From sequence record SRR2962707_1740: 62,760 nucleotides of DNA. One strand, 5' to 3'. Made by a program: the position numbers and the translations under genes. Under the pieces are notes generated by a model. That model saw only the letters and a list, made by a program, of their open reading frames with translations. It was not told the DNA's origin and searched no databases. Positions 1 to 62,760 of the stretch are shown here, piece by piece. Numbering within the stretch: the stretch's first letter is position 1; the number at the start of each line of letters is the position of its first letter.

Positions 1-87
1 AGCAAAGCCAGCCAAGACACCAAAGACATGGTCAAATATTTAGAGTGGCTGTCCTCACGACTTGAGCAGAAGGAACTCGCGGAATGA
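1..87 (+). CDS. 3' end of an upstream gene (partial, unidentified)
   Basis: Open frame 1 SKASQDTKDMVKYLEWLSSRLEQKELAE* ends at TGA 85-87, overlapping the next ATG (ATGA coupling). Confidence 0.55.
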   Translation, partial: SKASQDTKDMVKYLEWLSSRLEQKELAE

Positions 88-908
88 CTTCAATCCTCTT
101 ATTTATCGGTTTATGCGTTGGCGTAGTTGCCTTAGCCATAGCGCGCCATTATTACTCAAAGAAAAGCGCTAAACGGCGTTCGTACCAAGGTTTAGAAGGC
201 AGTAAACAGCTCATCGAGTTAATCAAACTCACCCAGCAACATCGCGGCATGCATTCTGGATTTTTAAATGGGCAAACCGAGTTTTCAAGCAAATTAGACT
301 CATTAAAAGCCGACATTAGCCATCGCTACAACACCCTACTCCGGCTCGAAGAGACACTTAATTACCCCAAACAATTAAGTTGCCAGTTTCAATACATTCA
401 ATGGCAAAAGCTCATCCGAGATTCAGCGCTTAGCAGCGCACAAAGCTTTCAAATTCACTCACGCCTTATTGCTAGATTGCTCGACGGCCTGTGGGATATG
501 TCCGATGAATTCGCGCTAACATCAAGTCAGGATGACACTGTGCGGGCCTTAGCACAGCAATACATTAAAACCCTGCCGAATATTGCCGAAGCGTTAGGAC
601 AAATTCGCGCACTGTCTGTGCAAGTGGCGGCCAAGCACACCCTAAGCTCCGATAAGAAACTGCAGCTGCTTTTTACCTTAGGAAAAGTCGATGCTCATAT
701 TGACCATCTCGATCAAAGCCACGCTTTACAAGACAAGCAAAAAATCAGAGATTTTGTTGAGCAGATTCGCAAAAAAACAGACAGCAAAGAGTTGGTTAAT
801 AGCCAGCCAGAGGCCTTATTTAAAGACGCCACCTTAATTATAGATGGCGTGTTTGCACTTATTTTTACAGGGGTAGACACATTGCAAAAGAAAATCCACT
901 TGTCCTAA
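84..908 (+). CDS. Membrane-anchored NIT (nitrate/nitrite-sensing) domain protein
   Basis: N-terminal TM helix; LIKLTQQHRGM and EALGQIRA repeats typical of NIT domains; AAGGA RBS. Confidence 0.65.
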   Translation: MTSILLFIGLCVGVVALAIARHYYSKKSAKRRSYQGLEGSKQLIELIKLTQQHRGMHSGFLNGQTEFSSKLDSLKADISHRYNTLLRLEETLNYPKQLSCQFQYIQWQKLIRDSALSSAQSFQIHSRLIARLLDGLWDMSDEFALTSSQDDTVRALAQQYIKTLPNIAEALGQIRALSVQVAAKHTLSSDKKLQLLFTLGKVDAHIDHLDQSHALQDKQKIRDFVEQIRKKTDSKELVNSQPEALFKDATLIIDGVFALIFTGVDTLQKKIHLS

Positions 909-952
909 AGACTCAGCCTGTAGATTGCTCATCAGAGCCCCAAAATGCTCGT

Positions 953-1735
953 TTAGGCTGGCTGGTAAGCCAGTTGAGAAAGGCGCACGCCGATTTCAAC
1001 ATCGACTTTTAAGGACACCAACTGGCGCGATAATAAGCATTGCTCATAATTATCAGATAAAAGATGCTGAATGCGGTCCGAAAAAGACGTCACATTTTGA
1101 TAAATACTTTCTATGGTTGAATGCGTCTTCATGATCGACATGGCGGTTTTCGGGCCTATGCCTTTCACCCCAGGAATGCGGTTAGTGGTGTCTCCAACCA
1201 AAGCCCAGTAATCCGTCAGTTGAGTGGCTTGCACCCCGTATTTCCCTGGTACCCAAATTTTATCGTAACCGAGTTTGGCAAAATAATCGTATTGCAGAAT
1301 ATTCTCGTTATCGAGCAACTGAGTAAAGCCTTTATCGGTCGACACTATGTAGGATTTTACCCCTTGGTTCGCCGCTTTGACGGCCAAAGTAGCAATCAAA
1401 TCATCCGCTTCCCAACCTGCTAAGCGCAAACAATGAATCTTGTTATAACGAAAGACGGTGGCAAAATCAGGCAATGACTCCAAAAGCGCATCGTCCATGG
1501 GCACTCGACCTAATTTATATTCTGGGAAAATTTTATGACGCCAAGTTTGACCACTGGCATCAAACACCACAACAATATGAGACGGTACGATTTGTTTAAT
1601 GAGTTTAATCAAGGCATCAATGGAAACACTTTGTGTTCGCTCTACCCTGCGCGCCAGATCTTGTTCTGATTCCAGCGCCGCATAAAGGCGACGAATCAAA
1701 TTTAATCCATCAATGATCAGTAATCGTTTATCCAC
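953..1735 (-). CDS. xni: Flap endonuclease Xni (ExoIX)
   Basis: LLIIDGLNLIRR, EADDLIATLA, STDKGF, GDTTNRIPGVKGIGPKTA; no polymerase domain; likely GTG start at 1735 (ORF extends to 1774). Confidence 0.85.
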   Translation of the reverse strand: MDKRLLIIDGLNLIRRLYAALESEQDLARRVERTQSVSIDALIKLIKQIVPSHIVVVFDASGQTWRHKIFPEYKLGRVPMDDALLESLPDFATVFRYNKIHCLRLAGWEADDLIATLAVKAANQGVKSYIVSTDKGFTQLLDNENILQYDYFAKLGYDKIWVPGKYGVQATQLTDYWALVGDTTNRIPGVKGIGPKTAMSIMKTHSTIESIYQNVTSFSDRIQHLLSDNYEQCLLSRQLVSLKVDVEIGVRLSQLAYQPA

Positions 1736-1852
1736 TCTAGACCCTTTATTTACACGCTGTGATATTAATGCCATATTTTGCCATTAGATTAACATGCCAA
1801 GACAAGTAGAACGACACAACGACGCTTAATCATTGAAGACAAGAAGGTTTTT

Positions 1853-3085
1853 ATGAAAGGTTTGACGGTATATTTCTGCCTACCTCTGCTGCTAACCAGC
1901 ATTCAGGCTAGCGCACAGGCATCGCCACTTCGCGCTGTTATCGACACCAACAGCAGTCAAATTGTTGAAAACATCTCCGCGAATCAAACCCCCAGTTTAT
2001 CGGTGACACCCGGGAGTTTACTGCCCCTCACCGCCAACTTCTCACCAATCACACAAGTTCGAGCGGCGGACTACCGTGATTGGTCTTCACAGATCGGCCA
2101 GCAAGTGACGGTCGAGAACAAACACAGAGAGTTATCTTATACTGGGAAATTGCTGGCTCTTGAGCCGCAAAGCGACACCTTTTCTTTACTCATAAAGAAG
2201 AAAACCGTCACTTTGCCCATCAATGATTTTTACTTGATTCCGTCCCACGCCCACACCACGGACAAAAGCACCAAGACTCAGTACCCAAGTGTTGTCAGCT
2301 ATCAATCCAATGACTTGTCCTGGAGCCCGAAGCGCACTCTTATTTTTACCGATGGGTTTGTTTCTCTTATCAATTCCGCCGAGCTCCACAACGCGGCAAC
2401 GCACGCAATTCAGCTCAAAAACAGCGTGTTACACTATTCTCCGGCGACACCAATGAGAGCAAAAGTAGAGCAAACCGCCTTGCGCATGAGCGACAGCAGT
2501 AGCGCGGATTACACAGACAACGAAGTGACTTTCCCGCTCAAGAGCGCACACCTGAAAGCCAACTCAGACACCCTAGTCAAACTCATTCGCTTGCAATCGC
2601 CTATTGATAAAAACGAACATACTGCCACTGTCTATACCGCGTTTAATCGCGCCGCTGACATCCCTTTATCCTTTGAAAATACGCTAACTTTTACACTGAG
2701 CGCCGACGCCTTTCCTGGGCACTACCAGACGTTTTGGCAACGCGATGGCTTACTGATCCCAAGCAACAACACCCACCTAGACATTGCTCGAGCGAAACAA
2801 CCGATCCAAGTGGTGACCAACAAAAGCCTCGATATCACAGGGCATTTATCGCTAGTGAGCAGCACATCGCAAAAATTACCCAGCCAGCAAACTTGGAAGG
2901 TCACGCTGCAAAACCACTCAAATCAGGCGAAAAGCTATGCAATTTCACACACAATGCGTGGTGTCATTAGTCATGTAGAGGGTCCGAATGTCAGCCAAAA
3001 AACAGCCAGTAGCGTTCAAATAAAAGGCAAAATACCGGCCTTAAAAACGCAAAGCTTCCAATACCAAGTTGAGCTAAAAGAATAG
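1853..3085 (+). CDS. Secreted hypothetical protein, DUF4139-like
   Basis: Signal peptide (ASA cleavage); SYQSNDLSWSP segment and beta-rich C-terminus resembling DUF4139 proteins. Confidence 0.45.
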   Translation: MKGLTVYFCLPLLLTSIQASAQASPLRAVIDTNSSQIVENISANQTPSLSVTPGSLLPLTANFSPITQVRAADYRDWSSQIGQQVTVENKHRELSYTGKLLALEPQSDTFSLLIKKKTVTLPINDFYLIPSHAHTTDKSTKTQYPSVVSYQSNDLSWSPKRTLIFTDGFVSLINSAELHNAATHAIQLKNSVLHYSPATPMRAKVEQTALRMSDSSSADYTDNEVTFPLKSAHLKANSDTLVKLIRLQSPIDKNEHTATVYTAFNRAADIPLSFENTLTFTLSADAFPGHYQTFWQRDGLLIPSNNTHLDIARAKQPIQVVTNKSLDITGHLSLVSSTSQKLPSQQTWKVTLQNHSNQAKSYAISHTMRGVISHVEGPNVSQKTASSVQIKGKIPALKTQSFQYQVELKE

Positions 3086-3260
3086 AAAAAGGGTAATAAA
3101 GACGAGATGATGCATTGAATTTTCACAATCCGCGACGCACTAAGTTTTTTGATTATGATATGGTCACGAGTAATACCAGATATAACATTTACCCTACTGC
3201 CATCTTATTGTGCCCTAGGGTAATATAACTATATTTCATACTAAGAGCCCACGATAACCC

Positions 3261-4583
3261 ATGAAAAAGCATATTATCTCATCTTTTATAGCCGCCATGA
3301 CCATAAGCAGCGCCACTGTTCATGCAGAAAGCTTATATGACGTTTATAAATTAGCACTGCAAACGGATCCTGGTTTACGCGCGGCAGCGGCGACTTATAA
3401 AGCCCAAGGCGAACAAGTCACCGTCACAAAGGGTAGCCTATACCCTAATATCTCTTTGAGTGGGAGTTTGGGCTATGCAAAGGACGACAACCCAAGCACA
3501 GACTACAACACCAAAACAGGGGCCGTATCACTGGACCTTGATTACCCAATCTATTCCCCTGCGCTCGATTACGGTGTGGATGCGGTTGAATTGACTTACA
3601 AAAGCTCTGGAGTCACCTACGAAAACACCAAAGAAGATTTGTCTTTGACGGCGTTGACGGACTACTTCAATTTGCTGATGGCACAATCCACACTGAACAC
3701 CACCCTTGCTCAAGTAAAAAGCAACAAGAGCGAATTGGATCAGGTTCAGAAGCAATACGATGTTGGCCTAGTGTCTATTACTGACTTGCAAGATGCGCAA
3801 GCAGAATATGACGCAGTAAAGGTAACCGAGCTGACCAACCGCGCGAATGTTGCTTATGCTCAAAAGGTGCTGTTGCAGTTAACCGGTCGTGTTATTACAG
3901 ACATTCCTGAACTTTCAAAAGATTACCCGATCCAGCTTGATCCAAACATGTCGGTGGATTCTCTGATCCAAAAAGCGATCAAGAACAACAAAGAGTTGAA
4001 CATCCTTGATCTTGCGGTACAAAGTGCCGATAACAACATCGATCTAAAAAGAGCCAGCGGCCGCACGCCTGTTGTGTCTATCACAGGGTCATTATCTCGT
4101 TCTGACTATGACTACAGTGAAGACGTATCATCCGGTGATGGCAACTACGATAATGCCACCATCGGCTTAGCGCTTAGTATGCCACTTTACAGCGGTGGCT
4201 CGATCAATGCGTCCATTAGACAGGCTGCGGCAGAAGCCGAGTCGAGCCGAGAGTCCCGCGATGACTCATTGCAAACCATTGAGCTAAACATCCGCAGCTT
4301 GGTTCTTAACTTGCAAACGTCTGTGGCACAAGTACAAGCACAGAAAGTACTGATCAAGTCTCGTCGCAGTGCATTGGAAGCCAGCAAAGCCGGCTACGAA
4401 GTAGGAACACGTAACTTGGTTGAGTTATTAGACGCTCAATCCAACTTGTTTGATGCGATTGACGCCTTACAACAATACCGCTACAACTTTGTCTTGCAGC
4501 AACTTCAATTGCTTGAAGTCACAGGTGAGCTAACAGAAGACAAGATCAAAAGCCTAGACAAGTGGCTTGTCAGCAGAAGCTAA
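3261..4583 (+). CDS. tolC: TolC-family outer membrane channel
   Basis: Signal peptide then ESLYDVYKLAL; YDVGLVSITDLQDAQA and GYEVGTRNLVELLDAQ OEP repeats. Confidence 0.85.
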   Translation: MKKHIISSFIAAMTISSATVHAESLYDVYKLALQTDPGLRAAAATYKAQGEQVTVTKGSLYPNISLSGSLGYAKDDNPSTDYNTKTGAVSLDLDYPIYSPALDYGVDAVELTYKSSGVTYENTKEDLSLTALTDYFNLLMAQSTLNTTLAQVKSNKSELDQVQKQYDVGLVSITDLQDAQAEYDAVKVTELTNRANVAYAQKVLLQLTGRVITDIPELSKDYPIQLDPNMSVDSLIQKAIKNNKELNILDLAVQSADNNIDLKRASGRTPVVSITGSLSRSDYDYSEDVSSGDGNYDNATIGLALSMPLYSGGSINASIRQAAAEAESSRESRDDSLQTIELNIRSLVLNLQTSVAQVQAQKVLIKSRRSALEASKAGYEVGTRNLVELLDAQSNLFDAIDALQQYRYNFVLQQLQLLEVTGELTEDKIKSLDKWLVSRS

Positions 4584-4617
4584 TCGCTGCGCGCTAAAAA
4601 CCACCCGCTAGCACCAT

Positions 4618-4662
4618 AAAAAATGCCGAAGCGTGAACTCATTCACACTTCGGCATTTTTTT
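4618..4662. terminator. Bidirectional rho-independent terminator
   Basis: AAAAAATGCCGAAG...CTTCGGCATTTTTTT between convergent tolC and M18 peptidase. Confidence 0.85.
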
Positions 4663-4677
4663 ATCAAGGACTCGCTC

Positions 4678-5976
4678 TTAACGCGCGATCAACTTAGCAC
4701 GCTTAGTAAAGCGCGCCAGCACCTTATAAAGCCCATGAGCGTCATGGCTACCAGCTAATTCACGAATGGAGTGCATACCAAAAGTTGGCAAGCCAATATC
4801 GATCGTCGGCACACCGATTTCTCCTGAGGTTATCGGCCCAATCGTGCTGCCACACGCCATGTCGCTGCGCACGACAAAGCTCTGTACTGTGTAGTTTTCT
4901 TCAGCGGCAATATCCCGGTACACACTCGCCGTTTCGCTGTTGGTGGCATAACGCTGATTCGCGTTAATCTTGATCACCGCACCTTGGTTAATCATAGGAG
5001 CGTGATTTGCATCGTGCATGCTAGCGTAATTCGGATGCAACGCATGCGCGTTGTCTGCAGACACCAACATCGAACGCTGCATAGCCTGTACATATTGCTC
5101 TGGATTTGGCGATAAGCGACGCAGTACATCTTCCAAAAACGGCCCATTCGCGCCACAAGCAGACAAACTGCCGATCTCTTCATGATCGGTACAAATCAAC
5201 AAACTTGGACGCTGATTATCTGAATCTAATAACGCTTGCATACCAACAAAGCAACTCAGCAAATTATCCAATCGAGCGGAGCAAATGTACTCTTGATGCA
5301 AGCCCACTAACGACGGCTTCTGAGTATCGTAAAGGCTGAGCTCAAAATCCAATATGGTTGCCACTTTCGCATCTGGATGCTGCTTCTCAATTTGAGTTTT
5401 CAGCAAAAGTTGCAGATCGAATGTGTTTTCTGCGCCACATAAAATAGGCAAAATTTCGTTTTGTGGGTTCACAGAAAACGCTTCATTGGCTTTTCTATTC
5501 AAATGGATGGCCAGATTAGGCACCACAGCAATAGGGTCTTTAAAATCCACCAGACGGCTACTAATGTCACCGTCTTGGTTTTTGTAACTAACGCGACCTG
5601 CGATCGACAAGTCACGGTCTAGCCAGGTGTGCAGCAACACCCCGCCATACACTTCCACACCCAATTGGTGATGGCCATGACGCTGCACATGAGCATTCGG
5701 TTTCAGCTTTAAGCACGGACTGTCTGTATGCGCCCCTATCATTCGCCAGCCACTTTGATGAAAATCCAATTGCGGACTCGTAAAGGCAATCAGTGACGAG
5801 TCATTACGGGTCACAAAATATTTTCCACCTTCATCAATCACCCAACTATCTTCTTCTAATAGTTCAATGAAACCCGCATTGGTTAATGCTTGGCGCATGC
5901 TGTCTGTGGCATGAAAAGGAGTGGGAGAATCTTGTAAAAAAGATAACAAAGTATGATTAAAGCTAGAATATTCCAT
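4678..5976 (-). CDS. apeB: M18 family aspartyl aminopeptidase
   Basis: GAHTDSP, RLDNL, DHEEIGS, SADNAH, GSTIGP, MHSIRE; ATG 5976 with AGGA RBS. Confidence 0.9.
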   Translation of the reverse strand: MEYSSFNHTLLSFLQDSPTPFHATDSMRQALTNAGFIELLEEDSWVIDEGGKYFVTRNDSSLIAFTSPQLDFHQSGWRMIGAHTDSPCLKLKPNAHVQRHGHHQLGVEVYGGVLLHTWLDRDLSIAGRVSYKNQDGDISSRLVDFKDPIAVVPNLAIHLNRKANEAFSVNPQNEILPILCGAENTFDLQLLLKTQIEKQHPDAKVATILDFELSLYDTQKPSLVGLHQEYICSARLDNLLSCFVGMQALLDSDNQRPSLLICTDHEEIGSLSACGANGPFLEDVLRRLSPNPEQYVQAMQRSMLVSADNAHALHPNYASMHDANHAPMINQGAVIKINANQRYATNSETASVYRDIAAEENYTVQSFVVRSDMACGSTIGPITSGEIGVPTIDIGLPTFGMHSIRELAGSHDAHGLYKVLARFTKRAKLIAR

Positions 5977-6099
5977 AATTTCCTGAAAGGACAATACCTT
6001 AAAAAAGTGACTTTTTAGCAGTTAGGCTGGCCTTACTGCTCTGTGTCTAATATGATTTTACTCAATAACGTAAATACAGACCAAGAGAACCCACACCGG

Positions 6100-8163
6100 A
6101 TGAATTATAAACACCTATTGTTTTGCCTTTTCACGGGTCTAATCTTTGCCTCGACGCAAGCATCTGCCTACACAGAACTTCAACCGCCACATGAGTACGA
6201 CACAGTATCCAAAGAACTAGTGAGTATGCTAGAAAGCGAACATTATGACAAACCTACGATTGATGATCGCATTTCAGAAGAAGCCTTTGATTATTACTTG
6301 GACTCTCTCGACCCATCTAAAAGCTTTTTACTGCAAAGCGATGTGGATGCGTTATCACAATACAAAGACAGCTTTGACGATGCCTTACGCAATGGCGACA
6401 CACAAGTGGCTTACACCATCTACAACCTCTATTCAAAGCGCATCGAAGATCGTCTAAACAGCGTTGAAAAAGACATTCCAAAAATCGTCAAATCCTTTGA
6501 CTACACAAAAAAAGAGTCACTGAATAATGACCCTGATAAGTTAAAGTGGGCAACCTCTGAAAGCGAGCTAAACGAATACTGGCGCAAGCGTTTAAAAAAC
6601 CGCGCTTTGGTGCTTAAGATGAACGGTGATTCCGAAGAGAAGATCATCGACACATTAGAACGCCGCTATAAAAACCAGCTGCGCCAAGTAGACCAAACGA
6701 ACGCCGTGGATGTTTACCAAATCTTCGCCAATTCGATTACCGCAACATTGGACCCTCATACGTCTTATTTTGCGCCACGCGCATCAGAAACCTTCAACAT
6801 CAACATGAGCCTTTCTTTAGAAGGGATTGGTGCGGTACTGCAGGCCGATGACGACTACACCAAGATAGTTCGTTTGGTTCCAGGTGGCCCAGCCGCCACT
6901 CAGACCGACCTAGCCCCTAACGACAAGATCATTGCCGTTGGCCAAGAAGGCAAACCCATGGTCGATATTGTTGGCATGCGACTTGATGATGTGGTCGAAA
7001 TGATCCGCGGTGAGCGAGACACCAAGGTAAATCTGGAAGTGATTCCAAGTAAAGGCGATGGCCAAACCAGTAAAAAAATCACCATAGTCCGCAAAAAAGT
7101 AAAACTGGAAGACCAGTCTGCGAAAAAAGACATCATCCACATTAAGCGTGATGGTAAAGACTACAAGGTAGGCATTATCCACTTACCTACCTTCTATTCT
7201 GATTTTGCGGCCATCCAACGTGGCGACAAAAACTACAAGAGCTCCACTCGTGACACTAAGAAGCTGATCGAAGAATTGCGCAAAGAAGGCGTGGTCGCGC
7301 TTATCCTTGACCTTAGAAACAACGGTGGCGGCTCATTGCAAGAAGCAAACTCACTAGCAGGCCTATTTATTCCATCTGGCCCTGTGGTGCAAATTCGCGA
7401 TCAAAAAGGGCGTGTTACGCCACTTGGCGACAGCGACGGAGAAATCAGCTACAGCGGCCCTCTTGCTGTGCTAACCAACCGTATGAGCGCATCCGCGTCT
7501 GAAATCGTCGCAGGGGCTTTGCAAGACTATGGCCGCGCCTTGATCCTTGGCAGCCAAACCTTTGGTAAAGGCACAGTCCAAGTACTTCAAGACATGGACA
7601 AAGGCCAACTTAAAGTCACTCAAGCGAAATTTTACCGCATCTCAGGTGAAAGTACTCAGCACAAAGGGGTTATCCCAGACATTGCCTTCCCTTCTTTGAT
7701 TGACGACAAACTGGTCGGTGAAAGCGCATTAGACAATCCGCTACCATGGGACAAAATCCATGAAACACGCTACCCAGTCTATTGGAACATGGAGGCCTAT
7801 GTACCACTGCTTGAGCCACGCCATAACGCGCGCATCAAGAAGGACCCAAACTTTATTGCGGTGGTAGATCAAATCAAAGACTACAAAGCCCAAGCAGAAA
7901 AATACAAAACCATCTCTTTGAATGAAAAGGTTCGCGAAGCACAAGCCGCGGCGAATAAGAAAAGAGAATTAGACAGAGAAAACACGCGTCGCAAAGCCCT
8001 TGGCCTAGAGTTGGTTAAATCAGTCGATGACATCAAGCCATCTGACAAAGCCGATGACGACGCTTATGCTCACGAAGCATCAGAAATTTTGCTGGACTTC
8101 ATTGCCATTAACCAAAAAGCAGAAGCCGCCGCTAAGGCACAGCAAGCCGCCAGCCACAACTGA
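6100..8163 (+). CDS. prc: Tail-specific (C-terminal processing) protease
   Basis: LDPHTSY, PDZ domain, DLRNNGGGSL, SASASEI, GKGTVQ; signal peptide from ATG 6100. Confidence 0.92.
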   Translation: MNYKHLLFCLFTGLIFASTQASAYTELQPPHEYDTVSKELVSMLESEHYDKPTIDDRISEEAFDYYLDSLDPSKSFLLQSDVDALSQYKDSFDDALRNGDTQVAYTIYNLYSKRIEDRLNSVEKDIPKIVKSFDYTKKESLNNDPDKLKWATSESELNEYWRKRLKNRALVLKMNGDSEEKIIDTLERRYKNQLRQVDQTNAVDVYQIFANSITATLDPHTSYFAPRASETFNINMSLSLEGIGAVLQADDDYTKIVRLVPGGPAATQTDLAPNDKIIAVGQEGKPMVDIVGMRLDDVVEMIRGERDTKVNLEVIPSKGDGQTSKKITIVRKKVKLEDQSAKKDIIHIKRDGKDYKVGIIHLPTFYSDFAAIQRGDKNYKSSTRDTKKLIEELRKEGVVALILDLRNNGGGSLQEANSLAGLFIPSGPVVQIRDQKGRVTPLGDSDGEISYSGPLAVLTNRMSASASEIVAGALQDYGRALILGSQTFGKGTVQVLQDMDKGQLKVTQAKFYRISGESTQHKGVIPDIAFPSLIDDKLVGESALDNPLPWDKIHETRYPVYWNMEAYVPLLEPRHNARIKKDPNFIAVVDQIKDYKAQAEKYKTISLNEKVREAQAAANKKRELDRENTRRKALGLELVKSVDDIKPSDKADDDAYAHEASEILLDFIAINQKAEAAAKAQQAASHN

Positions 8164-8186
8164 TCTTAATCCTGGCGGGATTACCC

Positions 8187-8219
8187 AAAAAGGCAGTGTG
8201 TTTTCACACTGCCTTTTTC
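8187..8219 (+). terminator. Rho-independent terminator after prc
   Basis: AAAAAGGCAGTGTG-TTTT-CACACTGCCTTTTT. Confidence 0.85.
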
Positions 8220-8372
8220 TTTATTAAACGCAAACTCGTGGCTTTGGTCTTGGACTGACATCAAAATTCCCACATAATAGCGCGCTGAAATTCATAATAA
8301 GGCGATACAGGGATTACCCCCCTGCTCAACGCCCCGTTTTATTCTACTTTTTGATTGTATGTACGGAATACC

Positions 8373-8672
8373 ATGGCAAAATCGTCCGCCGATAGAAACA
8401 CTATCGACTTATTTGGCTCTCCTCGAGGTCGACCTCGAAGCCAACCGTTGAATCGAAAAGATCAACTAAAAGCAAACAAACGCATCCAACGCGAAAAAGA
8501 AAAAGCCCTTGGGCTGAAACGGTTAGAATTATTGGTTGATGAAGAAACCATCACCAAGCTTGACCAGCTCTGTGAGCTAAACGATGTAAAACGCTCTGAA
8601 TGGCTAACCATGCAAATTGCCTTGTCTTTTTCAAAGTCAAAAACAGGGAAGCTAAAAAAGCCGACCCGCTAG
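8373..8672 (+). CDS. ybfE: YbfE (LexA-regulated protein) family, ribbon-helix-helix
   Basis: DRNTIDLF..RGRP...RKDQLKANKRIQREK...GLKRLEL. Confidence 0.75.
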   Translation: MAKSSADRNTIDLFGSPRGRPRSQPLNRKDQLKANKRIQREKEKALGLKRLELLVDEETITKLDQLCELNDVKRSEWLTMQIALSFSKSKTGKLKKPTR

Positions 8673-8745
8673 CCAGCCTGCGTCTGTAACAAGACTTTTC
8701 GCTGACTATAAACCCACGCATAACAACTCGATTAACTGACTTACT

Positions 8746-9324
8746 ATGGCCAAACTGTACTTTTATTATTCTGCAATGAATGCGGGAAAATCCACCATAC
8801 TCTTGCAGTCCGCTCACAATTACCAAGAACGCGGAATGGAAGTCATGTTACTGACGGCCGCTATTGACGACCGTTATGAAAGCGGGCAAATTGCTTCTCG
8901 TATTGGCATTAATGCAGAGGCTCAAGTCTTTACCAGAGAGTCCGATCTTTGGTCGCAGATCGACGCACAACATCAAGCAACCAAGCTAAGTTGTATCTTG
9001 ATCGATGAAGCTCAGTTTCTTACCAAAGAACAAGTGTATGCATTGTCTGATGTGGTTGACTCGCTGGACATTCCCGTCTTGGCGTTCGGTATTAGAACCG
9101 ATTTCCAAGGGGCGTTATTCGAAGGCAGTAACGCCCTACTCGCTTGGTCAGATAAATTAATCGAGCTGAAAACCGTTTGTCATTGTGGCAGCAAAGCCAC
9201 TATGGTGATTCGCCTTGATGAACAAGGCCATCCAGTAAAAGAAGGCGCCCAGGTAGAAATTGGTGGCAACGACCGCTATTTGTCCGTTTGTCGAAAACAT
9301 TTTAAAGAAGCCGTGAGACGATAA
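8746..9324 (+). CDS. tdk: Thymidine kinase
   Basis: [10 protein letters not shown] Walker A, IDEAQF, CHCG and SVCRKH zinc lasso. Confidence 0.95.
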
Positions 9325-9326
9325 TT

Positions 9327-10229
9327 ATGTGGTTCAAGAACGCCCAGATTTTTCAATTAAAAGACACAGAGTCACTCGATACGAATGAGCTCATTGATAA
9401 AATTCCTGAGTTCCCACTAAAAGAATGTGGCTCACAAGAAGAGTTTTCCTTCGGCTGGCTGCCATTAATTCGCAACAGCGAACAATGGAGTCTGGCCAGC
9501 GACCACTGCTTGTTATTCCGTGCAGGCAAAGAAGAAAAAGTATTGCCAGCGGCGGTAGTTCGTGAAGAACTGGAAGCCAAGGTGGCCGAAATCGAATTAA
9601 TAGAAGGACGCAAAGTCGGTCGTAAAGAGAAAACCGACATGAAGGACGAATTGGTCTTCACGTTGCGCCCTAAAGCGTTTTCAAAACGCACAGACATTTG
9701 GGCATATATTGATTTAAAAGCCAAAATCTTAGTTATCAACAGCACCAACGCAAGCATGACCGAATTGCTTTTCAAGCACCTGCAAACCACGCTAGGTAGC
9801 TTCCCTATGTCTCCGCTGCAAGCTCAAGTTTCACCGGCGTCTTTGATGACCGACTGGCTAACCAAAAATGAAGTGCCTGCTAGCCTAGAAACTGGCGACG
9901 AATGTGAAATTCAAGACGGTTCAGAAGAAAAAGCGACGATCCGCTTTAAAGCATTAGAGCCACTATCAGAAGATGTAACACGCCACCTAGAGCAAGGCAT
10001 GGCGGTAAAATCTTTAGCCCTACGCTGGACAGACAAACTGACCTTTGTATTGCATGAAGATCTGACCTTACGCAAAATCAAATTTGATGATGCGCTAAAA
10101 GAAGCGGCCTTTAATGACTCTCAAGGTGGCGGTTTATCCGACATGGATGCCAACTTCTCCTTGATGTCGCTGACACTGCGCGAGTTCTATGCCTCTTACT
10201 GCCTTTGGTTTGAAATCCCAGAAGCATAA
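9327..10229 (+). CDS. rdgC: Recombination-associated protein RdgC
   Basis: MWFKNA start, EEKVLPAAVV, EGRKVGRKEK, 300 aa. Confidence 0.93.
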   Translation: MWFKNAQIFQLKDTESLDTNELIDKIPEFPLKECGSQEEFSFGWLPLIRNSEQWSLASDHCLLFRAGKEEKVLPAAVVREELEAKVAEIELIEGRKVGRKEKTDMKDELVFTLRPKAFSKRTDIWAYIDLKAKILVINSTNASMTELLFKHLQTTLGSFPMSPLQAQVSPASLMTDWLTKNEVPASLETGDECEIQDGSEEKATIRFKALEPLSEDVTRHLEQGMAVKSLALRWTDKLTFVLHEDLTLRKIKFDDALKEAAFNDSQGGGLSDMDANFSLMSLTLREFYASYCLWFEIPEA

Positions 10230-10402
10230 AACGTGCCTGAGTTTTAACCACTCCCCAACGTTTTCCACAGATATCGTGGATAACACTGGGGAGAACATTC
10301 GGGAAGCCAGATAACATGCAGATCCCCAGAATAAAGTTAGACACAACAGACGCTATTGAGTGCTATTAAACTCAATCTGGAAACCATACTGATGAGCGTT
10401 TT

Positions 10403-11575
10403 ATGACAAAACTTCAGCAAGAACAAGCTATTGCCAAAAGAGTTACCCTGATGGGAGCGATTTGGGATGCCATCTTAGGCGCCGCGAAAATTGTTGCCGG
10501 TTATTTCTCTCAATCCCAAGCACTGATTGCCGATGGCATACACTCATTGTCCGATCTAATCACCGATGTGTTTGTTTATTTCGCGTCTTCTAATGCGCGC
10601 CAAGGGCCTGACGAAAAACACCCATACGGACACTTACGCTTTGAAACCGTGACCACGGTCTTTTTAGGCATGGTATTGGTCGCGGTCGCCGTAGGCATTG
10701 CCTATGAATCACTGGATAACCAGAAAGAAGCGCAATTCACCTGGTATGGCATGGCGGCGTTGCTGGCCACCATTGGCATTAAAGAAGCCATTTTTCACTA
10801 TACCAAAAAAGCGGGCGAAGAAATCAGCAGCAAGCTGTTGATTGCCAACGCTTGGCACAGTCGCAGTGATGCCCTGTCTTCGGTTGCTGTGTTAGTCGGC
10901 CTCATTGGGGTGTATTTCGGCTACGGATGGGCTGACATGCTGGCATCCATCGTGGTGGCTTTATTGATTGGTAAGATGGCGCTTAGCATGATCTGGGAGA
11001 GTTTAAGCGAATTGGTCGACAGCGCCCCAGACCCAAAGCTTATTGCCAAGATCAAAGAAACCGCAGACAGCCTAAAAAATGTCATGGCGCCCCACGATGT
11101 GCGGGCACGCTCGATGGCGGGTAAAATTTACCTTGATATGCACATTCATGTACCAAGCCATGCCAGCGTCAGTGAAGGGCATTTTCTGGGTGAACTGGTG
11201 TCTTACACCATTCGTAAAGCGCACCCGCAAGTGGTCGACGTGTTAGTACACATTGACCCAGAAGAAGACTTCGACGAAGTGTTGTCGGCTGAAGGCGCCA
11301 AGCCTGAGTACCTGAAACGACCAGCAAGGCACCAAGTATTGGCGGATTTACGTTTTTTATTGCGTCAGCACACGGCGTACTTAAATATTGATCAGACTCG
11401 CTTGCATTATCTTGCAGACAGCTTAGACATCGAACTGGTGGCCGATTCTAGTAAATTGCCAGAAGACGCGAACCTGCAAAAAGTGACGCAGGCTATCTAT
11501 CTTGATATTCAAGCGGCACCTTATGCTAAAAAGGTCGACGTGCTTTGGTCTTTTCCTAAAAACGATACGAATTAA
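10403..11575 (+). CDS. Cation diffusion facilitator (CDF) transporter
   Basis: ADGIHSLSD, HPYGH, AWHSRSD, HIDP motifs; C-terminal extension. Confidence 0.9.
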   Translation: MTKLQQEQAIAKRVTLMGAIWDAILGAAKIVAGYFSQSQALIADGIHSLSDLITDVFVYFASSNARQGPDEKHPYGHLRFETVTTVFLGMVLVAVAVGIAYESLDNQKEAQFTWYGMAALLATIGIKEAIFHYTKKAGEEISSKLLIANAWHSRSDALSSVAVLVGLIGVYFGYGWADMLASIVVALLIGKMALSMIWESLSELVDSAPDPKLIAKIKETADSLKNVMAPHDVRARSMAGKIYLDMHIHVPSHASVSEGHFLGELVSYTIRKAHPQVVDVLVHIDPEEDFDEVLSAEGAKPEYLKRPARHQVLADLRFLLRQHTAYLNIDQTRLHYLADSLDIELVADSSKLPEDANLQKVTQAIYLDIQAAPYAKKVDVLWSFPKNDTN

Positions 11576-12885
11576 GCGTCTTCCGATTCGTCACTCAGAG
11601 CGTCATTCAGGCGCTCTGCGGGCAGCGCCTTGGTGGTTTTTGCGCCCATCTGTTTCAGTTTTTCAGCGCGCGCCAATAAGTTCCCTCGGCCTAAGCTCAG
11701 TTTTTTCAACGCCGCATCATGACTGCGCCCTACCGCGTCTAACTTGCTACCAATGTCATCCATATCCTGCACAAAAGCAGCGAACTTGTCGTACATAGCC
11801 CCTGCTTGACGGGCAATTTCAATGGCGTTTTGGCTCTGCTTTTCATTGCGCCAAATGTTCTGAATAGTCCGCAAAGTGGCCAACAAGTTAGATGGCCCCA
11901 CAATAATAATATTGTGCTCAAACGCTTCACTAAAGAGACCGTTGTCCGCCTGTAACGCCAGACCAAACGCCGCCTCGATGGGAATAAACAGGAGCACAAA
12001 GTCCAACGAAGTAATGCCAGGAAGGTCATGATAAGACTTAGCGCTAAGCTCTTTCATATGACGGCGTACCGCTTCGAGGTGCTGTTTTAACGCCCGATTT
12101 CTTGCCTCATCGTTGTCCGCTTCCATATAAGCAAGGTAGCTCACCAACACCATTTTAGAGTCCACTACGATTTGCTTACCTTCAGGAAGATGAATCACCA
12201 CATCAGGCTGCAACCGTCTTCCCTCTTCTGTTTGCAAGGACATCTGTACATCGTATTCTCGGCCTTTTTCTAGCCCCGACTTTTCTAAAATGCGCTCCAA
12301 GATGACTTCACCCCAGCCACCTTGCAGTTTGTTTTGCCCTTTTAATGCCGTCGTCAAGCTCATGGCATCGTCACTGATCTTCTGATTCAGTTGCTGTAAG
12401 CTTTTGATTTCTCGAACCAAAGAAAAGCGCTCTCTGGCCTCTTCTTGATAACTTTTGTCCACGCTTTCTTGAAACTTCTGAATTTGGCTGCCAAGCGGCG
12501 TCAGTAAAGACCCCAGTTGGCGCTCGTTTTCTTTTGCCAAATGCTGCCCTTGCTGGCTCATAATCTCATGGGCCATTTGTTTAAATTCGGTTTCGTTCTG
12601 TTTCTTCTGCTCACGATAAAACGCTTCTTTTTCCTGCCAAACGCTTTGCGCTGCGGCAAATTGCTGTTCTAACGTAATGGATTCTTTTTCGAGATAGTGA
12701 ATCTGTTCCTTAGATTGCTCAACGAGGCGCATTAACTCCTCATTTTGTTGCTGCATTTTTTCTTGTGTATGGTGCCACTGATGACGCATAGCCTGTACAA
12801 TAAGGCTGGCAAGGCCAGACAGTAGAATCGCGCCCACACAAAAGCCCGATAACGCCCAAACCGATTGTGAAAGCCAATCTGTCAT
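11572..12885 (-). CDS. rmuC: DNA recombination protein RmuC
   Basis: N-terminal TM plus coiled coil; GGWGEVILE, PDVVIHLP, VDSK, FIPIE. Confidence 0.92.
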   Translation of the reverse strand: MTDWLSQSVWALSGFCVGAILLSGLASLIVQAMRHQWHHTQEKMQQQNEELMRLVEQSKEQIHYLEKESITLEQQFAAAQSVWQEKEAFYREQKKQNETEFKQMAHEIMSQQGQHLAKENERQLGSLLTPLGSQIQKFQESVDKSYQEEARERFSLVREIKSLQQLNQKISDDAMSLTTALKGQNKLQGGWGEVILERILEKSGLEKGREYDVQMSLQTEEGRRLQPDVVIHLPEGKQIVVDSKMVLVSYLAYMEADNDEARNRALKQHLEAVRRHMKELSAKSYHDLPGITSLDFVLLFIPIEAAFGLALQADNGLFSEAFEHNIIIVGPSNLLATLRTIQNIWRNEKQSQNAIEIARQAGAMYDKFAAFVQDMDDIGSKLDAVGRSHDAALKKLSLGRGNLLARAEKLKQMGAKTTKALPAERLNDALSDESEDA

Positions 12886-12950
12886 ATGAATTAAAACCCG
12901 CTATTTTTATAGTGAAATCAATCACTCTTGAATTCAATTGATAAGTTTAC

Positions 12951-13568
12951 ATGGATTACTACTTAAGCCCAACACACACGCAACGCTTTGATCTTGAAAT
13001 TAAAAATAGCCAGTTCATTACGCGAGTAAGTCGAACTCAAGGTCGTGATGCCGCCAAAGCCTTCATAGACGAAATACGCGCCCAGTACCCAGACGCGAAT
13101 CATCATTGCTGGGCCTTTGTCGCGGGCGCCCCCAACAACGTGCATTTGTGGGATCAAAGTGACGATGGCGAGCCCAAAGGCACCGCCGGAAAACCCATGT
13201 TAAATGTGCTACAGCATTCAGATTTTGGCGAAACGACGGTCGTCGTTACTCGCTACTTTGGTGGCATTAAACTCGGCGCTGGCGGGCTAGTAAGAGCCTA
13301 TAGCCAAGCCGTACAAGAAGCCCTAACACAAACAGAATATGAAAATGTTTACCCGCGCGTCCCTGTTCAACTAAAAATCACCTACTCTCTATTGGGTAAG
13401 GTCGAATATTTTTTAGAGCAAAGCGACATTGAGGTAAACAACAAAACCTACACCGACAGCATTATCATTGATCTTGCTGTTATAGAACGCACTTGGCCTG
13501 AGCAGAAACAAGCACTGACTGACTTATGCCAAGGCAGCTTAACGTTAATTGAACCGGACAAAGAGTAA
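12951..13568 (+). CDS. yigZ: YigZ/IMPACT family protein
   Basis: DDGEPKGTAGKP, VTRYFGGIKLGAGGLVRAY. Confidence 0.93.
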   Translation: MDYYLSPTHTQRFDLEIKNSQFITRVSRTQGRDAAKAFIDEIRAQYPDANHHCWAFVAGAPNNVHLWDQSDDGEPKGTAGKPMLNVLQHSDFGETTVVVTRYFGGIKLGAGGLVRAYSQAVQEALTQTEYENVYPRVPVQLKITYSLLGKVEYFLEQSDIEVNNKTYTDSIIIDLAVIERTWPEQKQALTDLCQGSLTLIEPDKE

Positions 13569-13570
13569 CT

Positions 13571-16399
13571 ATGTACCAAACTGGACAAAGATGGAGTAGC
13601 CGCAACGAGCCTGATCTTGGCGTCGGCATGATCATTGAAAAACAAAACAAATCCTTCTTGTTGCATTTTCCCGATGCAGAAGCAGATCGCCAATACTCAA
13701 ACGACCAAACCAGTCTTGTACGCCGTACACTCACACCTGGCGACCAATTGTCTTTCAAAGATGAAACCTTCACGGTACTGGAAGTGGAAGAAATTGACGG
13801 GCTCATCGAATACCGCATTAGCGACGATGACGATTGGCTAGAAGAGTCTCTTATCCAATTTCCACGTAACGACAAAAATGAACTGGACTCCATTTTAGCC
13901 TTGTCACCTGCGCGTCGCATGTGGTTTGACTTACGCCGCCATACATTGGAGCACCAAGCCGCCAACGCTGCGTCCCAAGTGCGTGGGTTAATGGGCTTAA
14001 AAGCAGAGCTTTTGCCACACCAAATTTACCTAGCACACGACATCGCAAATCGCCCACAAGCACGCGCCCTCTTATGTGACGAAGTGGGCATGGGTAAAAC
14101 CCTAGAAGCCGGCTTGATCTTGCATCAACGCCTATTGAACGGTCTGTGTAAACGCGCCTTGATCCTCACCCCAACCAACCTGCAACACCAATGGTTGGTT
14201 GAAATGCTACGTCGTTTCCATCAGCCATTTAGCTTGATTAACGACGCTGTGTATGAAGATTTCATGGACGGTGACGACAACCCATTTGAACAACAACCCT
14301 TTGTGATTGCCCCAATCGATTGGGCAAGCCAGCACCCGAAAGCCGCCCAGCACATGCTAGACGCAGAATGGGACATGGTGATTGTGGATGAAGCGCATCA
14401 CCTAGCGTGGCACCCAGAAACACCGAGCATCGGTTACCAGGTGGTTGCCCGCCTTGCTGAAAAATCAGAATCTTTGTTACTGCTCAGCGCAACACCAGAG
14501 CAGACCGGCGAACGCGAACATTTCTCTCGTTTGCAATTACTGGATGCCGATCGCTATCACGATTTCGAGCGTTACCAAGCGCAACAACAGGCATTCAAAC
14601 AAGCCGCCAGCTTAGCGGAAGCCTTGTTGCCAATCACCACACAGGATGACAACGCTGCAGAGCACGATTGGCCGACCACATTTGGCGACTACCTAGAGGA
14701 AGTAAAAGCCAAAGAATGGTTCACCAACCTAACCGATAGCAACCCTGAGCAACGCGCCGAAGCGGCCAAAGAAGCCATTAGTTGGCTGATTGATCGCCAC
14801 GGTACTGGGCGTGAAATGTTCCGTAACACCCGAGCGGCTGTCGGCGGCTTCCCAAATCGAGCATTGCACAGCTACCCGCTTGAAAATAACGAGTTTTTTG
14901 CCTCTGCAACACACCATGTTCAGCCTGAAACAGACGTTCAAGATGGATTGTGGGAAAAAGACCCGCGCTGGAACTGGCTAAAAGAGTTCCTAGAATGCCA
15001 AGCGGATAAAGTATTGGTGATTTGTCATACCGCTGACATGGCCCAATGGCTAAATGACCAGCTTACGTTTGCCGGCTTCCAAAGCGCCGATTTCCATGAG
15101 CAAATGCCATTGATCCATCGCGATCGCGCGGCCGCTTATTTTGCTGACGAAGAAGGCGCACAAATTCTCGTTTGTTCTGAAATCGGCAGTGAAGGTCGTA
15201 ACTTCCAGTTTAGCCATCACCTAGTGATGTATGACTTACCTGAACACCCTGACTTGCTTGAGCAACGTATCGGTCGTTTGGACCGTTTAGGACAACGTGA
15301 AGACGTGCAAATTCACGTACCTTACCTTGCCAACAGTGTGCAAGAACGCCTATTCCATTGGTATCACGATGCACTGAATGCATTCTGCCGCACCACAGGC
15401 GCAGGCGACAAAGTAGAAGAAGCCTTCCGCGATAGCCTATACGCTTATCTGCATGGGCAAGACGATGACGCCACCTTGCTTGAAGAAGCCAATGTGTATC
15501 ACGAAGCGTTGCTGAAGCAGATGGAAGAAGGCCGCAATCGTCTATTGGAAATGAGTTCTTGCCGCCCTGAACGCGCTCGTGAATTGATCACACAGATCAA
15601 TGACCAAGCCATCCACGGCCTGCATAACTACATCGAAGACGTGACCCACGCTTTTAACATTCACGCCGAATGCATGAACGACAACCCTGAGCAAAGCGCT
15701 TGGTTTATTCGTCCATCAACCGACATGATGCTAGAAGCTCTGCCTGGCATCGAAGAAGAAGGCAAAATGCTGATGTTGGATCGCCGTCAAGCGAGCCAGC
15801 GTGAAGATGTGGCCTTTGCAACATGGGAACACCCACTGATCACCATGCTAATGGACGAAGTCCAAGGCTTTGATTCAGGCAAACTCACCTCCGCTATCTT
15901 GCCTATTGCCGCCTTACCAGAAGGCACAGTCTTGGTCGAAAGTATGTTTGTCATCGAAGCGACAGCACACCCTCGATTGAAGCTGGCGCAATCACTGCCG
16001 ATGACGCCAATGTGGCAATTGTCTGATTCCAATGGCAAATTCCTGCACCAGCAATTTACCGCGGATAAGTGGGCTGAAAAACTAAAAGGCGTGCCAAACC
16101 GCGTTGCAGAACAATGGGTTGCTGCCTTGCGCAAAAATCTGATCGAAGTATTACAAACTCATCAGCTCAACGCTCAAGACCAAGCTCGCCCTATTGTGCA
16201 GGCGGCAAAATCGTCTTATCAGCATCGCTGTCAAAGTGAAATTGAGCGTTTAAGTGAACTTAAAACATTCAATTCTGCGATCACCGAAGAAGACATCGAA
16301 CGCCTAGAAACAAACATGCAAGAAGGCTTAGTGCGCATTGATGAACACCAAATCCGTTTGGATGCGATTCGAATCATTCTAACCACTAAACCGGAATAG
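13571..16399 (+). CDS. rapA: RNA polymerase-associated SNF2 ATPase RapA
   Basis: GQRWSS N-terminus, DEVGMGKT, DEAHH, SEIGSEGRNFQ, QRIGRLDR; rapA-rluA synteny. Confidence 0.92.
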   Translation: MYQTGQRWSSRNEPDLGVGMIIEKQNKSFLLHFPDAEADRQYSNDQTSLVRRTLTPGDQLSFKDETFTVLEVEEIDGLIEYRISDDDDWLEESLIQFPRNDKNELDSILALSPARRMWFDLRRHTLEHQAANAASQVRGLMGLKAELLPHQIYLAHDIANRPQARALLCDEVGMGKTLEAGLILHQRLLNGLCKRALILTPTNLQHQWLVEMLRRFHQPFSLINDAVYEDFMDGDDNPFEQQPFVIAPIDWASQHPKAAQHMLDAEWDMVIVDEAHHLAWHPETPSIGYQVVARLAEKSESLLLLSATPEQTGEREHFSRLQLLDADRYHDFERYQAQQQAFKQAASLAEALLPITTQDDNAAEHDWPTTFGDYLEEVKAKEWFTNLTDSNPEQRAEAAKEAISWLIDRHGTGREMFRNTRAAVGGFPNRALHSYPLENNEFFASATHHVQPETDVQDGLWEKDPRWNWLKEFLECQADKVLVICHTADMAQWLNDQLTFAGFQSADFHEQMPLIHRDRAAAYFADEEGAQILVCSEIGSEGRNFQFSHHLVMYDLPEHPDLLEQRIGRLDRLGQREDVQIHVPYLANSVQERLFHWYHDALNAFCRTTGAGDKVEEAFRDSLYAYLHGQDDDATLLEEANVYHEALLKQMEEGRNRLLEMSSCRPERARELITQINDQAIHGLHNYIEDVTHAFNIHAECMNDNPEQSAWFIRPSTDMMLEALPGIEEEGKMLMLDRRQASQREDVAFATWEHPLITMLMDEVQGFDSGKLTSAILPIAALPEGTVLVESMFVIEATAHPRLKLAQSLPMTPMWQLSDSNGKFLHQQFTADKWAEKLKGVPNRVAEQWVAALRKNLIEVLQTHQLNAQDQARPIVQAAKSSYQHRCQSEIERLSELKTFNSAITEEDIERLETNMQEGLVRIDEHQIRLDAIRIILTTKPE

Positions 16400-16405
16400 C
16401 CATTC

Positions 16406-17062
16406 GTGCCAACGCCATCATCTAGACGAGCACCAGACTCTACCCTAGAGATACTCTATGAAGACGACTGGTTTGTTGTGATCAACAAACCAGCGAATTG
16501 TTTGTCTGTACCCGGTCGCGGTCCAGACAAACAAGATTCTATTTTGTATCGTGCTGAGCAGCAGTTTGGTGAAGCCTTTGCCATTCATCGATTGGACGAA
16601 GCCACCTCAGGATTGATTCTGGTGGCCAAAACCCACGAATGCCAAAAGCGCATGTACGCACATTTTCGTGAACGAGAAGTCAAAAAAGAATACCGCGCCT
16701 TGCTGCGCGGTAAACTTTTAGGGCAACGAGGAGAAGTGCGCAAACCGTTACGTTGCGACTGGCCCAACCGGCCAAGGCAAATCGTTTGTACTGACGAATG
16801 GAGCAAAGACTCCATCACCTTTTGGGAGCCAATGGCCTACGAAGGCAACACCACTCGCGTTCGGCTAACGCCCTACACGGGTCGTTCCCATCAACTTCGT
16901 GTGCACATGCAAAGCATCGGACACTCGATCATCGGCGATGAATTCTACGACCCAGAATACTCCGAAGCCGACCCCAGATTACTGCTGCACGCGTATCGCC
17001 TCGAATTCCGCCATCCTTTTACCAAAGCCTGGCTCGCCTTCGTCGCACCCTGTCCTTTTTAG
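16406..17062 (+). CDS. rluA: RluA-family pseudouridine synthase
   Basis: NKPA, HRLDEATSG, GRSHQLRVH, LHA motifs. Confidence 0.9.
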   Translation: MPTPSSRRAPDSTLEILYEDDWFVVINKPANCLSVPGRGPDKQDSILYRAEQQFGEAFAIHRLDEATSGLILVAKTHECQKRMYAHFREREVKKEYRALLRGKLLGQRGEVRKPLRCDWPNRPRQIVCTDEWSKDSITFWEPMAYEGNTTRVRLTPYTGRSHQLRVHMQSIGHSIIGDEFYDPEYSEADPRLLLHAYRLEFRHPFTKAWLAFVAPCPF

Positions 17063-17186
17063 CCCGCGGCCCCACCGGGGCGAATGACCGCTGGGCTATT
17101 TATTGCGGCGTATAAATGGTTAGTAGTAACATGGGCGCGCAAATGACTCACAAGCGCATTAGCGCCATACAAGGAAGAGTAACGAT

Positions 17187-17804
17187 ATGAGCGATCTGTA
17201 TACGCAAATGATCACGGTCTTTTTGGGCTTTTTCGCCATTATGAACCCTATCGCGAACACCGCCGCCTTCGCGGGCTTAGTCGGAGACAAAAGCAAAGCG
17301 GAGCAAATTAAAATCGCCGCGAAAGCATTGGTCATCACTTTCATCGTCATCTTGTCTTTTGCCCTACTTGGCAAAGCCATCTTTCATTTATTTGGAATCA
17401 CCATTTCTGCGCTGAGAATAACCGGCGGTATTTTAGTGTTTCTCGTCGGCTATCACATGCTGAATGGACACACCTCTAAAATGCATTCTGCACAAGAGCA
17501 TGACGAAACAGACATTGCTGTGTCGCCTTTGGCCGTGCCACTGCTTGCTGGGCCTGGCACCATTGCAACGGCAATGAATTACTCCTCGTCAGGGGGGGTA
17601 TCAGGCATATTAGTCACCCTGTCTGTGTTTGCTGTTTTGTGCATCATCACTTTTTTCTGCTTTATTTTTAGCTCGCGCATTCTGGCACTCATAGGCAAAA
17701 GTGGCCTTGATATCGTCACCCGTTTAATGGGGTTAATTCTCGCGGTCATCGGTATGCAAATGGTGATTGTCGGCGTTACCGCCGTGATCAAAGCCATGAA
17801 CTAA
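17187..17804 (+). CDS. MarC family membrane protein
   Basis: IMNPIAN, PLAVPLLAGPGTI, RLMGLILA. Confidence 0.9.
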   Translation: MSDLYTQMITVFLGFFAIMNPIANTAAFAGLVGDKSKAEQIKIAAKALVITFIVILSFALLGKAIFHLFGITISALRITGGILVFLVGYHMLNGHTSKMHSAQEHDETDIAVSPLAVPLLAGPGTIATAMNYSSSGGVSGILVTLSVFAVLCIITFFCFIFSSRILALIGKSGLDIVTRLMGLILAVIGMQMVIVGVTAVIKAMN

Positions 17805-18226
17805 GCAACTCAATGCTTTGCCTTCCTCAACCAAAGGGTCATCAGACTAGGAGGCATTTCCCTTTAAAACCCTAAGCACTTTATGATGACTACATCCGTT
17901 GCGTTTAAAGGGATTTGACCTCGCAGGTTCCAACAACCTGACACACAATCGGCGTTTCTCTTCGAAACTGCCGTCTACCTCATCGAAAACACCGATTGAT
18001 GTTATGCATAAAACAGTACTAGCCTTGCAGACAATTATGAATGGAGTAACGACAGAGATTTGGCTTTTTAAGGCATTAGCATTATAAAAATATTTTCAGG
18101 AAAGTTGATAATTAGAGCATTTAGATTATTTTTAATAATGAATATATACAATTGAAAATGTATTAGTCGAGTCTCAGCTCTGGGAGGATCGTCTGTCGTT
18201 TTTCAGAGTTCAAAAGGAATGAAACA

Positions 18227-18979
18227 ATGAAGACTCCATTAATGATTATAATCATCTCTCTAACTCTAACGGGGTGTTCAAGCATCTCAAACATGGATAA
18301 AAAAGCCATAGTGACTGCTACCAAAGCTGAAATGATACCTGTTCCAAACCCTATAGCAGTTCAAACTATTGAAATATATGATAAAAATCAAAATAAACGT
18401 ATAGAGGCTGACGTACTATCTCTAGAATCCTCCGTAATTAGAAAAAGACTCACAAGCACACGAACTTTTATTTCAGTAGAAAAACGAGATTCGAATGGTA
18501 GTTTTTCATATATTGGGGCTGGCGGAAAGGTATCAAAAGGCACATACAGAGTAACATTTGATTATACTAACTATTTAAATAGACCATTTAATATAGATGA
18601 AAAAATTTCAGCAATAGCTAGAATAGGCGTTGGTCTTAGAGTCACAGCTTTATTAGATACATCAAGTAAGTCTGTTGATGTGAGCGGTTTACTTCCTATT
18701 GGTTTAGCAGCTAAAGATAATAAGGTATCTGGCCAGATAGAATATTATGTATACGGTATGAGTAACGATAAAATTTCAATTGCTGCTCCATCCCCTAAAA
18801 CACTAGATCTAAGCTCTATTCAAGAAGCTTTTGAAGCATCAGCTAAAACTAAAGTCATGTTTAACCTTGATGAGACAACATTGGAGCCGTATTTAATTGG
18901 CCTTGCACAAGTCACTAATGAAAATGCCTCCAAAGCTGAAGAGATTGCTGCGAAAAAATTAGCCATCAGTTCCAATTAA
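18227..18979 (+). CDS. Hypothetical lipoprotein, AT-rich
   Basis: Lipobox LTGC at residue 17; AAGGA RBS; visibly AT-rich codon usage. Confidence 0.7.
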   Translation: MKTPLMIIIISLTLTGCSSISNMDKKAIVTATKAEMIPVPNPIAVQTIEIYDKNQNKRIEADVLSLESSVIRKRLTSTRTFISVEKRDSNGSFSYIGAGGKVSKGTYRVTFDYTNYLNRPFNIDEKISAIARIGVGLRVTALLDTSSKSVDVSGLLPIGLAAKDNKVSGQIEYYVYGMSNDKISIAAPSPKTLDLSSIQEAFEASAKTKVMFNLDETTLEPYLIGLAQVTNENASKAEEIAAKKLAISSN

Positions 18980-19015
18980 ACAAAAGCCTACCTCTACTGC
19001 CTACTCTACACAAAG

Positions 19016-19042
19016 CGTAAGCTCAGAAATACTGGGCTTACG
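19016..19042. other. Inverted repeat/hairpin downstream of the lipoprotein gene
   Basis: CGTAAGCTCAG-AAATA-CTGGGCTTACG (11-bp stem, one G-U pair). Confidence 0.55.
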
Positions 19043-19281
19043 TCAATGCCCCCCCTCCCTCTAGATTGCTGCTAATTAACACATCAAAGAAAAACTGATA
19101 AGCCACATCGATTTAGTTTGCAGTAGCACCTAGAAGTGACAATAAGTCACCGTAATACAACAGAAACATACCGCCTCCCCCTCAAATTTCCCATTAGAGG
19201 AAATCAGCCTTTCTAGACGCACTAATACTTGTATTGCAGTAGAGGGGTGGTCGCTGATTTATGTTTTGAGACCCGATAAGT

Positions 19282-20019
19282 CTAGGATTTTCGAAGGTGT
19301 CTAGGTGAGTGACCATAATGGCGCTGAAATGCATGAGTCATAGCACTTTGATTACTAAACCCTGTTTCTTCAGCAATAATAGAAAGCGGTTTATTGGTGG
19401 TGATAATTAAGTCATACGCCGTTTCTAAGCGTCTTTTCAAGATGAATTGGTAAGGCGTAACTGAGGTTTCTTTGGCGAAGAGCTCACTAAAATGGCCGGC
19501 GCTTACATGATGCATTTCTGCGAGTTGTGTAACCGATATTTTCTGATCAAGGTTCTCATCAATAAAGTGTGAGATCGAGTTGATATTGAGTTTGGAGCGA
19601 CTCTTATTACTCGGCAAATCACCCAAAATTCTATGATGTAGCGAGGCCATTAAACCAAGAGTACAACCATCGAGGGCTTCAGGAAAAAAGTTAAAATTAT
19701 TGGCTTCTTTGTCTAGGTAAGAAATAAGCAGTTTCAGGTTTTCATCAATAGAAAAGTAACGTGGTTGCTCAAATAGGTTTTCTAAGCGGCTGTTTAACTG
19801 CACGTTTGGAATGTCGATAATGATGTGGTTATTATCGCCAATAGCTTCAAAATAGTGGGTTTCACTGGCTGGCGCTAGGCACCCAGTTTGACTATTTACG
19901 ACGCCTCCTTTTCCATCAATTTCAAATAATGCCTGTCCTTTTACTGCGATAATCAATTGATGATGATTATGGTTATGCTGATCGCATGCGTTCGGCAAAA
20001 TAAGATTTCGAATATGCAT
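19282..20019 (-). CDS. AraC-family transcriptional regulator
   Basis: Cupin N-terminus (HNHNHHQLII); C-terminal double HTH (IAEETGFSNQSAMTHAFQRHYGHSP). Confidence 0.9.
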   Translation of the reverse strand: MHIRNLILPNACDQHNHNHHQLIIAVKGQALFEIDGKGGVVNSQTGCLAPASETHYFEAIGDNNHIIIDIPNVQLNSRLENLFEQPRYFSIDENLKLLISYLDKEANNFNFFPEALDGCTLGLMASLHHRILGDLPSNKSRSKLNINSISHFIDENLDQKISVTQLAEMHHVSAGHFSELFAKETSVTPYQFILKRRLETAYDLIITTNKPLSIIAEETGFSNQSAMTHAFQRHYGHSPRHLRKS

Positions 20020-20169
20020 TTCATACCTAACATTTTATAAATTCTGTTAGTGTTACATTTTCATTGAATAAGTCAATTTAATTTGACCGCGACGATATTC
20101 TCTTAGTCGTACTTTTCAGTCATCGTACAACCCAGAGAAACGATTCTACTGGGTTGTAGCTTGATAAAA

Positions 20170-21492
20170 TTACCAGTCTTTTACACCAAGAACCCGTGGT
20201 AACCAGAGTGCAGTCTCTGGAAAAACGAGTATGACGAACAGCACAAGCAGTTGGATAGCGATGAAAGGTATTACCCCAGCGTACATGTGTTTTAAGGTAA
20301 TGCTCGGTGGTGAAATAGCCCTTAAGTAGAAAATTGAAGGTGCCAAGGGTGGTGTTAGATAACTGGTCTGCAACACAACCAAGAAAGCCACACAGAACCA
20401 AATATCATCAAAGCCCAGTAAGCGAACAATAGGAATGGCCACTGGAATAATGATCAAAACAACCGACATCATGTCTAGCAAAAAGCCCGCTATAAAAGCG
20501 ATAAACAAGATCAAACCAATAACGGTATGCGGACTGAAACCAGACCCAGTAAGCAAGGATTGAACCGTTTGCATGCCGCCAGTGGCAAAAAATATTCCGG
20601 CAAACATATTACCCGCCATCACGATCAACAAAATCATTGCTGTGATGTTGACGGTACGCAACATAGATTCCCACAACACGCTCAGTTTGCAGCTTTTGTA
20701 GCAAATAGACAAAATAACCGCGCCTAAGGCACCACAAGCCGACGCTTCTGTTGGTGTCGCAAGGCCTAATAAAATCGTGCCTAACACGGTGAAAATCAGA
20801 GCCGCCGCTGGCAAAATAGCCGTCGCCGTGATTTTCAGCCTTTCAGCAAGTGGCACCCCTACTTCGTCCTGCTCGCGTGGCGCCATGCTAGGTTTAAAAT
20901 ACGCCAAAGTAATGACATAAATAATAAACAAAGCCGCCATTAACAGGCCAGGAATAAGCAAGCCATTAAACAACTGACCAACCGATATTCCGGCAACCGG
21001 TCCTAATACAATGACGGTGATAGAAGGTGGGATAGCGGTACCCAATGAACCACTCGCACAAATGACACCTGAAAGTAAGCGTTTGTCATACTGGTGTTTA
21101 AGCATGATAGGAATGGTCAACAAACCAATGACGGCTTCGGTTGCTCCCACCACACCACTTGATGCTGCGAATATCGCACCGAGTAAAATAGTCCCCACAC
21201 CTATGCCACCAGGTAGACGTCGTGTCCATAAGTGAATGGCGTGAAAGAGTCGTTCTGCTATACCAGATTTCTCCAACATAGCGCCCATAAAGATAAACAG
21301 TGGCACCGCCGCCAATATTGAATTAGACGCGGTTTCTTCAATTTTTGTTAATAGCTGATACGCCGTGACGTCACCGAACATCATTAGGCCAAAAATAGTG
21401 GCCGTCAGTATCATGGCAAAGGCAATCTGTACGCCTAGGAAAATAAATAGGATGAGCACAGGAAACATAAAAATAGACAGGAAATCACTCAT
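20170..21492 (-). CDS. TRAP transporter large permease (DctM-like)
   Basis: AVPLFIFMG, SGSLGTAIPPS, LTPP motifs. Confidence 0.92.
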   Translation of the reverse strand: MSDFLSIFMFPVLILFIFLGVQIAFAMILTATIFGLMMFGDVTAYQLLTKIEETASNSILAAVPLFIFMGAMLEKSGIAERLFHAIHLWTRRLPGGIGVGTILLGAIFAASSGVVGATEAVIGLLTIPIMLKHQYDKRLLSGVICASGSLGTAIPPSITVIVLGPVAGISVGQLFNGLLIPGLLMAALFIIYVITLAYFKPSMAPREQDEVGVPLAERLKITATAILPAAALIFTVLGTILLGLATPTEASACGALGAVILSICYKSCKLSVLWESMLRTVNITAMILLIVMAGNMFAGIFFATGGMQTVQSLLTGSGFSPHTVIGLILFIAFIAGFLLDMMSVVLIIIPVAIPIVRLLGFDDIWFCVAFLVVLQTSYLTPPLAPSIFYLRAISPPSITLKHMYAGVIPFIAIQLLVLFVILVFPETALWLPRVLGVKDW

Positions 21493-21998
21493 GCAAAGTC
21501 ATCCTCTTTTCCACTAATCATGGTAATAATGGCTTTAAGAAGCTCGGCAATAAGTTGCATAACGAGCAATAAGAAACCTAAGAACCAAGTAAAATAAATA
21601 GGCCAAACAATCGGGTTCCATGCGGAACGTCCAGAACGTTCGCCGCTTTCATAGGCTTCATAGAAATAATAAGCGAGCTCCCAGGTCAGCCAGATAATGA
21701 TCGGCAATAGCATGATGTAAAAGATGGCACGGATACTAGCAGCCACTCTATTCGACATTTTCATGGTGAGTAAATCTACGCTTACGTGTTGTTTAAGGCG
21801 TAGAGCATTTGCCATTCCGAGTACGAACAGCGTCCCCATTACCATGTAGCTGATTTCAAATGCCCATACGGTTGGAGTCCCTAAAACATGACGACTAAAC
21901 ACTTCGACAATCAAGGCTCCGACCAGCGGCAGTATCAACAGTGCGGCAATGCCACCAAAGAAACGTGTTGGCATTTCTAATATTTTGATAAGAATCAT
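21489..21998 (-). CDS. TRAP transporter small permease (DctQ-like)
   Basis: 4 TM, WAFEISY, QHVSVD; ATG 21998 with AGGA RBS. Confidence 0.88.
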   Translation of the reverse strand: MILIKILEMPTRFFGGIAALLILPLVGALIVEVFSRHVLGTPTVWAFEISYMVMGTLFVLGMANALRLKQHVSVDLLTMKMSNRVAASIRAIFYIMLLPIIIWLTWELAYYFYEAYESGERSGRSAWNPIVWPIYFTWFLGFLLLVMQLIAELLKAIITMISGKEDDFA

Positions 21999-22039
21999 TG
22001 TATTCCTGATAAGACAAATCTGAATAGGAGGAAAACAGA

Positions 22040-22070
22040 AGGGAAGAGGCAAATGACGACCTCTTCCCTC
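22040..22070 (-). other. Intercistronic hairpin after the TRAP solute-binding gene
   Basis: AGGGAAGAGG...CCTCTTCCCT; typical mRNA-stabilising stem after SBP genes (inference). Confidence 0.6.
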
Positions 22071-22075
22071 ATTTA

Positions 22076-23137
22076 TTAAAGTTCAGATTCACCAATTGCA
22101 AGGCGATATTCTGACCAATTTTTCATGTTTTCTTTGAACGCACGTTGAGAGTTAAGAACTTTTGCAAACCAAGGATTTTTCGTTGCGTTTTCGTCTTCCC
22201 AAGCCGTTGTTTCTTCAAGAATTTTAGTGATAAAGCTAGGGTCTAACTTAACGATTTCGTTTTTACCACTTTTTAACTCTTCATAAGCCGCTAGATCGGC
22301 GTATGAAGAAGCAAGCCATGAATCAAACACAGACAGCTTCGCGGCGTTGCGAAGTAGGTTTTGCTCTTGTGCTGTTAATTTATCCCATTGACGCTTGTTC
22401 ACCTGACACTCAAGAACACCACCTGATTGATGAACGCCTGGAACCATCACATATTTAGCAACTTCATGGAAACCAGTCGGTTTGTTCATTTCAGGGCTAC
22501 CCCACTCTGCGGCGTCAATCACACCGCGCTCAAGTGCGCTGTATATTTCACTGCCCGCCATTACGACCGTTGAAGCACCTAGACGAGAAGCAATTTCAGC
22601 CCATGCTCCTGATGTTCTTAGACGTAGACCTTGAAAGTCTTCAAACGTCTGTACTTTTTTGTTTGAGTGAAGAAAAATCTCAGTCCCCAAAACCGAGCAA
22701 GGTAATGCGACGACTTTCGATTTTTCCAAACGGAATTGTTCGTATAACTCTAGACCGCCACCTTGATATATCCATAACATGAACTCTTCTGGGGTTAGTC
22801 CGCTTGAGTGTCCAGCAAGTAGTGCTGCAGTCGGATCAACACCATAGTCATAGTTAATATAGTTGTGACTTAGCTGTGCAACGCCAGACTTAACCGTTTC
22901 CGTCACCTTTAATGCGCTACCCAATGTGCCGCCTGGGAACACCTTGATATTAAAGTCACCGTTACTCATTGTGTTAACGTGATCGGCAAAGTTTTGCGCA
23001 TCGCGTTCTAGCCAAGGACCACCTGACCAAGGAGTGGCCATACGCCAGTCTTTTTCAGCCGCACTGATGTTTACGCTAGCAGACATAACCGCTGTGGCGA
23101 TTAGAGTCGTCGATAATATTTTTTTAAGTGATTTCAT
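22076..23137 (-). CDS. TRAP transporter solute-binding protein (DctP-like)
   Basis: Signal peptide, WRMATPW, FQGLRLRT, EIYSALERGVIDAAEW. Confidence 0.92.
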   Translation of the reverse strand: MKSLKKILSTTLIATAVMSASVNISAAEKDWRMATPWSGGPWLERDAQNFADHVNTMSNGDFNIKVFPGGTLGSALKVTETVKSGVAQLSHNYINYDYGVDPTAALLAGHSSGLTPEEFMLWIYQGGGLELYEQFRLEKSKVVALPCSVLGTEIFLHSNKKVQTFEDFQGLRLRTSGAWAEIASRLGASTVVMAGSEIYSALERGVIDAAEWGSPEMNKPTGFHEVAKYVMVPGVHQSGGVLECQVNKRQWDKLTAQEQNLLRNAAKLSVFDSWLASSYADLAAYEELKSGKNEIVKLDPSFITKILEETTAWEDENATKNPWFAKVLNSQRAFKENMKNWSEYRLAIGESEL

Positions 23138-23846
23138 GTTCGTTCCTTTGTTTCTTGTTATTTCAGTGGATCACTGAAGCTAGAGCCAAGTCCGTGCTAA
23201 TTGTTGATATCGTCCTTGATTCCGTTGTTGTTTTAATTCATTGGTTTATATGCCGGATTCTTCAGCCTCTCTCAGACCTATTCCACTCAAGCCAGAGAGA
23301 CGCGTTCGACGATGCCTGGCAAGTCGTCATGTTCGACACTAAACGCTGCTCACGTTTTGACCTTAGTGGCAACCTAACGTTCAGTTACGCTTCGATTACA
23401 GAGTCGAAACTTGTTTCCTAGAGCACTCGTTTCAAGACCATTCTTCTTAATATTTTGGGAGCGAATCTTGTTTTTATTCGATCTATTTCATTACTGGTTA
23501 ACTCGCTTTATGTGGACTCCGATTCACACGAATAGTGTTGCTATCCTCACAAATGAATCTGCTTCTCAACTAGGTACACATCGATTGTAGGGGGTTTCTA
23601 ATGAATCAACTTGTCGAAAAAACTGGTCTTTTTGTGAGAAACACGGTTTTTGCAAAAAAGGTGTAAGAAAAAATTCTATTTTTGTTTACTTTGTAGGAGC
23701 TGAGGAGAGGCTGAAAGATTGTGCCGTAGCATAAACGCTATTGCGAACCGATTCTCTTATCTAGACCAGGTGTGTCGGTTGTTGTTTAGATCTAACAATG
23801 TCTTAAATAAAAATTGATGAGCAGAAAACAATTTTAGGAAGTTAAA

Positions 23847-24803
23847 GTGAAGAATATTTTCGTACAATACAAAGACGGTTGCTTACCTTATAAAAACGTA
23901 ATATCTGCATTAGATGATGCGTTTAGATTGGATATTAATTGCCCCATTCGTCACCATCACCATTTGAAAGTACCAGGTAAAAAAGAAGCCACCTTACTAT
24001 TAATGCCCGCTTGGTTAGAAGGCCAATACTTAGGGGTTAAACAAGTCAGTGTTTTTCCGAGTAATAGCGAAGCGGGCCTGCCTGGATTAAATAGCATCTA
24101 TATTCTTAGCTGTGCAAAAACAGGTCAGCCTCTCGCACAATTTGATGGCAACATTATTACCGCTCGACGCACAGCATCAGCAGCAGCATTAGGTGCAAAA
24201 TACTTATCTCGACCAGACTCTAAGTCTTTGTTAATGATTGGAGCAGGGAAAGTTGCGAGCCAAGTGGTACAAGCAATGTGTGAAGTGCGTGATATAGAAG
24301 AAATTAAAGTCTTTGATATTTATGAGGCTTCAGCGGCCCGCTTGGTCGACCAAATTCAAACAGACATGAAGATTAAAGCCAGTGTCGTCAGCAAAGAAGA
24401 GCTACCTAACACCGTCGCTTGGGCCGATATTGTCAGTTGTGCCACATTAAGTGAAGAGCCGTTGGTACTAGGAGAATGGGTAACACCTGGAACACACGTT
24501 GATTTGATCGGTAGTTTTACCCCTAATATGCGAGAAGCCGATGATTCTCTAATGCAAAAAGCACAGGTATTCGCCGATTTCAAAGAAGCAGCACTAACTG
24601 AAACGGGCGACTTTATTGCCCCAATCAAAAGCGGTGCAATCACAGCGGACCATATAATAGGTGATTTTTTCACATTAAGCCGTGGAGTTCATGCTGGACG
24701 TCAACAATTTAACGACCCAGAAAATGATATCTCCGTATTTAAAGCGGTTGGCTCCTCCATTGAAGACCTTGCCACTGCGATGCTATGGTTTGATTCAATT
24801 TAG
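23847..24803 (+). CDS. Ornithine cyclodeaminase/mu-crystallin family imine reductase (LhpI-like)
   Basis: LLLMPAW, TARRTASAAAL, IGAGKVA, GTHVDLIGSF, FKAVG; GTG start with AGGA RBS. Confidence 0.85.
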   Translation: MKNIFVQYKDGCLPYKNVISALDDAFRLDINCPIRHHHHLKVPGKKEATLLLMPAWLEGQYLGVKQVSVFPSNSEAGLPGLNSIYILSCAKTGQPLAQFDGNIITARRTASAAALGAKYLSRPDSKSLLMIGAGKVASQVVQAMCEVRDIEEIKVFDIYEASAARLVDQIQTDMKIKASVVSKEELPNTVAWADIVSCATLSEEPLVLGEWVTPGTHVDLIGSFTPNMREADDSLMQKAQVFADFKEAALTETGDFIAPIKSGAITADHIIGDFFTLSRGVHAGRQQFNDPENDISVFKAVGSSIEDLATAMLWFDSI

Positions 24804-24823
24804 CGAATAAGTTTTCACAGAGC

Positions 24824-24870
24824 TGCCTTTTTAAAGTGCAAGGTCAAACTTGCACTTTTTATAAGGCATT
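24824..24870 (+). terminator. Terminator after the OCD-family gene
   Basis: AAAGTGCAAG...CTTGCACTTTTT stem with outer TGCCTT/AAGGCA pairing. Confidence 0.7.
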
Positions 24871-25480
24871 CTCTATAAACTAACGCCATACATATCAATC
24901 ATTTATTTTTTAGGAAAGGATCATTTCTAAAAAAGAGAATGGTTTCTAAAAGCCAGATCTTAAATAAAAGCTGAGCTTTTTATAATGGTAGCAGCATAAA
25001 TTCAGTGTTGAACATTGCATCACTTGAAAAGAGAGCGAACATTGCTATGGAAGGTATGATTATCTGCCGCCTTTTTTAAGGCCTACAGCAGCAAGGCTTA
25101 CGTTGATTTTATTCACTGACTGTCCCTCTAGAACGTCAGCAAAAAGGCATCTATAGCAAGCAATCGGTGCTCCACAGACGCCCGACTCTTGTTCTTTACC
25201 CTCTCTATACCAATTTTTATCAAATTAAAGTAATGAGCTGGCGAGGTTATGAGGTAAGATGTTGGCACTTACATTGCATTTTGTTGCTGTTGATCACGGT
25301 AATAGGTGCCCCTATGATGTAAATTAAAACAACTTAATAACAGATCGGTGTTTCCTCACCGCTTTGAACACGCTTCATTACACCACTATTCCGTACGCTA
25401 AAGAGGCACTTCTAAACAAAGTGCTTGTTGGTTACCCCATGGAACAATGACGTTATTACACACTAAGAGACAGGCGTTTT

Positions 25481-25693
25481 ATGACAGATAAGCACTTTAT
25501 TTTTCAACGAATTCAGAACTTTGCAGGTGAAGGGTTTGACCCCACTGCGGATGACCAGGTAGCGACTATGCTGCGCTCAAAATTTAATATCTACCTACCT
25601 CAAAGAACATCCATCGATAAGTCCCTTGAGTCCACCAGTAGTGATCACGAAATCATTAATCTGATTATTCAATATCGAACCATGAGCGCTTAA
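25481..25693 (+). CDS. Small protein resembling the thumb subdomain of DNA polymerase I
   Basis: FAGEGFD...QVATMLRSKFNI...HEIINLIIQYR resembles the PolA AGEEFN..S.KQL..IL.EK...ILEYR segment. Confidence 0.55.
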   Translation: MTDKHFIFQRIQNFAGEGFDPTADDQVATMLRSKFNIYLPQRTSIDKSLESTSSDHEIINLIIQYRTMSA

Positions 25694-25778
25694 CACTTTT
25701 CCCTATTCTTTTTCACGACTGCCCTTAACGCTTCTTTTTCTTGCCAACAGGCGTCTGTGACCTATCAGGGTTCGCGCA

Positions 25779-26750
25779 TTACAAACACGAGAGCGGGCTT
25801 TCTTGCCAAACTCGATTCGCCGCTTGGTGCAATAAACTGTGCCGCCACGCCACTTTTTCTTCTTGCCGGTCATAGCCACCACCAATCACACAGGCAACAG
25901 GCAAGCCCAGCGCTACACAAGTGGCGATCACGAAGTGATCTCGCGCCAGCACCCCCTTATCGGTTAGGTTGACATAGCCTAGCCGGTCCTCTTTGTGCAC
26001 ATCGACACCGGCATCATAGAAGATAAAATCAGGCTGATGTTGCGCTAATAAGTTCGGCAGCGTGCTTTTTAAGATGGCTAAATATTGCTCGTCATCTGCC
26101 CCTTTGGGAATGGCGATGTTGATGCCTTTTGTTTGTTTCACGCTGGGGTAGTTTTCTTCGCAATGCCAAGAGATTGGTATGATGTCAGTCCGATCTTGAA
26201 AGAAGGCAACGGTGCCATCGCCCTGGTGCACATCGCAATCCAAGATCAGCACTTTTTTGGCTTTGCCTGAGTTCACCAAAGCCAATGCCGCGACGGCCAA
26301 ATCATTAAAAATACAAAAGCCTGCACCATGGGAAGGGTGCGCATGGTGTGTGCCACCCGCCAGGTGACAGGCCAACCCATGTTGCAAGGCCAACTCACTG
26401 GTGAGTATGGTGCCAGAAACCGCACGCAAGGTACGCTCTACTAGCCACTCAGACCAAGGCAAACCAATTTCTTTGACTTCTTGGACACTCAAATCGCCAC
26501 GAATAAAGCGCTGAACATACCCTTTATCATGAGCCTGCATCAGTGTGGTTAACGATAAGGGTATGGGTTGATGCTCGTTTTCAGCGCTCAAAATACCTTG
26601 TTCACGCAAGGTCTCTGCGAGCAAGCGAAATTTGTGCATCGGAAAACGATGCCCTGCCGGAAACGGTATGCTGTAGTGAGGGTGAAAAACCAGTGGCATT
26701 TTAGCCGGCGTTACCGCCACAGCACTGGCTGTAGAAAGCGAATCAGTCAT
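25779..26750 (-). CDS. Histone deacetylase family protein
   Basis: HRFPMHKF, GGTHHA, GFCIFND, DCDVHQGDGT, GGGY. Confidence 0.92.
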   Translation of the reverse strand: MTDSLSTASAVAVTPAKMPLVFHPHYSIPFPAGHRFPMHKFRLLAETLREQGILSAENEHQPIPLSLTTLMQAHDKGYVQRFIRGDLSVQEVKEIGLPWSEWLVERTLRAVSGTILTSELALQHGLACHLAGGTHHAHPSHGAGFCIFNDLAVAALALVNSGKAKKVLILDCDVHQGDGTVAFFQDRTDIIPISWHCEENYPSVKQTKGINIAIPKGADDEQYLAILKSTLPNLLAQHQPDFIFYDAGVDVHKEDRLGYVNLTDKGVLARDHFVIATCVALGLPVACVIGGGYDRQEEKVAWRHSLLHQAANRVWQESPLSCL

Positions 26751-26798
26751 AGAAAAACACAGAAAATTAAAGACATAGAACAAGCATGTTAGCAGTGA

Positions 26799-27908
26799 TT
26801 ATTGGCTGCGCGCCACTATGACCTTGCGAATCGCCGCGTTAAAGGATTCCACCAAATGAGGAGGAAAGCCTTTGCCACTTTCAAAGTTAACCTGTTGAAT
26901 CGCTCGCATCGAACTTTTTCGATATTCGCTGCCCGACTTCCCCCAGACAACATCAATAAACATCACAGAAATGGCCAACAAGAAGGCCCCTTGAGGAATT
27001 AAAGGCCCCACCAATCCAGCCGGAAAACCGCTGCCATCAAAACGTTCTTTATGGGTTTTTACCATGGCGACTGCGGCATCCCAGCCAAGGTGTTTGTCGA
27101 GCAGTTTGGCGCCGACCATAGGATGATTTAATTCTGCCTGACGCTTGGCCTCCTCGTCATCTTGGCAGTTCAATACCACCGCCATCCCCATATTATGCAT
27201 GTAGGCTGCGGCACTGAGTTGAGCGGGATCTTCTGGTGTTTGGCATTCTAGGTTGATCAATTGGCTCAGTTTAAGAATGCGTTCACTACGCTCCTCAGAG
27301 TAACCTAGCAAACGGTTTAGCTTGGTGCTGAATAATCGAAATTGCTCGATGTCTGCTTGCTGCACAGCGCTGTAATTGACCTTCACCAAAAGCGACGTTG
27401 TTTTTGCGCCGATCGGTGCATCGCTTAACTCAACCGCGATATCTTCTAATAAAGAACGAGCAAGGCTTGGTCGGTTGGCGTCGTTTTCACAGCCATAAAT
27501 AGCGTCCAGTCCTGACTGTAACTTTTCCAACACCAAACGCTCGGCGCCGTGGTATTGATACAGATCTTGCAATAGGCAACCCACTTGCTCCAGCACCACA
27601 TTGATCACATCGCCTAAGTCATAGTGATAAGCGATATAGCCGCCCCGCATGCCATCCACAATTTCTTCTAAACTGTGAAGGGCCGCCACCAAAGGATCCA
27701 GAAAACAGACAGAGCAGTTTCCTTTCATACTATGAAGCGAGCGAAATAACGTATCGAGTTTGTCGAAAGAAAAGCCGTCATCTTCGATATTATTGATGAT
27801 GTTTTCGATTTCTTGTTGGGCTTCTTGGTAGCACTCTAGTAAGTCATCTTTGAGCTCTTTTTCCAGAGCAGAGAATTCTGTGCAGGCAAATTGACTCATA
27901 GTGTCCAT
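26799..27908 (-). CDS. Hpt domain fused to a degenerate HD-GYP domain
   Basis: LFRSLHSMKG (CheA-P1/Hpt His); C-terminal HKERFDGSGFP, with MHNMG in place of HD. Confidence 0.75.
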   Translation of the reverse strand: MDTMSQFACTEFSALEKELKDDLLECYQEAQQEIENIINNIEDDGFSFDKLDTLFRSLHSMKGNCSVCFLDPLVAALHSLEEIVDGMRGGYIAYHYDLGDVINVVLEQVGCLLQDLYQYHGAERLVLEKLQSGLDAIYGCENDANRPSLARSLLEDIAVELSDAPIGAKTTSLLVKVNYSAVQQADIEQFRLFSTKLNRLLGYSEERSERILKLSQLINLECQTPEDPAQLSAAAYMHNMGMAVVLNCQDDEEAKRQAELNHPMVGAKLLDKHLGWDAAVAMVKTHKERFDGSGFPAGLVGPLIPQGAFLLAISVMFIDVVWGKSGSEYRKSSMRAIQQVNFESGKGFPPHLVESFNAAIRKVIVARSQ

Positions 27909-28059
27909 CCATTACAAAAAAGCGCGCTTGTTTGAAACCTGTATGTCGCCTTCAAACGATTTCGCGCATGACCTATTCCATGGCTTAATGCCCTCATTGT
28001 AGATAAAATACCATGGATCGTGAAGCACCCAACTGTCTCGCTATGACACTGAGGAAAAT

Positions 28060-28521
28060 ATGTCTCAATATTGGCTAATGAAATCCGAGCCTGATGCGTT
28101 TTCAATAGATGACCTTAAACAACAAGGACCGTCCCCATGGGATGGTGTTCGAAATTACCAAGCTCGCAATTTCATGAAGGACATGAAGATTGACGATCTT
28201 GTCTTTTTTTATCACTCCAGCTGTAAACCCGCGGGCATTGCAGGCATTGCTAAAGTCACTCGTAACGCGTATCCAGACCACACCAGTTGGGATCCGAACA
28301 GCGCATACTACGACCCTAAATCCACGAAAGAAAGCCCTCGTTGGTTTATGGTGGATATTGAACTCGTTGAGAAATTTCCTGTACTGATCCCATTAAGCAG
28401 TCTAAAACAAGACCCTGAACTGACCGACATGGCGCTGCTGAAAAAAGGGAGCCGCTTGTCCGTCATGCCCATAGTAGAGTCTCATTGGCAACATATACTC
28501 CAGAGCACACGCTCAGCCTAA
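28060..28521 (+). CDS. EVE domain protein
   Basis: YWLMKSEP, WDGVRNYQARN, YYDPKS, RLSVMP. Confidence 0.93.
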   Translation: MSQYWLMKSEPDAFSIDDLKQQGPSPWDGVRNYQARNFMKDMKIDDLVFFYHSSCKPAGIAGIAKVTRNAYPDHTSWDPNSAYYDPKSTKESPRWFMVDIELVEKFPVLIPLSSLKQDPELTDMALLKKGSRLSVMPIVESHWQHILQSTRSA

Positions 28522-28535
28522 CCCATGATGCTGGC

Positions 28536-29219
28536 TTAATGATAACGCCTTTCGCGCTCTTTCAGTGACACGGCGGTATCAAAGTAATAACGGGCAATAA
28601 CCCCCAGATAATCATTGTCTTCGCCCGATCGAACAATGATCCCAAGGCTCGCTAACTGGCGGTATTTCTCTGGCTGATAGTAGGTTTCAAGACGCCAAGC
28701 AGACTCATCGTTATAGCGTTCACGGTAGACAGAAACACGCTGATCGTCGTTCAGGTAATAACTCATACCAACACGAGTACTACTAAGATTGTTGAGTGTA
28801 CTGTCGTATGAAGTGTAGTTCCCGGTGAGCGTTACAGCGTCCCAGAATGCATCCGCCATGGCGCGCCCCACCACACTGCGATCGGTTTCTTTGTTGTCGT
28901 CTTTCGGTTTGAACTCAGACAAGCCAACACCAATACCTAATCGACCGTATTCATTTCGAGCAAACCAGTTAGAAGCCAGTTCCGACTGCGCAAAACTGTC
29001 TTCTGAGCGTCCTGTCATCAGGTAATTACTATTCAACAGAACTTGTGTGGAATACACATCCGTTAACGGAATATTCAGCACGACGTCCAAATTAAACAGC
29101 GCTTTACTGTTTAATAGCCCGCCTCCGAGCCCCAATTCAAAATTGGGGGATTCGTCATCTGCCCATACGGACTCACTGAAAATGTTTAAAATAATGAAAA
29201 TTGAAAGCAGGTACTTCAT
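28536..29219 (-). CDS. Hypothetical exported protein, probable beta-barrel
   Basis: ATG 29219 with AAGGAG RBS, signal peptide, alternating aromatic beta-strands. Confidence 0.6.
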   Translation of the reverse strand: MKYLLSIFIILNIFSESVWADDESPNFELGLGGGLLNSKALFNLDVVLNIPLTDVYSTQVLLNSNYLMTGRSEDSFAQSELASNWFARNEYGRLGIGVGLSEFKPKDDNKETDRSVVGRAMADAFWDAVTLTGNYTSYDSTLNNLSSTRVGMSYYLNDDQRVSVYRERYNDESAWRLETYYQPEKYRQLASLGIIVRSGEDNDYLGVIARYYFDTAVSLKERERRYH

Positions 29220-29412
29220 AGGGTCTCCTTGCCCAGACAGCCCTATAACTGTGGCATTGTCAGGTAAATAAAGCAAAGTCGATGGCGCTTGTGAACAAAC
29301 TATTTCGACTTTAAATGCGCGGAATGTTCGACACCTCTGTGATTCAGACTCAATCCCCAATATAATGGGTACAAAGTCGATAAGACGAACACATTTTAGG
29401 TTTATAGGTTAC

Positions 29413-30768
29413 ATGGCAAAAAAACTTTTTATCCAAACTCACGGCTGCCAAATGAACGAATACGATTCTTCTCGTATGGCAGATTTACTCGGCGAAAGTC
29501 ATGAGATGGAGCTAACAGACAATGCGGACGAAGCAGACGTTCTGCTTCTAAACACATGCTCCATTCGTGAAAAAGCGCAAGATAAGGTATATCACCAACT
29601 TGGCCGCTGGAAAAAACTAAAACAGAAAAACCCAAACCTCGTCATTGGTGTGGGCGGTTGTGTGGCAAGCCAAGAAGGCGATGCTATTCGCAAGCGCGCT
29701 AAACACGTTGATATGATTTTTGGCCCACAAACGCTGCATAAGTTACCAGAAATGGTCAATGCGGCGGGCAGCCATATTCCTATCACTGACGTCACTTTTC
29801 CAGAAATTGAAAAGTTCGACCACCTACCAGCGCCTCGCGTTGACGGCGCGGAAGCCTTTGTTTCCATCATGGAAGGCTGCAGTAAGTACTGTACTTTTTG
29901 TGTGGTGCCTTACACTCGCGGTGAAGAAGTCAGTCGTCCGTTTGAAAGTATCCTAGTTGAAGTCGTTCAATTGGCTGAGCAAGGCGTTCGAGAGATTCAC
30001 TTGCTGGGTCAGAACGTTAACGCATACCGTGGTGAAAACGAAGATGGCGACGAAACAGATTTAGCGGACATTATCCACGCCGTTGCTCAAATTGACGGGG
30101 TTGAACGTATTCGTTTCACCACCTCGCATCCAGTGGAATTCACCGACAGCTTGATCGAAGCCTTCCGTAACGAGCCTAAGTTGGTGAGTCACCTGCATTT
30201 GCCGGTACAAAGTGGTGCCGATAACATTTTGAGCGCCATGAAACGCGGCCATGATCGTCAATATTACATTGATAAAATCAACCGTATTAAAGAAGCACGA
30301 CCAGGCATTAGCTTGTCTTCTGACTTTATTATTGGCTTCCCTGGCGAAACCGACGATGACTTCATCGATACAATGAACCTGATACAAGAGATTGGTTTCG
30401 ACCATTCTTTCAGCTTCGTTTACAGCCAGCGCCCTGGTACGCCAGCGTCTAACTTAGAAGACGACACGCCTGAAGAGGTGAAAAAAGAACGCCTTTCGAT
30501 TCTACAGCGTCGCATCAGCCAGCAAGCTTATGACATTAGCTTGGCCATGGTTGGCGAGGTTCAACGCATCTTAATCAGTGGTTATTCCCCACGCGATCCA
30601 GGCCAGCTACAAGGCCGCACAGAAAATAATCGCATTGTGAATTTCCGCGCGACGGACTCACAATTAATCGGCAAATTTGCCGATGTGGTGATCACAGACG
30701 CTTATCCAAACTCCCTTCTTGGGGAATTGATTGGCTCTGAACTCGACACTGATTTTGTTCTTCATTAA
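29413..30768 (+). CDS. miaB: tRNA methylthiotransferase MiaB
   Basis: [17 protein letters not shown] radical SAM motif, TRAM domain. Confidence 0.96.
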
Positions 30769-30780
30769 GTAAGGTAACTC

Positions 30781-31827
30781 TTGGAAACCACACAGACAAC
30801 ACAACAAACTCGCTTAGCGCCTGCCCAAGCTTCTGCTTTGGCGGCGTTATGCGGTCAGCTTGATGAGAACATTAAGCTGATCGAAGCTCGTCTTGATGTC
30901 ACTATCCGCTATCGCGGTGAACTGTTTGATATTTCAGGCGATGACGCAGAACGCGTTGCTGCCAGCAAAACCCTGATCGAAAACTTGTATCGAGAAGCCC
31001 TCGCGGAATCTGTGCTTAGTACAGAAACAGTGCATCTCTATTTGCAAGAATCTGCGATTGAATCAATCACCAAAAGCAGCAAAAGCCAAAGCGATCAACT
31101 GGTCATAAAAACACGTAAAGCCTTTATCAAACCAAAAGGCAGAAACCAACAAGGTTATGTCCGCGAAGTTCGCAAAAATGACATTAACTTTGGCATTGGA
31201 CCCGCTGGTACAGGTAAAACATACCTGGCAGTGGCGTGTGCAGTTGAAGCGTTAGAAGCCGATCGTGTAGAACGTATTATGCTTGTTCGACCGGCAGTGG
31301 AAGCAGGCGAAAAACTGGGCTTTTTGCCTGGTGACTTATCACAAAAAATCGACCCTTATCTACGCCCACTGTACGATGCTCTTTACGAGATGCTCGGCTT
31401 TGAGTTAGTGGACAAGCTGATCGAGAAAAACGTCATTGAAATCGCGCCGCTTGCGTTTATGCGCGGTCGTACGCTAAACAATGCGTTTATCATTCTGGAT
31501 GAAAGTCAGAACACCACCCGTGAGCAAATGAAAATGTTTCTTACGCGCATTGGTTTTGGCTCTACTGCGGTTATCACAGGCGACACCTCTCAGGTCGATT
31601 TGCCGCGTGGAACCTCCTCCGGCCTTGCCCACGCTATGCATGTATTACGTGGCGTCAACGGCATTAGCTTGACTCACTTTACCGCGGCCGATGTGGTTCG
31701 TCATCCTCTGGTACAACGCATCGTTGAAGCTTACGAGCGCTTCGATGAAGAAGAGGAAGTCGAGAAAAAAGCCCGCACCGAAGCCCGTTTAAAAGCGCAA
31801 GCTGAACGCAAGAGCAATACAGAATAA
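30781..31827 (+). CDS. ybeZ: PhoH-family ATPase
   Basis: [21 protein letters not shown]; synteny. Confidence 0.93.
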
Positions 31828-32291
31828 TGGCCCATTTAGAGTTAGATCTACAAGTTGCCACAGAAGACACCGACACCCTACCCAGCCTTGAAGATTTTTC
31901 TCGCTGGGTACAGGTGGCCTTGCCGACCATTGGTGACGAATTTGAAGTGACTATTCGTCTTGTTGACGAAGCAGAAAGCCAATCACTCAACAACGAATAC
32001 CGTGGCAAAGACAAACCCACTAACGTCCTCTCTTTTCCATTCGAAGCACCTATGGATTTAGATGTGCCCCTGCTGGGTGACTTAGTCATCTGTACGCAAG
32101 TGGTTAACCAAGAAGCAAAAGAACAACAAAAACCTCTTTTGCATCACTGGGCACACTTGACGATTCATGGCATATTGCATTTACGTGGTTATGACCATAT
32201 AAATGATGATGAAGCAGAAGAAATGGAAGCACTGGAAGTGCAACTACTCGCTTCCCTAGATATACCCGACCCCTATTTGATAAAAGAGTGA
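31827..32291 (+). CDS. ybeY: rRNA maturation RNase YbeY
   Basis: [16 protein letters not shown]. Confidence 0.95.
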
Positions 32292-32303
32292 GTTCACAAC
32301 CCC

Positions 32304-33167
32304 ATGAGTGAAGACCGATCGAGTAACTCCAACGATCATAAATCTTGGTTTGAGCGATTAGCGCAAGCGTTTCATGACGAGCCTCGTAGCCGAGAAGACA
32401 TCGTCAAGCTACTAGAAACGGCGGTAAAGTCCGATGTTATCGACCGCGATGCCTTTACTATTGTAGAGGGTGCTTTAGAAGTATCTGAAGTACAGGCCCG
32501 TGACATTATGATTCCACCTTCTCAGATGGTGATCATCAAATCCGAAGACGATCCAAAAACCTCGATTCGAAAAGTCATCGATTCTTCCCACTCTCGCTTT
32601 CCTGTGGTGGGCGAAGAGCCGGATGAAATTCTGGGTGTACTGCTTGCGAAAGACCTCTTGCCTTTGCTGTTTAAAGAAGAAGACATTGTGCTGGACGACA
32701 TTATGTCGCGTTTACGTCCGGCCAACTTCATCCCAGAAAGCAAGCGCCTCAATGTATTATTGAATGACTTTCGAACCAAACGCTACCACATGGCCTTGGT
32801 ACTCGACGAATACGGCAGCGTGTCTGGCTTAGTCACCATCGAAGATGTGTTAGAACAAATTGTTGGTGAAATCGAAGACGAAACAGACCGCTTAGAAAAC
32901 GAAGACATTCAAACCACGGAAGACAGCAATGTGTTCCTAGTACCAGCCTTGTGCACCATTGAAGACTTTAACGAATTTTTCAAAGTGGACTTGAGCGAAG
33001 AAGAGTTCGATACCGTTGGAGGCATTCTGGTACAGCAATTTGGCCATGTGCCCGTTCGCGGCGAAGAAATCACCTTCAACCAGCTGCATTTCCATGTGTT
33101 GAAATCAGATGGTCGCCGAGTGAAAACCATACAAGTCTCCACCCCTACAGAAGAATCAATGGAATAA
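32304..33167 (+). CDS. corC: CBS-domain Mg/Co transport protein CorC
   Basis: HSRFPV, tandem CBS domains, EDVLEQIVGEIEDE. Confidence 0.92.
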   Translation: MSEDRSSNSNDHKSWFERLAQAFHDEPRSREDIVKLLETAVKSDVIDRDAFTIVEGALEVSEVQARDIMIPPSQMVIIKSEDDPKTSIRKVIDSSHSRFPVVGEEPDEILGVLLAKDLLPLLFKEEDIVLDDIMSRLRPANFIPESKRLNVLLNDFRTKRYHMALVLDEYGSVSGLVTIEDVLEQIVGEIEDETDRLENEDIQTTEDSNVFLVPALCTIEDFNEFFKVDLSEEEFDTVGGILVQQFGHVPVRGEEITFNQLHFHVLKSDGRRVKTIQVSTPTEESME

Positions 33168-33168
33168 T

Positions 33169-34770
33169 ATGTCCGACCGCCTCCCCGACTTAACCACTAA
33201 AGCGGGGCGGAAACGCCCTTCTGCGTTAAAAAACCGCTCACCGTATATTGTTTTTATTATCGGTTTATTGGCGGGTGCTTTGGGAGTAACCAGCTTTGCT
33301 CCCTTCAATTTTTGGCCTAGCTACTTTGTCACCCTGATGGTCTTCGCGACCTTAATTTTGTCCAGTTCGACGGCGAAATCGGCGTTTTGGCGAGGCACCT
33401 CGGTTGGCTTAGGTTTCTTTGGCGCGGGCGTGTCTTGGGTCTTTGTCAGCATTGACACCTATGGTCAAGTGGGCGACATTGCTTCTGCTCTGATTACGTT
33501 TTTATTTGTCTTAGTCGTCACGCTTTTTTGGTCCGTATCCGGCTGGCTGTCTTGGCGTTTAATTCAACGTTTTAAACACATCTCACCGGCTTTGTTGATC
33601 GCCTTTAGTTTATTGCTTGGCGAATTTGCCCGTAGCCATTTATTCACCGGTTTCCCATGGCTCTTACCTGGCTATGCCATACAGGAAACTTGGCTGTTCG
33701 AATTACTGCCAATTGGCGGTATTTGGCTGACCAGCGCTGTGGTGGTACTGACCGCCTGCCTGATTCCCGGACGCTTGTTTAGCAACCATAATCACATTGC
33801 TTTGATCATGGCGGTGCTGTTCACCTGGTCTGCCGGCTTGTATTTGCATTACTTCCCTGAAAAATGGGTCTCGCAAACAGGCTCAATCAAAACCACCTTG
33901 GTGCAAGGCAATGTTCCACAAGAACTAAAATGGCAACAAAGTACCGCCGCCAGCTCATTGGCGTATTATGAAAAAGCCACCAGAGAACATTTGGACAGTG
34001 ATTTGGTCGTTTGGCCAGAAACCGCCATCACCTATTTTTATCACGAAGTTCGCCCTTTCTTAAGCCCATTAAGAAAGCAACTGGCAGACACTAAAACCAC
34101 CTTAATTACTGGTGTGCCGGATTACCAAGCCGACACAAAAACCTACTACAACGCGATGTGGGCGACGGGTAATGGCTTTGGTCTTTACTACAAACGTCAC
34201 CTAGTACCGTTTGGCGAATACATCCCTCTCGCGTCAATCGTGGGGCCTATTTTAGACATCTTTGGCATGCCGATGTCGTCTTTCTCTCCAGGGGACAGCA
34301 ACCAGCCAACACTGCAAGTGGGCGAATGGGCCGCGGCGCCTTTCATCTGCTATGAAATTGTGTACCCAGAACAGGTTCGCCGTTTAGTTCGCGACAGTGA
34401 CTTCCTAATCACCATCAGTAACGATGCTTGGTTTGGCGCGTCCATTGGTCCGTGGCAACACTTGCAGATCGCGCGCTTTAGGGCCAAGGAATCAGGGCGT
34501 TACTTGATTCGTGCGACCAACACAGGTGTGTCGGCGATCATTGATCAAAATGGCGACATTGTGGCCGAAGCGAAACAGTTTAAAAGAACCACTCTCACCT
34601 CCACCGTGAAGACCTTTAGTGGTATCACGCCTTATGTCCAATGGGGTTACTGGCCTGTGCTCTTACTGCTGCTGATCACCTTTATCCTCTCTTATAGCAG
34701 CAACAAGGCTTTGAGCAAAAAACGCATCGACGAGAAGAAGAGTCTATTGAAGAAGCGACTTTACCAATAA
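33169..34770 (+). CDS. lnt: Apolipoprotein N-acyltransferase
   Basis: TGFPW, QGNV, WPETA, KRHLVPFGEY, ICYE, SNDAWFG. Confidence 0.95.
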   Translation: MSDRLPDLTTKAGRKRPSALKNRSPYIVFIIGLLAGALGVTSFAPFNFWPSYFVTLMVFATLILSSSTAKSAFWRGTSVGLGFFGAGVSWVFVSIDTYGQVGDIASALITFLFVLVVTLFWSVSGWLSWRLIQRFKHISPALLIAFSLLLGEFARSHLFTGFPWLLPGYAIQETWLFELLPIGGIWLTSAVVVLTACLIPGRLFSNHNHIALIMAVLFTWSAGLYLHYFPEKWVSQTGSIKTTLVQGNVPQELKWQQSTAASSLAYYEKATREHLDSDLVVWPETAITYFYHEVRPFLSPLRKQLADTKTTLITGVPDYQADTKTYYNAMWATGNGFGLYYKRHLVPFGEYIPLASIVGPILDIFGMPMSSFSPGDSNQPTLQVGEWAAAPFICYEIVYPEQVRRLVRDSDFLITISNDAWFGASIGPWQHLQIARFRAKESGRYLIRATNTGVSAIIDQNGDIVAEAKQFKRTTLTSTVKTFSGITPYVQWGYWPVLLLLLITFILSYSSNKALSKKRIDEKKSLLKKRLYQ

Positions 34771-34777
34771 GTCGCGC

Positions 34778-34820
34778 TTTCATCGCAAGTAAAAAAGGAA
34801 TTAGGTTACTTGCGATGAAA
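34778..34820. terminator. Inverted repeat between convergent lnt and the zinc-ribbon gene
   Basis: TTTCATCGCAAGTAA...TTACTTGCGATGAAA perfect 15-bp arms. Confidence 0.7.
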
Positions 34821-34866
34821 ACATTAGGTCTATCAAGCAATTAGATAGGGTAAGAAAACCACCTGC

Positions 34867-35289
34867 TTAATGGGTCGACAACAACCCGTAGTGGCACACT
34901 TCACAGGTTTCTAACGGGCCATCTTGCGCCAAGGTATTATCGTGGCCACAAGACATACAGTGATACACACCCGCTTTCGCTTGCTCTCCGGCCACATGAC
35001 ACTCTTCGAGTGGCACAGGATTATTGTTCGCGTGATTGATTAACCACAACAAGGCGGCGTCTTCTTTCTCGTCCAGCTCTTCGACAAAATCATGACCTTC
35101 GTCTAGAATCAAATGCCAATTGGCATCAACCCATGCTTCGGTATAGCCCATCTTATCGTGCCAATAAGCTTTCATAAGCGACACGTCGTCTAATAGCCAA
35201 TCCTTAGCCCCTTGCAATGTCTTACGAGCTTCTTCAACCAAATCCGTGTTGTTTTGCTCATTTGCGTGATCTTTTTTCATTGTTTTCAT
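34867..35289 (-). CDS. Zinc-ribbon protein (YbeL/DUF1451-like)
   Basis: GEQAKAGVYHCMSCG...CEVC; located next to leuS. Confidence 0.7.
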   Translation of the reverse strand: MKTMKKDHANEQNNTDLVEEARKTLQGAKDWLLDDVSLMKAYWHDKMGYTEAWVDANWHLILDEGHDFVEELDEKEDAALLWLINHANNNPVPLEECHVAGEQAKAGVYHCMSCGHDNTLAQDGPLETCEVCHYGLLSTH

Positions 35290-35459
35290 AACTCCTCTTC
35301 TATGTGCCTTCTCATTAGAGCTCCATCTCTATAAAATAGCGAATATTCTTAGACTCTGTTGGGCTCTACGCAAACATTTAGTGCATTTCTTCTCTTTTCC
35401 TTAGTTAGAGAGGCAATTGTGTAGACAAGGCCAACCTAACGCCTATTACGGGACCATAA

Positions 35460-37913
<2,454 letters not shown>

Positions 37914-37969
37914 TGCGCTTAACAGGGATGGCGCTGCCATCCCTTTTCATTCTTGCCGAATAAGAGATC

Positions 37970-38494
37970 ATGGCCATGCTAGTATCATTTAACAAAACGA
38001 CCCGTTATTTTTTCCTTGCCCTCATCGCCATGAGCGTTACTGCTTGCGGCTTTCACTTACGTGGACAAGTCGCAATACCACAAGCACTGAAAACCATCAC
38101 CCTAACCTCAGACGCAAAATCCAATACCTTTAATACTTCGTTACGTATTGCCTTGTCGCGCGCTGGCGTTAACGTGGTCGACCCTAAAGACGCTGGTGAT
38201 GATGTATTAGAACTCAAAGTAAACGCCATAACGACTTCGGATACTGTGTTGGCGCGTAACTCGTCAAACGACATTACCCAAATCGAGCGTCGCATGAGCA
38301 CCAGCTATTTTATTCGCCAAGAAGATGGCAAGTCGCTGTACGGTCCTCGTACCGTCAGCACTAGCAAAACCTTGTCGAATCAGAACTCAGAAGAAAGTAC
38401 CAAAGCGGCTTACAATCAATCAAAAGAAGAAGACATGAGCGAAGAGCTTGCCAATCAATTGATCTATGATTTAGGCTACGCGCCCCTTAAATAA
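37970..38494 (+). CDS. lptE: LPS assembly lipoprotein LptE
   Basis: Lipobox TACGFHLRG; leuS-lptE-holA synteny. Confidence 0.88.
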   Translation: MAMLVSFNKTTRYFFLALIAMSVTACGFHLRGQVAIPQALKTITLTSDAKSNTFNTSLRIALSRAGVNVVDPKDAGDDVLELKVNAITTSDTVLARNSSNDITQIERRMSTSYFIRQEDGKSLYGPRTVSTSKTLSNQNSEESTKAAYNQSKEEDMSEELANQLIYDLGYAPLK

Positions 38495-38517
38495 GCTCGC
38501 CAACAGGCTAATCACTG

Positions 38518-39552
38518 ATGAAAGTAAGAGCAGATCAACTGCCTCAGCAGCTTAATAAAAACCTCGCGCCCCTGTATATTATTTCGGGGGACGAGGTGTT
38601 ACTGATCCAAGAAGCCGCCGATAGCATTCGTCGTGCAGCGCAACAAGCAGGCATCAGTGAACGCCTTAGATTTGTCGCCGACGCGCAATTTGATTGGCAA
38701 GATGTGATCAATGAAAACCAGAGTTTGTCGTTGTTTTCCAATCAACGTTTGTTTGATATTCAAATAGATAAGATGGGCGAGAAACACACCAAAGCCCTCG
38801 CTCAACTGGCGCAGTCTCTCACGCCTGATAACACCATATTACTCACTTTACCCAAGATAGACGCTCGCACCCAAAAGGCAAAATGGTTCACACAACTGGA
38901 ATCCCAGGGCGTGTTTGTCCAAATTTGGCCAGTGGACGCCAGCCGCCTGCCAGCGTGGGTCCAACAACGGGCTCAAGCGCTCAACTTATCCTTGAGCCGA
39001 GACGCCGCAAGCATCATTTGTGAACGCGGAGAAGGCAACTTATTAGCCCTTTCCCAAGAGCTTGAGAAGCTGGTATTACTGCATGGCGCTGGCACTAAAA
39101 TAGACGCAGAAAAGGTCGCCGAGTCGGTGGCCGACAGCAGTCGTTATTCGATTTATGATTTAAGCGATCGCTTATTAATGGGCAAAACCAAAGACGCCAT
39201 GCATTGCTTAAGCCAGCTCATTGGCGAAGGGGTCGAACCCAACATTATTCTCTGGTTATTTAACCGCGAGGCACAAACCCTTGTGGATTTATTACACGCC
39301 ATGAGCTCGTCCAGTTTACGCCAAGCCTGCCAAGCCCAAAGAATTTGGGATAAGCGCATCCCTTTTTATGAAAGCGCCATGTCTCGTCATAACCAAGGCA
39401 CGCTGCCCTATTTGCAAAATTACCTAGCCTTGATGGATCAACGCATCAAAGGCCTCGACGGCCCTGATTTAGAAGTGGGATTTCGCAATTTGGTCATGAT
39501 GTTTTGTGGTTTCAAGCCCGTTATGACTGAGTTAGATCTGCCCGCCTACTAA
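38518..39552 (+). CDS. holA: DNA polymerase III delta subunit
   Basis: LAPLYIISGDE, SLSLFS, EGNLLALSQELEKL. Confidence 0.93.
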   Translation: MKVRADQLPQQLNKNLAPLYIISGDEVLLIQEAADSIRRAAQQAGISERLRFVADAQFDWQDVINENQSLSLFSNQRLFDIQIDKMGEKHTKALAQLAQSLTPDNTILLTLPKIDARTQKAKWFTQLESQGVFVQIWPVDASRLPAWVQQRAQALNLSLSRDAASIICERGEGNLLALSQELEKLVLLHGAGTKIDAEKVAESVADSSRYSIYDLSDRLLMGKTKDAMHCLSQLIGEGVEPNIILWLFNREAQTLVDLLHAMSSSSLRQACQAQRIWDKRIPFYESAMSRHNQGTLPYLQNYLALMDQRIKGLDGPDLEVGFRNLVMMFCGFKPVMTELDLPAY

Positions 39553-39581
39553 CAAGGCGGTGCGATCTAACGTCTTCGTAA

Positions 39582-41042
39582 TCAGACCTCTTTGAGGCTT
39601 TTATTTAATGCCTTTAAACGCGTAAAACTCAGTATAATGGCTAACATTGTCGCCGTTACAGCCACCCAAAGGCTGACTCTTACACCCTGAGCTTCCATCT
39701 GTAGATGCGCCGATTCACCATGGCTAGACAACGCATACTGCGCCAAAATAACCCCAACAAGAGCCCCGCCTAAACACTGTCCAAAGGTTCTCATAATTGC
39801 CAGTACGCCTGATGCGTAACCGCTGTTTTCCCGCGACACATTCGACAACAACTCACGATTATTCGGGCTTTGAAAACAGCCAAAGCCAATACCACACAAT
39901 AAGCTGCGAAAGCCTATGTCCCAGATGGACGCGTTGGCTGGCAATAACGCCAATAATGCGATGCCCAGCATAAAAATACACAAACCAATCGTTGATACCA
40001 AAGCCGCAGAATAGCGGTCCGCAAACTTGCCCGCTTGAGGCGCGGCTAAAATAATGCCCACAGGCCAAGGCGTAAAAAGCAATGCTGAGGCAAATGCACT
40101 GTAGCCATAGACATTCTGAAACAGAAAAGGCAATGCAATAAAAATGATCCCCTGACTGACAAAAGAAGACAGCGACGTTAAAGCCGCCAATGAAAAGCGT
40201 GTCGATGAAAAGATAACCAAAGGCAGCAGCGGTTTCGCCACACGCTTCTGTCGTCGAAAGAAGAGTACGCCAGCAACAACAGACACCACGGCATAGAGTA
40301 GAGCAGTGAATAAGGTATCCGTCGATATGCCGCCCTCGCCCGCTTGGGAAAAACTATTGGCGGTCATAATAAAGGCCCCCAGCATAACGGCCGACAACAC
40401 GCCGCCTAGAACATCAAAAGACTCACGCTCATTCGTTTGCTTGCGAGGCATCGCGCGCTGCGTGAGCAACAAAGCCGTCAGGCCAAACGGCACATTAATC
40501 ACAAACAACCACTGCCAGCTCAATGTTGAAATCAGTGTGCCACCAAATACCGGGGCAATGGCCGTTATCGTGGCGATCAACAATGCATTCGCGCCGAGTA
40601 TTCGTCCCAACAAACGATTGGGAAAAATAGACCTGAGTATCGCGGGAGCAATACTTAATACCGCAGCAGCACCAACACCTTGCAGCAGGCGCATGCCCAC
40701 CAACATAGGCAAGGATGTGGATAAAGCACAACCTAATGACGCCAAGGTAAACACACTCAACCCCATGGTAAATTGCACACGAAAGCCTACTTGCTTAACA
40801 AACGCCGCAAAAATGGCCAAAAACATCGCCGTCGACAACAAATAACTATTGGATATCAAGACCGCATCACTGGACGAAATGGCCAACGAGCGAGCAATCT
40901 GTGGCAAAGCAATATTGACCATTGAGCCATCAAACACCGCCATGGACGTTGTCGTCATTACCGCAAGCATTGCTAAACAGCGCTCTCGCCCCTTTAAACC
41001 TTCATCTCCAGGCTTGTCTGAAAATAATTCCATATAAACCAT
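39582..41042 (-). CDS. MFS transporter, 14-TMS DHA2-like
   Basis: DGSMVNIALP, RLLQGVG, WLFVINVPFG, FQSPNN; start 41042 or 41051. Confidence 0.9.
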   Translation of the reverse strand: MVYMELFSDKPGDEGLKGRERCLAMLAVMTTTSMAVFDGSMVNIALPQIARSLAISSSDAVLISNSYLLSTAMFLAIFAAFVKQVGFRVQFTMGLSVFTLASLGCALSTSLPMLVGMRLLQGVGAAAVLSIAPAILRSIFPNRLLGRILGANALLIATITAIAPVFGGTLISTLSWQWLFVINVPFGLTALLLTQRAMPRKQTNERESFDVLGGVLSAVMLGAFIMTANSFSQAGEGGISTDTLFTALLYAVVSVVAGVLFFRRQKRVAKPLLPLVIFSSTRFSLAALTSLSSFVSQGIIFIALPFLFQNVYGYSAFASALLFTPWPVGIILAAPQAGKFADRYSAALVSTIGLCIFMLGIALLALLPANASIWDIGFRSLLCGIGFGCFQSPNNRELLSNVSRENSGYASGVLAIMRTFGQCLGGALVGVILAQYALSSHGESAHLQMEAQGVRVSLWVAVTATMLAIILSFTRLKALNKSLKEV

Positions 41043-41068
41043 CGCTCCCACGCATGCCTTGTATTTGA

Positions 41069-41085
41069 ACTCATTGTAAATGAGT
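41069..41085. promoter_or_regulatory. Palindromic operator candidate between divergent MFS and oxygenase genes
   Basis: ACTCATT-GTA-AATGAGT. Confidence 0.35.
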
Positions 41086-41232
41086 CGCAGTATAAGCGTT
41101 CAAGAAGCAACTCAAAAGACTGAATTCAAACCGCAGGGTAGCGGTGGACTTCATTTATTCTCTTAGCCTGTTATCATGCGCCATTCTCATGCACCACTTT
41201 TACGACACTCTTAAGTTACTAGGCAGAATAGA

Positions 41233-41892
41233 ATGAACGATGAATCCATTATCTTAGAAGAACTCAATGTCTGGAACACGCCTTTGTTTGTGAGCCAGCT
41301 ACCAGACCATGAGTTTTTAAAAGAGGCACTGCTGGATTTGATCTATCAACAAAAAGCCGCACAAAAAACGGCGATTGATAGCCTAATCGCCCCAACAGCA
41401 AAACACGCCATGCACGAAAGTACGTTGGATTTTCTAGATCAAGAAGACCCGACTGTGATGGAAACCAAACGTATTTTAGAAGAATTAACGTTAGAAGTGG
41501 CTGCCAGCTTAAACCATTCATTCTGGCCTGAAGACGCCAACGCAGACGCACACATTATTGAGTCTTGGTATCACGTCACGCAAAAAGGCGGTTACCATGA
41601 TGTGCACTCGCACCCAAACTGCTCTTGGTGTGGCATTTATTATCTAGAACCTGGCGATGCGTCGAGCGCAGGCAATGGTGGCTTAAATCGTTTTTATGAC
41701 CCTCGCGTCAACGCCGAACATTATGCGGATCCAGGCACCGCCTACTTAGGCGCTCAAGGGGTATGGGACTTTACACCTGTCGAAGGTCAAATTGTGTTTT
41801 TCCCTTCGTATTTGAAACACTCGGCTCTGCCCTATTTTGGCGACAAAGACCGAGTAGTGATTGCCTTTAATAGCATCATAGAAGTGTATTAA
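41233..41892 (+). CDS. 2OG-Fe(II) oxygenase superfamily protein (TIGR02466-like)
   Basis: HSHPNCSWCGIYY, FYDPR, FPSYLKHS, RVVIAFN. Confidence 0.8.
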   Translation: MNDESIILEELNVWNTPLFVSQLPDHEFLKEALLDLIYQQKAAQKTAIDSLIAPTAKHAMHESTLDFLDQEDPTVMETKRILEELTLEVAASLNHSFWPEDANADAHIIESWYHVTQKGGYHDVHSHPNCSWCGIYYLEPGDASSAGNGGLNRFYDPRVNAEHYADPGTAYLGAQGVWDFTPVEGQIVFFPSYLKHSALPYFGDKDRVVIAFNSIIEVY

Positions 41893-41906
41893 TAAGGCAC
41901 CTGCGT

Positions 41907-43427
41907 TCAATCTTCTTGGCCGCAGGTGTAGGTTTGCACTAATCCCTCTTTACCCCAAGACTCTAAACGCACCTCAAAGCCCCAGAGTCGACGGAAATGC
42001 TTCATGACTTCGACCGTGTCTTCATTTAACGGACGGTCGCCATCCATCACATGACGCAACACCAAGCTTCTGTCTTCGTTAATATTGACTCTTTGTACCT
42101 GAATATTCGGTTCGCGGTAACTCAGGTTATATTGCTGAGACAAACGCTCTCGTAACTTTTGATAGCCTTCGTCATTGTGAATTTCTTTAACCTCAACAAA
42201 GGGGTCCAGCACGTCGTTTTCCATGCCAAAGAAGCGAAATTCACGCATCAACTTAGGTGACAAATACTGCAGAATAAAACTTTCGTCTTTAAAATTGCGC
42301 ATGGCAAAATCCAGCACCTCAAGCCAGTTTTTGTCCACGATATCAGGGAACCAGCGACGGTCTTCTTCTGTGGGCTTTTCACACATTCGCTTAATATCAG
42401 AATACATAGCAAACCCCAGAGCGTAAGGGTTAATGCCCGAATAGTAAGGCGAATCAAAGCCCGGCTGATACACCACACTGGTGTGTGATTGCAGAAACTC
42501 TAAGATAAAGCCATCGTCCACCAGCCCTTTGTCGTACAAAGTATTCATCAGGGTGTAATGCCAAAACGACGCCCAGCCTTCGTTCATCACTTGGGTCTGG
42601 CGCTGAGGGTAAAAATACTGAGCCATTTTACGCACAATGCGAATCAACTCTCGTTGCCAAGGACGCAGTAAAGGCGCGTGTTTTTCTAAAAAGTAGAGCA
42701 GATTTTCTTGCGGCTCAGAGGGAAAAATCCGTTCTTTTCGAATCGCCGCCTCCTCCTTATCCAACGTAGGAATCGTGCGCCACAAATCGTTTACCTGTTG
42801 TTGCAAAACACGCTCACGCTCCTCCTGTCGAGAACGTTCTTCTTCTGCTGAAAGCGGCACCGGACGCTTATAACGATCCACCCCAAAGTTCATCAAGGCA
42901 TGGCAAGAATCCAGCGTGAGCTCCACTTCTTCTATGCCATATTTCTCTTCACACTCTTGAACGTATTTTTTAGCAAAAACGAGATAATCAATGATCGCCG
43001 TGGCATCGGTCCAGGTTTTAAACAGGTAATTACCTTTGAAAAAAGAGTTGTGCCCATAACACGCATGGGAGATGACCAAGGCTTGCATCATCATATTGTT
43101 CTCTTCCATCAGATAGGCAATACAAGGCGATGAATTGATCACGATTTCATAAGCCAGCCCCATGCGGCCACGCTTATAGTTTTGCTCGACTTCTAAAAAC
43201 TGCTTGCCATAGGACCAGTGGTGATACCCTAACGGCATACCAACGGACGCATAGGCATCCATCATTTGTTCAGAGCTGATGATTTCAATTTGATTTGGAT
43301 AGGTGTCTAAACCAAACTCCTTGGCTATTTTACCTATCTCTTGCTCGTATTTTTGCACCAATTCAAAAGACCATTCTGGCCCTTCGGATAAAAAGTGACG
43401 CTTCGCTTTACTGGCCGCTTGACTCAT
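41907..43427 (-). CDS. ycgB: SpoVR family protein
   Basis: [32 protein letters not shown] 43427 with AAGGAGG RBS. Confidence 0.94.
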
Positions 43428-44700
43428 TTTGCCTCCTTTGGAACAAGTCCCGGAAAACAGGGTAAATATCGCCAACATCGGTTATATGCCGCATTGAAAA
43501 GTACTTAGGATGCGCATTTTGCACCTGTTCATAGGAGTACCACAAACTTTGATGCTCGCGTGGGGTAATTTCTATATAGGTAAAATACTGTACTTTATCG
43601 ACAATGCTGTCTTCTAAAATCTTACGACAGGTAGTCGAATCGTCATCCCAATTATCGCCATCTGACGCTTGAGCAGCATAGATGTTCCACGCATCCGATG
43701 GGTAACGATCAGCTATAATTTTGTCCATCAAGGTCAGGGCACTGGAGACAATGGTGCCGCCGGTTTCACGAGAATAAAAGAACTCCTCTTCGGTCACTTC
43801 TTTCGCGCTGGTGTGATGACGGATAAACACCACGTCTATTTTTTCGTAGTTCCGACGCAAGAAAAGATACAAGAGAATAAAGAATCGCTTGGCAATATTC
43901 TTTGTTTCTTGGGTCATTGAACCAGACACATCCATCACACAAAACATCACCGCTTGGCTGCTGGGTTTGGGCTCTTTTATATGATGGTTGTATCGCAGAT
44001 CATAAGTATCCAAAAATGGCGTACGCGCGATTTTCTGCTCCAGCAAGGCGACCTGTTCTTCTAGCTCGGCCATTCTTACCTGATCGCGTAACGACACATC
44101 CAATGCCATCAGGCGCTCAATCTCGCCCTCAACTTCTTTAAGCTGACGCCTTGCCCCACCACTCATCACAATGCGCCGTGCATAAGCATTACGCATAGAC
44201 CGCACTATGTTTAATTTAGACGGTGTGCCATCACTGACAATGCCGGCGTGCTTCAAAGAATACTCTTTGATTTCCTTAAGCTCTTTCTTCAATAAATTAG
44301 GCAACGCCAAATCTTCAAAGACGTAATCGAGAAACTCTTCTTGGGATATTTGGAAAACGAAGTCGTCTTCCCCTTCCCCCGTATTACTCGCATCGCCATT
44401 ACCGGCACCACCCGCGCCACCGCCACGTGGTTTAGGTATGCGGTCACCGGTTGAAAACTCTTTATTACCAGGATGAACAATGGAGCCCTTTCCACCAACA
44501 CCATGACCAAAAGTTGGCTCATGTATGTCTTTTTGTGGAATCGTAATTTTCTCACCACGGTCCAAATCCTTAATGCTGCGCTCGTTCACCGCCTCCTCAA
44601 CGGCTTTACGAATATGCTCACGGTAACGGCGTAAAAATCGTTGCCGATTCACACTGCTCTTATGCTTTCCGTTTAGGCGGCGGTCAATAATGTATGACAT
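43408..44700 (-). CDS. yeaH: YeaH/YhbH family protein
   Basis: [29 protein letters not shown]. Confidence 0.94.
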
Positions 44701-44790
44701 ACCCACCTCCTTTACTGATCAGACAGTACATCTTAGTCTTTCGCATAAACACCACCCGCCTCTTCGTTGGTACGACATCAATATGATTCT

Positions 44791-46713
44791 CTATTGAGAT
44801 TTACGGACGCGTAAGTACCACTCAGACAATAAGCGAACTTGTTTTTCGGTGTAGCCGCGCTCTACCATGCGCTTAACAAACTCATTGTGTTTGTTTTTGT
44901 CTTCACTAGACGATTTCGCACTGAATGAAATAACCGGTAATAGGTCTTCCGTGTTAGAAAACATTTTACGTTCAATCACGACTCTGAGTTTTTCATAACT
45001 TAACCAGCTTGGGTTTTTGCCATTGTTGTTGGCTTTGGCTCGAAGCACAAAGTTCACCACTTCATTTCGGAAGTCTTTAGGGTTACTGATGCCCGCGGGT
45101 TTTTCGATTTTTTCCAGTTCGTCATTGATAGACGAACGATCCAAAATATCGCCGGTTTCAGGGTCTCGGTATTCTTGATCTTGAATCCAAAAGTCCGCAT
45201 AAATCACATAACGATCGAAGATGTTTTGACCGTATTCTGAGTAAGATTCCAAATAAGCGGTTTGAATCTCTTTACCAATAAACTCCACATAACGAGGGGC
45301 AAGGTATTCTTTCAAAGCTCGTAGATAACGATCGTGACGATCCTGATCGAATTGCTCTTGCTCAATTTGTTGCTCTAGCACATACATTAAGTGCACAGGG
45401 TTAGCCGCCACTTCCGTCGGGTCAAAGTTAAACACTCGTGAGAGAATCTTGAACGCAAACCGCGTCGATAACCCATCCATGCCTTCATTCACCCCTGCGG
45501 CATCTTTGTACTCTTGTAAGGATTTCGCTTTAGGGTCGACGTCTTTCAAAGACTCCCCATCGTAAATGCGCATTTTCGAAAAAAGACTGGAATTCTCAGG
45601 CTCTTTTAGGCGGGACAACACAGAGAACTGTGCCAGCATTTTGAGCGTATCTGGCGCACAAGGAGAATGATGCAGCGAGCTGTGTTCCAGCAATTTCTGG
45701 TAGATGTGCATCTCTTCCGTTACTCGAGTACAGTAAGGCACCTTAACCGTGTACACCCGATCAATAAACGCCTCATTGGTTTTGTTGTTCTTAAAGGTTT
45801 GCCACTCAGACTCATTCGAGTGAGCGAGAATCAAACCATCAAAAGGGATCCCCCCCAAACCTTCGGTGCCGTTATAGTTACCCTCTTGCGTCGCGGTTAA
45901 CAAAGGGTGAAGGACTTTAATTGGCGCTTTAAACATTTCCACGAATTCCATAATGCCGCGGTTACCGCGACACAATCCGCCTGAATAGCTGTAAGCATCA
46001 GCGTCATTTTGTTCGAAATATTCCAACTTACGAATGTCGACCTTACCGACCAAGGCCGAAATATCTTGGTTGTTTTCATCCCCAGGCTCGGTTTTCGAGA
46101 TAGCGATTTGATTGAGCGCAGAAGGGTAAATTTTCACTACTTTGAACTCTTCAATATTACCGTTGAATTCTTTTAGCCGCTTCGTCGCCCAAGGAGACAT
46201 GGCGTTTTTCAGGTAGCGTTTTGGAATGCCGTATTCTTCTTGAAGAATGTCACCGTCTTCATTGACGTCAAACAAGGCCAACGGCGATTCAAACACCGGG
46301 GAGCCTTTGATGGCGTAAAACGGCACTGTCTGCATGAGTTCTTTTAATTTTTCCGCGAGGGAAGATTTACCGCCCCCCACAGGCCCTAAGAGATACAAAA
46401 CCTGTTTCGATTCTTCCAGGCCTTGAGCGGCATGAGTTAAGAAAGCCACAATTCGTTCAATGGCTTCTTCCATACCATAGAAATGCTCGAATGATGGGTA
46501 TCGCTTGATCAATTTATTGGAAAAGATTCGACTCATCCGCGTATCGCGGGATGTATCAATCACCTCAGGTTCACCAATGGCCATTAAAAGGCGCTCAGCC
46601 GAAGAAGCAAAAGCGGACGAATCCTGTTTGCATAAAGTGAGGTACTCAGAAAGAGACATTTCTTCTTCTTTTTGAGCGTCATAGCGAGATTGGATATGGT
46701 CAAAAATACTCAT
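44791..46713 (-). CDS. yeaG: PrkA-family serine kinase
   Basis: GPVGGGKSS, EFVEMFKAPIK, C-terminal WYLRVRKS. Confidence 0.96.
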   Translation of the reverse strand: MSIFDHIQSRYDAQKEEEMSLSEYLTLCKQDSSAFASSAERLLMAIGEPEVIDTSRDTRMSRIFSNKLIKRYPSFEHFYGMEEAIERIVAFLTHAAQGLEESKQVLYLLGPVGGGKSSLAEKLKELMQTVPFYAIKGSPVFESPLALFDVNEDGDILQEEYGIPKRYLKNAMSPWATKRLKEFNGNIEEFKVVKIYPSALNQIAISKTEPGDENNQDISALVGKVDIRKLEYFEQNDADAYSYSGGLCRGNRGIMEFVEMFKAPIKVLHPLLTATQEGNYNGTEGLGGIPFDGLILAHSNESEWQTFKNNKTNEAFIDRVYTVKVPYCTRVTEEMHIYQKLLEHSSLHHSPCAPDTLKMLAQFSVLSRLKEPENSSLFSKMRIYDGESLKDVDPKAKSLQEYKDAAGVNEGMDGLSTRFAFKILSRVFNFDPTEVAANPVHLMYVLEQQIEQEQFDQDRHDRYLRALKEYLAPRYVEFIGKEIQTAYLESYSEYGQNIFDRYVIYADFWIQDQEYRDPETGDILDRSSINDELEKIEKPAGISNPKDFRNEVVNFVLRAKANNNGKNPSWLSYEKLRVVIERKMFSNTEDLLPVISFSAKSSSEDKNKHNEFVKRMVERGYTEKQVRLLSEWYLRVRKSQ

Positions 46714-47130
46714 TACAGCATCCTCTCAGGGTAAGTTGTAGCAAGGTTATTGCCGTTAAACTCACGGGCGTTACCTAAATTTTCCGGCAGAAAGAAACTG
46801 GGTATATGTATTAGGTTTAGCATAGTCTCAGCCGTACTCAAGGCTTTTAATGCAAAGTCTCATTTCATAATATCCTTACCAAAACAAGATATTAGACAAA
46901 TAAGTGTATGAAAATTAAGCGCTTTCAATCGCTCAAAATACGCTCAAACAAAACATTAAAAATAACAAAATTCATATTTCAATCTTAAATCGTCTGTTTT
47001 CCTTACCATTGCGCTTTGAGATCACGCCAATGGCAAGTAATTCGCACAAGTTTCCAATCAAGCATTCACAACGCCTCAACACTTGTAGTAATTTAACCAG
47101 TATCGATTTTTGATTTGATTAGGAAGGTTT

Positions 47131-47739
47131 ATGCTGTTTCAATTTGATCAACTCAGTGGCACTGACCGCTATCACTTGATCACCCAAACCGTGACCCCAA
47201 GACCCATAGCTTGGATCATGACACGCAATGAAAATCAGTCTTATAATCTTGCTCCTTTTTCTTTCTTTTCTGCCATTTCTCCCGATCCTGCGCTTCTTGT
47301 TGTTTCTATCGGTAACAAAACAGCCGATCTTCAAAAAGACACTAAGCACAACCTAATTCGAGAGCAGGAATGCGTTTTGCATATTCCAAGTGGCGAGCAA
47401 ATTGAAGCCGTTAATCGTAGTGCCGCGACCTTAGCCTACGGCGAATCAGAGTTAGACGATGGCGGATTGACACTGGTCGACTTCACACCACACTTGCCTC
47501 GTATTACAGGGGCAAAAGTCGCCATGCACTGTCGTCTCTATGAAATGCACCCGATAGGCACATCATCATTTAACGCCTGTTATTTGGAAATTTTAAGCTT
47601 ACATGTCGATGACGACATTCTGAAACAAGAAAACGGGCGCAACATTATTAACAACGCCCAACTCAATCCGTTAAGCCGTCTTGGTGGAAACGATTACGCA
47701 CTCATTGGTCAAACACTGACGATCAAACGCCCTGAATAA
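47131..47739 (+). CDS. Flavin reductase-like (DIM6/NTAB) protein
   Basis: PRPIAW, NLAPFSFF, KDT..N, RLGG. Confidence 0.88.
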   Translation: MLFQFDQLSGTDRYHLITQTVTPRPIAWIMTRNENQSYNLAPFSFFSAISPDPALLVVSIGNKTADLQKDTKHNLIREQECVLHIPSGEQIEAVNRSAATLAYGESELDDGGLTLVDFTPHLPRITGAKVAMHCRLYEMHPIGTSSFNACYLEILSLHVDDDILKQENGRNIINNAQLNPLSRLGGNDYALIGQTLTIKRPE

Positions 47740-47765
47740 GCGCAAAAAGAACCGAGGTAATAACG

Positions 47766-50381
47766 ATGGACATCACCGAACAAATACAAGCCATGCCTTT
47801 TATGGCCGACACCAGCAAAGAACTGCACGCCTCATTGCTTGATATTGCCAGCATAAAAACCCTTAACTCAGGCGAATTATTGGCCAAGCAGTTTGAAATT
47901 GGTCACTCTTTGTATTTTTTATTGGATGGGGAAATCGCCATTTCCATCCCTCTAAAAGAACAGGGTAAATCCTATAATGTCGGTTTGCTGAGCACCAAAT
48001 ACACGCCCATTGGTTGGTCTGCTTTTCGCCATCCTTCGCGCTATGCCACCACCTTCCAGGCGACCAAATCCTCTGCCGTGCTGGCACTGCCTATTGTGGC
48101 ATTGCAAAAAATATTAGACAGCGACCTCGACTTCGCGAATATTTTCTTACGCTTTATCTACGAACAATCACTACCAGTCCTCACCAGCATACATAACCAA
48201 ACACGCCCTTTCTTTTCCAATGAATCGTTGGCGTTTGAAGAAACACGGCCTTTTGTTAACCCAGACCAACAGACGCAATCGCTGAAAGAGTCGACAGCGC
48301 TGCTAAATTACGCCCCTTTTTGTGAAACCTTTACCCAAGCAGAAATTCACGCTCTGGCCAAACAGGCGTCGATTTTGTTGGCTCACCAAGGCGATATTAT
48401 TTGCCAACAGGACCAATACACTGACGGTTTGTATTTCCTAATCAAGGGTAAAGCGGTCATTAGCTACCAAACAGACAATGGCGACATCATTACCACTCGT
48501 TCTATTGCACGCGCAGGCACGCTACTGGCTTGGTGTACCCCAGGTGATGAACTAAAAAACCGCACCTCTATTATTTCCTCTCGTGATAGCAGTATTCTGT
48601 TTATCCCGAAAGACAAGCTATTGTCTCTTTTTGACACCATGCCAAAACTGTCGGTGAAATACCTACACCGTTTAATCTGGTTGGTCGGCACTCATTTACT
48701 GGCCGCCCGCATGCGTTATTTGTCTCAAATTGCCAACGATGAAGCCCTTGCCGTAAGCAATGTCATCGAACAAAACGCCGCGGTTCTACCGGTGAGCTCG
48801 CCTCTTTATAAAGTCAGTGAGTTGCTAAAAAGCGCCATCACCACCGCCTCTGCGTTTGGCGTCTTGTACAAATGTCTGCATTTTGGCAGCGTCCTAGAAA
48901 GAACCATTGCTGGCATGTGCTTAGACATTCTCAAAGACCTACAACGTGAGAATGCCTTTTATCGTCATTTGCAAAAAGCCTACGACAACATCAATAGCTT
49001 GCCAAAAGACACCCCAGCACTGGATGTCAGACGATTTGGAACAGAGCAATTCAAGCAAGCTTTTCAGCAAGTGCCTTATGTGATTAAGGGCTTAGAAAAC
49101 CTGCCTAAAAAAGCAGGCAGCCTGTTTATTTATAATCATTTATTAGGCTCGCCAACCAACCGCTTACCCAACGGTTTCCGCTTCTCTATCGACGCCCAAT
49201 TTATTAGCGCCATGATCATAGATAAAGAATATGGCATTTCAGGGCAACGGATTGTGCGTCGCAGTGGGGAGAATGAATTCTGGCGTGACGATTATTATGA
49301 GCGCTTTGATAATGTCTTTGTCGATAGCTGGGAAACGCTGAGTAAGGACACTCCTGAATACCAGCAGTTTATTGAGCAGTCTCAAGACACCTTACGTAAA
49401 AACTACCCGCTAATGATCTCTCCAGAAGGCAAGAGTTATGGCACGCACCAATCACCTGGTACCTTTTTACCGCACGCTTTTGAGCTGGCGAAATCGATGG
49501 GAACAGACGAACCTTGGATAGTGCCTCTCGTGGTTGCCAACTTTGACCGTCGTGCGGATCACAACATTTACACCGTGATCATCAAACCGGCGTTTAAATT
49601 GTCCGACCGAGTTGACACCCAAGACCCTAAAGCGCTGGACGCCTTTTTAGCAGAATACCAAGAAGAATACCGTGGTTACGTGAATGAAGCGGTCGAGCTA
49701 TCAAGAGAGATCCGCCAATACCCGATTCTCAGTGGACGCTCTGGTTATCGCTCCAATGTAATGAGTCTAAACCAGTTGGATGTGGAGTTTGAGTCTGATG
49801 TACGAGAACTAGAATTCCGTACTGCGCATCAGGATTACAAAGATCGCCCTGTCGCCTTTTATGGCTCATCGACCATTCGTCTCTGGCACGATTTTGATGA
49901 ACATTTCCACCCTAAGGACACCATTAATCTAGGCTTTAGCGGCGCCACCTTAGAAGCCTGTGTGTACTATTTTGAGCGCATCATCTTGCCTCATAATCCA
50001 CGCTCTATGGTGATTTACGCAGGAGACAATGACATAGGAAATCATTGTGATAGCAACAAGGTAACTGAGCTCTACATCGATTTACTGCAAAAAATCGACC
50101 GTTACCTGCCCGGCATCCCCGTGACCTTGCTAAGCATCAAGTGCAGTCCTGCACGCCGCGCGATGCGTGACACCATAGAAAAAGCCAACTCACAGCTGGA
50201 GCGCTTGGCGATCACACGACCCAATACTCGCTACCTCGACCTATTCTCTACCTTGCTGGATCAAGAAGGAGAGATTAAAGAGAACTGCTTTGAAGGGGAC
50301 AAATTGCACATCAATAGCAAAGCGTATGACATCTGGACAAAACACCTAAACAAAGAGCAGGCATTTATTTTCCAAGGATAA
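47766..50381 (+). CDS. Fusion of two cNMP-binding domains, an acyltransferase-like domain and an SGNH/GDSL hydrolase
   Basis: LYFLLDGEI and LYFLIKGKA cNMP barrels; IKGLENLP..LFIYNH and SPEG acyltransferase-like blocks; FYGSS, GFSG, YAGDND, DKLH SGNH blocks. Confidence 0.7.
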   Translation: MDITEQIQAMPFMADTSKELHASLLDIASIKTLNSGELLAKQFEIGHSLYFLLDGEIAISIPLKEQGKSYNVGLLSTKYTPIGWSAFRHPSRYATTFQATKSSAVLALPIVALQKILDSDLDFANIFLRFIYEQSLPVLTSIHNQTRPFFSNESLAFEETRPFVNPDQQTQSLKESTALLNYAPFCETFTQAEIHALAKQASILLAHQGDIICQQDQYTDGLYFLIKGKAVISYQTDNGDIITTRSIARAGTLLAWCTPGDELKNRTSIISSRDSSILFIPKDKLLSLFDTMPKLSVKYLHRLIWLVGTHLLAARMRYLSQIANDEALAVSNVIEQNAAVLPVSSPLYKVSELLKSAITTASAFGVLYKCLHFGSVLERTIAGMCLDILKDLQRENAFYRHLQKAYDNINSLPKDTPALDVRRFGTEQFKQAFQQVPYVIKGLENLPKKAGSLFIYNHLLGSPTNRLPNGFRFSIDAQFISAMIIDKEYGISGQRIVRRSGENEFWRDDYYERFDNVFVDSWETLSKDTPEYQQFIEQSQDTLRKNYPLMISPEGKSYGTHQSPGTFLPHAFELAKSMGTDEPWIVPLVVANFDRRADHNIYTVIIKPAFKLSDRVDTQDPKALDAFLAEYQEEYRGYVNEAVELSREIRQYPILSGRSGYRSNVMSLNQLDVEFESDVRELEFRTAHQDYKDRPVAFYGSSTIRLWHDFDEHFHPKDTINLGFSGATLEACVYYFERIILPHNPRSMVIYAGDNDIGNHCDSNKVTELYIDLLQKIDRYLPGIPVTLLSIKCSPARRAMRDTIEKANSQLERLAITRPNTRYLDLFSTLLDQEGEIKENCFEGDKLHINSKAYDIWTKHLNKEQAFIFQG

Positions 50382-50405
50382 ATTTCCAAAGATAAAGAGA
50401 CCATC

Positions 50406-50449
50406 AAAAAAGGGGCGCCCTGTGTTGTTCACTGAGCGCCCCTTTTTTA
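50406..50449. terminator. Bidirectional terminator
   Basis: AAAAAAGGGGCGC...GCGCCCCTTTTTTT. Confidence 0.85.
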
Positions 50450-50498
50450 TGGCGACTATTAGCGATTGGCGCCCACCGCTTGATGCAGCGATTCGCTA

Positions 50499-51110
50499 TC
50501 ATCCAATAATGACTTTCAACGCCAATAAAATCAGCAAGCACCCCATGACTCTATCGACCCATACCTGATGACGGCGCAACCATAGAAGCACTGGCCCACC
50601 AGCAAGCAGCAACGCCACTAAGACATACCAGCCACCATCGATGAGCACCACGGTTGCCCATAATTGAAACTGCACCAAGGCGTCCATATCAGCCTGAATG
50701 TATTGACTAAACAGCGCCAGAAAAAACAACCCGGCTTTGGGGTTCATGAGCGCCATGAAAAAACCATCTCGCGCCGATTCCCAATAGGAAGACTTCACCC
50801 CAGTGGCGTCTATGTCGCCACTTTTGCCAGCGTAGCGAATGGATTTAATCCCTAACCAGGCCAAATACAAGCCGCCAATCACAGACAAAATATGAAACAC
50901 AGTGGGGTGTGCCGTTACCAGCACCGCCAAACCTTGCATCGTCAGCAAGGCCCAAAAACCAACGCCGAGGCCATGAGTGATTGCCGCGACCACACCATGC
51001 AAAGGCGCTTGAGATAATGTCACTCTTAGTATCACGGCCAAACTTGGGCCAGGCGAAATCGCCCCCATAGTACAAATTGCGGCTAACGATAGCCAAGTTG
51101 CTAAATCCAT
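50499..51110 (-). CDS. LysE/RhtB family amino-acid exporter
   Basis: SPGP, GGLYLAWLG, NPK motifs. Confidence 0.9.
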   Translation of the reverse strand: MDLATWLSLAAICTMGAISPGPSLAVILRVTLSQAPLHGVVAAITHGLGVGFWALLTMQGLAVLVTAHPTVFHILSVIGGLYLAWLGIKSIRYAGKSGDIDATGVKSSYWESARDGFFMALMNPKAGLFFLALFSQYIQADMDALVQFQLWATVVLIDGGWYVLVALLLAGGPVLLWLRRHQVWVDRVMGCLLILLALKVIIG

Positions 51111-51290
51111 TTGAACACTCTTATTATTAACTTTTAGGGTTGTGACAGAAAACGAAAATACACAGGCGGATTATTTTGCCCGTATTCACCTCTAAATCCT
51201 AGATAATTAAGCACGGAGTCTTGACCTTCTAAGACAAAAACGGCAGCATGATAACCATCAACTTACAGAATAGATTTACTAATAAACACT

Positions 51291-51371
51291 ATGCTTAATG
51301 TCATCTTATCAAAACACAACGGCGATAAACGTAAGGCTAAGAAGCCCTGCAACGCTGACGTGTGGATGTAA
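51291..51371 (+). CDS. Putative Lys-rich leader peptide (MLNVILSKHNGDKRKAKKPCNADVWM)
   Basis: 26-codon uORF with 4 Lys in codons 13-18, ahead of an attenuator-like hairpin and dapA; no clear SD. Confidence 0.45.
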   Translation: MLNVILSKHNGDKRKAKKPCNADVWM

Positions 51372-51421
51372 GATAAAAAATTCCCCGGCAGCATTTCTCG
51401 CTGACGGGTTCACTTTCTCTT
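51353..51421 (+). promoter_or_regulatory. Putative attenuator (alternative terminator/antiterminator)
   Basis: CCCGGCAGC (51384-92) pairs with GCTGACGGG (51400-08) before TTCACTTTCTCTT; CGCTGACG at 51353-60 duplicates 51399-406 and can compete for the 5' arm. Confidence 0.45.
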
Positions 51422-51458
51422 CAGCGACATGCTTACCTACTATTAATGAGGCAACAGT

Positions 51459-52331
51459 ATGTTCCACGGTGCAATAACCGCTTTAATTACTCCTTTTCGT
51501 GATGGTCAATTAGATGAAGACGCTCTGCGTAACATTGTCCGCTGGCAAATAGACCAAGGCATCGACGGACTGGTTCCTGTTGGTACGACTGGCGAGTCCC
51601 CTACTCTAAGCGAACACGAACATAAGCGCGTCATCGAAATTACCGTAGAAGAAACCAATAAAGCCGTCCCAGTATTAGCGGGTGCTGGATCGAACAACCC
51701 AGTCGAAGCCGTCAACTATTCTGAGTTTGCCTACCAAGCAGGCGCCGATGCCACCTTACATGTGGCAGGTTACTATAACCGCCCGAATCAAACGGGTTTG
51801 TACGAACATTTCAAATACGTCCATGACAACAGCAAACTGCCTATCGTGCTTTATAACATTCCTCCGCGCTCTGTTGTTGGTCTTGAAGTCAGCACCTTAG
51901 TTCGTTTAGCAGAATTACCACGCATTATTGGTGTCAAAGATGCGACCGGTGACCTAACACGCCCCATCCGTGAACGTGCTTTAGTCAATAAGCCTTTTTG
52001 CTTTTTAAGCGGTGATGATGTGACGACCGTGGCGTATAACGTGGGCGGTGGTAACGGTTGTATTTCCGTTTCTTCCAACGTAGCACCGAAGCAAGTTGTT
52101 GATTTACAACGTTTATGTCGCGAAAACAGATTCAGCGAAGCGGCTCAACTGCAAGACAAACTGTTTAACTTGCACAGCGCTCTGTTTATTGAACCTAACC
52201 CAGCGGGCGCTAAATACGCCATGTCATTGCTTGGTCTGTGTTCTGAAGAATGTCGCTTACCCATTGTGCCACTGCAAGACAGCAGCAAAGCCAGCATTCG
52301 CCAAGCTATGCTTGATCTAGAGTTGATCTAA
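51459..52331 (+). CDS. dapA: 4-hydroxy-tetrahydrodipicolinate synthase
   Basis: GTTGES, YYNRP, LYNIP.R, Schiff-base Lys in GVKDATG. Confidence 0.9.
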   Translation: MFHGAITALITPFRDGQLDEDALRNIVRWQIDQGIDGLVPVGTTGESPTLSEHEHKRVIEITVEETNKAVPVLAGAGSNNPVEAVNYSEFAYQAGADATLHVAGYYNRPNQTGLYEHFKYVHDNSKLPIVLYNIPPRSVVGLEVSTLVRLAELPRIIGVKDATGDLTRPIRERALVNKPFCFLSGDDVTTVAYNVGGGNGCISVSSNVAPKQVVDLQRLCRENRFSEAAQLQDKLFNLHSALFIEPNPAGAKYAMSLLGLCSEECRLPIVPLQDSSKASIRQAMLDLELI

Positions 52332-52364
52332 TCCAACGCTCTTAAGGCAACAATCTCACTGCAT

Positions 52365-52394
52365 AAGCCAGCCTGTGACCAGGCTGGCTTTTTT
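52365..52394 (+). terminator. Rho-independent terminator after dapA
   Basis: AAGCCAGCCTG-TGAC-CAGGCTGGCTTTTT. Confidence 0.88.
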
Positions 52395-52519
52395 ATTATC
52401 AAAAAAATCATTTTTCACCATAAAATATTGATAAAGTATCTGCAGAGGAAACAGGGGATTTCCCCAAGGGACTGAACGGCTAGTATTTCGTTTACATGAT
52501 GCATTGCAAGGAGAGTTGA

Positions 52520-53203
52520 ATGTCTAAAGTACATTTTGTTGGTGGTGAAAAAGGCGGCGTTGGCAAATCCATGACCGCGCGCGTGTTAGCCCAGTATTAC
52601 ATTGATAATGAACGGCCGTTTCTCGGCTTTGATTGCGACTCTTCCCACGCGACCTTCTCGCGGTTTTATCAAGATTTCTCCTCCCCTATTATCATTGGTG
52701 AAGAAGACAGCCTAGATGGCATGTTAGCGGCCATTGAAGAATACCCAGATCGTGACCTCATTATTGATTTGGCCGCCCAAGCCGCTCAACCGCTTGGCGT
52801 TTGGATCGAAGAAACAGACGTCTTTGGGCTGTTGGATGAAATGGGTTATCAGGTGTGTTTGTGGCACGTAATGGACGATGGCGCGGATTCAGTCGCCCTG
52901 CTTGAGCAATTATTAACCCGCTATCAACAACCTTCGGTTGATTTTGTCGTGGTGCAAAACTTTGGTCGTGGCAGTGACTTCTCTCGCTTTCAAAAATCAG
53001 ACACCTACAAGCAAGCCATCGAACGCGATGCCTTAATTCTGGAACTCGCTAAACTTCAAACCAAATTAACGCAGAAAATAGACTTTAATAGCAGCAGCTT
53101 TTGGTCAGTGGCCAATGACCGAAGTATTATGAATATCGCAGAGCGTCAGCGAATGAAAGTCTGGCTGCGCAAAGTCTATGAAGAACTCGATAAAATAGGC
53201 TAA
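52520..53203 (+). CDS. ParA/MinD-superfamily P-loop NTPase (MobD-like)
   Basis: Deviant Walker A GGEKGGVGKS, FDCD, IIDLAA. Confidence 0.7.
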   Translation: MSKVHFVGGEKGGVGKSMTARVLAQYYIDNERPFLGFDCDSSHATFSRFYQDFSSPIIIGEEDSLDGMLAAIEEYPDRDLIIDLAAQAAQPLGVWIEETDVFGLLDEMGYQVCLWHVMDDGADSVALLEQLLTRYQQPSVDFVVVQNFGRGSDFSRFQKSDTYKQAIERDALILELAKLQTKLTQKIDFNSSSFWSVANDRSIMNIAERQRMKVWLRKVYEELDKIG

Positions 53204-53232
53204 TTCAAAGCGCCCTCTTTTCAATAAGCCAT

Positions 53233-53269
53233 AAAAAGCCAAGATCCACTCTCGCGAATCTTGGCTTTT
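53233..53269. terminator. Bidirectional terminator candidate
   Basis: AAAAGCCAAGAT...ATCTTGGCTTTT between convergent genes. Confidence 0.7.
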
Positions 53270-53357
53270 CTAACTCTAGCGAACCCTGCACTTCGTCTGC
53301 TACAAGATGCCGTTGCTCGCTATTCAGTCTCTAAACCATGCCCTTGTCTGGGCAAGA

Positions 53358-54221
53358 TTATTCCTGCACGTCCATGTATTTGTTTGCCCACACACGGTTT
53401 TCTTCTAGCGTTGAGTAACGTGTCGACAATTCTGAAGCGTTTAGCGTGCCTTCGGCAATGCCTCTTTGCTCACGCAAGCAGTCGTACGTCGCCTTGATCG
53501 CGGCAAAATACGCGGCATGACCATTAACAATAATGCGCACACCATTGGCAGCAAGACGTTCACGATCGCGTAGCTCTGGGTTGTCGTAAGACACCAACAT
53601 AACAGGAATGGTCAAATGTTGAGTGATTTGCTCAAGATGGTCAAAGTCACGAATACCGACCATACAAATACCATCAACCCCAACCGCTTGATACGCCGTC
53701 ACACGCGTGATGGTTTCTTCGATGGTGAGTTGGCCGGCATTCGTACGAGCAATGATGCTCATCGCAGGATCAATACGCGCATCCAATGCGGCTTTCAATT
53801 TGCCTACCGCCTCTTCTAGCGGAATTAAATCCGTTGATTTATGACCGTATTTGGCAGGCAAAAGTGTGTCTTCAATCGTCAACGCAGCAACACCCGCTCG
53901 CTCTAGTTCGGTGATGGTACGAATGACATTCAAAGCATTCCCGTAGCCATGATCTGCATCAGCAATAATAGGCAAACGGGCAACACGACCAATACGAGTT
54001 GCTTGTTCAGTGAATTCACTCAAAGTGATCAAGGCAAAATCGGGCGCGGCCAATACTTGAAGTGACGCAACAGAGCCGCCAAGAATACCAACTTCAAAAC
54101 CAAGATCCGCGGCAATGCGTGCCGACATAGGATCGAAAGTAGACGCTGTGTAGTAACATTTATTGCTTGCTAATAAGGCACGAAAGTCATTTCGTAGATC
54201 GTGCTGGGAAGGTGTTGCCAT
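53358..54221 (-). CDS. Oxaloacetate decarboxylase (PEP mutase/isocitrate lyase family, PA4872-like)
   Basis: [37 protein letters not shown]. Confidence 0.85.
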
Positions 54222-54424
54222 GTATTTACTCCTGAAATGTCACTAAATTACATATGACTAATTTGGCGAGATTATACTCGTCTTAGGAATAAGCTTCATC
54301 AGTAACCAACCAATTGGTTATGTTTTGTAACTAAATGATTACTATAACGAGCGTGTATAGTAATACGCTGTGAGCACGGATTATCAGGACTCTGTAAAGA
54401 ATGGGGGATAATATTTATATCCAC

Positions 54425-54448
54425 AAAAAAGCCGACGTAAACGTCGGC
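54425..54448 (-). terminator. Terminator ending the F420 operon
   Basis: On minus strand GCCGACGT-TT-ACGTCGGC-TTTTTT. Confidence 0.85.
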
Positions 54449-54479
54449 CATGGTATTGCTTAGTATCCACTCAATGCCA

Positions 54480-55487
54480 TTACATGGCTTTAAACTGAGG
54501 AATAATATGACGACCATACTGGGCGATGATCTCTTCTTCATCACCACTGTCTAAATAGATATTAAACTGCGTGGTGCCGGCTTCTTCTAGCGCTTTGACC
54601 CGTGCGATATGATCATCCACTGTGCCCAGTACACAAAAACTTTTCACAATGTCTTCGGTAATGAAATCCAAGAAAGGATTATCACTCTGGCCGTGTTTTG
54701 AATAATCGTAACCACGACGTTTTTCAATGTAATCCGTTAAACTCTTCGGTACTAATCCAGAGTCATTACCGTATTTTTCGACAATATCAGCCACATGGTT
54801 ACCCACCATCGCAGGAAACCATTTCGTGTGTTCAATGCAATAATCTATGTCGCCAAAGTAGGCTGGCGCGGCCGCCTGTACTTTGAAATTCGACATATCA
54901 CGGCCTGCTTTTTCTCCGGCACTAATCGCTTGATCTTTGAACCATTTTACCAAATCAGGATCACCAATTTGCAGGATCAAACCGTCACCCACCTCGCCCG
55001 CTGTCGCCAGCGCTTTAGGCCCATATGCGCCAATCCAAACCGGTAGTTCATAGCCAGTTGCCCAAGGTAATTTGACTGGCTCTGGGCATTCGCCGTATTC
55101 CACCTCTTCTCCACGTACCATGGCTTTTACCTTGGTGGTGAATTCTGCAAGACGCGCCAATGTTGCCGGTTTTTTCCCCATCACCCGCATCGACGAATCA
55201 CCACGGCCGAGACCAATGTCGAAACGACCGTTACTTTGGTGCGCCAAACTTGCGTACAGACTTGCAGACAATGACCAATCTCGAATATTTGGGTTGGTAA
55301 CGCAAGGCCCAAAACGCATGGTTTTGGTGTGCTCCATGCACATCGCCATCGCCACAAAGGATTCACGCCACAAAATATGTGAATCATAAAACCAACAGTA
55401 ATCAAAGCCGGCCGCTTCCGCTTGACGGACTAAATTTCGAGCTCGATCTGGGCTGACAAACCCTTTAAACGTAATACCGAATTCCAT
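54480..55487 (-). CDS. LLM-class F420-dependent oxidoreductase, Mer-like (CPS_4043/TIGR03842-like)
   Basis: AGFDYCWFYDSH, GPCVTNP, SNGRFDIGLGRGDS, GAYGPKAL; last gene of the cof operon. Confidence 0.88.
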   Translation of the reverse strand: MEFGITFKGFVSPDRARNLVRQAEAAGFDYCWFYDSHILWRESFVAMAMCMEHTKTMRFGPCVTNPNIRDWSLSASLYASLAHQSNGRFDIGLGRGDSSMRVMGKKPATLARLAEFTTKVKAMVRGEEVEYGECPEPVKLPWATGYELPVWIGAYGPKALATAGEVGDGLILQIGDPDLVKWFKDQAISAGEKAGRDMSNFKVQAAAPAYFGDIDYCIEHTKWFPAMVGNHVADIVEKYGNDSGLVPKSLTDYIEKRRGYDYSKHGQSDNPFLDFITEDIVKSFCVLGTVDDHIARVKALEEAGTTQFNIYLDSGDEEEIIAQYGRHIIPQFKAM

Positions 55488-55575
55488 GCTGAGTTCCTCT
55501 TATGCTTGTGATGTCTTTTAATATTTTTATGGTTTAAAACCGTTCAATAACGGGGTCTAACGTCAGTCAATACAT

Positions 55576-56268
55576 TCAGTGTTGTGGAGGGCAAATCCGT
55601 ATACCGGCATGACTAAACGGCACCTCTTTTGAGATATTCAAACGAATCAAAATAGGCGTAATTGCTTCGATGCAGCGAGCACTTTCCGCCAAACCGGCGT
55701 TATAGGCTTTCGTCCCCATGGTATCGATCAGCGCCATAACCTGTTTTTTCGACGCCAAGTCATTACCGCAAACCAAAATATCGCAATTAATAGGACGCGA
55801 TAAATCGTTCAGAGTGATCGCCGACACATTGTGTAAGGCGCCCACCACAGGAACCGAATCCCCCAATAGAGCTTGCGCATGTTCAGTGACAGAACCGGCG
55901 GCTGGCATTTCTACGGCTTTCGGGTTGCCAGGGGCCAAAGGCACCACTATGTCCACCAGAATTTTCCCTGTTAGCCGTGGTTTGAGTGTATTCAAGGTGG
56001 CATCGTGTGCACTGTAAGGCACAGACAAAATCACCATACTGCTTGCTGCTTGAGCCGCCGCTTCCATAGACAGGCCAGTAATGCTGGCTGCATTCCCCCC
56101 AAGCTCAGCCAATTGAGCAACCAGCTCTTCGGCCAAAGCGTGCGCTTTTTGTGCGTCACGAGAGCCTAATACGACGCTCGTTCCTGCCATTGCAAGGCGC
56201 AAGGCGAGACCTTTCCCTTGTGGGCCGGTGCCACCGATAATGGCGACTTTTTCGCTTTCTCTACTCAT
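55576..56268 (-). CDS. npdG: F420H2:NADP+ oxidoreductase (Fno)
   Basis: [35 protein letters not shown]. Confidence 0.9.
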
Positions 56269-56325
56269 TCTATTCCCCTTTTTATGCAGCGTTTCTTATG
56301 GGTGTTCTAGTCATTTAGCGTTCAC

Positions 56326-57099
56326 TTATTTAAAAAGATCTTCATTTTGTGCACGGATAAGATCGCGGCTCTGACTGTCTGTTTTTGGCCAATCAAGACC
56401 ACGAAACACAATCACCGGCGCTTTCGCACTTTTTTCCATCAATAAACCAGAGGCCGCGGCCAGCTCATCCGCAAACGCCGGCGCTGTCACACTAAGCGGG
56501 CGTCCAAAGGCGTCCATTTCCCCTTCCATCTTCATCACCCCAGGCACATTAGCGAGACCAATAGCCACGTTGGTTTGACCTAGACGCCAAGGTCGTCCAA
56601 AGGTGTCGCTGATCACAATGCCCAGATCGCATTGGAAATGTGCTTCTAATCGCTGACACAATAATTGCGCGCTGCGATCTGGATTCTCAGGCAATAAAAT
56701 CAATTGCCCTGGGTGGTCCGCATTGGATTCATCCACCGCCGCATTGGCGCAAATGTAACCATTTTTATGCTCTGCAATGAGCACACCTTCTTGCTGGTCT
56801 GGACGTTTAACCGCCCGCACTATGCGTTTTGACTGAGATAAAATCACCTCAACTTTACGAGGGTCTTTATTGACGGTTTTGGCTAACTCGATGGCGTCTG
56901 CGCTTGGTGTGATCTGATCCAAATAGGCACAAGCGCCTTCGCTTTTGGAGACCACTTTGTGCGCGATCACTAAAATATCCCCCGCCACCAAGGCTTTTTG
57001 TTGCGCCTGAAAGGTGTCGATAATGACTTGCGCAAGGTCATCCCCTTGCTGAAAATCAGGCAAGCCTTCAAGGCGAAACATGGTCATGGACTCAGGCAT
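56326..57099 (-). CDS. cofE: F420-0:gamma-glutamyl ligase (single-domain)
   Basis: KVVSKSEG, ANAAVDESN, DTFGRPWRLG, ADELAAAS. Confidence 0.93.
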   Translation of the reverse strand: MPESMTMFRLEGLPDFQQGDDLAQVIIDTFQAQQKALVAGDILVIAHKVVSKSEGACAYLDQITPSADAIELAKTVNKDPRKVEVILSQSKRIVRAVKRPDQQEGVLIAEHKNGYICANAAVDESNADHPGQLILLPENPDRSAQLLCQRLEAHFQCDLGIVISDTFGRPWRLGQTNVAIGLANVPGVMKMEGEMDAFGRPLSVTAPAFADELAAASGLLMEKSAKAPVIVFRGLDWPKTDSQSRDLIRAQNEDLFK

Positions 57100-57751
57100 A
57101 GCGTCGCTCCTTTATAAAGGGTGTATCTGCTCCCCGACGCCACGCAGAAAAGCGCTGAGGCTGCTGAGCAATGGCCCTTTCGAGGTCATCACTTTGATCA
57201 ATGTCTTGTGATAAATTCGGTAATAAAAGCTGGCAACAAGCGAGGCCCTGTAACCCAGCTTCAGCGTCATGTTTTGCGGCGGATTCTGTGCCATAGCGAA
57301 ACGCAATGGCATCAGGCGGAGATGTCGCCAACGCATTGGTGCCACCGTCTTTGGCCTTAGCGATAACCACTTGATGGCACCTTGCTGCTTGCAACAAGGC
57401 ACTAAACTCCCCCTGATCCAATAAGGCGATGTCGCTCGGTATAATAATTTGATGGCTGAATCCGGCGTTTTTCACCCATTGGCAGGCTTGCGATAACGCA
57501 CCATTCAGACCTTTTTTGCCGTCTTCACGCAGGGTGTTTGCCCCATATGATGCGGCTAACGACAACATCTCATCGGACTCACTAATCACCATCATATTGA
57601 GCGCTGGAAAGTGACGACGAAAAAACATCAAGGTATTCGTGAACATACTGATCGCCAACTGCTCACGCTCACGATGAGACAAGCAGCCCGCTAACCGCTG
57701 TTTCGCATGGGCTGGGCGTTTCATTGGAATAACCACACACAGTTTGCTCAT
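57092..57751 (-). CDS. cofC: F420 precursor guanylyltransferase (CofC/FbiD)
   Basis: IPMK..AKQRL, GLNGAL, SDIA, GGTNAL, DID..DDL. Confidence 0.9.
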   Translation of the reverse strand: MSKLCVVIPMKRPAHAKQRLAGCLSHREREQLAISMFTNTLMFFRRHFPALNMMVISESDEMLSLAASYGANTLREDGKKGLNGALSQACQWVKNAGFSHQIIIPSDIALLDQGEFSALLQAARCHQVVIAKAKDGGTNALATSPPDAIAFRYGTESAAKHDAEAGLQGLACCQLLLPNLSQDIDQSDDLERAIAQQPQRFSAWRRGADTPFIKERRYA

Positions 57752-58710
57752 TAGGCAGCCCTCTGCTTACGTTGTTGTTCCGCAAAAGCCACAGTGTTGG
57801 TCAATAACGCGCATTTATCGTCGCGGGTTTTCATCAGCGTTGGCGTCACCAAGACATCCAGACCTTGATCCTGCAACCAAGGCAACTCATCGCGGTCCGC
57901 ATCATCGATCACCATGGCATTCAATAACGAGCCATAGCATTGATAAATGCCTTTTGAATCGGTGCTTTTCCCCATGCTTTCCAGCATTTTATCCGCAGGC
58001 CCTTTAACGGTTTTACCTGCGATCAAGGGGGAAATGGCAATCACATACGCGGTGCTTTTTTCAATCGCTTCTTGAAGCCCCGGAGTGGCCAAAATGGCAC
58101 CAATACTAACGATGGGGTTACTCGGTGCGATCACGATCACATCGCTCTTAGCAATCTGAAACAAGGCTTCCGAAGTGGCTCTGGCGATGTTTGCTCCCTT
58201 ATATTCCACCCCCAACACCTTAGGCTTGCATTGCTCACGTACAAAATATTCTTGAAACGACAACCAACCCGATTCGGTTTTTACTTGAGTTTGCACCACG
58301 TCATCCGTTGGCAACAAAATCGGCATGGTGACACCGTGACGTTTCGCCAAACGCTGAGTAATGTGGCTTGCTCGAACCCCTTGTTTGCGTAATTCGGTGC
58401 GGTAAATATGAGTGGCCAAATCCAAATCCCCAAGGGTCATCCAGGTTTCTTGGCCAAGGGCACTCAGTTCGTTTAATACTTGATAGGACTCGTTTTTCCT
58501 GCCCCAGCCTCGCTCCCGGTCGATCTGATCTCCTAAGGAATACAGTAATGTATCTATGTCTGGTGATACCCATAAACCATGAAACGCGTCATCGTCTGCA
58601 ACATTGCCAATGATGTGAGTCGTACTGGCATAGACACTGGTTGCCAATCCCTCTGCCGCTTTTGCTCCCCCCACACCACCAGCCAATAAAGTAATGGTCA
58701 AATCGGACAT
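57751..58710 (-). CDS. cofD: Phospholactate/PEP transferase (CofD/FbiA)
   Basis: LAGGVGGAK, NVADD, SPDIDT, LGDLDLATH, FQEYFV, PSNPIVSI, KGPA. Confidence 0.95.
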   Translation of the reverse strand: MSDLTITLLAGGVGGAKAAEGLATSVYASTTHIIGNVADDDAFHGLWVSPDIDTLLYSLGDQIDRERGWGRKNESYQVLNELSALGQETWMTLGDLDLATHIYRTELRKQGVRASHITQRLAKRHGVTMPILLPTDDVVQTQVKTESGWLSFQEYFVREQCKPKVLGVEYKGANIARATSEALFQIAKSDVIVIAPSNPIVSIGAILATPGLQEAIEKSTAYVIAISPLIAGKTVKGPADKMLESMGKSTDSKGIYQCYGSLLNAMVIDDADRDELPWLQDQGLDVLVTPTLMKTRDDKCALLTNTVAFAEQQRKQRAA

Positions 58711-59924
58711 TAAGCGACTCCTTGAATGGGGATGCGTCGAATCACTGAGGTGTCTAATGCAAAGGTTTCTAATGGTTCATATAGGGTATTGCGTTGTACT
58801 GCCTCTAAACCGGCCGAGTGAATATTCGCCACCATGTCTTCAGGCATGACTTCTTGCCCATGCGTCGCCCCTGCCGCCCGAGAAATACTCTCGTTCATCA
58901 AGGTGCCACCCAAATCATTCGCCCCAGAACGCAGCATTTTCGCCGCCACATCCGGCCCCATTTTGACCCAAGAGGCTTGAATATTATCGATGTGACCTTG
59001 CAGCATTAAGCGCGCAATAGCGTGCATTTTAAAATGCTCATCCCGCGTCGGACCTGGGCGGACGACATCTGGGTTATCGTTATATAAGCGAGTTTCATAA
59101 TGGATAAAACCCAATGGCACAAACTCCGTAAAACCACCGGTTTCCTTTTGAATATCACGCAACAATTCAAGATGGTTAGCCCAATGGATCGGCTGATCCA
59201 CATGGCCATACATGATCGTTGAGGTGGTTCTCACCCCCACTGAATGAGCGGCTTTAACAATGCGCACCCACTCTTCTGTGGTCAGCTTATTTTTGGTCAA
59301 TTGTTTACGAATTTCAGTGTCTAAAATCTCCGCGGCTGTGCCTGGCATGGTGCCCAGCCCCAGCGCTTTCAGTTCGCTTAAAAACACCTCAGGCTCCAGT
59401 CGAGCTTTCTTACAGCCATACCAAATTTCAAAAGGTGAAAAGGCATGAATATGAATATCTGGCACGCGTTTTTTCACAGCAACAATAAGATCACGGTAAT
59501 AATTCGCATCAATATCTGGGTGCAAGCCGCCTTGAATACAGACCTCAGTCGCACCACGAGCCCACGCTTCTTCCGCCCTGCCTGCCACTTGTTCAACCGT
59601 TAAAAATTCCGCGTCTTGATCGCCTTTTTCTTTGGCAAAATTGCAAAATCGGCAGCCCATATAGCACACGTTAGTAAAGTTAATATTGCGTGTAATAACA
59701 TAGCTTCCGGTGTTACCGACTCTTTTTTGTCGAACTTGATCGGCGGTATCTAACACCGCTTGCGCTTCTTCACCTTGCGTCGCAAACAACACACAAGCGT
59801 CGGCAACCGATAGCTCATCACCTTGTAAACACTGGGCTAAAATCTGTTGTACTGGCGCACTAACCGCTTGGCTAAAAAAAGCGGGCGCGCGGCGGTCTTG
59901 ATAAGTTGACTGTATTGGGTTCAT
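58710..59924 (-). CDS. cofH: FO synthase subunit CofH (radical SAM)
   Basis: NINFTNVCYMGCRFC, MPGTAAEIL, GANDLGGTLMNESISRAAGA. Confidence 0.93.
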   Translation of the reverse strand: MNPIQSTYQDRRAPAFFSQAVSAPVQQILAQCLQGDELSVADACVLFATQGEEAQAVLDTADQVRQKRVGNTGSYVITRNINFTNVCYMGCRFCNFAKEKGDQDAEFLTVEQVAGRAEEAWARGATEVCIQGGLHPDIDANYYRDLIVAVKKRVPDIHIHAFSPFEIWYGCKKARLEPEVFLSELKALGLGTMPGTAAEILDTEIRKQLTKNKLTTEEWVRIVKAAHSVGVRTTSTIMYGHVDQPIHWANHLELLRDIQKETGGFTEFVPLGFIHYETRLYNDNPDVVRPGPTRDEHFKMHAIARLMLQGHIDNIQASWVKMGPDVAAKMLRSGANDLGGTLMNESISRAAGATHGQEVMPEDMVANIHSAGLEAVQRNTLYEPLETFALDTSVIRRIPIQGVA

Positions 59925-61063
59925 GCTGGAACACCTCCTGACTGAACATAGGTAGAGTGCGCAGCCTGCCCTGTTAGCAGAGCGATTTTGTGCGCCAAAT
60001 GAGTGGTGAGATAGCCTTCTTTTTGCTGATAAAAACGCTCGTAAATAGTCAATCGCTCAGCAAGGGAATACCCCAAACCTTCACACGCTTGCGCCACACT
60101 GCTGATCTGAGGCCAGGCGCGCTCTGGGTTAATGAAGTCTTTTGTTAAAGGGGAAATGCCACCAAAATCATTAATACCCGCACCGACATAACAGCCATAT
60201 TCCCTCTCTAAGTTAGGCGGTGCCTGAATGCTGATTTCAGCCGGTAGAATAAGACGCGCCATCGCGATGGTGCGTTTCATGTCGTCTAAGTCGGGTTCTT
60301 GGCAACCCGCCATTGTGGTGCCTTCTTTGGCACGAAAGTTCTGGATAATGACTTCTTGAATATGGCCATAAGAAAGGTGACGGTCACGAATGGCGATCAA
60401 GCTATTCACCCGGTCTTGCCAGGTTTCCCCAATGCCAATCAAGATTCCTGTGGTAAAAGCGATGTCCAGTTTTCCCGCCTGCTCTATGGTGTCGAGCCGA
60501 CGTTTCGGCGTTTTATCCGGACACGAGTAATGGGCTTGGCCTTTTTTAAGCAAATCGTTGGAGACATTTTCCAGCATCATCCCCATGCTCGCCGCCACAG
60601 GCTTGAGGTGCTTTAATTCGTCGTATGACAAAGCACCAGCGTTCACATGAGGCAACAACGAGGTGTTCGACAAGACATTTTCACATTGGTCATGCAGGTA
60701 AGCTAATGTGCTGTCGTACCCTAACGCCGTCAGCAGCTCGCGGGCTTTTTGATGGCGCTCTTCCGGTCGCTCTCCCAAGCTAAATAAGGCCTCCTTACAA
60801 TCTAGTTGCTCCCCTTCAAACGCCGTTTTAAGCACTTGAGATGGGGTCATGTAGTTCGCATGAGGTGAATCAGGGTCTTGCACAAAGGTGCAATAACCGC
60901 ACGCATCACGACACATATTCGTTAGTGGGATAAAAACTTTTTTAGAATAGGTAAGCTGTTTGCCCCAGTGTGCATCACGTAGCTGAGCCGCTTGCTGGCA
61001 AAGCGAATACAAGTCTGGTCCAGTGACAAACTCATAAGACATAGCTTCAGAAACAGAAATCAT
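59921..61063 (-). CDS. cofG: FO synthase subunit CofG (radical SAM)
   Basis: TYSKKVFIPLTNMCRDACGYC, FTTGILIGIGE, QEVIIQNF, QAPPNL; ATG 61063 with GGAG RBS. Confidence 0.93.
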   Translation of the reverse strand: MISVSEAMSYEFVTGPDLYSLCQQAAQLRDAHWGKQLTYSKKVFIPLTNMCRDACGYCTFVQDPDSPHANYMTPSQVLKTAFEGEQLDCKEALFSLGERPEERHQKARELLTALGYDSTLAYLHDQCENVLSNTSLLPHVNAGALSYDELKHLKPVAASMGMMLENVSNDLLKKGQAHYSCPDKTPKRRLDTIEQAGKLDIAFTTGILIGIGETWQDRVNSLIAIRDRHLSYGHIQEVIIQNFRAKEGTTMAGCQEPDLDDMKRTIAMARLILPAEISIQAPPNLEREYGCYVGAGINDFGGISPLTKDFINPERAWPQISSVAQACEGLGYSLAERLTIYERFYQQKEGYLTTHLAHKIALLTGQAAHSTYVQSGGVPA

Positions 61064-61094
61064 ATTCACTCTCCGGCAAACCTAAAATTTATTT

Positions 61095-61110
61095 TTTACC
61101 ATTTGGTATA
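61095..61110. promoter_or_regulatory. RutR-type operator upstream of cofG
   Basis: TTTACCATTTGGTATA versus RutR consensus TTGACCAnnTGGTCAA. Confidence 0.7.
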
Positions 61111-61192
61111 AAAACTAATATCAAGAATATCAAAGAGAGTAAATTGTTTTTTTTAGTGCAGAGACGCACCAATAACCGACCTCGAAACTAAA

Positions 61193-61220
61193 GTTTAGTT
61201 AACTTTAAAGTTAACTAAAC
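61193..61220. repeat. Perfect 28-bp palindrome
   Basis: GTTTAGTTAACTTTAAAGTTAACTAAAC equals its own reverse complement. Confidence 0.9.
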
Positions 61221-61319
61221 GGTTAAGATCATGAATAGGAAAGGTTTTTATTTTTTAATCTATATTCTTAAGGGGAGATACACTGCATTTAAACAATAAA
61301 AAATCTTAAATTAATAAAT

Positions 61320-61967
61320 CTATTTTTTATTATGTGCACCAAGAGCGCGCACAACAAAGTCGGTGACGGCTTTCTCTGCTCGTTCAAAGTCGGGTTCGGT
61401 CAAATCACTTTTCCCTAATAAAACTTCAATCTGAGTTGAAAAATCCGCATAAGTTTGCGTCGCGGCCCAAATGGTAAAAAATAAATGTTCAGGGTCAGTT
61501 TTTTCAATTAATCCCTTATTTATCCATGAGTTAACCAATGCTACATCGCGATCAAACTGAGGTTTAAGATGGCTTATTAAGTAATCCTTTAATACCGGAG
61601 CCCCACTGATGATTTCATGGGCGAAGACTTTGGAACCATTGGGGTAGAGGCGTGAGATCTGCATTTTTTCTCGCACGTAGCTGCGGATCACCTCTTCTGG
61701 GGTATCCCCATGATTTTCAAGAAAGGAGAGTTTTTCGATCCATATGTCGAGAATCTCTTCTAGTACTTTTCTATATAGTAAGTCTTTGTTTGGAAAGTAA
61801 TAAATAAGATTTTGCTTGGATATTTTAGATATTTCCGCAATGCGTTCCATAGAAGCGCCGCTAAATCCTTTAGACGCAAATACAATTTCTGCCGACCGTA
61901 ATATACGTGACTCCAATATCTTTCTATTAACCGACTGCTTAGTATATTTTGGCTTTTTCTCAATCAA
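61320..61967 (-). CDS. rutR: RutR-type TetR regulator of pyrimidine utilisation
   Basis: TetR HTH (ISKQNLIYYFPNK); RutR-type C-terminus SKVFAHEIISGAP and FFTIWAATQTYADF; TTG start. Confidence 0.82.
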   Translation of the reverse strand: MIEKKPKYTKQSVNRKILESRILRSAEIVFASKGFSGASMERIAEISKISKQNLIYYFPNKDLLYRKVLEEILDIWIEKLSFLENHGDTPEEVIRSYVREKMQISRLYPNGSKVFAHEIISGAPVLKDYLISHLKPQFDRDVALVNSWINKGLIEKTDPEHLFFTIWAATQTYADFSTQIEVLLGKSDLTEPDFERAEKAVTDFVVRALGAHNKK

Positions 61968-62100
61968 AGTTTATCCCTACCTTATTTGACAATACTTATA
62001 AAAATAACTATCTATAATCTTATTTACTTCATTCTACCTTTAAAGTAGCATCGAAAATCACTTGAATTATCATATCATTTTGATTGCTAATATTAAAAGT

Positions 62101-62116
62101 TGGCCTGCTAATTGCT
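62101..62116 (+). promoter_or_regulatory. Sigma54 (-24/-12) promoter
   Basis: TGGCCTGCTAATTGCT: GG at 62102-03 and GC at 62114-15, canonical spacing. Confidence 0.7.
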
Positions 62117-62223
62117 TTCTGTAAAGTCTAATACACTTTTTGCCAATCACGACTCAACGCTGGATCATTATATTCTTTCTTCGATAAAAAAGAGTATGTG
62201 ATTCACTTTGTTTCGATAACTTT

Positions 62224-62239
62224 TTTACCTTTTGGTAAA
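62224..62239. promoter_or_regulatory. RutR-type operator upstream of the Zn-dependent hydrolase
   Basis: TTTACCTTTTGGTAAA, perfect TTTACC/GGTAAA arms. Confidence 0.72.
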
Positions 62240-62281
62240 AAGAATGATTTCAAAGAGAGATACGATACCTAGGAGAAAAGT

Positions 62282-62760
62282 ATGCAAGATCTACGCATTA
62301 ATGAGCAACGTCTTTGGGGCACCTTAATGGAAATGGGTGAAATAGGCGGCACCGAGAAAGGTGGCTGTAACCGGCTTGCTGGCACCGACTTAGATAAGCA
62401 ATCACGTGATCTTTTTGTGGCTTGGTGTAAGGCCTGTGGCTGCGAAGTGAACATTGATAAAATCGGTAATATTTTTGCGCGCCGACCAGGAAAAAACAAC
62501 GACTTACCTGCAGTAGGCACTGGCAGCCATCTTGATACTCAGCCTACCGGTGGTAAATTCGATGGTGTTTTTGGTGTCCTTTCTGGTGTTGAAGTACTGC
62601 GCACCTTGCATGAAAACAACATTGAAACACCCACGCCAATGGAGTTCTCTGTTTGGACAAACGAAGAAGGCTCCCGCTTTCAGCCTGCCATGCAAGGTTC
62701 AGGTACCTATGTTGGCCGCTTTGACCTTGAAACCGAATTAAACAAAACCGACGTCAATGG
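62282..62760 (+). CDS. M20 Zn-dependent N-carbamoyl-amino-acid hydrolase, beta-ureidopropionase (PydC)-like; partial, runs off the window
   Basis: Not in the ORF track because it has no stop in the window. Read directly: MQDLRINEQRLWGTLMEMGEIGGTEKGGCNRLA...GSHLDTQPTGGKFDGVFGVL...WTNEEGSRF; AGGAGA RBS. Confidence 0.88.
   Translation, partial: MQDLRINEQRLWGTLMEMGEIGGTEKGGCNRLAGTDLDKQSRDLFVAWCKACGCEVNIDKIGNIFARRPGKNNDLPAVGTGSHLDTQPTGGKFDGVFGVLSGVEVLRTLHENNIETPTPMEFSVWTNEEGSRFQPAMQGSGTYVGRFDLETELNKTDVN

Follow-up and report, generated by a model that had tools for sequence, protein, structure and literature searches.

The question raised by this locus is why a set of genes for coenzyme F420 biosynthesis should lie beside a regulator of pyrimidine catabolism. 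The initial annotation of this stretch of DNA (62,760 nucleotides, hereafter the window) had proposed a candidate F420-dependent route for reductive uracil and thymine degradation, and this proposal is supported, at the level of sequence, by the gene cluster, by the missing first enzyme of the pathway and by gene co-occurrence. The host is a marine Marinomonas, an aerobic gammaproteobacterium. On the basis of the open reading frame list and profile matches, the minus strand from 61069 to 54480 carries a single seven-gene operon, cofG-cofH-cofD-cofC-cofE-fno-LLM; curated NCBIfam cut-offs were taken as the gene identity threshold, and all seven genes lie above them:

59921-61069, minus strand: cofG, FO synthase radical-SAM subunit (TIGR03550, 453.3 bits, cut-off 213.35)
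58710-59924, minus strand: cofH, FO synthase radical-SAM subunit, 404 aa (TIGR03551, 504.7 bits, cut-off 374.1)
57751-58710, minus strand: cofD, 2-phospho-L-lactate transferase, 319 aa (TIGR01819, 285.7 bits, cut-off 257.45)
57092-57751, minus strand: cofC, F420-pathway guanylyltransferase, candidate substrates 2-PL, PEP and 3-PG, 219 aa (TIGR03552, 163.2 bits, cut-off 105)
56326-57099, minus strand: cofE, F420-0:gamma-glutamyl ligase, 257 aa (TIGR01916, 249.7 bits, cut-off 180.65; PF01996)
55576-56268, minus strand: fno/npdG, NADPH-dependent F420 reductase, 230 aa (TIGR01915, 201.6 bits, cut-off 149.8)
54480-55487, minus strand: LLM-class F420-dependent oxidoreductase, 335 aa (TIGR03842, 523 bits, cut-off 295)
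54430-54449, minus strand: intrinsic-terminator-like hairpin (8 pairs, 6 of them GC, then a T-run) directly past the LLM stop codon

The cofG/cofH, cofH/cofD, cofD/cofC and cofC/cofE junctions overlap by 4, 1, 1 and 8 nt, respectively, and gaps of 57 and 88 nt separate cofE from fno and fno from the LLM gene. The order described previously, with five overlapping cof genes followed by fno, one LLM gene and a terminator, is confirmed by the coordinates, the NCBIfam matches and the hairpin. The cofG frame begins with GTG at 61069, but an ATG at 61063 that follows GGAGA seems the likelier start. The cofE product is a single-domain protein without the FbiB-type C-terminal domain, and neither an obvious 2-phospholactate source nor a dehydro-F420-0 reductase was found among the operon genes. 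The RNA evidence consists of low-depth contigs from one environmental RNA library.

Upstream of cofG, the features that bear on regulation are as follows:

61095-61110, unstranded: RUT-type box 1, TTTACCATTTGGTATA, a predicted operator lying roughly 30-45 nt before the cofG start
61193-61220, unstranded: perfect palindrome of 28 nt in the interval from the rutR stop codon to cofG
61320-61967, minus strand: RutR/PydR-type TetR repressor, 215 aa (TetR_N plus the YcdC/RutR-type C-terminal domain PF08362, 162 bits)
62224-62239, unstranded: RUT-type box 2, TTTACCTTTTGGTAAA, a predicted operator in the divergent rutR/M20-amidase intergenic region
62282-62760, plus strand: 5' part of a gene for an M20 hydantoinase/carbamoylase-family amidase, cut by the window end (domain and NCBIfam profiles)

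The assignment of the upstream regulator to the RutR type is borne out by its TetR_N and PF08362 domains, although the protein falls under both RutR equivalog cut-offs (178 against 368 and 164 against 230). Its alignment to RutR structures from E. coli scores 154 bits, and, among the uracil-pocket residues L74, W77, W167 and L78 of E. coli RutR (PMC4325133), the first three are kept and the equivalent of L78 is isoleucine. Matching RutR-type boxes had also been reported in both promoter regions; they are present, and they are the only two matches to TWTACCN4GGTAWA, with at most one mismatch, in the whole 62.7 kb window (chance expectation 0.30; at least two matches in 4 of 100 shuffles). Since this pattern was built from the two boxes themselves, the independent support comes from box conservation in other genera. 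Of the 75 loci that could be evaluated, 70 have a RUT-type box in the 450 nt preceding cofG (background rate 0.15 per 460 nt); with the pattern used, the other five show none there. In 1.57 Mb of locus sequence, the strict core matched 207 boxes, and 144 of these precede a tracked gene by no more than 300 nt (cofG for 91 boxes, RutR and/or M20 for 48). The boxes resemble the E. coli RUT box, whose consensus is printed in PMC2952853. The 28-nt palindrome may terminate rutR transcription or act as another operator, and TTAACC-N4-GGTTAA occurs at the matching place in other Marinomonas.

The divergent gene, previously described as beta-ureidopropionase-like, proved to be that of the M20 amidase, whose full length is 414 aa in a related genome (G001; 99% identical across the window end and 100% complete) and which is a candidate N-carbamoyl-beta-alanine amidohydrolase in the PydC role. 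It had been advised to look past the window for a dihydropyrimidinase and a nucleobase transporter, and both were found in G001, where the divergent operon runs from the M20 amidase to an NCS1 nucleobase transporter and a dihydropyrimidinase (580 bits on TIGR02033 versus 218 bits on allantoinase). A test for the absence of preT, preA and rutA had been advised as well, and none of them was detected in G001: by profile search, the best PreA/PydA score was 43 bits, below the cut-off; PreT/PydX was absent, the sole Fer4_20 protein being GltD; and the best RutA score was 17 bits. The sole DHO_dh protein of G001 is the quinone PyrD. Because the usual first enzyme is missing from a uracil/thymine cluster, the LLM most likely performs the first step.

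Three LLMs are encoded in G001, the TIGR03842 protein being the only F420-type one, which fits the earlier idea that the cofactor is made for one reaction. The ten best Foldseek matches to its structure model (pLDDT 91.5) are all F420-dependent LLMs. The closest solved relative is Mer (PDB 1f07, 1z69, 8qpl and 8qpm; 105 bits, 26-28% identity, TM 0.80-0.82), with which the LLM has a GP-x-VTNP segment in common in the alignment. It differs from Mer in scoring under both Mer cut-offs (133 against 276 and 123 against 349) and in having threonine where Mer has E6, a position that is altered in entry 8qq8 ('Mutant E6Q').

The locus is best explained as a self-contained 'cofactor plus recycler plus enzyme' module within a Marinomonas reductive pyrimidine (Pyd) cluster. 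It is probable that Fno uses NADPH to form F420H2, that the LLM reduces uracil or thymine to the dihydropyrimidine as a non-homologous replacement for dihydropyrimidine dehydrogenase, and that uracil induces cofactor synthesis. When pyrimidines are absent, the RutR/PydR-type repressor would occupy the boxes at cofG and in the rutR/M20 region, and uracil, possibly also thymine, would free it from them, a release suggested by the conserved effector pocket. FO would then be made by CofG and CofH, F420 would presumably be produced from it by CofC, CofD and CofE, and NADPH would reduce F420 through Fno. In the key step, the TIGR03842 LLM would pass a hydride from F420H2 to the C6 position of uracil or thymine, giving 5,6-dihydrouracil or dihydrothymine, and would thus stand in for an iron-sulfur flavoenzyme (PydA/PydX, PreA/PreT) to which it is not homologous. 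Base import would be carried out by the NCS1 permease and ring opening by dihydropyrimidinase, whereas the M20 amidase would release beta-alanine or beta-aminoisobutyrate, CO2 and NH3. Such a role of an LLM in place of dihydropyrimidine dehydrogenase was not found in the open-access literature searched.

In the Salmonella cob/pdu regulon, PocR co-induces vitamin B12 synthesis and propanediol degradation. The arrangement proposed here is alike in that cofactor biosynthesis is tied by transcription to a catabolic pathway that needs the cofactor; it differs in cofactor, regulator family and pathway, and in placing the cofactor genes and the client enzyme in one operon. With the Pyd pathway (PydA/PydX or PreA/PreT), the Marinomonas cluster has in common the pathway logic, dihydropyrimidinase, carbamoyl-beta-alanine amidohydrolase, a nucleobase permease and a RutR/PydR-type repressor, PydR being the repressor of the reductive pathway in P. 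putida (PMC4325133). However, its first enzyme would be a Mer-like (beta/alpha)8 LLM, putatively using F420H2, with no DHO_dh domain, Fe-S domains or FAD/NAD(P)H subunit, and the operon includes whole F420 biosynthesis together with an NADPH-dependent F420 reductase. A further Pyd variant is the clostridial PydAc, which depends on ferredoxin (Wang et al. 2020, as cited in PMC12507026). The citing paper describes, in Chloroflexota reductive uric-acid clusters, a putative F420-dependent LLM 'yanthine reductase', likewise an F420 LLM that takes the place of a PydA-like enzyme for ring reduction in a reductive pathway for an N-heterocycle, and bases the proposal on gene neighbourhood alone. It concerns a purine-derivative substrate, another phylum and another pathway, and the passages on it describe neither a cofactor-biosynthesis operon nor RutR control (PMC12507026).

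Co-occurrence was profiled for LLM, dihydropyrimidinase, PreA, CofH and CofD in 201 sampled genomes of the host's order. The LLM was present in 7 genomes and dihydropyrimidinase, over its cut-off, in 18, of which 7 had LLM only, 8 PreA only, 3 neither and none both; among the 72 CofD-positive genomes, dihydropyrimidinase was restricted to the 7 with the LLM. Fifty further LLM-bearing genomes, many of unknown completeness, gave dihydropyrimidinase in 49 (48 over the cut-off) and PreA in one. The co-occurrence suggested as a check is strong (7/7 and 49/50), with the qualification that same-genus genomes are kin and the counts are not independent. The replacement is not absolute, since two LLM-bearing genomes, G240 from another class and G613, a Colwellia MAG, hold the LLM module together with PreA, which in both adjoins its own second dihydropyrimidinase. 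The single Marinomonas in the sample that has no LLM is also devoid of CofH, CofD, dihydropyrimidinase and PreA, which again agrees with a single reaction. F420 genes are less sporadic in this order than had been stated for proteobacteria, as CofH occurs in 71 and CofD in 71-72 of the 201 genomes; F420 genes being common there without the LLM (64-65/201), the cofactor has other uses in relatives.

A total of 80 loci holding an LLM relative were compared, with tracked neighbours recorded within 10 kb. The full colinear seven-gene operon was present in 76 (of the four exceptions, three are truncated by the end of a contig), a RutR-like gene in 73, and at least one of M20, NCS1 and dihydropyrimidinase within 10 kb in 64. 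All three were missing within that distance in 13 full-length loci, from Vibrio, Alteromonas, Thalassolituus and one Oceanospirillaceae MAG; dihydropyrimidinase is present in 5 genomes of such loci, in 4 of them 3.6-4.6 kb past the locus edge. The three such loci that were annotated each carry a LysR regulator and an AptA-type omega-aminotransferase beside RutR. These loci give some room to an alternative that we consider unlikely, in which an unrecognised enzyme reduces the ring and the LLM acts at another step of the same route, on the C3 product, either using F420H2 to reduce malonate or methylmalonate semialdehyde or running in reverse and supplying Fno with F420H2 for NADPH formation. The operon adjoins a beta-alanine aminotransferase in Vibrio, Alteromonas and Thalassolituus, and a CoA-acylating (methyl)malonate-semialdehyde dehydrogenase was also found, as a fragment at the locus edge, in L057 (Vibrio), the sole locus scanned for it. 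The structural neighbours include F420-dependent LLMs with alcohol or carbonyl substrates (Adf 1rhc, FGD2/hydroxymycolate dehydrogenase 9fp4 and Fgd), and Fno is reversible according to the abstract of PMC5614548. However, an action on the C3 product leaves the first-enzyme gap unexplained in G001 and 49 of the 50 further genomes, the LLM tracks dihydropyrimidinase in a pattern opposite to that of PreA, and the aminotransferase is unlinked in Marinomonas. Furthermore, in G010 the LLM, whose cof genes are on a separate contig, directly follows cytosine deaminase and dihydropyrimidinase in an operon (CN-hydrolase, NCS1, dihydropyrimidinase, cytosine deaminase, LLM) without beta-alanine genes.

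It is more doubtful still that the cluster serves to break down a different cyclic ureide, for example a 5-substituted hydantoin, a dihydroorotate-like compound or another reduced or unsaturated N-heterocycle, with the LLM reducing or oxidising that compound instead of uracil or thymine. The dihydropyrimidinase family doubles as the D-hydantoinase family, as the name of TIGR02033 indicates; the M20 amidase scores highest on the models for allantoate amidohydrolase and hydantoinase/carbamoylase; permeases for allantoin and hydantoin are known among the NCS1 carriers; and the regulator scores under the RutR equivalog cut-offs. Nevertheless, three of the four uracil-pocket residues and a RUT-like operator are retained, the dihydropyrimidinase clearly prefers its own equivalog to allantoinase, the G010 operon includes cytosine deaminase, genes for beta-alanine/beta-aminoisobutyrate catabolism lie next to the operon in three genera, and the pyrimidine-specific PreA has a complementary distribution, all of which speak against this reading. 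Finally, it is very improbable that the adjacency is incidental and that the operon serves an unrelated F420 function or supplies FO to a photolyase, as in the 64-65 genomes that have CofH or CofD without the LLM and show no Pyd linkage, since the linkage is kept in many genera despite differences in gene order, with no fewer than four layouts (Marinomonas, Halomonas, Colwellia and Cellvibrionaceae types), RUT-type boxes precede cofG in most loci, the LLM-less Marinomonas lacks CofH, CofD and dihydropyrimidinase as well, and FO alone would need no cofC, cofD or cofE. The distance between the two parts can be large, as in G136, where a dihydropyrimidinase-NCS1 pair lies 98 kb away from the LLM operon. 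Across the 80 loci, the median identity of the LLM is 85%, versus 46-71% for the Cof proteins.

In the stretch 54425-62760, the operon cofG-cofH-cofD-cofC-cofE-fno-LLM, which the initial annotation had described together with a terminator, was borne out by the open reading frames, the NCBIfam scores and the hairpin. Seven ORFs occupy the minus strand from 61069 to 54480, and CofG, CofH, CofC, CofD, CofE, NpdG/Fno and the luciferase-like oxidoreductase (LLM) all score over their curated NCBIfam cut-offs, the five biosynthetic F420 equivalogs plus npdG thus being present in the operon. Neighbours among the first five genes share 1-8 nt, fno begins after a gap of 57 nt and LLM after one of 88 nt, and a GC-rich hairpin with a T-run is found after the LLM stop codon, at 54449-54430. 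The features on the upstream side of cofG are the following:

61095-61110, RUT-type box 1, TTTACCATTTGGTATA, pattern match
61320-61967, minus strand, TetR regulator with a YcdC/RutR-type C-terminal domain (TetR_N PF00440 plus PF08362)
62224-62239, RUT-type box 2, TTTACCTTTTGGTAAA, pattern match
62282 onwards, plus strand, divergent M20-family amidase cut by the window end, family match

The continuation of the window was read from a related genome, G001, which is 99% identical over the last 1.76 kb. Its divergent operon, in the order M20 amidase (414 aa), NCS1 nucleobase:cation symporter and dihydropyrimidinase, holds both the dihydropyrimidinase and the nucleobase transporter that had been expected past the window, and is followed by unrelated genes (GST, pqiABC). 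By family-level assignment, the dihydropyrimidinase (PydB) scored 579.9 bits against a TIGR02033 cut-off of 393.25, and the M20 amidase (PydC role) 418 against 204 bits for TIGR01879 and 585 against 452 bits for NF006769. Additionally, domain and equivalog profile searches of G001, whose completeness is 100%, agreed with the suspected lack of preT/preA and rutA, since no known enzyme of step 1 was recovered. Among DHO_dh proteins, only quinone-dependent PyrD exceeds the cut-off, the sole Fer4_20 protein is GltD, adjoining GltB, and nothing exceeded the cut-off for PreA (NF006183, best 43 bits against 335) or for RutA (best 17 bits), on which the RutA-type Rut pathway was rejected. Therefore, steps 2 and 3 and the transporter of the reductive pathway are present and the known step-1 enzyme is absent, in what looks like an arrangement under a pyrimidine repressor.

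The observation made in the initial annotation was thereby confirmed, and its interpretation, F420 made for one reaction of pyrimidine catabolism, is supported by comparative genomics. Judging from sequence, the likeliest mechanism, and one that we regard as probable, is that a RutR/PydR-type regulator controls a cassette that would make F420, that Fno would reduce F420 with NADPH, and that the TIGR03842 LLM would use the reduced cofactor as a uracil/thymine reductase in place of dihydropyrimidine dehydrogenase. Such a mechanism is a variant on a known pathway, its unusual part being that an entire cofactor pathway would be under control linked to the substrate.

Against TIGR03842 (F420_CPS_4043), the LLM scored 523 bits (cut-off 295.45), with residues 2-332 on profile positions 1-329. 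The family search returned 190 representatives at E < 1e-30 among 50%-identity clusters, and the cut-off was passed by nine of ten diverse full-length representatives (32-51% identity). A PDB sequence search found no solved structure within the family, Mer enzymes, at about 105 bits, being the best matches of the LLM. A confident AlphaFold2 model, computed from 22 aligned sequences (pLDDT 91.5, pTM 0.90), had Mer as its top Foldseek match (TM 0.80-0.82, 26-28% identity); next came alcohol, hydroxymycolate and glucose-6-phosphate dehydrogenases that depend on F420, and the ten best matches were all F420 LLMs. By its modelled fold, its relatives and the co-operonic cofGHDCE and fno, the protein is assigned to the F420-dependent (beta/alpha)8 LLM class, with F420 binding predicted. 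Relatives sharing 75-91% identity are spread over numerous marine Gammaproteobacteria and also occur in Leisingera.

Two assignments to known enzymes were weighed and rejected. Membership in PydA/PreA is contradicted by domain content, given that PydA/PreA combines a DHO_dh FMN barrel and a ferredoxin domain at the C terminus, whereas PF00296, and not DHO_dh (PF01180), is the sole Pfam match of the LLM. Glutamate 6 is important in Mer; this residue, mutated in structure 8qq8, is replaced by Thr at the aligned position of the LLM, which also falls below the Mer cut-offs of NF002619 (132.6 against 276) and TIGR03555 (122.6 against 348.7). The LLM may thus work like dihydropyrimidine dehydrogenase without belonging to that family, and delivery by F420H2 of a hydride to the uracil C5=C6 double bond would agree chemically with known F420H2-dependent ene-reductions.

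A scan of species-representative genomes yielded 376 LLM relatives, of which the best 80 were kept as loci with 10 kb flanks and compared with the window proteins by tblastn. Taken as a whole, the comparative test of the proposed function covers Gammaproteobacteria plus a single genome from a different class. The full colinear operon was found at 76 of the 80 loci; three others are cut by contig ends, and the fourth (Amphritea, L087) is without a CofG match. At that locus, RUT-type boxes are present in the interval 4882-5594, between the RutR-like gene and CofH, where a CofG match covering at least 50% is lacking; cofG may be located elsewhere or be divergent. Median identity across the 80 loci was 85% for LLM versus 63% for CofG, 56% for CofD and 46% for CofC.

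A RutR-like gene accompanies the LLM at 73 of the 80 loci, and at least one of M20, NCS1 and dihydropyrimidinase lies within 10 kb at 64. Gene order varies by lineage, with Marinomonas, Halomonas, Colwellia and Cellvibrionaceae types. The pyrimidine (Pyd) genes and the operon are divergent in the Marinomonas type; LLM is directly followed by M20, with RutR, dihydropyrimidinase and NCS1 downstream, in the Halomonas type; and M20 is downstream, with NCS1-dihydropyrimidinase upstream of cofG, in the Colwellia type. None of the three Pyd genes was found at 16 loci, of which three are truncated and 13 belong to Vibrio, Alteromonas, Thalassolituus and one Oceanospirillaceae MAG. At the three annotated loci among these 13, RutR has as neighbours a LysR regulator and an omega-aminotransferase of the AptA type (about 690 bits), and a CoA-acylating (methyl)malonate-semialdehyde dehydrogenase fragment is present at L057, the one locus scanned for it; the AptA-type aminotransferase and the semialdehyde dehydrogenase are consumers of beta-alanine and beta-aminoisobutyrate. 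Additionally, five genomes without nearby Pyd genes have a dihydropyrimidinase over cut-off, which in four of the five stands 3.6-4.6 kb past the locus edge. A further arrangement is seen in genome G010, whose operon (L097, G010:C88 8068-14756) comprises a CN-hydrolase amidase, NCS1, dihydropyrimidinase, cytosine deaminase and, last, the LLM. This Pyd-type operon has a nitrilase-type third enzyme and a uracil-producing cytosine deaminase, yet the same LLM; no cof genes lie near it, the F420 genes of G010 being on a separate contig.

Regarding control, the window regulator scored below both RutR equivalog cut-offs (178.5 against 368 and 163.8 against 230) and matched the E. coli RutR structures 6z1b and 3loc at 154 bits. 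Three of four RutR pocket residues are identical (L74, W77 and W167), with Ile in place of L78. It was reported that L74, W77, L78 and W167 of E. coli RutR bind uracil, that L78 excludes thymine, and that the reductive pathway of Pseudomonas putida is repressed by the RutR homologue PydR (PMC4325133). We infer that the regulator acts as a repressor released by uracil, and Ile in place of L78 points to possible sensing of thymine as well. The matching RutR-type boxes previously noticed in both promoter regions stood up to a search at up to one mismatch, being the sole matches in the 62.7 kb window to TWTACCN4GGTAWA, a pattern itself derived from these two boxes, independent support coming from conservation in other genera. 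The palindromic RUT consensus is TTGACCANNTGGTCAA, and each window box, a putative operator, agrees with it at 11 of 14 specified positions. Both are similar to the 16-bp RUT box of E. coli, given as TTGACCANNTGGTGAA in PMC2952853.

Of the 75 evaluable related loci, 70 have an ACC-N4-GGT box in the 450 nt preceding cofG, with a background of 0.15 per 460 nt; its usual form is TTTACC-N4-GGTAAAA, often in two copies 33-36 bp apart, and the pattern used did not find it within 450 nt at L059-L061, L078 and L085. In the 1.57 Mb of loci there are 207 strict-core boxes, 144 of them no more than 300 nt upstream of a tracked gene, including 91 before cofG, 35 between divergent RutR and M20 genes, 7 before M20 and 6 before RutR. 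Amphritea boxes stand before RutR, the cof operon, M20 and NCS1. The window also has a perfect 28-nt palindrome (GTTTAGTTAACTTT/AAAGTTAACTAAAC, 61193-61220) in the interval from the rutR stop codon to cofG, and 14 other Marinomonas loci show TTAACC-N4-GGTTAA in the corresponding position (-157 to -169 relative to cofG); the palindrome may be a rutR terminator or a second operator. As a separate observation, the operator regions 61094-61145 and 62222-62262 share the box followed by AGAAT..TCAAAGAGAG, both in plus-strand orientation although the two genes that follow the regions face opposite ways, which may reflect duplication of an operator segment or the presence of another motif.

The phyletic pattern was evaluated in 201 evenly sampled genomes of the same order, all with a completeness of 90% or higher. 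LLM was present in seven of them (five of six Marinomonas and two from other families), dihydropyrimidinase over cut-off in 18, and PreA in 12. Among the 18 dihydropyrimidinase genomes, seven have only LLM, eight only PreA, three neither and none both. One family contains the two solutions, with LLM in G136 and PreA in G051 and G202, and the sole sampled Marinomonas without LLM (G024) is also without dihydropyrimidinase, PreA, CofH and CofD. The co-occurrence proposed as a check was likewise found in a further set of 50 LLM-bearing genomes, picked from the 80 loci to span genera, which may overlap the order sample under other handles and in which same-genus genomes are not independent: 49 have dihydropyrimidinase (48 over cut-off, the miss being a MAG) and one has PreA. 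Counter-examples are the Colwellia MAG G613 and G240, a genome from a different class, where the LLM module coexists with a canonical PreA. In each, PreA adjoins a second dihydropyrimidinase of its own (G240 C48:32219-37235; G613 C1:218100-222575), G240 having three paralogues, and therefore these genomes look like holders of two parallel reductive pathways.

CofH was found in 71 of the 201 genomes (about 35%) and CofD in 71-72, mostly without TIGR03842; therefore, F420 is common in the order and must serve other roles there. Most CofH-positive genomes carry CofH in an 800-1000 aa frame and no TIGR03842, which suggests the fused FbiC form. Split cofG/cofH was found only in six LLM-bearing genomes of the sample, and dihydropyrimidinase, among the approximately 72 CofD-positive genomes, only in the seven with LLM. 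The other two LLM-family proteins of G001 belong to the non-F420 families MsnO8/TIGR03558 and TIGR03571, which is consistent with cofactor synthesis serving a single client enzyme here.

A broader proposal, which we put forward tentatively and at slightly under even chances, is that of a silent coenzyme pathway switched on by uracil, the substrate of its single client, and encoded by a portable, horizontally spread seven-gene cassette. If true, it would provide a reductive pyrimidine pathway without a multi-Fe-S dehydrogenase in a bacterium lacking other F420 metabolism, and could be an iron-saving marine solution; it would also be the first physiological role to be defined for F420 in Gammaproteobacteria, and would establish F420H2:uracil/thymine oxidoreductase as a new enzyme activity. 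The uracil/thymine reductase mechanism, if true, would provide a function for the widespread but uncharacterised family TIGR03842, add a non-homologous new first enzyme to a textbook catabolic pathway, and clearly exemplify cofactor biogenesis that is inducible by substrate. Why Proteobacteria make F420 is listed as an open question in the Outlook of a 2021 review (PMC8498797), and an answer would be obtained for one large marine bacterial group. Being compact and self-sufficient (synthesis, NADPH-driven recycling and enzyme), the cassette is testable heterologously and may serve F420-dependent biocatalysis.

In the open-access literature searched (full texts from Creative Commons PMC and bioRxiv), no paper was found that links F420 to uracil/thymine reduction, RutR, TIGR03842 or CPS_4043. 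The nearest published idea found there is an F420-dependent LLM 'yanthine reductase' (PMC12507026), like the present one proposed from gene neighbourhoods; it concerns Chloroflexota and uric-acid clusters, whereas the LLM considered here is from Gammaproteobacteria and would act on uracil/thymine.

CofE of the operon is of the single-domain type, and neither a 2-phospholactate source nor a dehydro-F420-0 (DH-F420-0) reductase is evident among the operon genes; in the scheme of the 2021 review, the linker options are 2-PL, PEP or 3-PG (PMC8498797). A gene of the PEP-mutase/isocitrate-lyase family (53358-54221, minus strand) was dropped as linker supplier because it is present at only 6 of the 80 operon loci. 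Located just 3' of the operon terminator, this gene is methylisocitrate-lyase-like and scores under the equivalog cut-offs. Short contigs of an environmental RNA library (X18), at 99% identity or more and depth 2-6, fall on LLM, fno, cofD, the cofG/H junction and rutR; they carry no level, strand or induction information, with uncovered parts uninformative, and give a weak hint that the operon is transcribed. Two other libraries, X4 and X19, are probably DNA. On the operon's other side, the window genes are housekeeping and unrelated, and amid them a 227-aa ORF (52520-53203, plus strand) bears a weak likeness to conjugal transfer TraL/ParA-like proteins (73 bits, below the cut-off).

Follow-up and report, generated by a model that had tools for sequence, protein, structure and literature searches.

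An LLM-class enzyme encoded with the F420 pathway in Marinomonas as a candidate F420H2-dependent uracil/thymine reductase

In a 62,760 nt stretch of DNA from sequence record SRR2962707_1740 (the window), the last gene of an F420 biosynthesis operon encodes an LLM-class oxidoreductase (LLM) that is probably an F420H2-dependent reductase of the C5-C6 bond of uracil or thymine, recharged by Fno and NADPH and serving as a non-homologous stand-in for PydA/PreTA. That the LLM supplies the missing F420H2-dependent first step was the central idea of a preliminary description of this DNA, and all comparative tests agree with it, namely the conserved gene linkage, a distant clade that keeps the pairing, the 12/12/3/0 distribution against PreA detailed below, and a RutR-like uracil pocket together with a shared putative operator. 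From these comparisons we infer both the substrate of the LLM and the direction of its reaction.

The LLM gene closes an F420 biosynthesis operon

The Marinomonas LLM gene is an ATG-started open reading frame of 335 aa that spans exactly positions 54480-55487 on the minus strand, as the preliminary description had it. Its product scored 523 bits in the NCBIfam family TIGR03842 (cut-off 295.45), with residues 2-332 of 335 covered, and Bac_luciferase (PF00296, E 3.9e-57) was its sole Pfam match. TIGR03842 ('F420_CPS_4043') is a hypothetical equivalog whose model carries no function, so the family indeed had no assigned role, as stated earlier. The genes on the minus strand follow in the order cofG-cofH-cofD-cofC-cofE-fno-LLM:

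59921..61069, minus strand: cofG, radical SAM subunit of FO synthase, first gene of the operon (TIGR03550, 453.3 bits, cut-off 213.35)
58710..59924, minus strand: cofH, radical SAM subunit of FO synthase (TIGR03551, 504.7 bits, cut-off 374.1)
57751..58710, minus strand: cofD, 2-phospho-L-lactate transferase (TIGR01819, 285.7 bits, cut-off 257.45)
57092..57751, minus strand: cofC, guanylyltransferase (TIGR03552, 163.2 bits, cut-off 105)
56326..57099, minus strand: cofE, stand-alone F420-0:L-glutamate ligase of 257 aa with no second domain of the FbiB type (TIGR01916, 249.7 bits, cut-off 180.65)
55576..56268, minus strand: fno/npdG, NADPH-dependent F420 reductase, which recharges F420H2 (TIGR01915, 201.6 bits, cut-off 149.8; PF03807)
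54480..55487, minus strand: LLM, TIGR03842 LLM-class F420-dependent oxidoreductase, the proposed F420H2:uracil/thymine 5,6-reductase
54430..54449, minus strand: terminator-like hairpin at the operon end (8-pair stem including 6 GC pairs, a 4-nt loop and a TTTTTT run)

These gene identities uphold the earlier claim that, Fno aside, no catalytic F420 user other than the LLM is encoded in the operon. Radical_SAM Pfam domains were found on both CofG and CofH; radical SAM enzymes hold Fe-S clusters. The suggestion in the preliminary description that the LLM might spare iron is among its weaker parts. A sigma-70 scan returned 9 promoter-like sites versus a shuffle mean of 13.6, hence no excess over shuffles. 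Contigs from RNA libraries (three runs of one study) provided near-identical pieces of 151-353 nt over LLM, fno, cofD, cofG/H, the regulator and the PEP-mutase-like gene described below. Since RNA libraries can hold DNA and abundance cannot be read from contigs, these pieces hint at transcription of the operon weakly at best.

The LLM shares the fold of Mer and departs from it at the catalytic position

An AF2 model of the LLM (pLDDT 93.1, pTM 0.92) showed the (beta/alpha)8 TIM barrel of LLM enzymes. The top eight Foldseek matches were all Mer (TM 0.76-0.83, 25-28% identity), followed by Adf, FGD2 and FGD1. In total, 263 PDB matches were obtained at E ≤ 0.001, and among those listed were Mer, other F420 enzymes and FMN luciferase-family proteins. 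Mer (PDB 8qpl, 1f07, 1z69) is thus the closest fold, and both the VTNP loop and Asp97 (Asp96 in Mer) are kept. Across 39 sequences, residues V63, T64, N65 and P66 showed little or no variation, and Cys62-Val63 aligns with Gly61-Val62 of Mer; judged by this alignment, the VTNP loop is the likely counterpart of the Mer loop that backs F420, a region with a non-prolyl cis-peptide in Mer. Gln173 may tentatively correspond to Mer Gln178; in the compared Mer, which is not the one numbered in PMC11094777, it aligns with an Asn. The LLM is accordingly predicted to bind F420.

Thr6 of the LLM aligns with the catalytic Glu6 of Mer 1f07 and 1z69, and in 17 TIGR03842 members position 6 was T, C, V or S and never Glu. 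For Mer itself, an E6Q variant is reported to keep 0.4% of kcat (PMC11094777). Since the solved structures nearest to the LLM and its next-best HMMs are those of Mer, one could suppose it to be a true Mer-type methylene-tetrahydropterin reductase of C1 metabolism. This is highly improbable, as both Mer equivalogs stayed far below their cut-offs (NF002619, 132.6 vs 276; TIGR03555, 122.6 vs 348.7), the catalytic Glu is replaced, and the gene, unlike Mer, stands in a pyrimidine-catabolic context in aerobic marine bacteria. The earlier label 'Mer-like' therefore holds for resemblance and fails for membership.

By analogy with DHOD/DPD, where Ser/Cys serves as the proton donor, Thr/Cys6 was considered as the donor of the C5 proton. 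This idea was dropped, since several TIGR03842 members have Val at position 6, among them P0124, the representative of the Actinomycetota-named cluster. No acid residue for C5 protonation emerged in the LLM, and position 6 varies across the family.

RutA is likewise an LLM that acts on uracil under the control of RutR, and an FMN/O2-dependent, RutA-like pyrimidine monooxygenase would thus suit a uracil-related locus. We give this reading very little credence. No RutA model was among the 21 NCBIfam matches of the LLM at E ≤ 0.001, the best-scoring of which were F420-class LLM models, and in the fold search the FMN luciferases ranked below all F420 enzymes among the matches listed. Further, the LLM shares its operon with F420 synthesis and Fno and not with a flavin reductase, and the enzymes downstream in the pathway are those of the reductive route and not of the Rut pathway. 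The architecture of PydA/PreA was also absent, the LLM being without DHO_dh, 4Fe-4S or flavin domains in Pfam.

A divergent unit carries the pyrimidine genes

As a correction to the first reading, the pyrimidine genes lie outside the F420 operon, in a separate divergent unit that enters the window with one gene:

62282..62758, plus strand: 5′ part (3′-open ORF, first 159 codons) of the gene for an M20-type N-carbamoyl amidohydrolase, the proposed beta-ureidopropionase

The rest of the unit was read in the nearest genome (G001), which is 100% complete and 99% identical over window positions 53300-62760, and on which the genome-wide statements rest. The order there is carbamoylase, NCS1 permease and dihydropyrimidinase, with the last about 10 kb from the LLM. 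The full carbamoylase gene, available in L003, scored 418 bits in TIGR01879 (cut-off 204); among NCBIfam models it fits best a broad subfamily called allantoate amidohydrolase, and by adjacency it is a candidate PydC. The permease reached 319 bits in TIGR00800, under the cut-off of 353.1, and was below the cut-offs of all specific NCS1 models.

The broad carbamoylase model and the unspecific permease scores would also fit an LLM that acts on a different ring, such as a modified or 5-substituted pyrimidine, a hydantoin-type compound or a purine-derived ureide, with the dihydropyrimidinase and carbamoylase forming a general hydantoinase/carbamoylase pair. For a purine-derived ring in Chloroflexota, a luciferase-family F420 enzyme has in fact been suggested (PMC12507026). 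We regard action on such a ring as unlikely, in the first place because the hydrolase passes the dihydropyrimidinase equivalog TIGR02033 (580 vs 393) but not that for allantoinase (218 vs 358).

No PreA-type dihydropyrimidine dehydrogenase was found over the cut-off in G001, while the E. coli control genome passed the same search, and the only DHO_dh-family protein of G001 is the quinone PyrD. Pathway steps 2 and 3 are therefore present without a known step 1. Three LLM-class proteins are encoded in G001 (the TIGR03842 LLM, an MsnO8-family protein and a TIGR03571 protein), and of the LLM-class enzymes in this genome no other is an F420 client; TIGR03618 gave only a sub-threshold match of 23.5 bits. 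By tblastn, AptA, MMSDH, PntAB, CN-hydrolase and ABC ATPase were not found in the window; one MMSDH over the cut-off lies elsewhere in G001.

Linkage to pyrimidine catabolism is conserved, also in a distant clade

The best 80 related loci came from Marinomonas, Oceanospirillum, Vibrio, Alteromonas, Halomonas, Colwellia, Thalassolituus and others. Within 10 kb of the LLM, these loci contained Fno in 79, CofE in 78, the RutR-like regulator in 72, the carbamoylase in 63 and the NCS1 permease in 54, and Fno directly adjoined the LLM in 79/80. The dihydropyrimidinase lies just past the flank in Marinomonas, Vibrio and Thalassolituus. Linkage of the LLM to dihydropyrimidinase, carbamoylase and permease is kept across many gammaproteobacterial genera. 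Loci of the Vibrio type also carry a beta-alanine-type aminotransferase and MMSDH, and those of the Halomonas type carry PntAB, a source of NADPH.

A scan of the collection with a single distant family member as query yielded a second clade on metagenome contigs, termed 'Actinomycetota' after the name of the query's own cluster. Its LLMs are 39-45% (about 42%) identical to that of the window and still belong to TIGR03842 (574 bits), and they reside inside CN-hydrolase/dihydropyrimidinase/MMSDH operons. A dihydropyrimidinase homologue was located just upstream of the LLM on the same strand in 37 of the 38 loci with enough upstream DNA, and the CN-hydrolase was present in 34/34. Step 3 is thus assigned to a non-orthologous enzyme, with CN-hydrolase in place of the carbamoylase, and the pairing of LLM and dihydropyrimidinase is still kept. 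NCS1 homologues were found in none of 80 distant-clade loci, and an ABC ATPase followed the LLM in only 4/61.

Beta-alanine or beta-aminoisobutyrate as products agree with the linked genes for MMSDH and the beta-alanine-type aminotransferase, which again argues against a different ring. These genes also bear on another proposal, in which the LLM would act further along the pathway as an analogue of PydE/RutE, for example by an F420H2-dependent reduction that turns malonic or methylmalonic semialdehyde into the 3-hydroxy acid, with dihydropyrimidines imported or made by another enzyme. The F420-dependent LLMs Adf and FGD, both among the structural matches, act on alcohol/carbonyl pairs, and a malonic semialdehyde reductase, PydE, is described for some bacterial Pyd clusters (PMC7332683). 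The semialdehyde is, however, already handled by MMSDH, whose gene is directly upstream of the LLM in 34/38 distant-clade loci and ≤10 kb from it in 19/80 gammaproteobacterial loci. A later step would also leave the pathway without an entry step in 17/18 LLM-bearing genomes, and for these reasons, together with the distribution and regulation described next, we find it doubtful, slightly more so than the different ring.

The LLM and PreA mostly exclude each other in dihydropyrimidinase-bearing genomes

To relate the LLM to the known enzyme, we return to the preferred reading, a pyrimidine reductase, for which the preliminary description had predicted anti-correlation with preTA. Among 301 genomes of the same order, the LLM exceeded its cut-off in 12, dihydropyrimidinase in 27 and PreA in 19. 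The 27 dihydropyrimidinase-bearing genomes split into 12 with the LLM only, 12 with PreA only, 3 with neither and 0 with both, although these counts are not independent, as 8/12 LLM genomes are Marinomonas. The three genomes with neither indicate that other pathway entries or other uses of the hydrolase exist. PreA was about 6 kb or less from the dihydropyrimidinase in 12/12, and the LLM about 11 kb or less in 10/12; in one genome (G135) the distance was 100 kb. The two Marinomonas genomes without the LLM also had no dihydropyrimidinase, PreA or CofD.

Considering all 18 LLM-bearing genomes tested, dihydropyrimidinase was present in 18/18 and PreA in 1/18. Genome G339 carries the LLM cluster plus a PreA beside a dihydropyrimidinase, and has a second, PreA-less set of AptA, carbamoylase, DHPase and NCS1; LLM and PreA are therefore not strictly exclusive. 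The predicted anti-correlation was thus strong in the order sample and not absolute. The displacement partner of the LLM at the same genomic place is PreA, a uracil/thymine reductase, which speaks against a different ring; that the exclusivity is with PreA and not with a semialdehyde enzyme equally speaks against a later step.

CofD was over its cut-off in 12/12 LLM-bearing genomes and in 94/289 others. With CofD in 106/301 genomes versus the LLM in 12, we rejected the view that F420 synthesis in the order serves the LLM solely, and F420 in the order at large is not explained by the LLM.

A RutR/PydR-like regulator and a shared box as a proposed link between the two units

A box resembling TTTACCAnnTGGTAAAA precedes both the F420 operon and the divergent carbamoylase unit, and a TetR-type regulator gene is located between the two units:

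61320..61967, minus strand: RutR/PydR-like TetR regulator (PF08362, YcdC-like C-terminal domain, E 1.2e-47)
61096..61109: box formed by the inverted repeat TACCAAATGGTA, some 40 nt upstream of cofG, the proposed RutR/PydR-type operator
62225..62238: second box copy, upstream of the divergent carbamoylase gene and reading TTACCAAAAGGTAA on the minus strand
53358..54221, minus strand: PEP-mutase/isocitrate-lyase-family gene (PF13714, E 1.3e-37; PrpB model below cut-off)
54307-54320: box-like palindrome AACCAATTGGTT, the own box of the PEP-mutase/isocitrate-lyase-family gene

A match of at least 11/12 to TTACCANNTGGTAA occurred upstream of cofG in 69/74 related loci, compared with 11/400 random control windows. 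The box is also similar to what we take to be the E. coli RutR box. The PEP-mutase-family gene was found in only 5/80 related loci and is no conserved part of the locus; it is possibly a member of the regulon.

The regulator matched E. coli RutR structures at E 4e-44 and, unlike RutR, scored below the RutR equivalog cut-offs (TIGR03613, 178.5 vs 368; NF011584, 163.8 vs 230). Four of the five uracil-pocket residues are identical to those of RutR, with the uracil-stacking L73, W76, L134 and W167 of the regulator equivalent to L74, W77, L134 and W167 of E. coli RutR, and the fifth is L78 changed to Ile. In E. coli, L78 is reported to exclude thymine (PMC4325133), and its replacement in the Marinomonas regulator would be compatible with a ring other than uracil; the uracil-type pocket as such argues against a later redox step. 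The same source describes RutR control of rutA-G and repression of the reductive pathway by the RutR-like PydR in Pseudomonas putida (PMC4325133). The present locus is like those two regulons in its TetR-type regulator, uracil pocket, palindromic box and pyrimidine catabolism, and differs in that the box here also precedes a whole cofactor-biosynthesis operon. Accordingly, the regulator is predicted to pair with these boxes, and uracil to induce both units.

A proposed route from uracil to beta-alanine

In the proposed scheme, uracil, and perhaps thymine, would enter via the NCS1 permease and free the RutR/PydR-like repressor from the TTTACCAnnTGGTAAAA-type boxes at both units. One unit would then yield F420 (through CofG, H, C, D and E), Fno and the LLM. 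Fno would load hydride from NADPH onto F420, and the LLM would take this hydride at C5 of F420H2 and place it on C6 of the pyrimidine, with protonation at C5 giving 5,6-dihydrouracil or dihydrothymine. The dihydropyrimidinase would open the ring, and the M20 carbamoylase would release beta-alanine, CO2 and NH3. The potentials of NADPH and F420H2 are similar, so a thermodynamic gain does not explain the detour through F420.

Comparison with known systems and significance

The LLM would catalyze the same reaction as PydA, PreT-PreA and the ferredoxin-dependent PydAc, at the same place beside the dihydropyrimidinase, and it excludes PreA in the order sample. Unlike PydA/PreTA, which have a DHOD-family FMN domain and [4Fe-4S] clusters, it is a non-homologous TIM barrel, and hydride would arrive from F420H2 via Fno, compared with electron transfer through Fe-S clusters. 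The dihydropyrimidine dehydrogenase variants covered in PMC7332683 all use NADPH, NADH or ferredoxin.

Two cases can be likened to the LLM by description. SSGG-03002/NpsU of the mureidomycin/napsamycin pathway, a presumed F420/FMN-dependent oxidoreductase, is reported to be genetically required for C5-C6 reduction of the uracil ring, with failed in vitro assays and an unproven cofactor in the same account (PMC10714638); unlike the LLM as proposed, it acts on a uridyl-peptide antibiotic intermediate and not on the free base. In uricolytic clusters of Chloroflexota, a presumed F420-dependent luciferase-family 'yanthine reductase' is described (PMC12507026), which follows the same logic of an F420 LLM in place of the DPD-like Fe-S flavoprotein YgfK ahead of a ring-opening amidohydrolase. 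That case differs in its purine-derived substrate and its phylum, and it too is only predicted. Among open PMC papers and bioRxiv, we found no paper describing the LLM as a pyrimidine reductase, a search that could miss a report in a subscription journal.

Taking the locus as a whole, we lean, less firmly than on the reaction itself, towards a 'cofactor plus client' module, in which full F420 synthesis and Fno are combined with an Fe-S-free, flavin-free dihydropyrimidine dehydrogenase and turned on by uracil via a RutR-type operator. This client enzyme would come from the F420-rich Actinomycetota and, in marine Gammaproteobacteria, travel with its cofactor genes.

A 2021 review of F420 lists why Proteobacteria make this cofactor as an open question (PMC8498797). 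For one widespread marine module, the locus offers a concrete and cheaply testable answer. If true, it would provide a fourth, non-homologous type of dihydropyrimidine dehydrogenase beside the NADPH-, NADH- and ferredoxin-dependent ones, and an oxygen-tolerant hydride-transfer enzyme for the reduction of uracil-type C=C bonds. It would also correct metabolic reconstructions that score LLM genomes as non-degraders of pyrimidines. Finally, TIGR03842, for which thousands of genome annotations give no more than the name 'TIGR03842 family LLM class F420-dependent oxidoreductase', would gain its first assigned function, the reactions known to depend on F420 would gain a new one, and a physiological role of F420 in Gammaproteobacteria would be defined for the first time.

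The LLM gene closes an F420 operon

The luciferase-like gene under study (LLM) is an ATG-initiated open reading frame of 335 aa at 54480-55487 (−), whose product is spanned over its full length by the Pfam Bac_luciferase domain (E 3.9e-57) and is a member of NCBIfam TIGR03842 ('F420_CPS_4043'; 523 bits against a cut-off of 295), a hypothetical equivalog to which no reaction has been assigned. It comes last in a tightly packed minus-strand run in the order cofG, cofH, cofD, cofC, cofE, fno, LLM, where fno encodes an NADPH-dependent F420 reductase (TIGR01915, 201.6 bits against 149.8). The reading frame, the family assignment and the cof-fno run thus confirmed the preliminary description in placing the gene within an F420 operon.

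Features of the window around the LLM gene
52520-53203 (+): ParA/CbiA-type ATPase just past the PEP-mutase-like gene; TraL (conjugal transfer) match of 73 bits, under the cut-off of 360
53358-54221 (−): PEP-mutase/isocitrate-lyase-family gene behind the operon terminator; PrpB model 149 bits, cut-off 354
54449-54430 (−): strong terminator-like hairpin closing the cofG-to-LLM run
56326-57099 (−): cofE, a free-standing ligase of 257 aa that lacks an FbiB-type second domain
61320-61967 (−): TetR regulator with a YcdC/RutR C-terminal domain, about 250 nt upstream of cofG
62282 (start, +): gene divergent from the TetR regulator, continuing past the window end

Iron sparing, as suggested in the preliminary description, is a possible benefit of the LLM step; within its operon, CofG and CofH carry Pfam Radical_SAM domains, and radical SAM enzymes hold Fe-S clusters. 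In bacteria that start from PEP, the FbiB-type second domain reduces dehydro-F420-0. The cofactor made may be F420, 3PG-F420 or a dehydro form. Variant F420 synthesis routes are described in a review (PMC8498797). RNA-library contigs of a single study contain short near-identical pieces of the operon, which hints at its transcription weakly at most. The PEP-mutase-like gene is found with the cluster in only 5 of the best 80 related loci, and the TraL-like ATPase may be a trace left by mobile DNA close to the module.

The LLM protein has a Mer-like fold and is not a Mer

The AlphaFold2 model of LLM is confident (pLDDT 93.1, pTM 0.92), and Mer structures take the first eight places among its PDB matches (TM 0.76-0.83, 25-28% identity); Adf, FGD2 and FGD1 come next, with FMN-dependent luciferases lower. 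Asp97 is aligned to Mer Asp96, Gln173 is tentatively the counterpart of Mer Gln178, and the loop backing the deazaflavin, a Gly61-Val62 cis-peptide in Mer (PMC11094777), is kept as C62-V63-T64-N65-P66. The modelled protein is therefore probably Mer-like in cofactor binding. The next-best NCBIfam models, two Mer equivalogs, stayed far under their cut-offs (132.6 vs 276 and 122.6 vs 348.7), and the position of the catalytic Glu6 of Mer, where E6Q retains 0.4% of kcat (PMC11094777), is Thr in LLM and T, C, V or S, never Glu, in 17 TIGR03842 members. This indicates that LLM is not a Mer, though its fold is Mer-like; the earlier label 'Mer-like' holds for the fold and backing loop but not for the Mer models or Glu6. 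As these defining features failed, true Mer activity is highly improbable, and a RutA-like FMN monooxygenase, whose tested defining features failed too, is very hard to credit. His37, conserved in most family members, would be the first candidate for the C5 proton donor, by analogy with FGD and Adf, which have a catalytic His.

Reductive pyrimidine genes and a RutR-like regulator flank the operon

The nearest Marinomonas genome (G001; completeness 100%), standing in for the source genome, is 99% identical to the window over 53300-62760. Its divergent unit encodes an M20 hydantoinase/carbamoylase-family amidase, an NCS1 nucleobase-type permease and a dihydropyrimidinase (TIGR02033, 580 bits against a cut-off of 393; the allantoinase model is under its cut-off). 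Thus, an operon that makes and reduces F420, with one F420 enzyme, is flanked by steps 2 and 3 of the reductive pyrimidine pathway and an importer. For step 1, usually catalysed by the Fe-S flavoprotein PreA, no protein over the cut-off was found in G001 by a search in which an E. coli control genome scored over it, and the sole DHO_dh-family protein of G001 is the quinone-dependent PyrD. G001 also has two further LLMs (one MsnO8 family, one TIGR03571 family) and, away from the LLM locus, one (methyl)malonate-semialdehyde dehydrogenase (MMSDH).

The TetR regulator matched E. coli RutR structures at E 4e-44. RutR holds uracil by five residues, L74, W77, L78, L134 and W167, of which L78 excludes thymine (PMC4325133); four are identical in the window regulator (L73, W76, L134, W167), and the L78 counterpart is Ile. 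In Pseudomonas putida, the RutR-like PydR represses the reductive pyrimidine pathway (PMC4325133). An inverted repeat, TATACCAAATGGTAAAA, lies about 40 nt upstream of cofG and is repeated before the carbamoylase gene as TTTACCAAAAGGTAAAA. Among 74 related loci having sequence upstream of cofG, searched from −400 to +30 of cofG, the best match to TTACCANNTGGTAA was 12/12 in 19 loci and 11/12 in 50, compared with at least 11 matches in 11 of 400 random 430-nt windows of the same loci. We infer that the regulator acts through this box as its operator and that uracil would release it.

Other repeats were also seen. The stretch that separates the regulator gene from the cofG box contains an A+T-rich 12-pair inverted repeat at 61193-61220 (−), perhaps another operator or else the terminator of the regulator gene; in the corresponding position, some 117 nt 5′ of the cofG box, other Marinomonas loci have a TTAACCnnnnGGTTAA box. 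The PEP-mutase-like gene has its own palindrome, AACCAATTGGTT, at 54307-54320, which resembles the cofG box core.

The gene set recurs in related gammaproteobacterial loci

Scanning one genome per species gave 486 loci with an LLM relative, the best 80 of which (all at least 77% identical) come from Marinomonas, Bermanella, Oceanospirillum, Vibrio, Alteromonas, Halomonas/Vreelandella, Colwellia, Thalassolituus, Marinobacterium, Amphritea, Balneatrix and others.

Genes found by tblastn within 10 kb of LLM in the best 80 of 486 loci
Fno: 79/80
CofE: 78/80
CofH, CofD, CofC: 77/80 each
CofG: 75/80
RutR-like: 72/80
Carbamoylase: 63/80
NCS1: 54/80
Dihydropyrimidinase: 19/80, partly an edge effect, the gene lying just outside the flank in Marinomonas, Vibrio and Thalassolituus

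In five LLM genomes examined, dihydropyrimidinase was over the cut-off in 5/5 and PreA in 0/5. Halomonas-type loci have the carbamoylase directly 3′ of LLM and an inserted PntAB transhydrogenase (PntA and PntB in 14/80 loci), as might be expected of an NADPH source devoted to Fno; pntA/pntB lie between the carbamoylase and RutR-like genes at 12414-15262 of locus L082 and in 13 other Halomonas-type loci. Vibrio-type loci add a beta-alanine-type omega-aminotransferase (17/80) and the CoA-acylating MMSDH (19/80).

LLM and PreA share out most of the order's dihydropyrimidinase-bearing genomes

In a sample of 301 genomes spread evenly over the order that includes Marinomonas, 12 carry LLM over the cut-off, 27 dihydropyrimidinase and 19 PreA. 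The 27 dihydropyrimidinase-bearing genomes comprised 12 with LLM only, 12 with PreA only, three with neither and none with both, counts that overstate independence since the genomes are related (Marinomonas supplies 8 of the 12 LLM genomes, which span just four genera). PreA lay within about 6 kb of dihydropyrimidinase in 12/12 PreA genomes having the latter, and LLM within about 11 kb in 10/12, the exceptions being G135 (100 kb) and the fragmented G265. In the genus of G009 and G265, LLM is 2 kb from dihydropyrimidinase (G009), and cofD falls on a separate contig of a fragmented assembly. Two LLM-less Marinomonas genomes also lack dihydropyrimidinase, PreA and CofD. This distribution is the pattern of non-orthologous displacement in place.

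In the Balneatrix-type G135, the distant dihydropyrimidinase sits with NCS1 and a CN-hydrolase-type enzyme (locus L184, 7006-10902), 100 kb from the LLM cluster, and an M20 carbamoylase adjoins the RutR-like gene, so both third-enzyme types occur within one genome.

Across the phylum LLM is rare (4/341 genomes). One such genome, G396, has dihydropyrimidinase 8 kb from LLM and no PreA. G339, of another class, has the cof-fno-LLM-RutR-like cluster, a PreA-less aminotransferase-carbamoylase-dihydropyrimidinase-NCS1 set on a second contig, and a canonical PreA adjoining a third dihydropyrimidinase; these lie in loci L181 (contig C33) and L182 (C67) and at C48:32219-37235. It is a counter-example to strict exclusivity and looks like two parallel pyrimidine routes, perhaps for different substrates or conditions. 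The predicted anti-correlation with preTA thus stood within the order (0/27 with both) but is not strict. Overall, 18 LLM-bearing genomes have dihydropyrimidinase in 18/18 and PreA in 1/18. A later redox step for LLM, such as semialdehyde reduction, would leave 17 of these 18 without a pathway entry and duplicate the MMSDH function, and is quite unlikely.

A distant clade pairs LLM with dihydropyrimidinase

Searching 50%-identity cluster representatives gave 5895 LLM relatives at E <= 0.001, with only a few full-length clusters near the query (51, 43, 41, 40 and 38% identity); 9 of the 10 best full-length representatives passed the TIGR03842 cut-off. One of them, P0124 (43% identical), scored 574 bits, above the window protein, and its cluster members are named Ilumatobacteraceae/Actinomycetota. 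In 80 metagenome loci of this clade (GC 0.52-0.71), the operon order is CN-hydrolase, dihydropyrimidinase (TIGR02033, 521 bits), MMSDH (697 bits) and LLM. Where at least 3.1 kb of upstream DNA was present, a same-strand dihydropyrimidinase homologue (L117 being the one example scored, at 521 bits) lay just upstream of LLM in 37/38 loci, the exception being L144, with MMSDH directly upstream in 34/38; CN-hydrolase was found in 34/34 loci having at least 4.1 kb. An ABC transporter follows LLM in both annotated loci (L106 and L117), with the ABC ATPase directly 3′ in only 4/61. The CN-hydrolase is non-orthologous to the gammaproteobacterial carbamoylase, and neither an NCS1 homologue nor F420 genes near LLM were found in the 80 loci. 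Despite these different accessory genes, the LLM-dihydropyrimidinase pairing persists, as an independent replicate.

Proposed function

Linkage and the LLM/PreA distribution support the earlier proposal that LLM reduces uracil/thymine with F420H2 in place of PreTA: LLM is most likely an F420H2-dependent C5-C6 reductase, with substrate and direction read from context. A related but different ring substrate is unlikely. With F420 and NADP lying close in potential, no thermodynamic gain would account for the detour through F420. In the proposed scheme, uracil would induce both transcription units, CofGHCDE would build F420 and Fno would load it from NADPH; LLM would transfer the hydride to the pyrimidine (uracil or thymine) at C6, C5 being protonated, dihydropyrimidinase and carbamoylase would yield beta-alanine (beta-aminoisobutyrate from thymine), and aminotransferase and MMSDH, linked in some genomes, would pass the product on.

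No description of an F420-dependent dihydropyrimidine dehydrogenase, or of any TIGR03842 function, was found in the main texts of open-access papers and preprints. The characterised dihydropyrimidine dehydrogenase variants are described as all of the DHOD family with Fe-S clusters (PMC7332683). The nearest published statements are a 2025 note on a luciferase-family protein of the uric-acid clusters of Chloroflexota, a putative F420 reductase (PMC12507026), and work on NpsU/SSGG-03002, a genetic precedent for the chemistry, described as required to reduce the uracil ring at C5-C6 in uridyl-peptide antibiotics (PMC10714638).

CofD is far commoner than LLM in the order (106/301 vs 12/301), which indicates that the module would account for F420 in only part of these bacteria, and that most F420 producers of the order must have other clients. 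Mer-like LLMs with weaker TIGR03842 scores (147-187 bits) were seen in G068, G112, G181, G145 and G285 and as a second copy in G265. What is new is that in Gammaproteobacteria a single operon joins synthesis of the cofactor, its recharging and the client enzyme, and that a RutR-type box stands before this F420/LLM operon.
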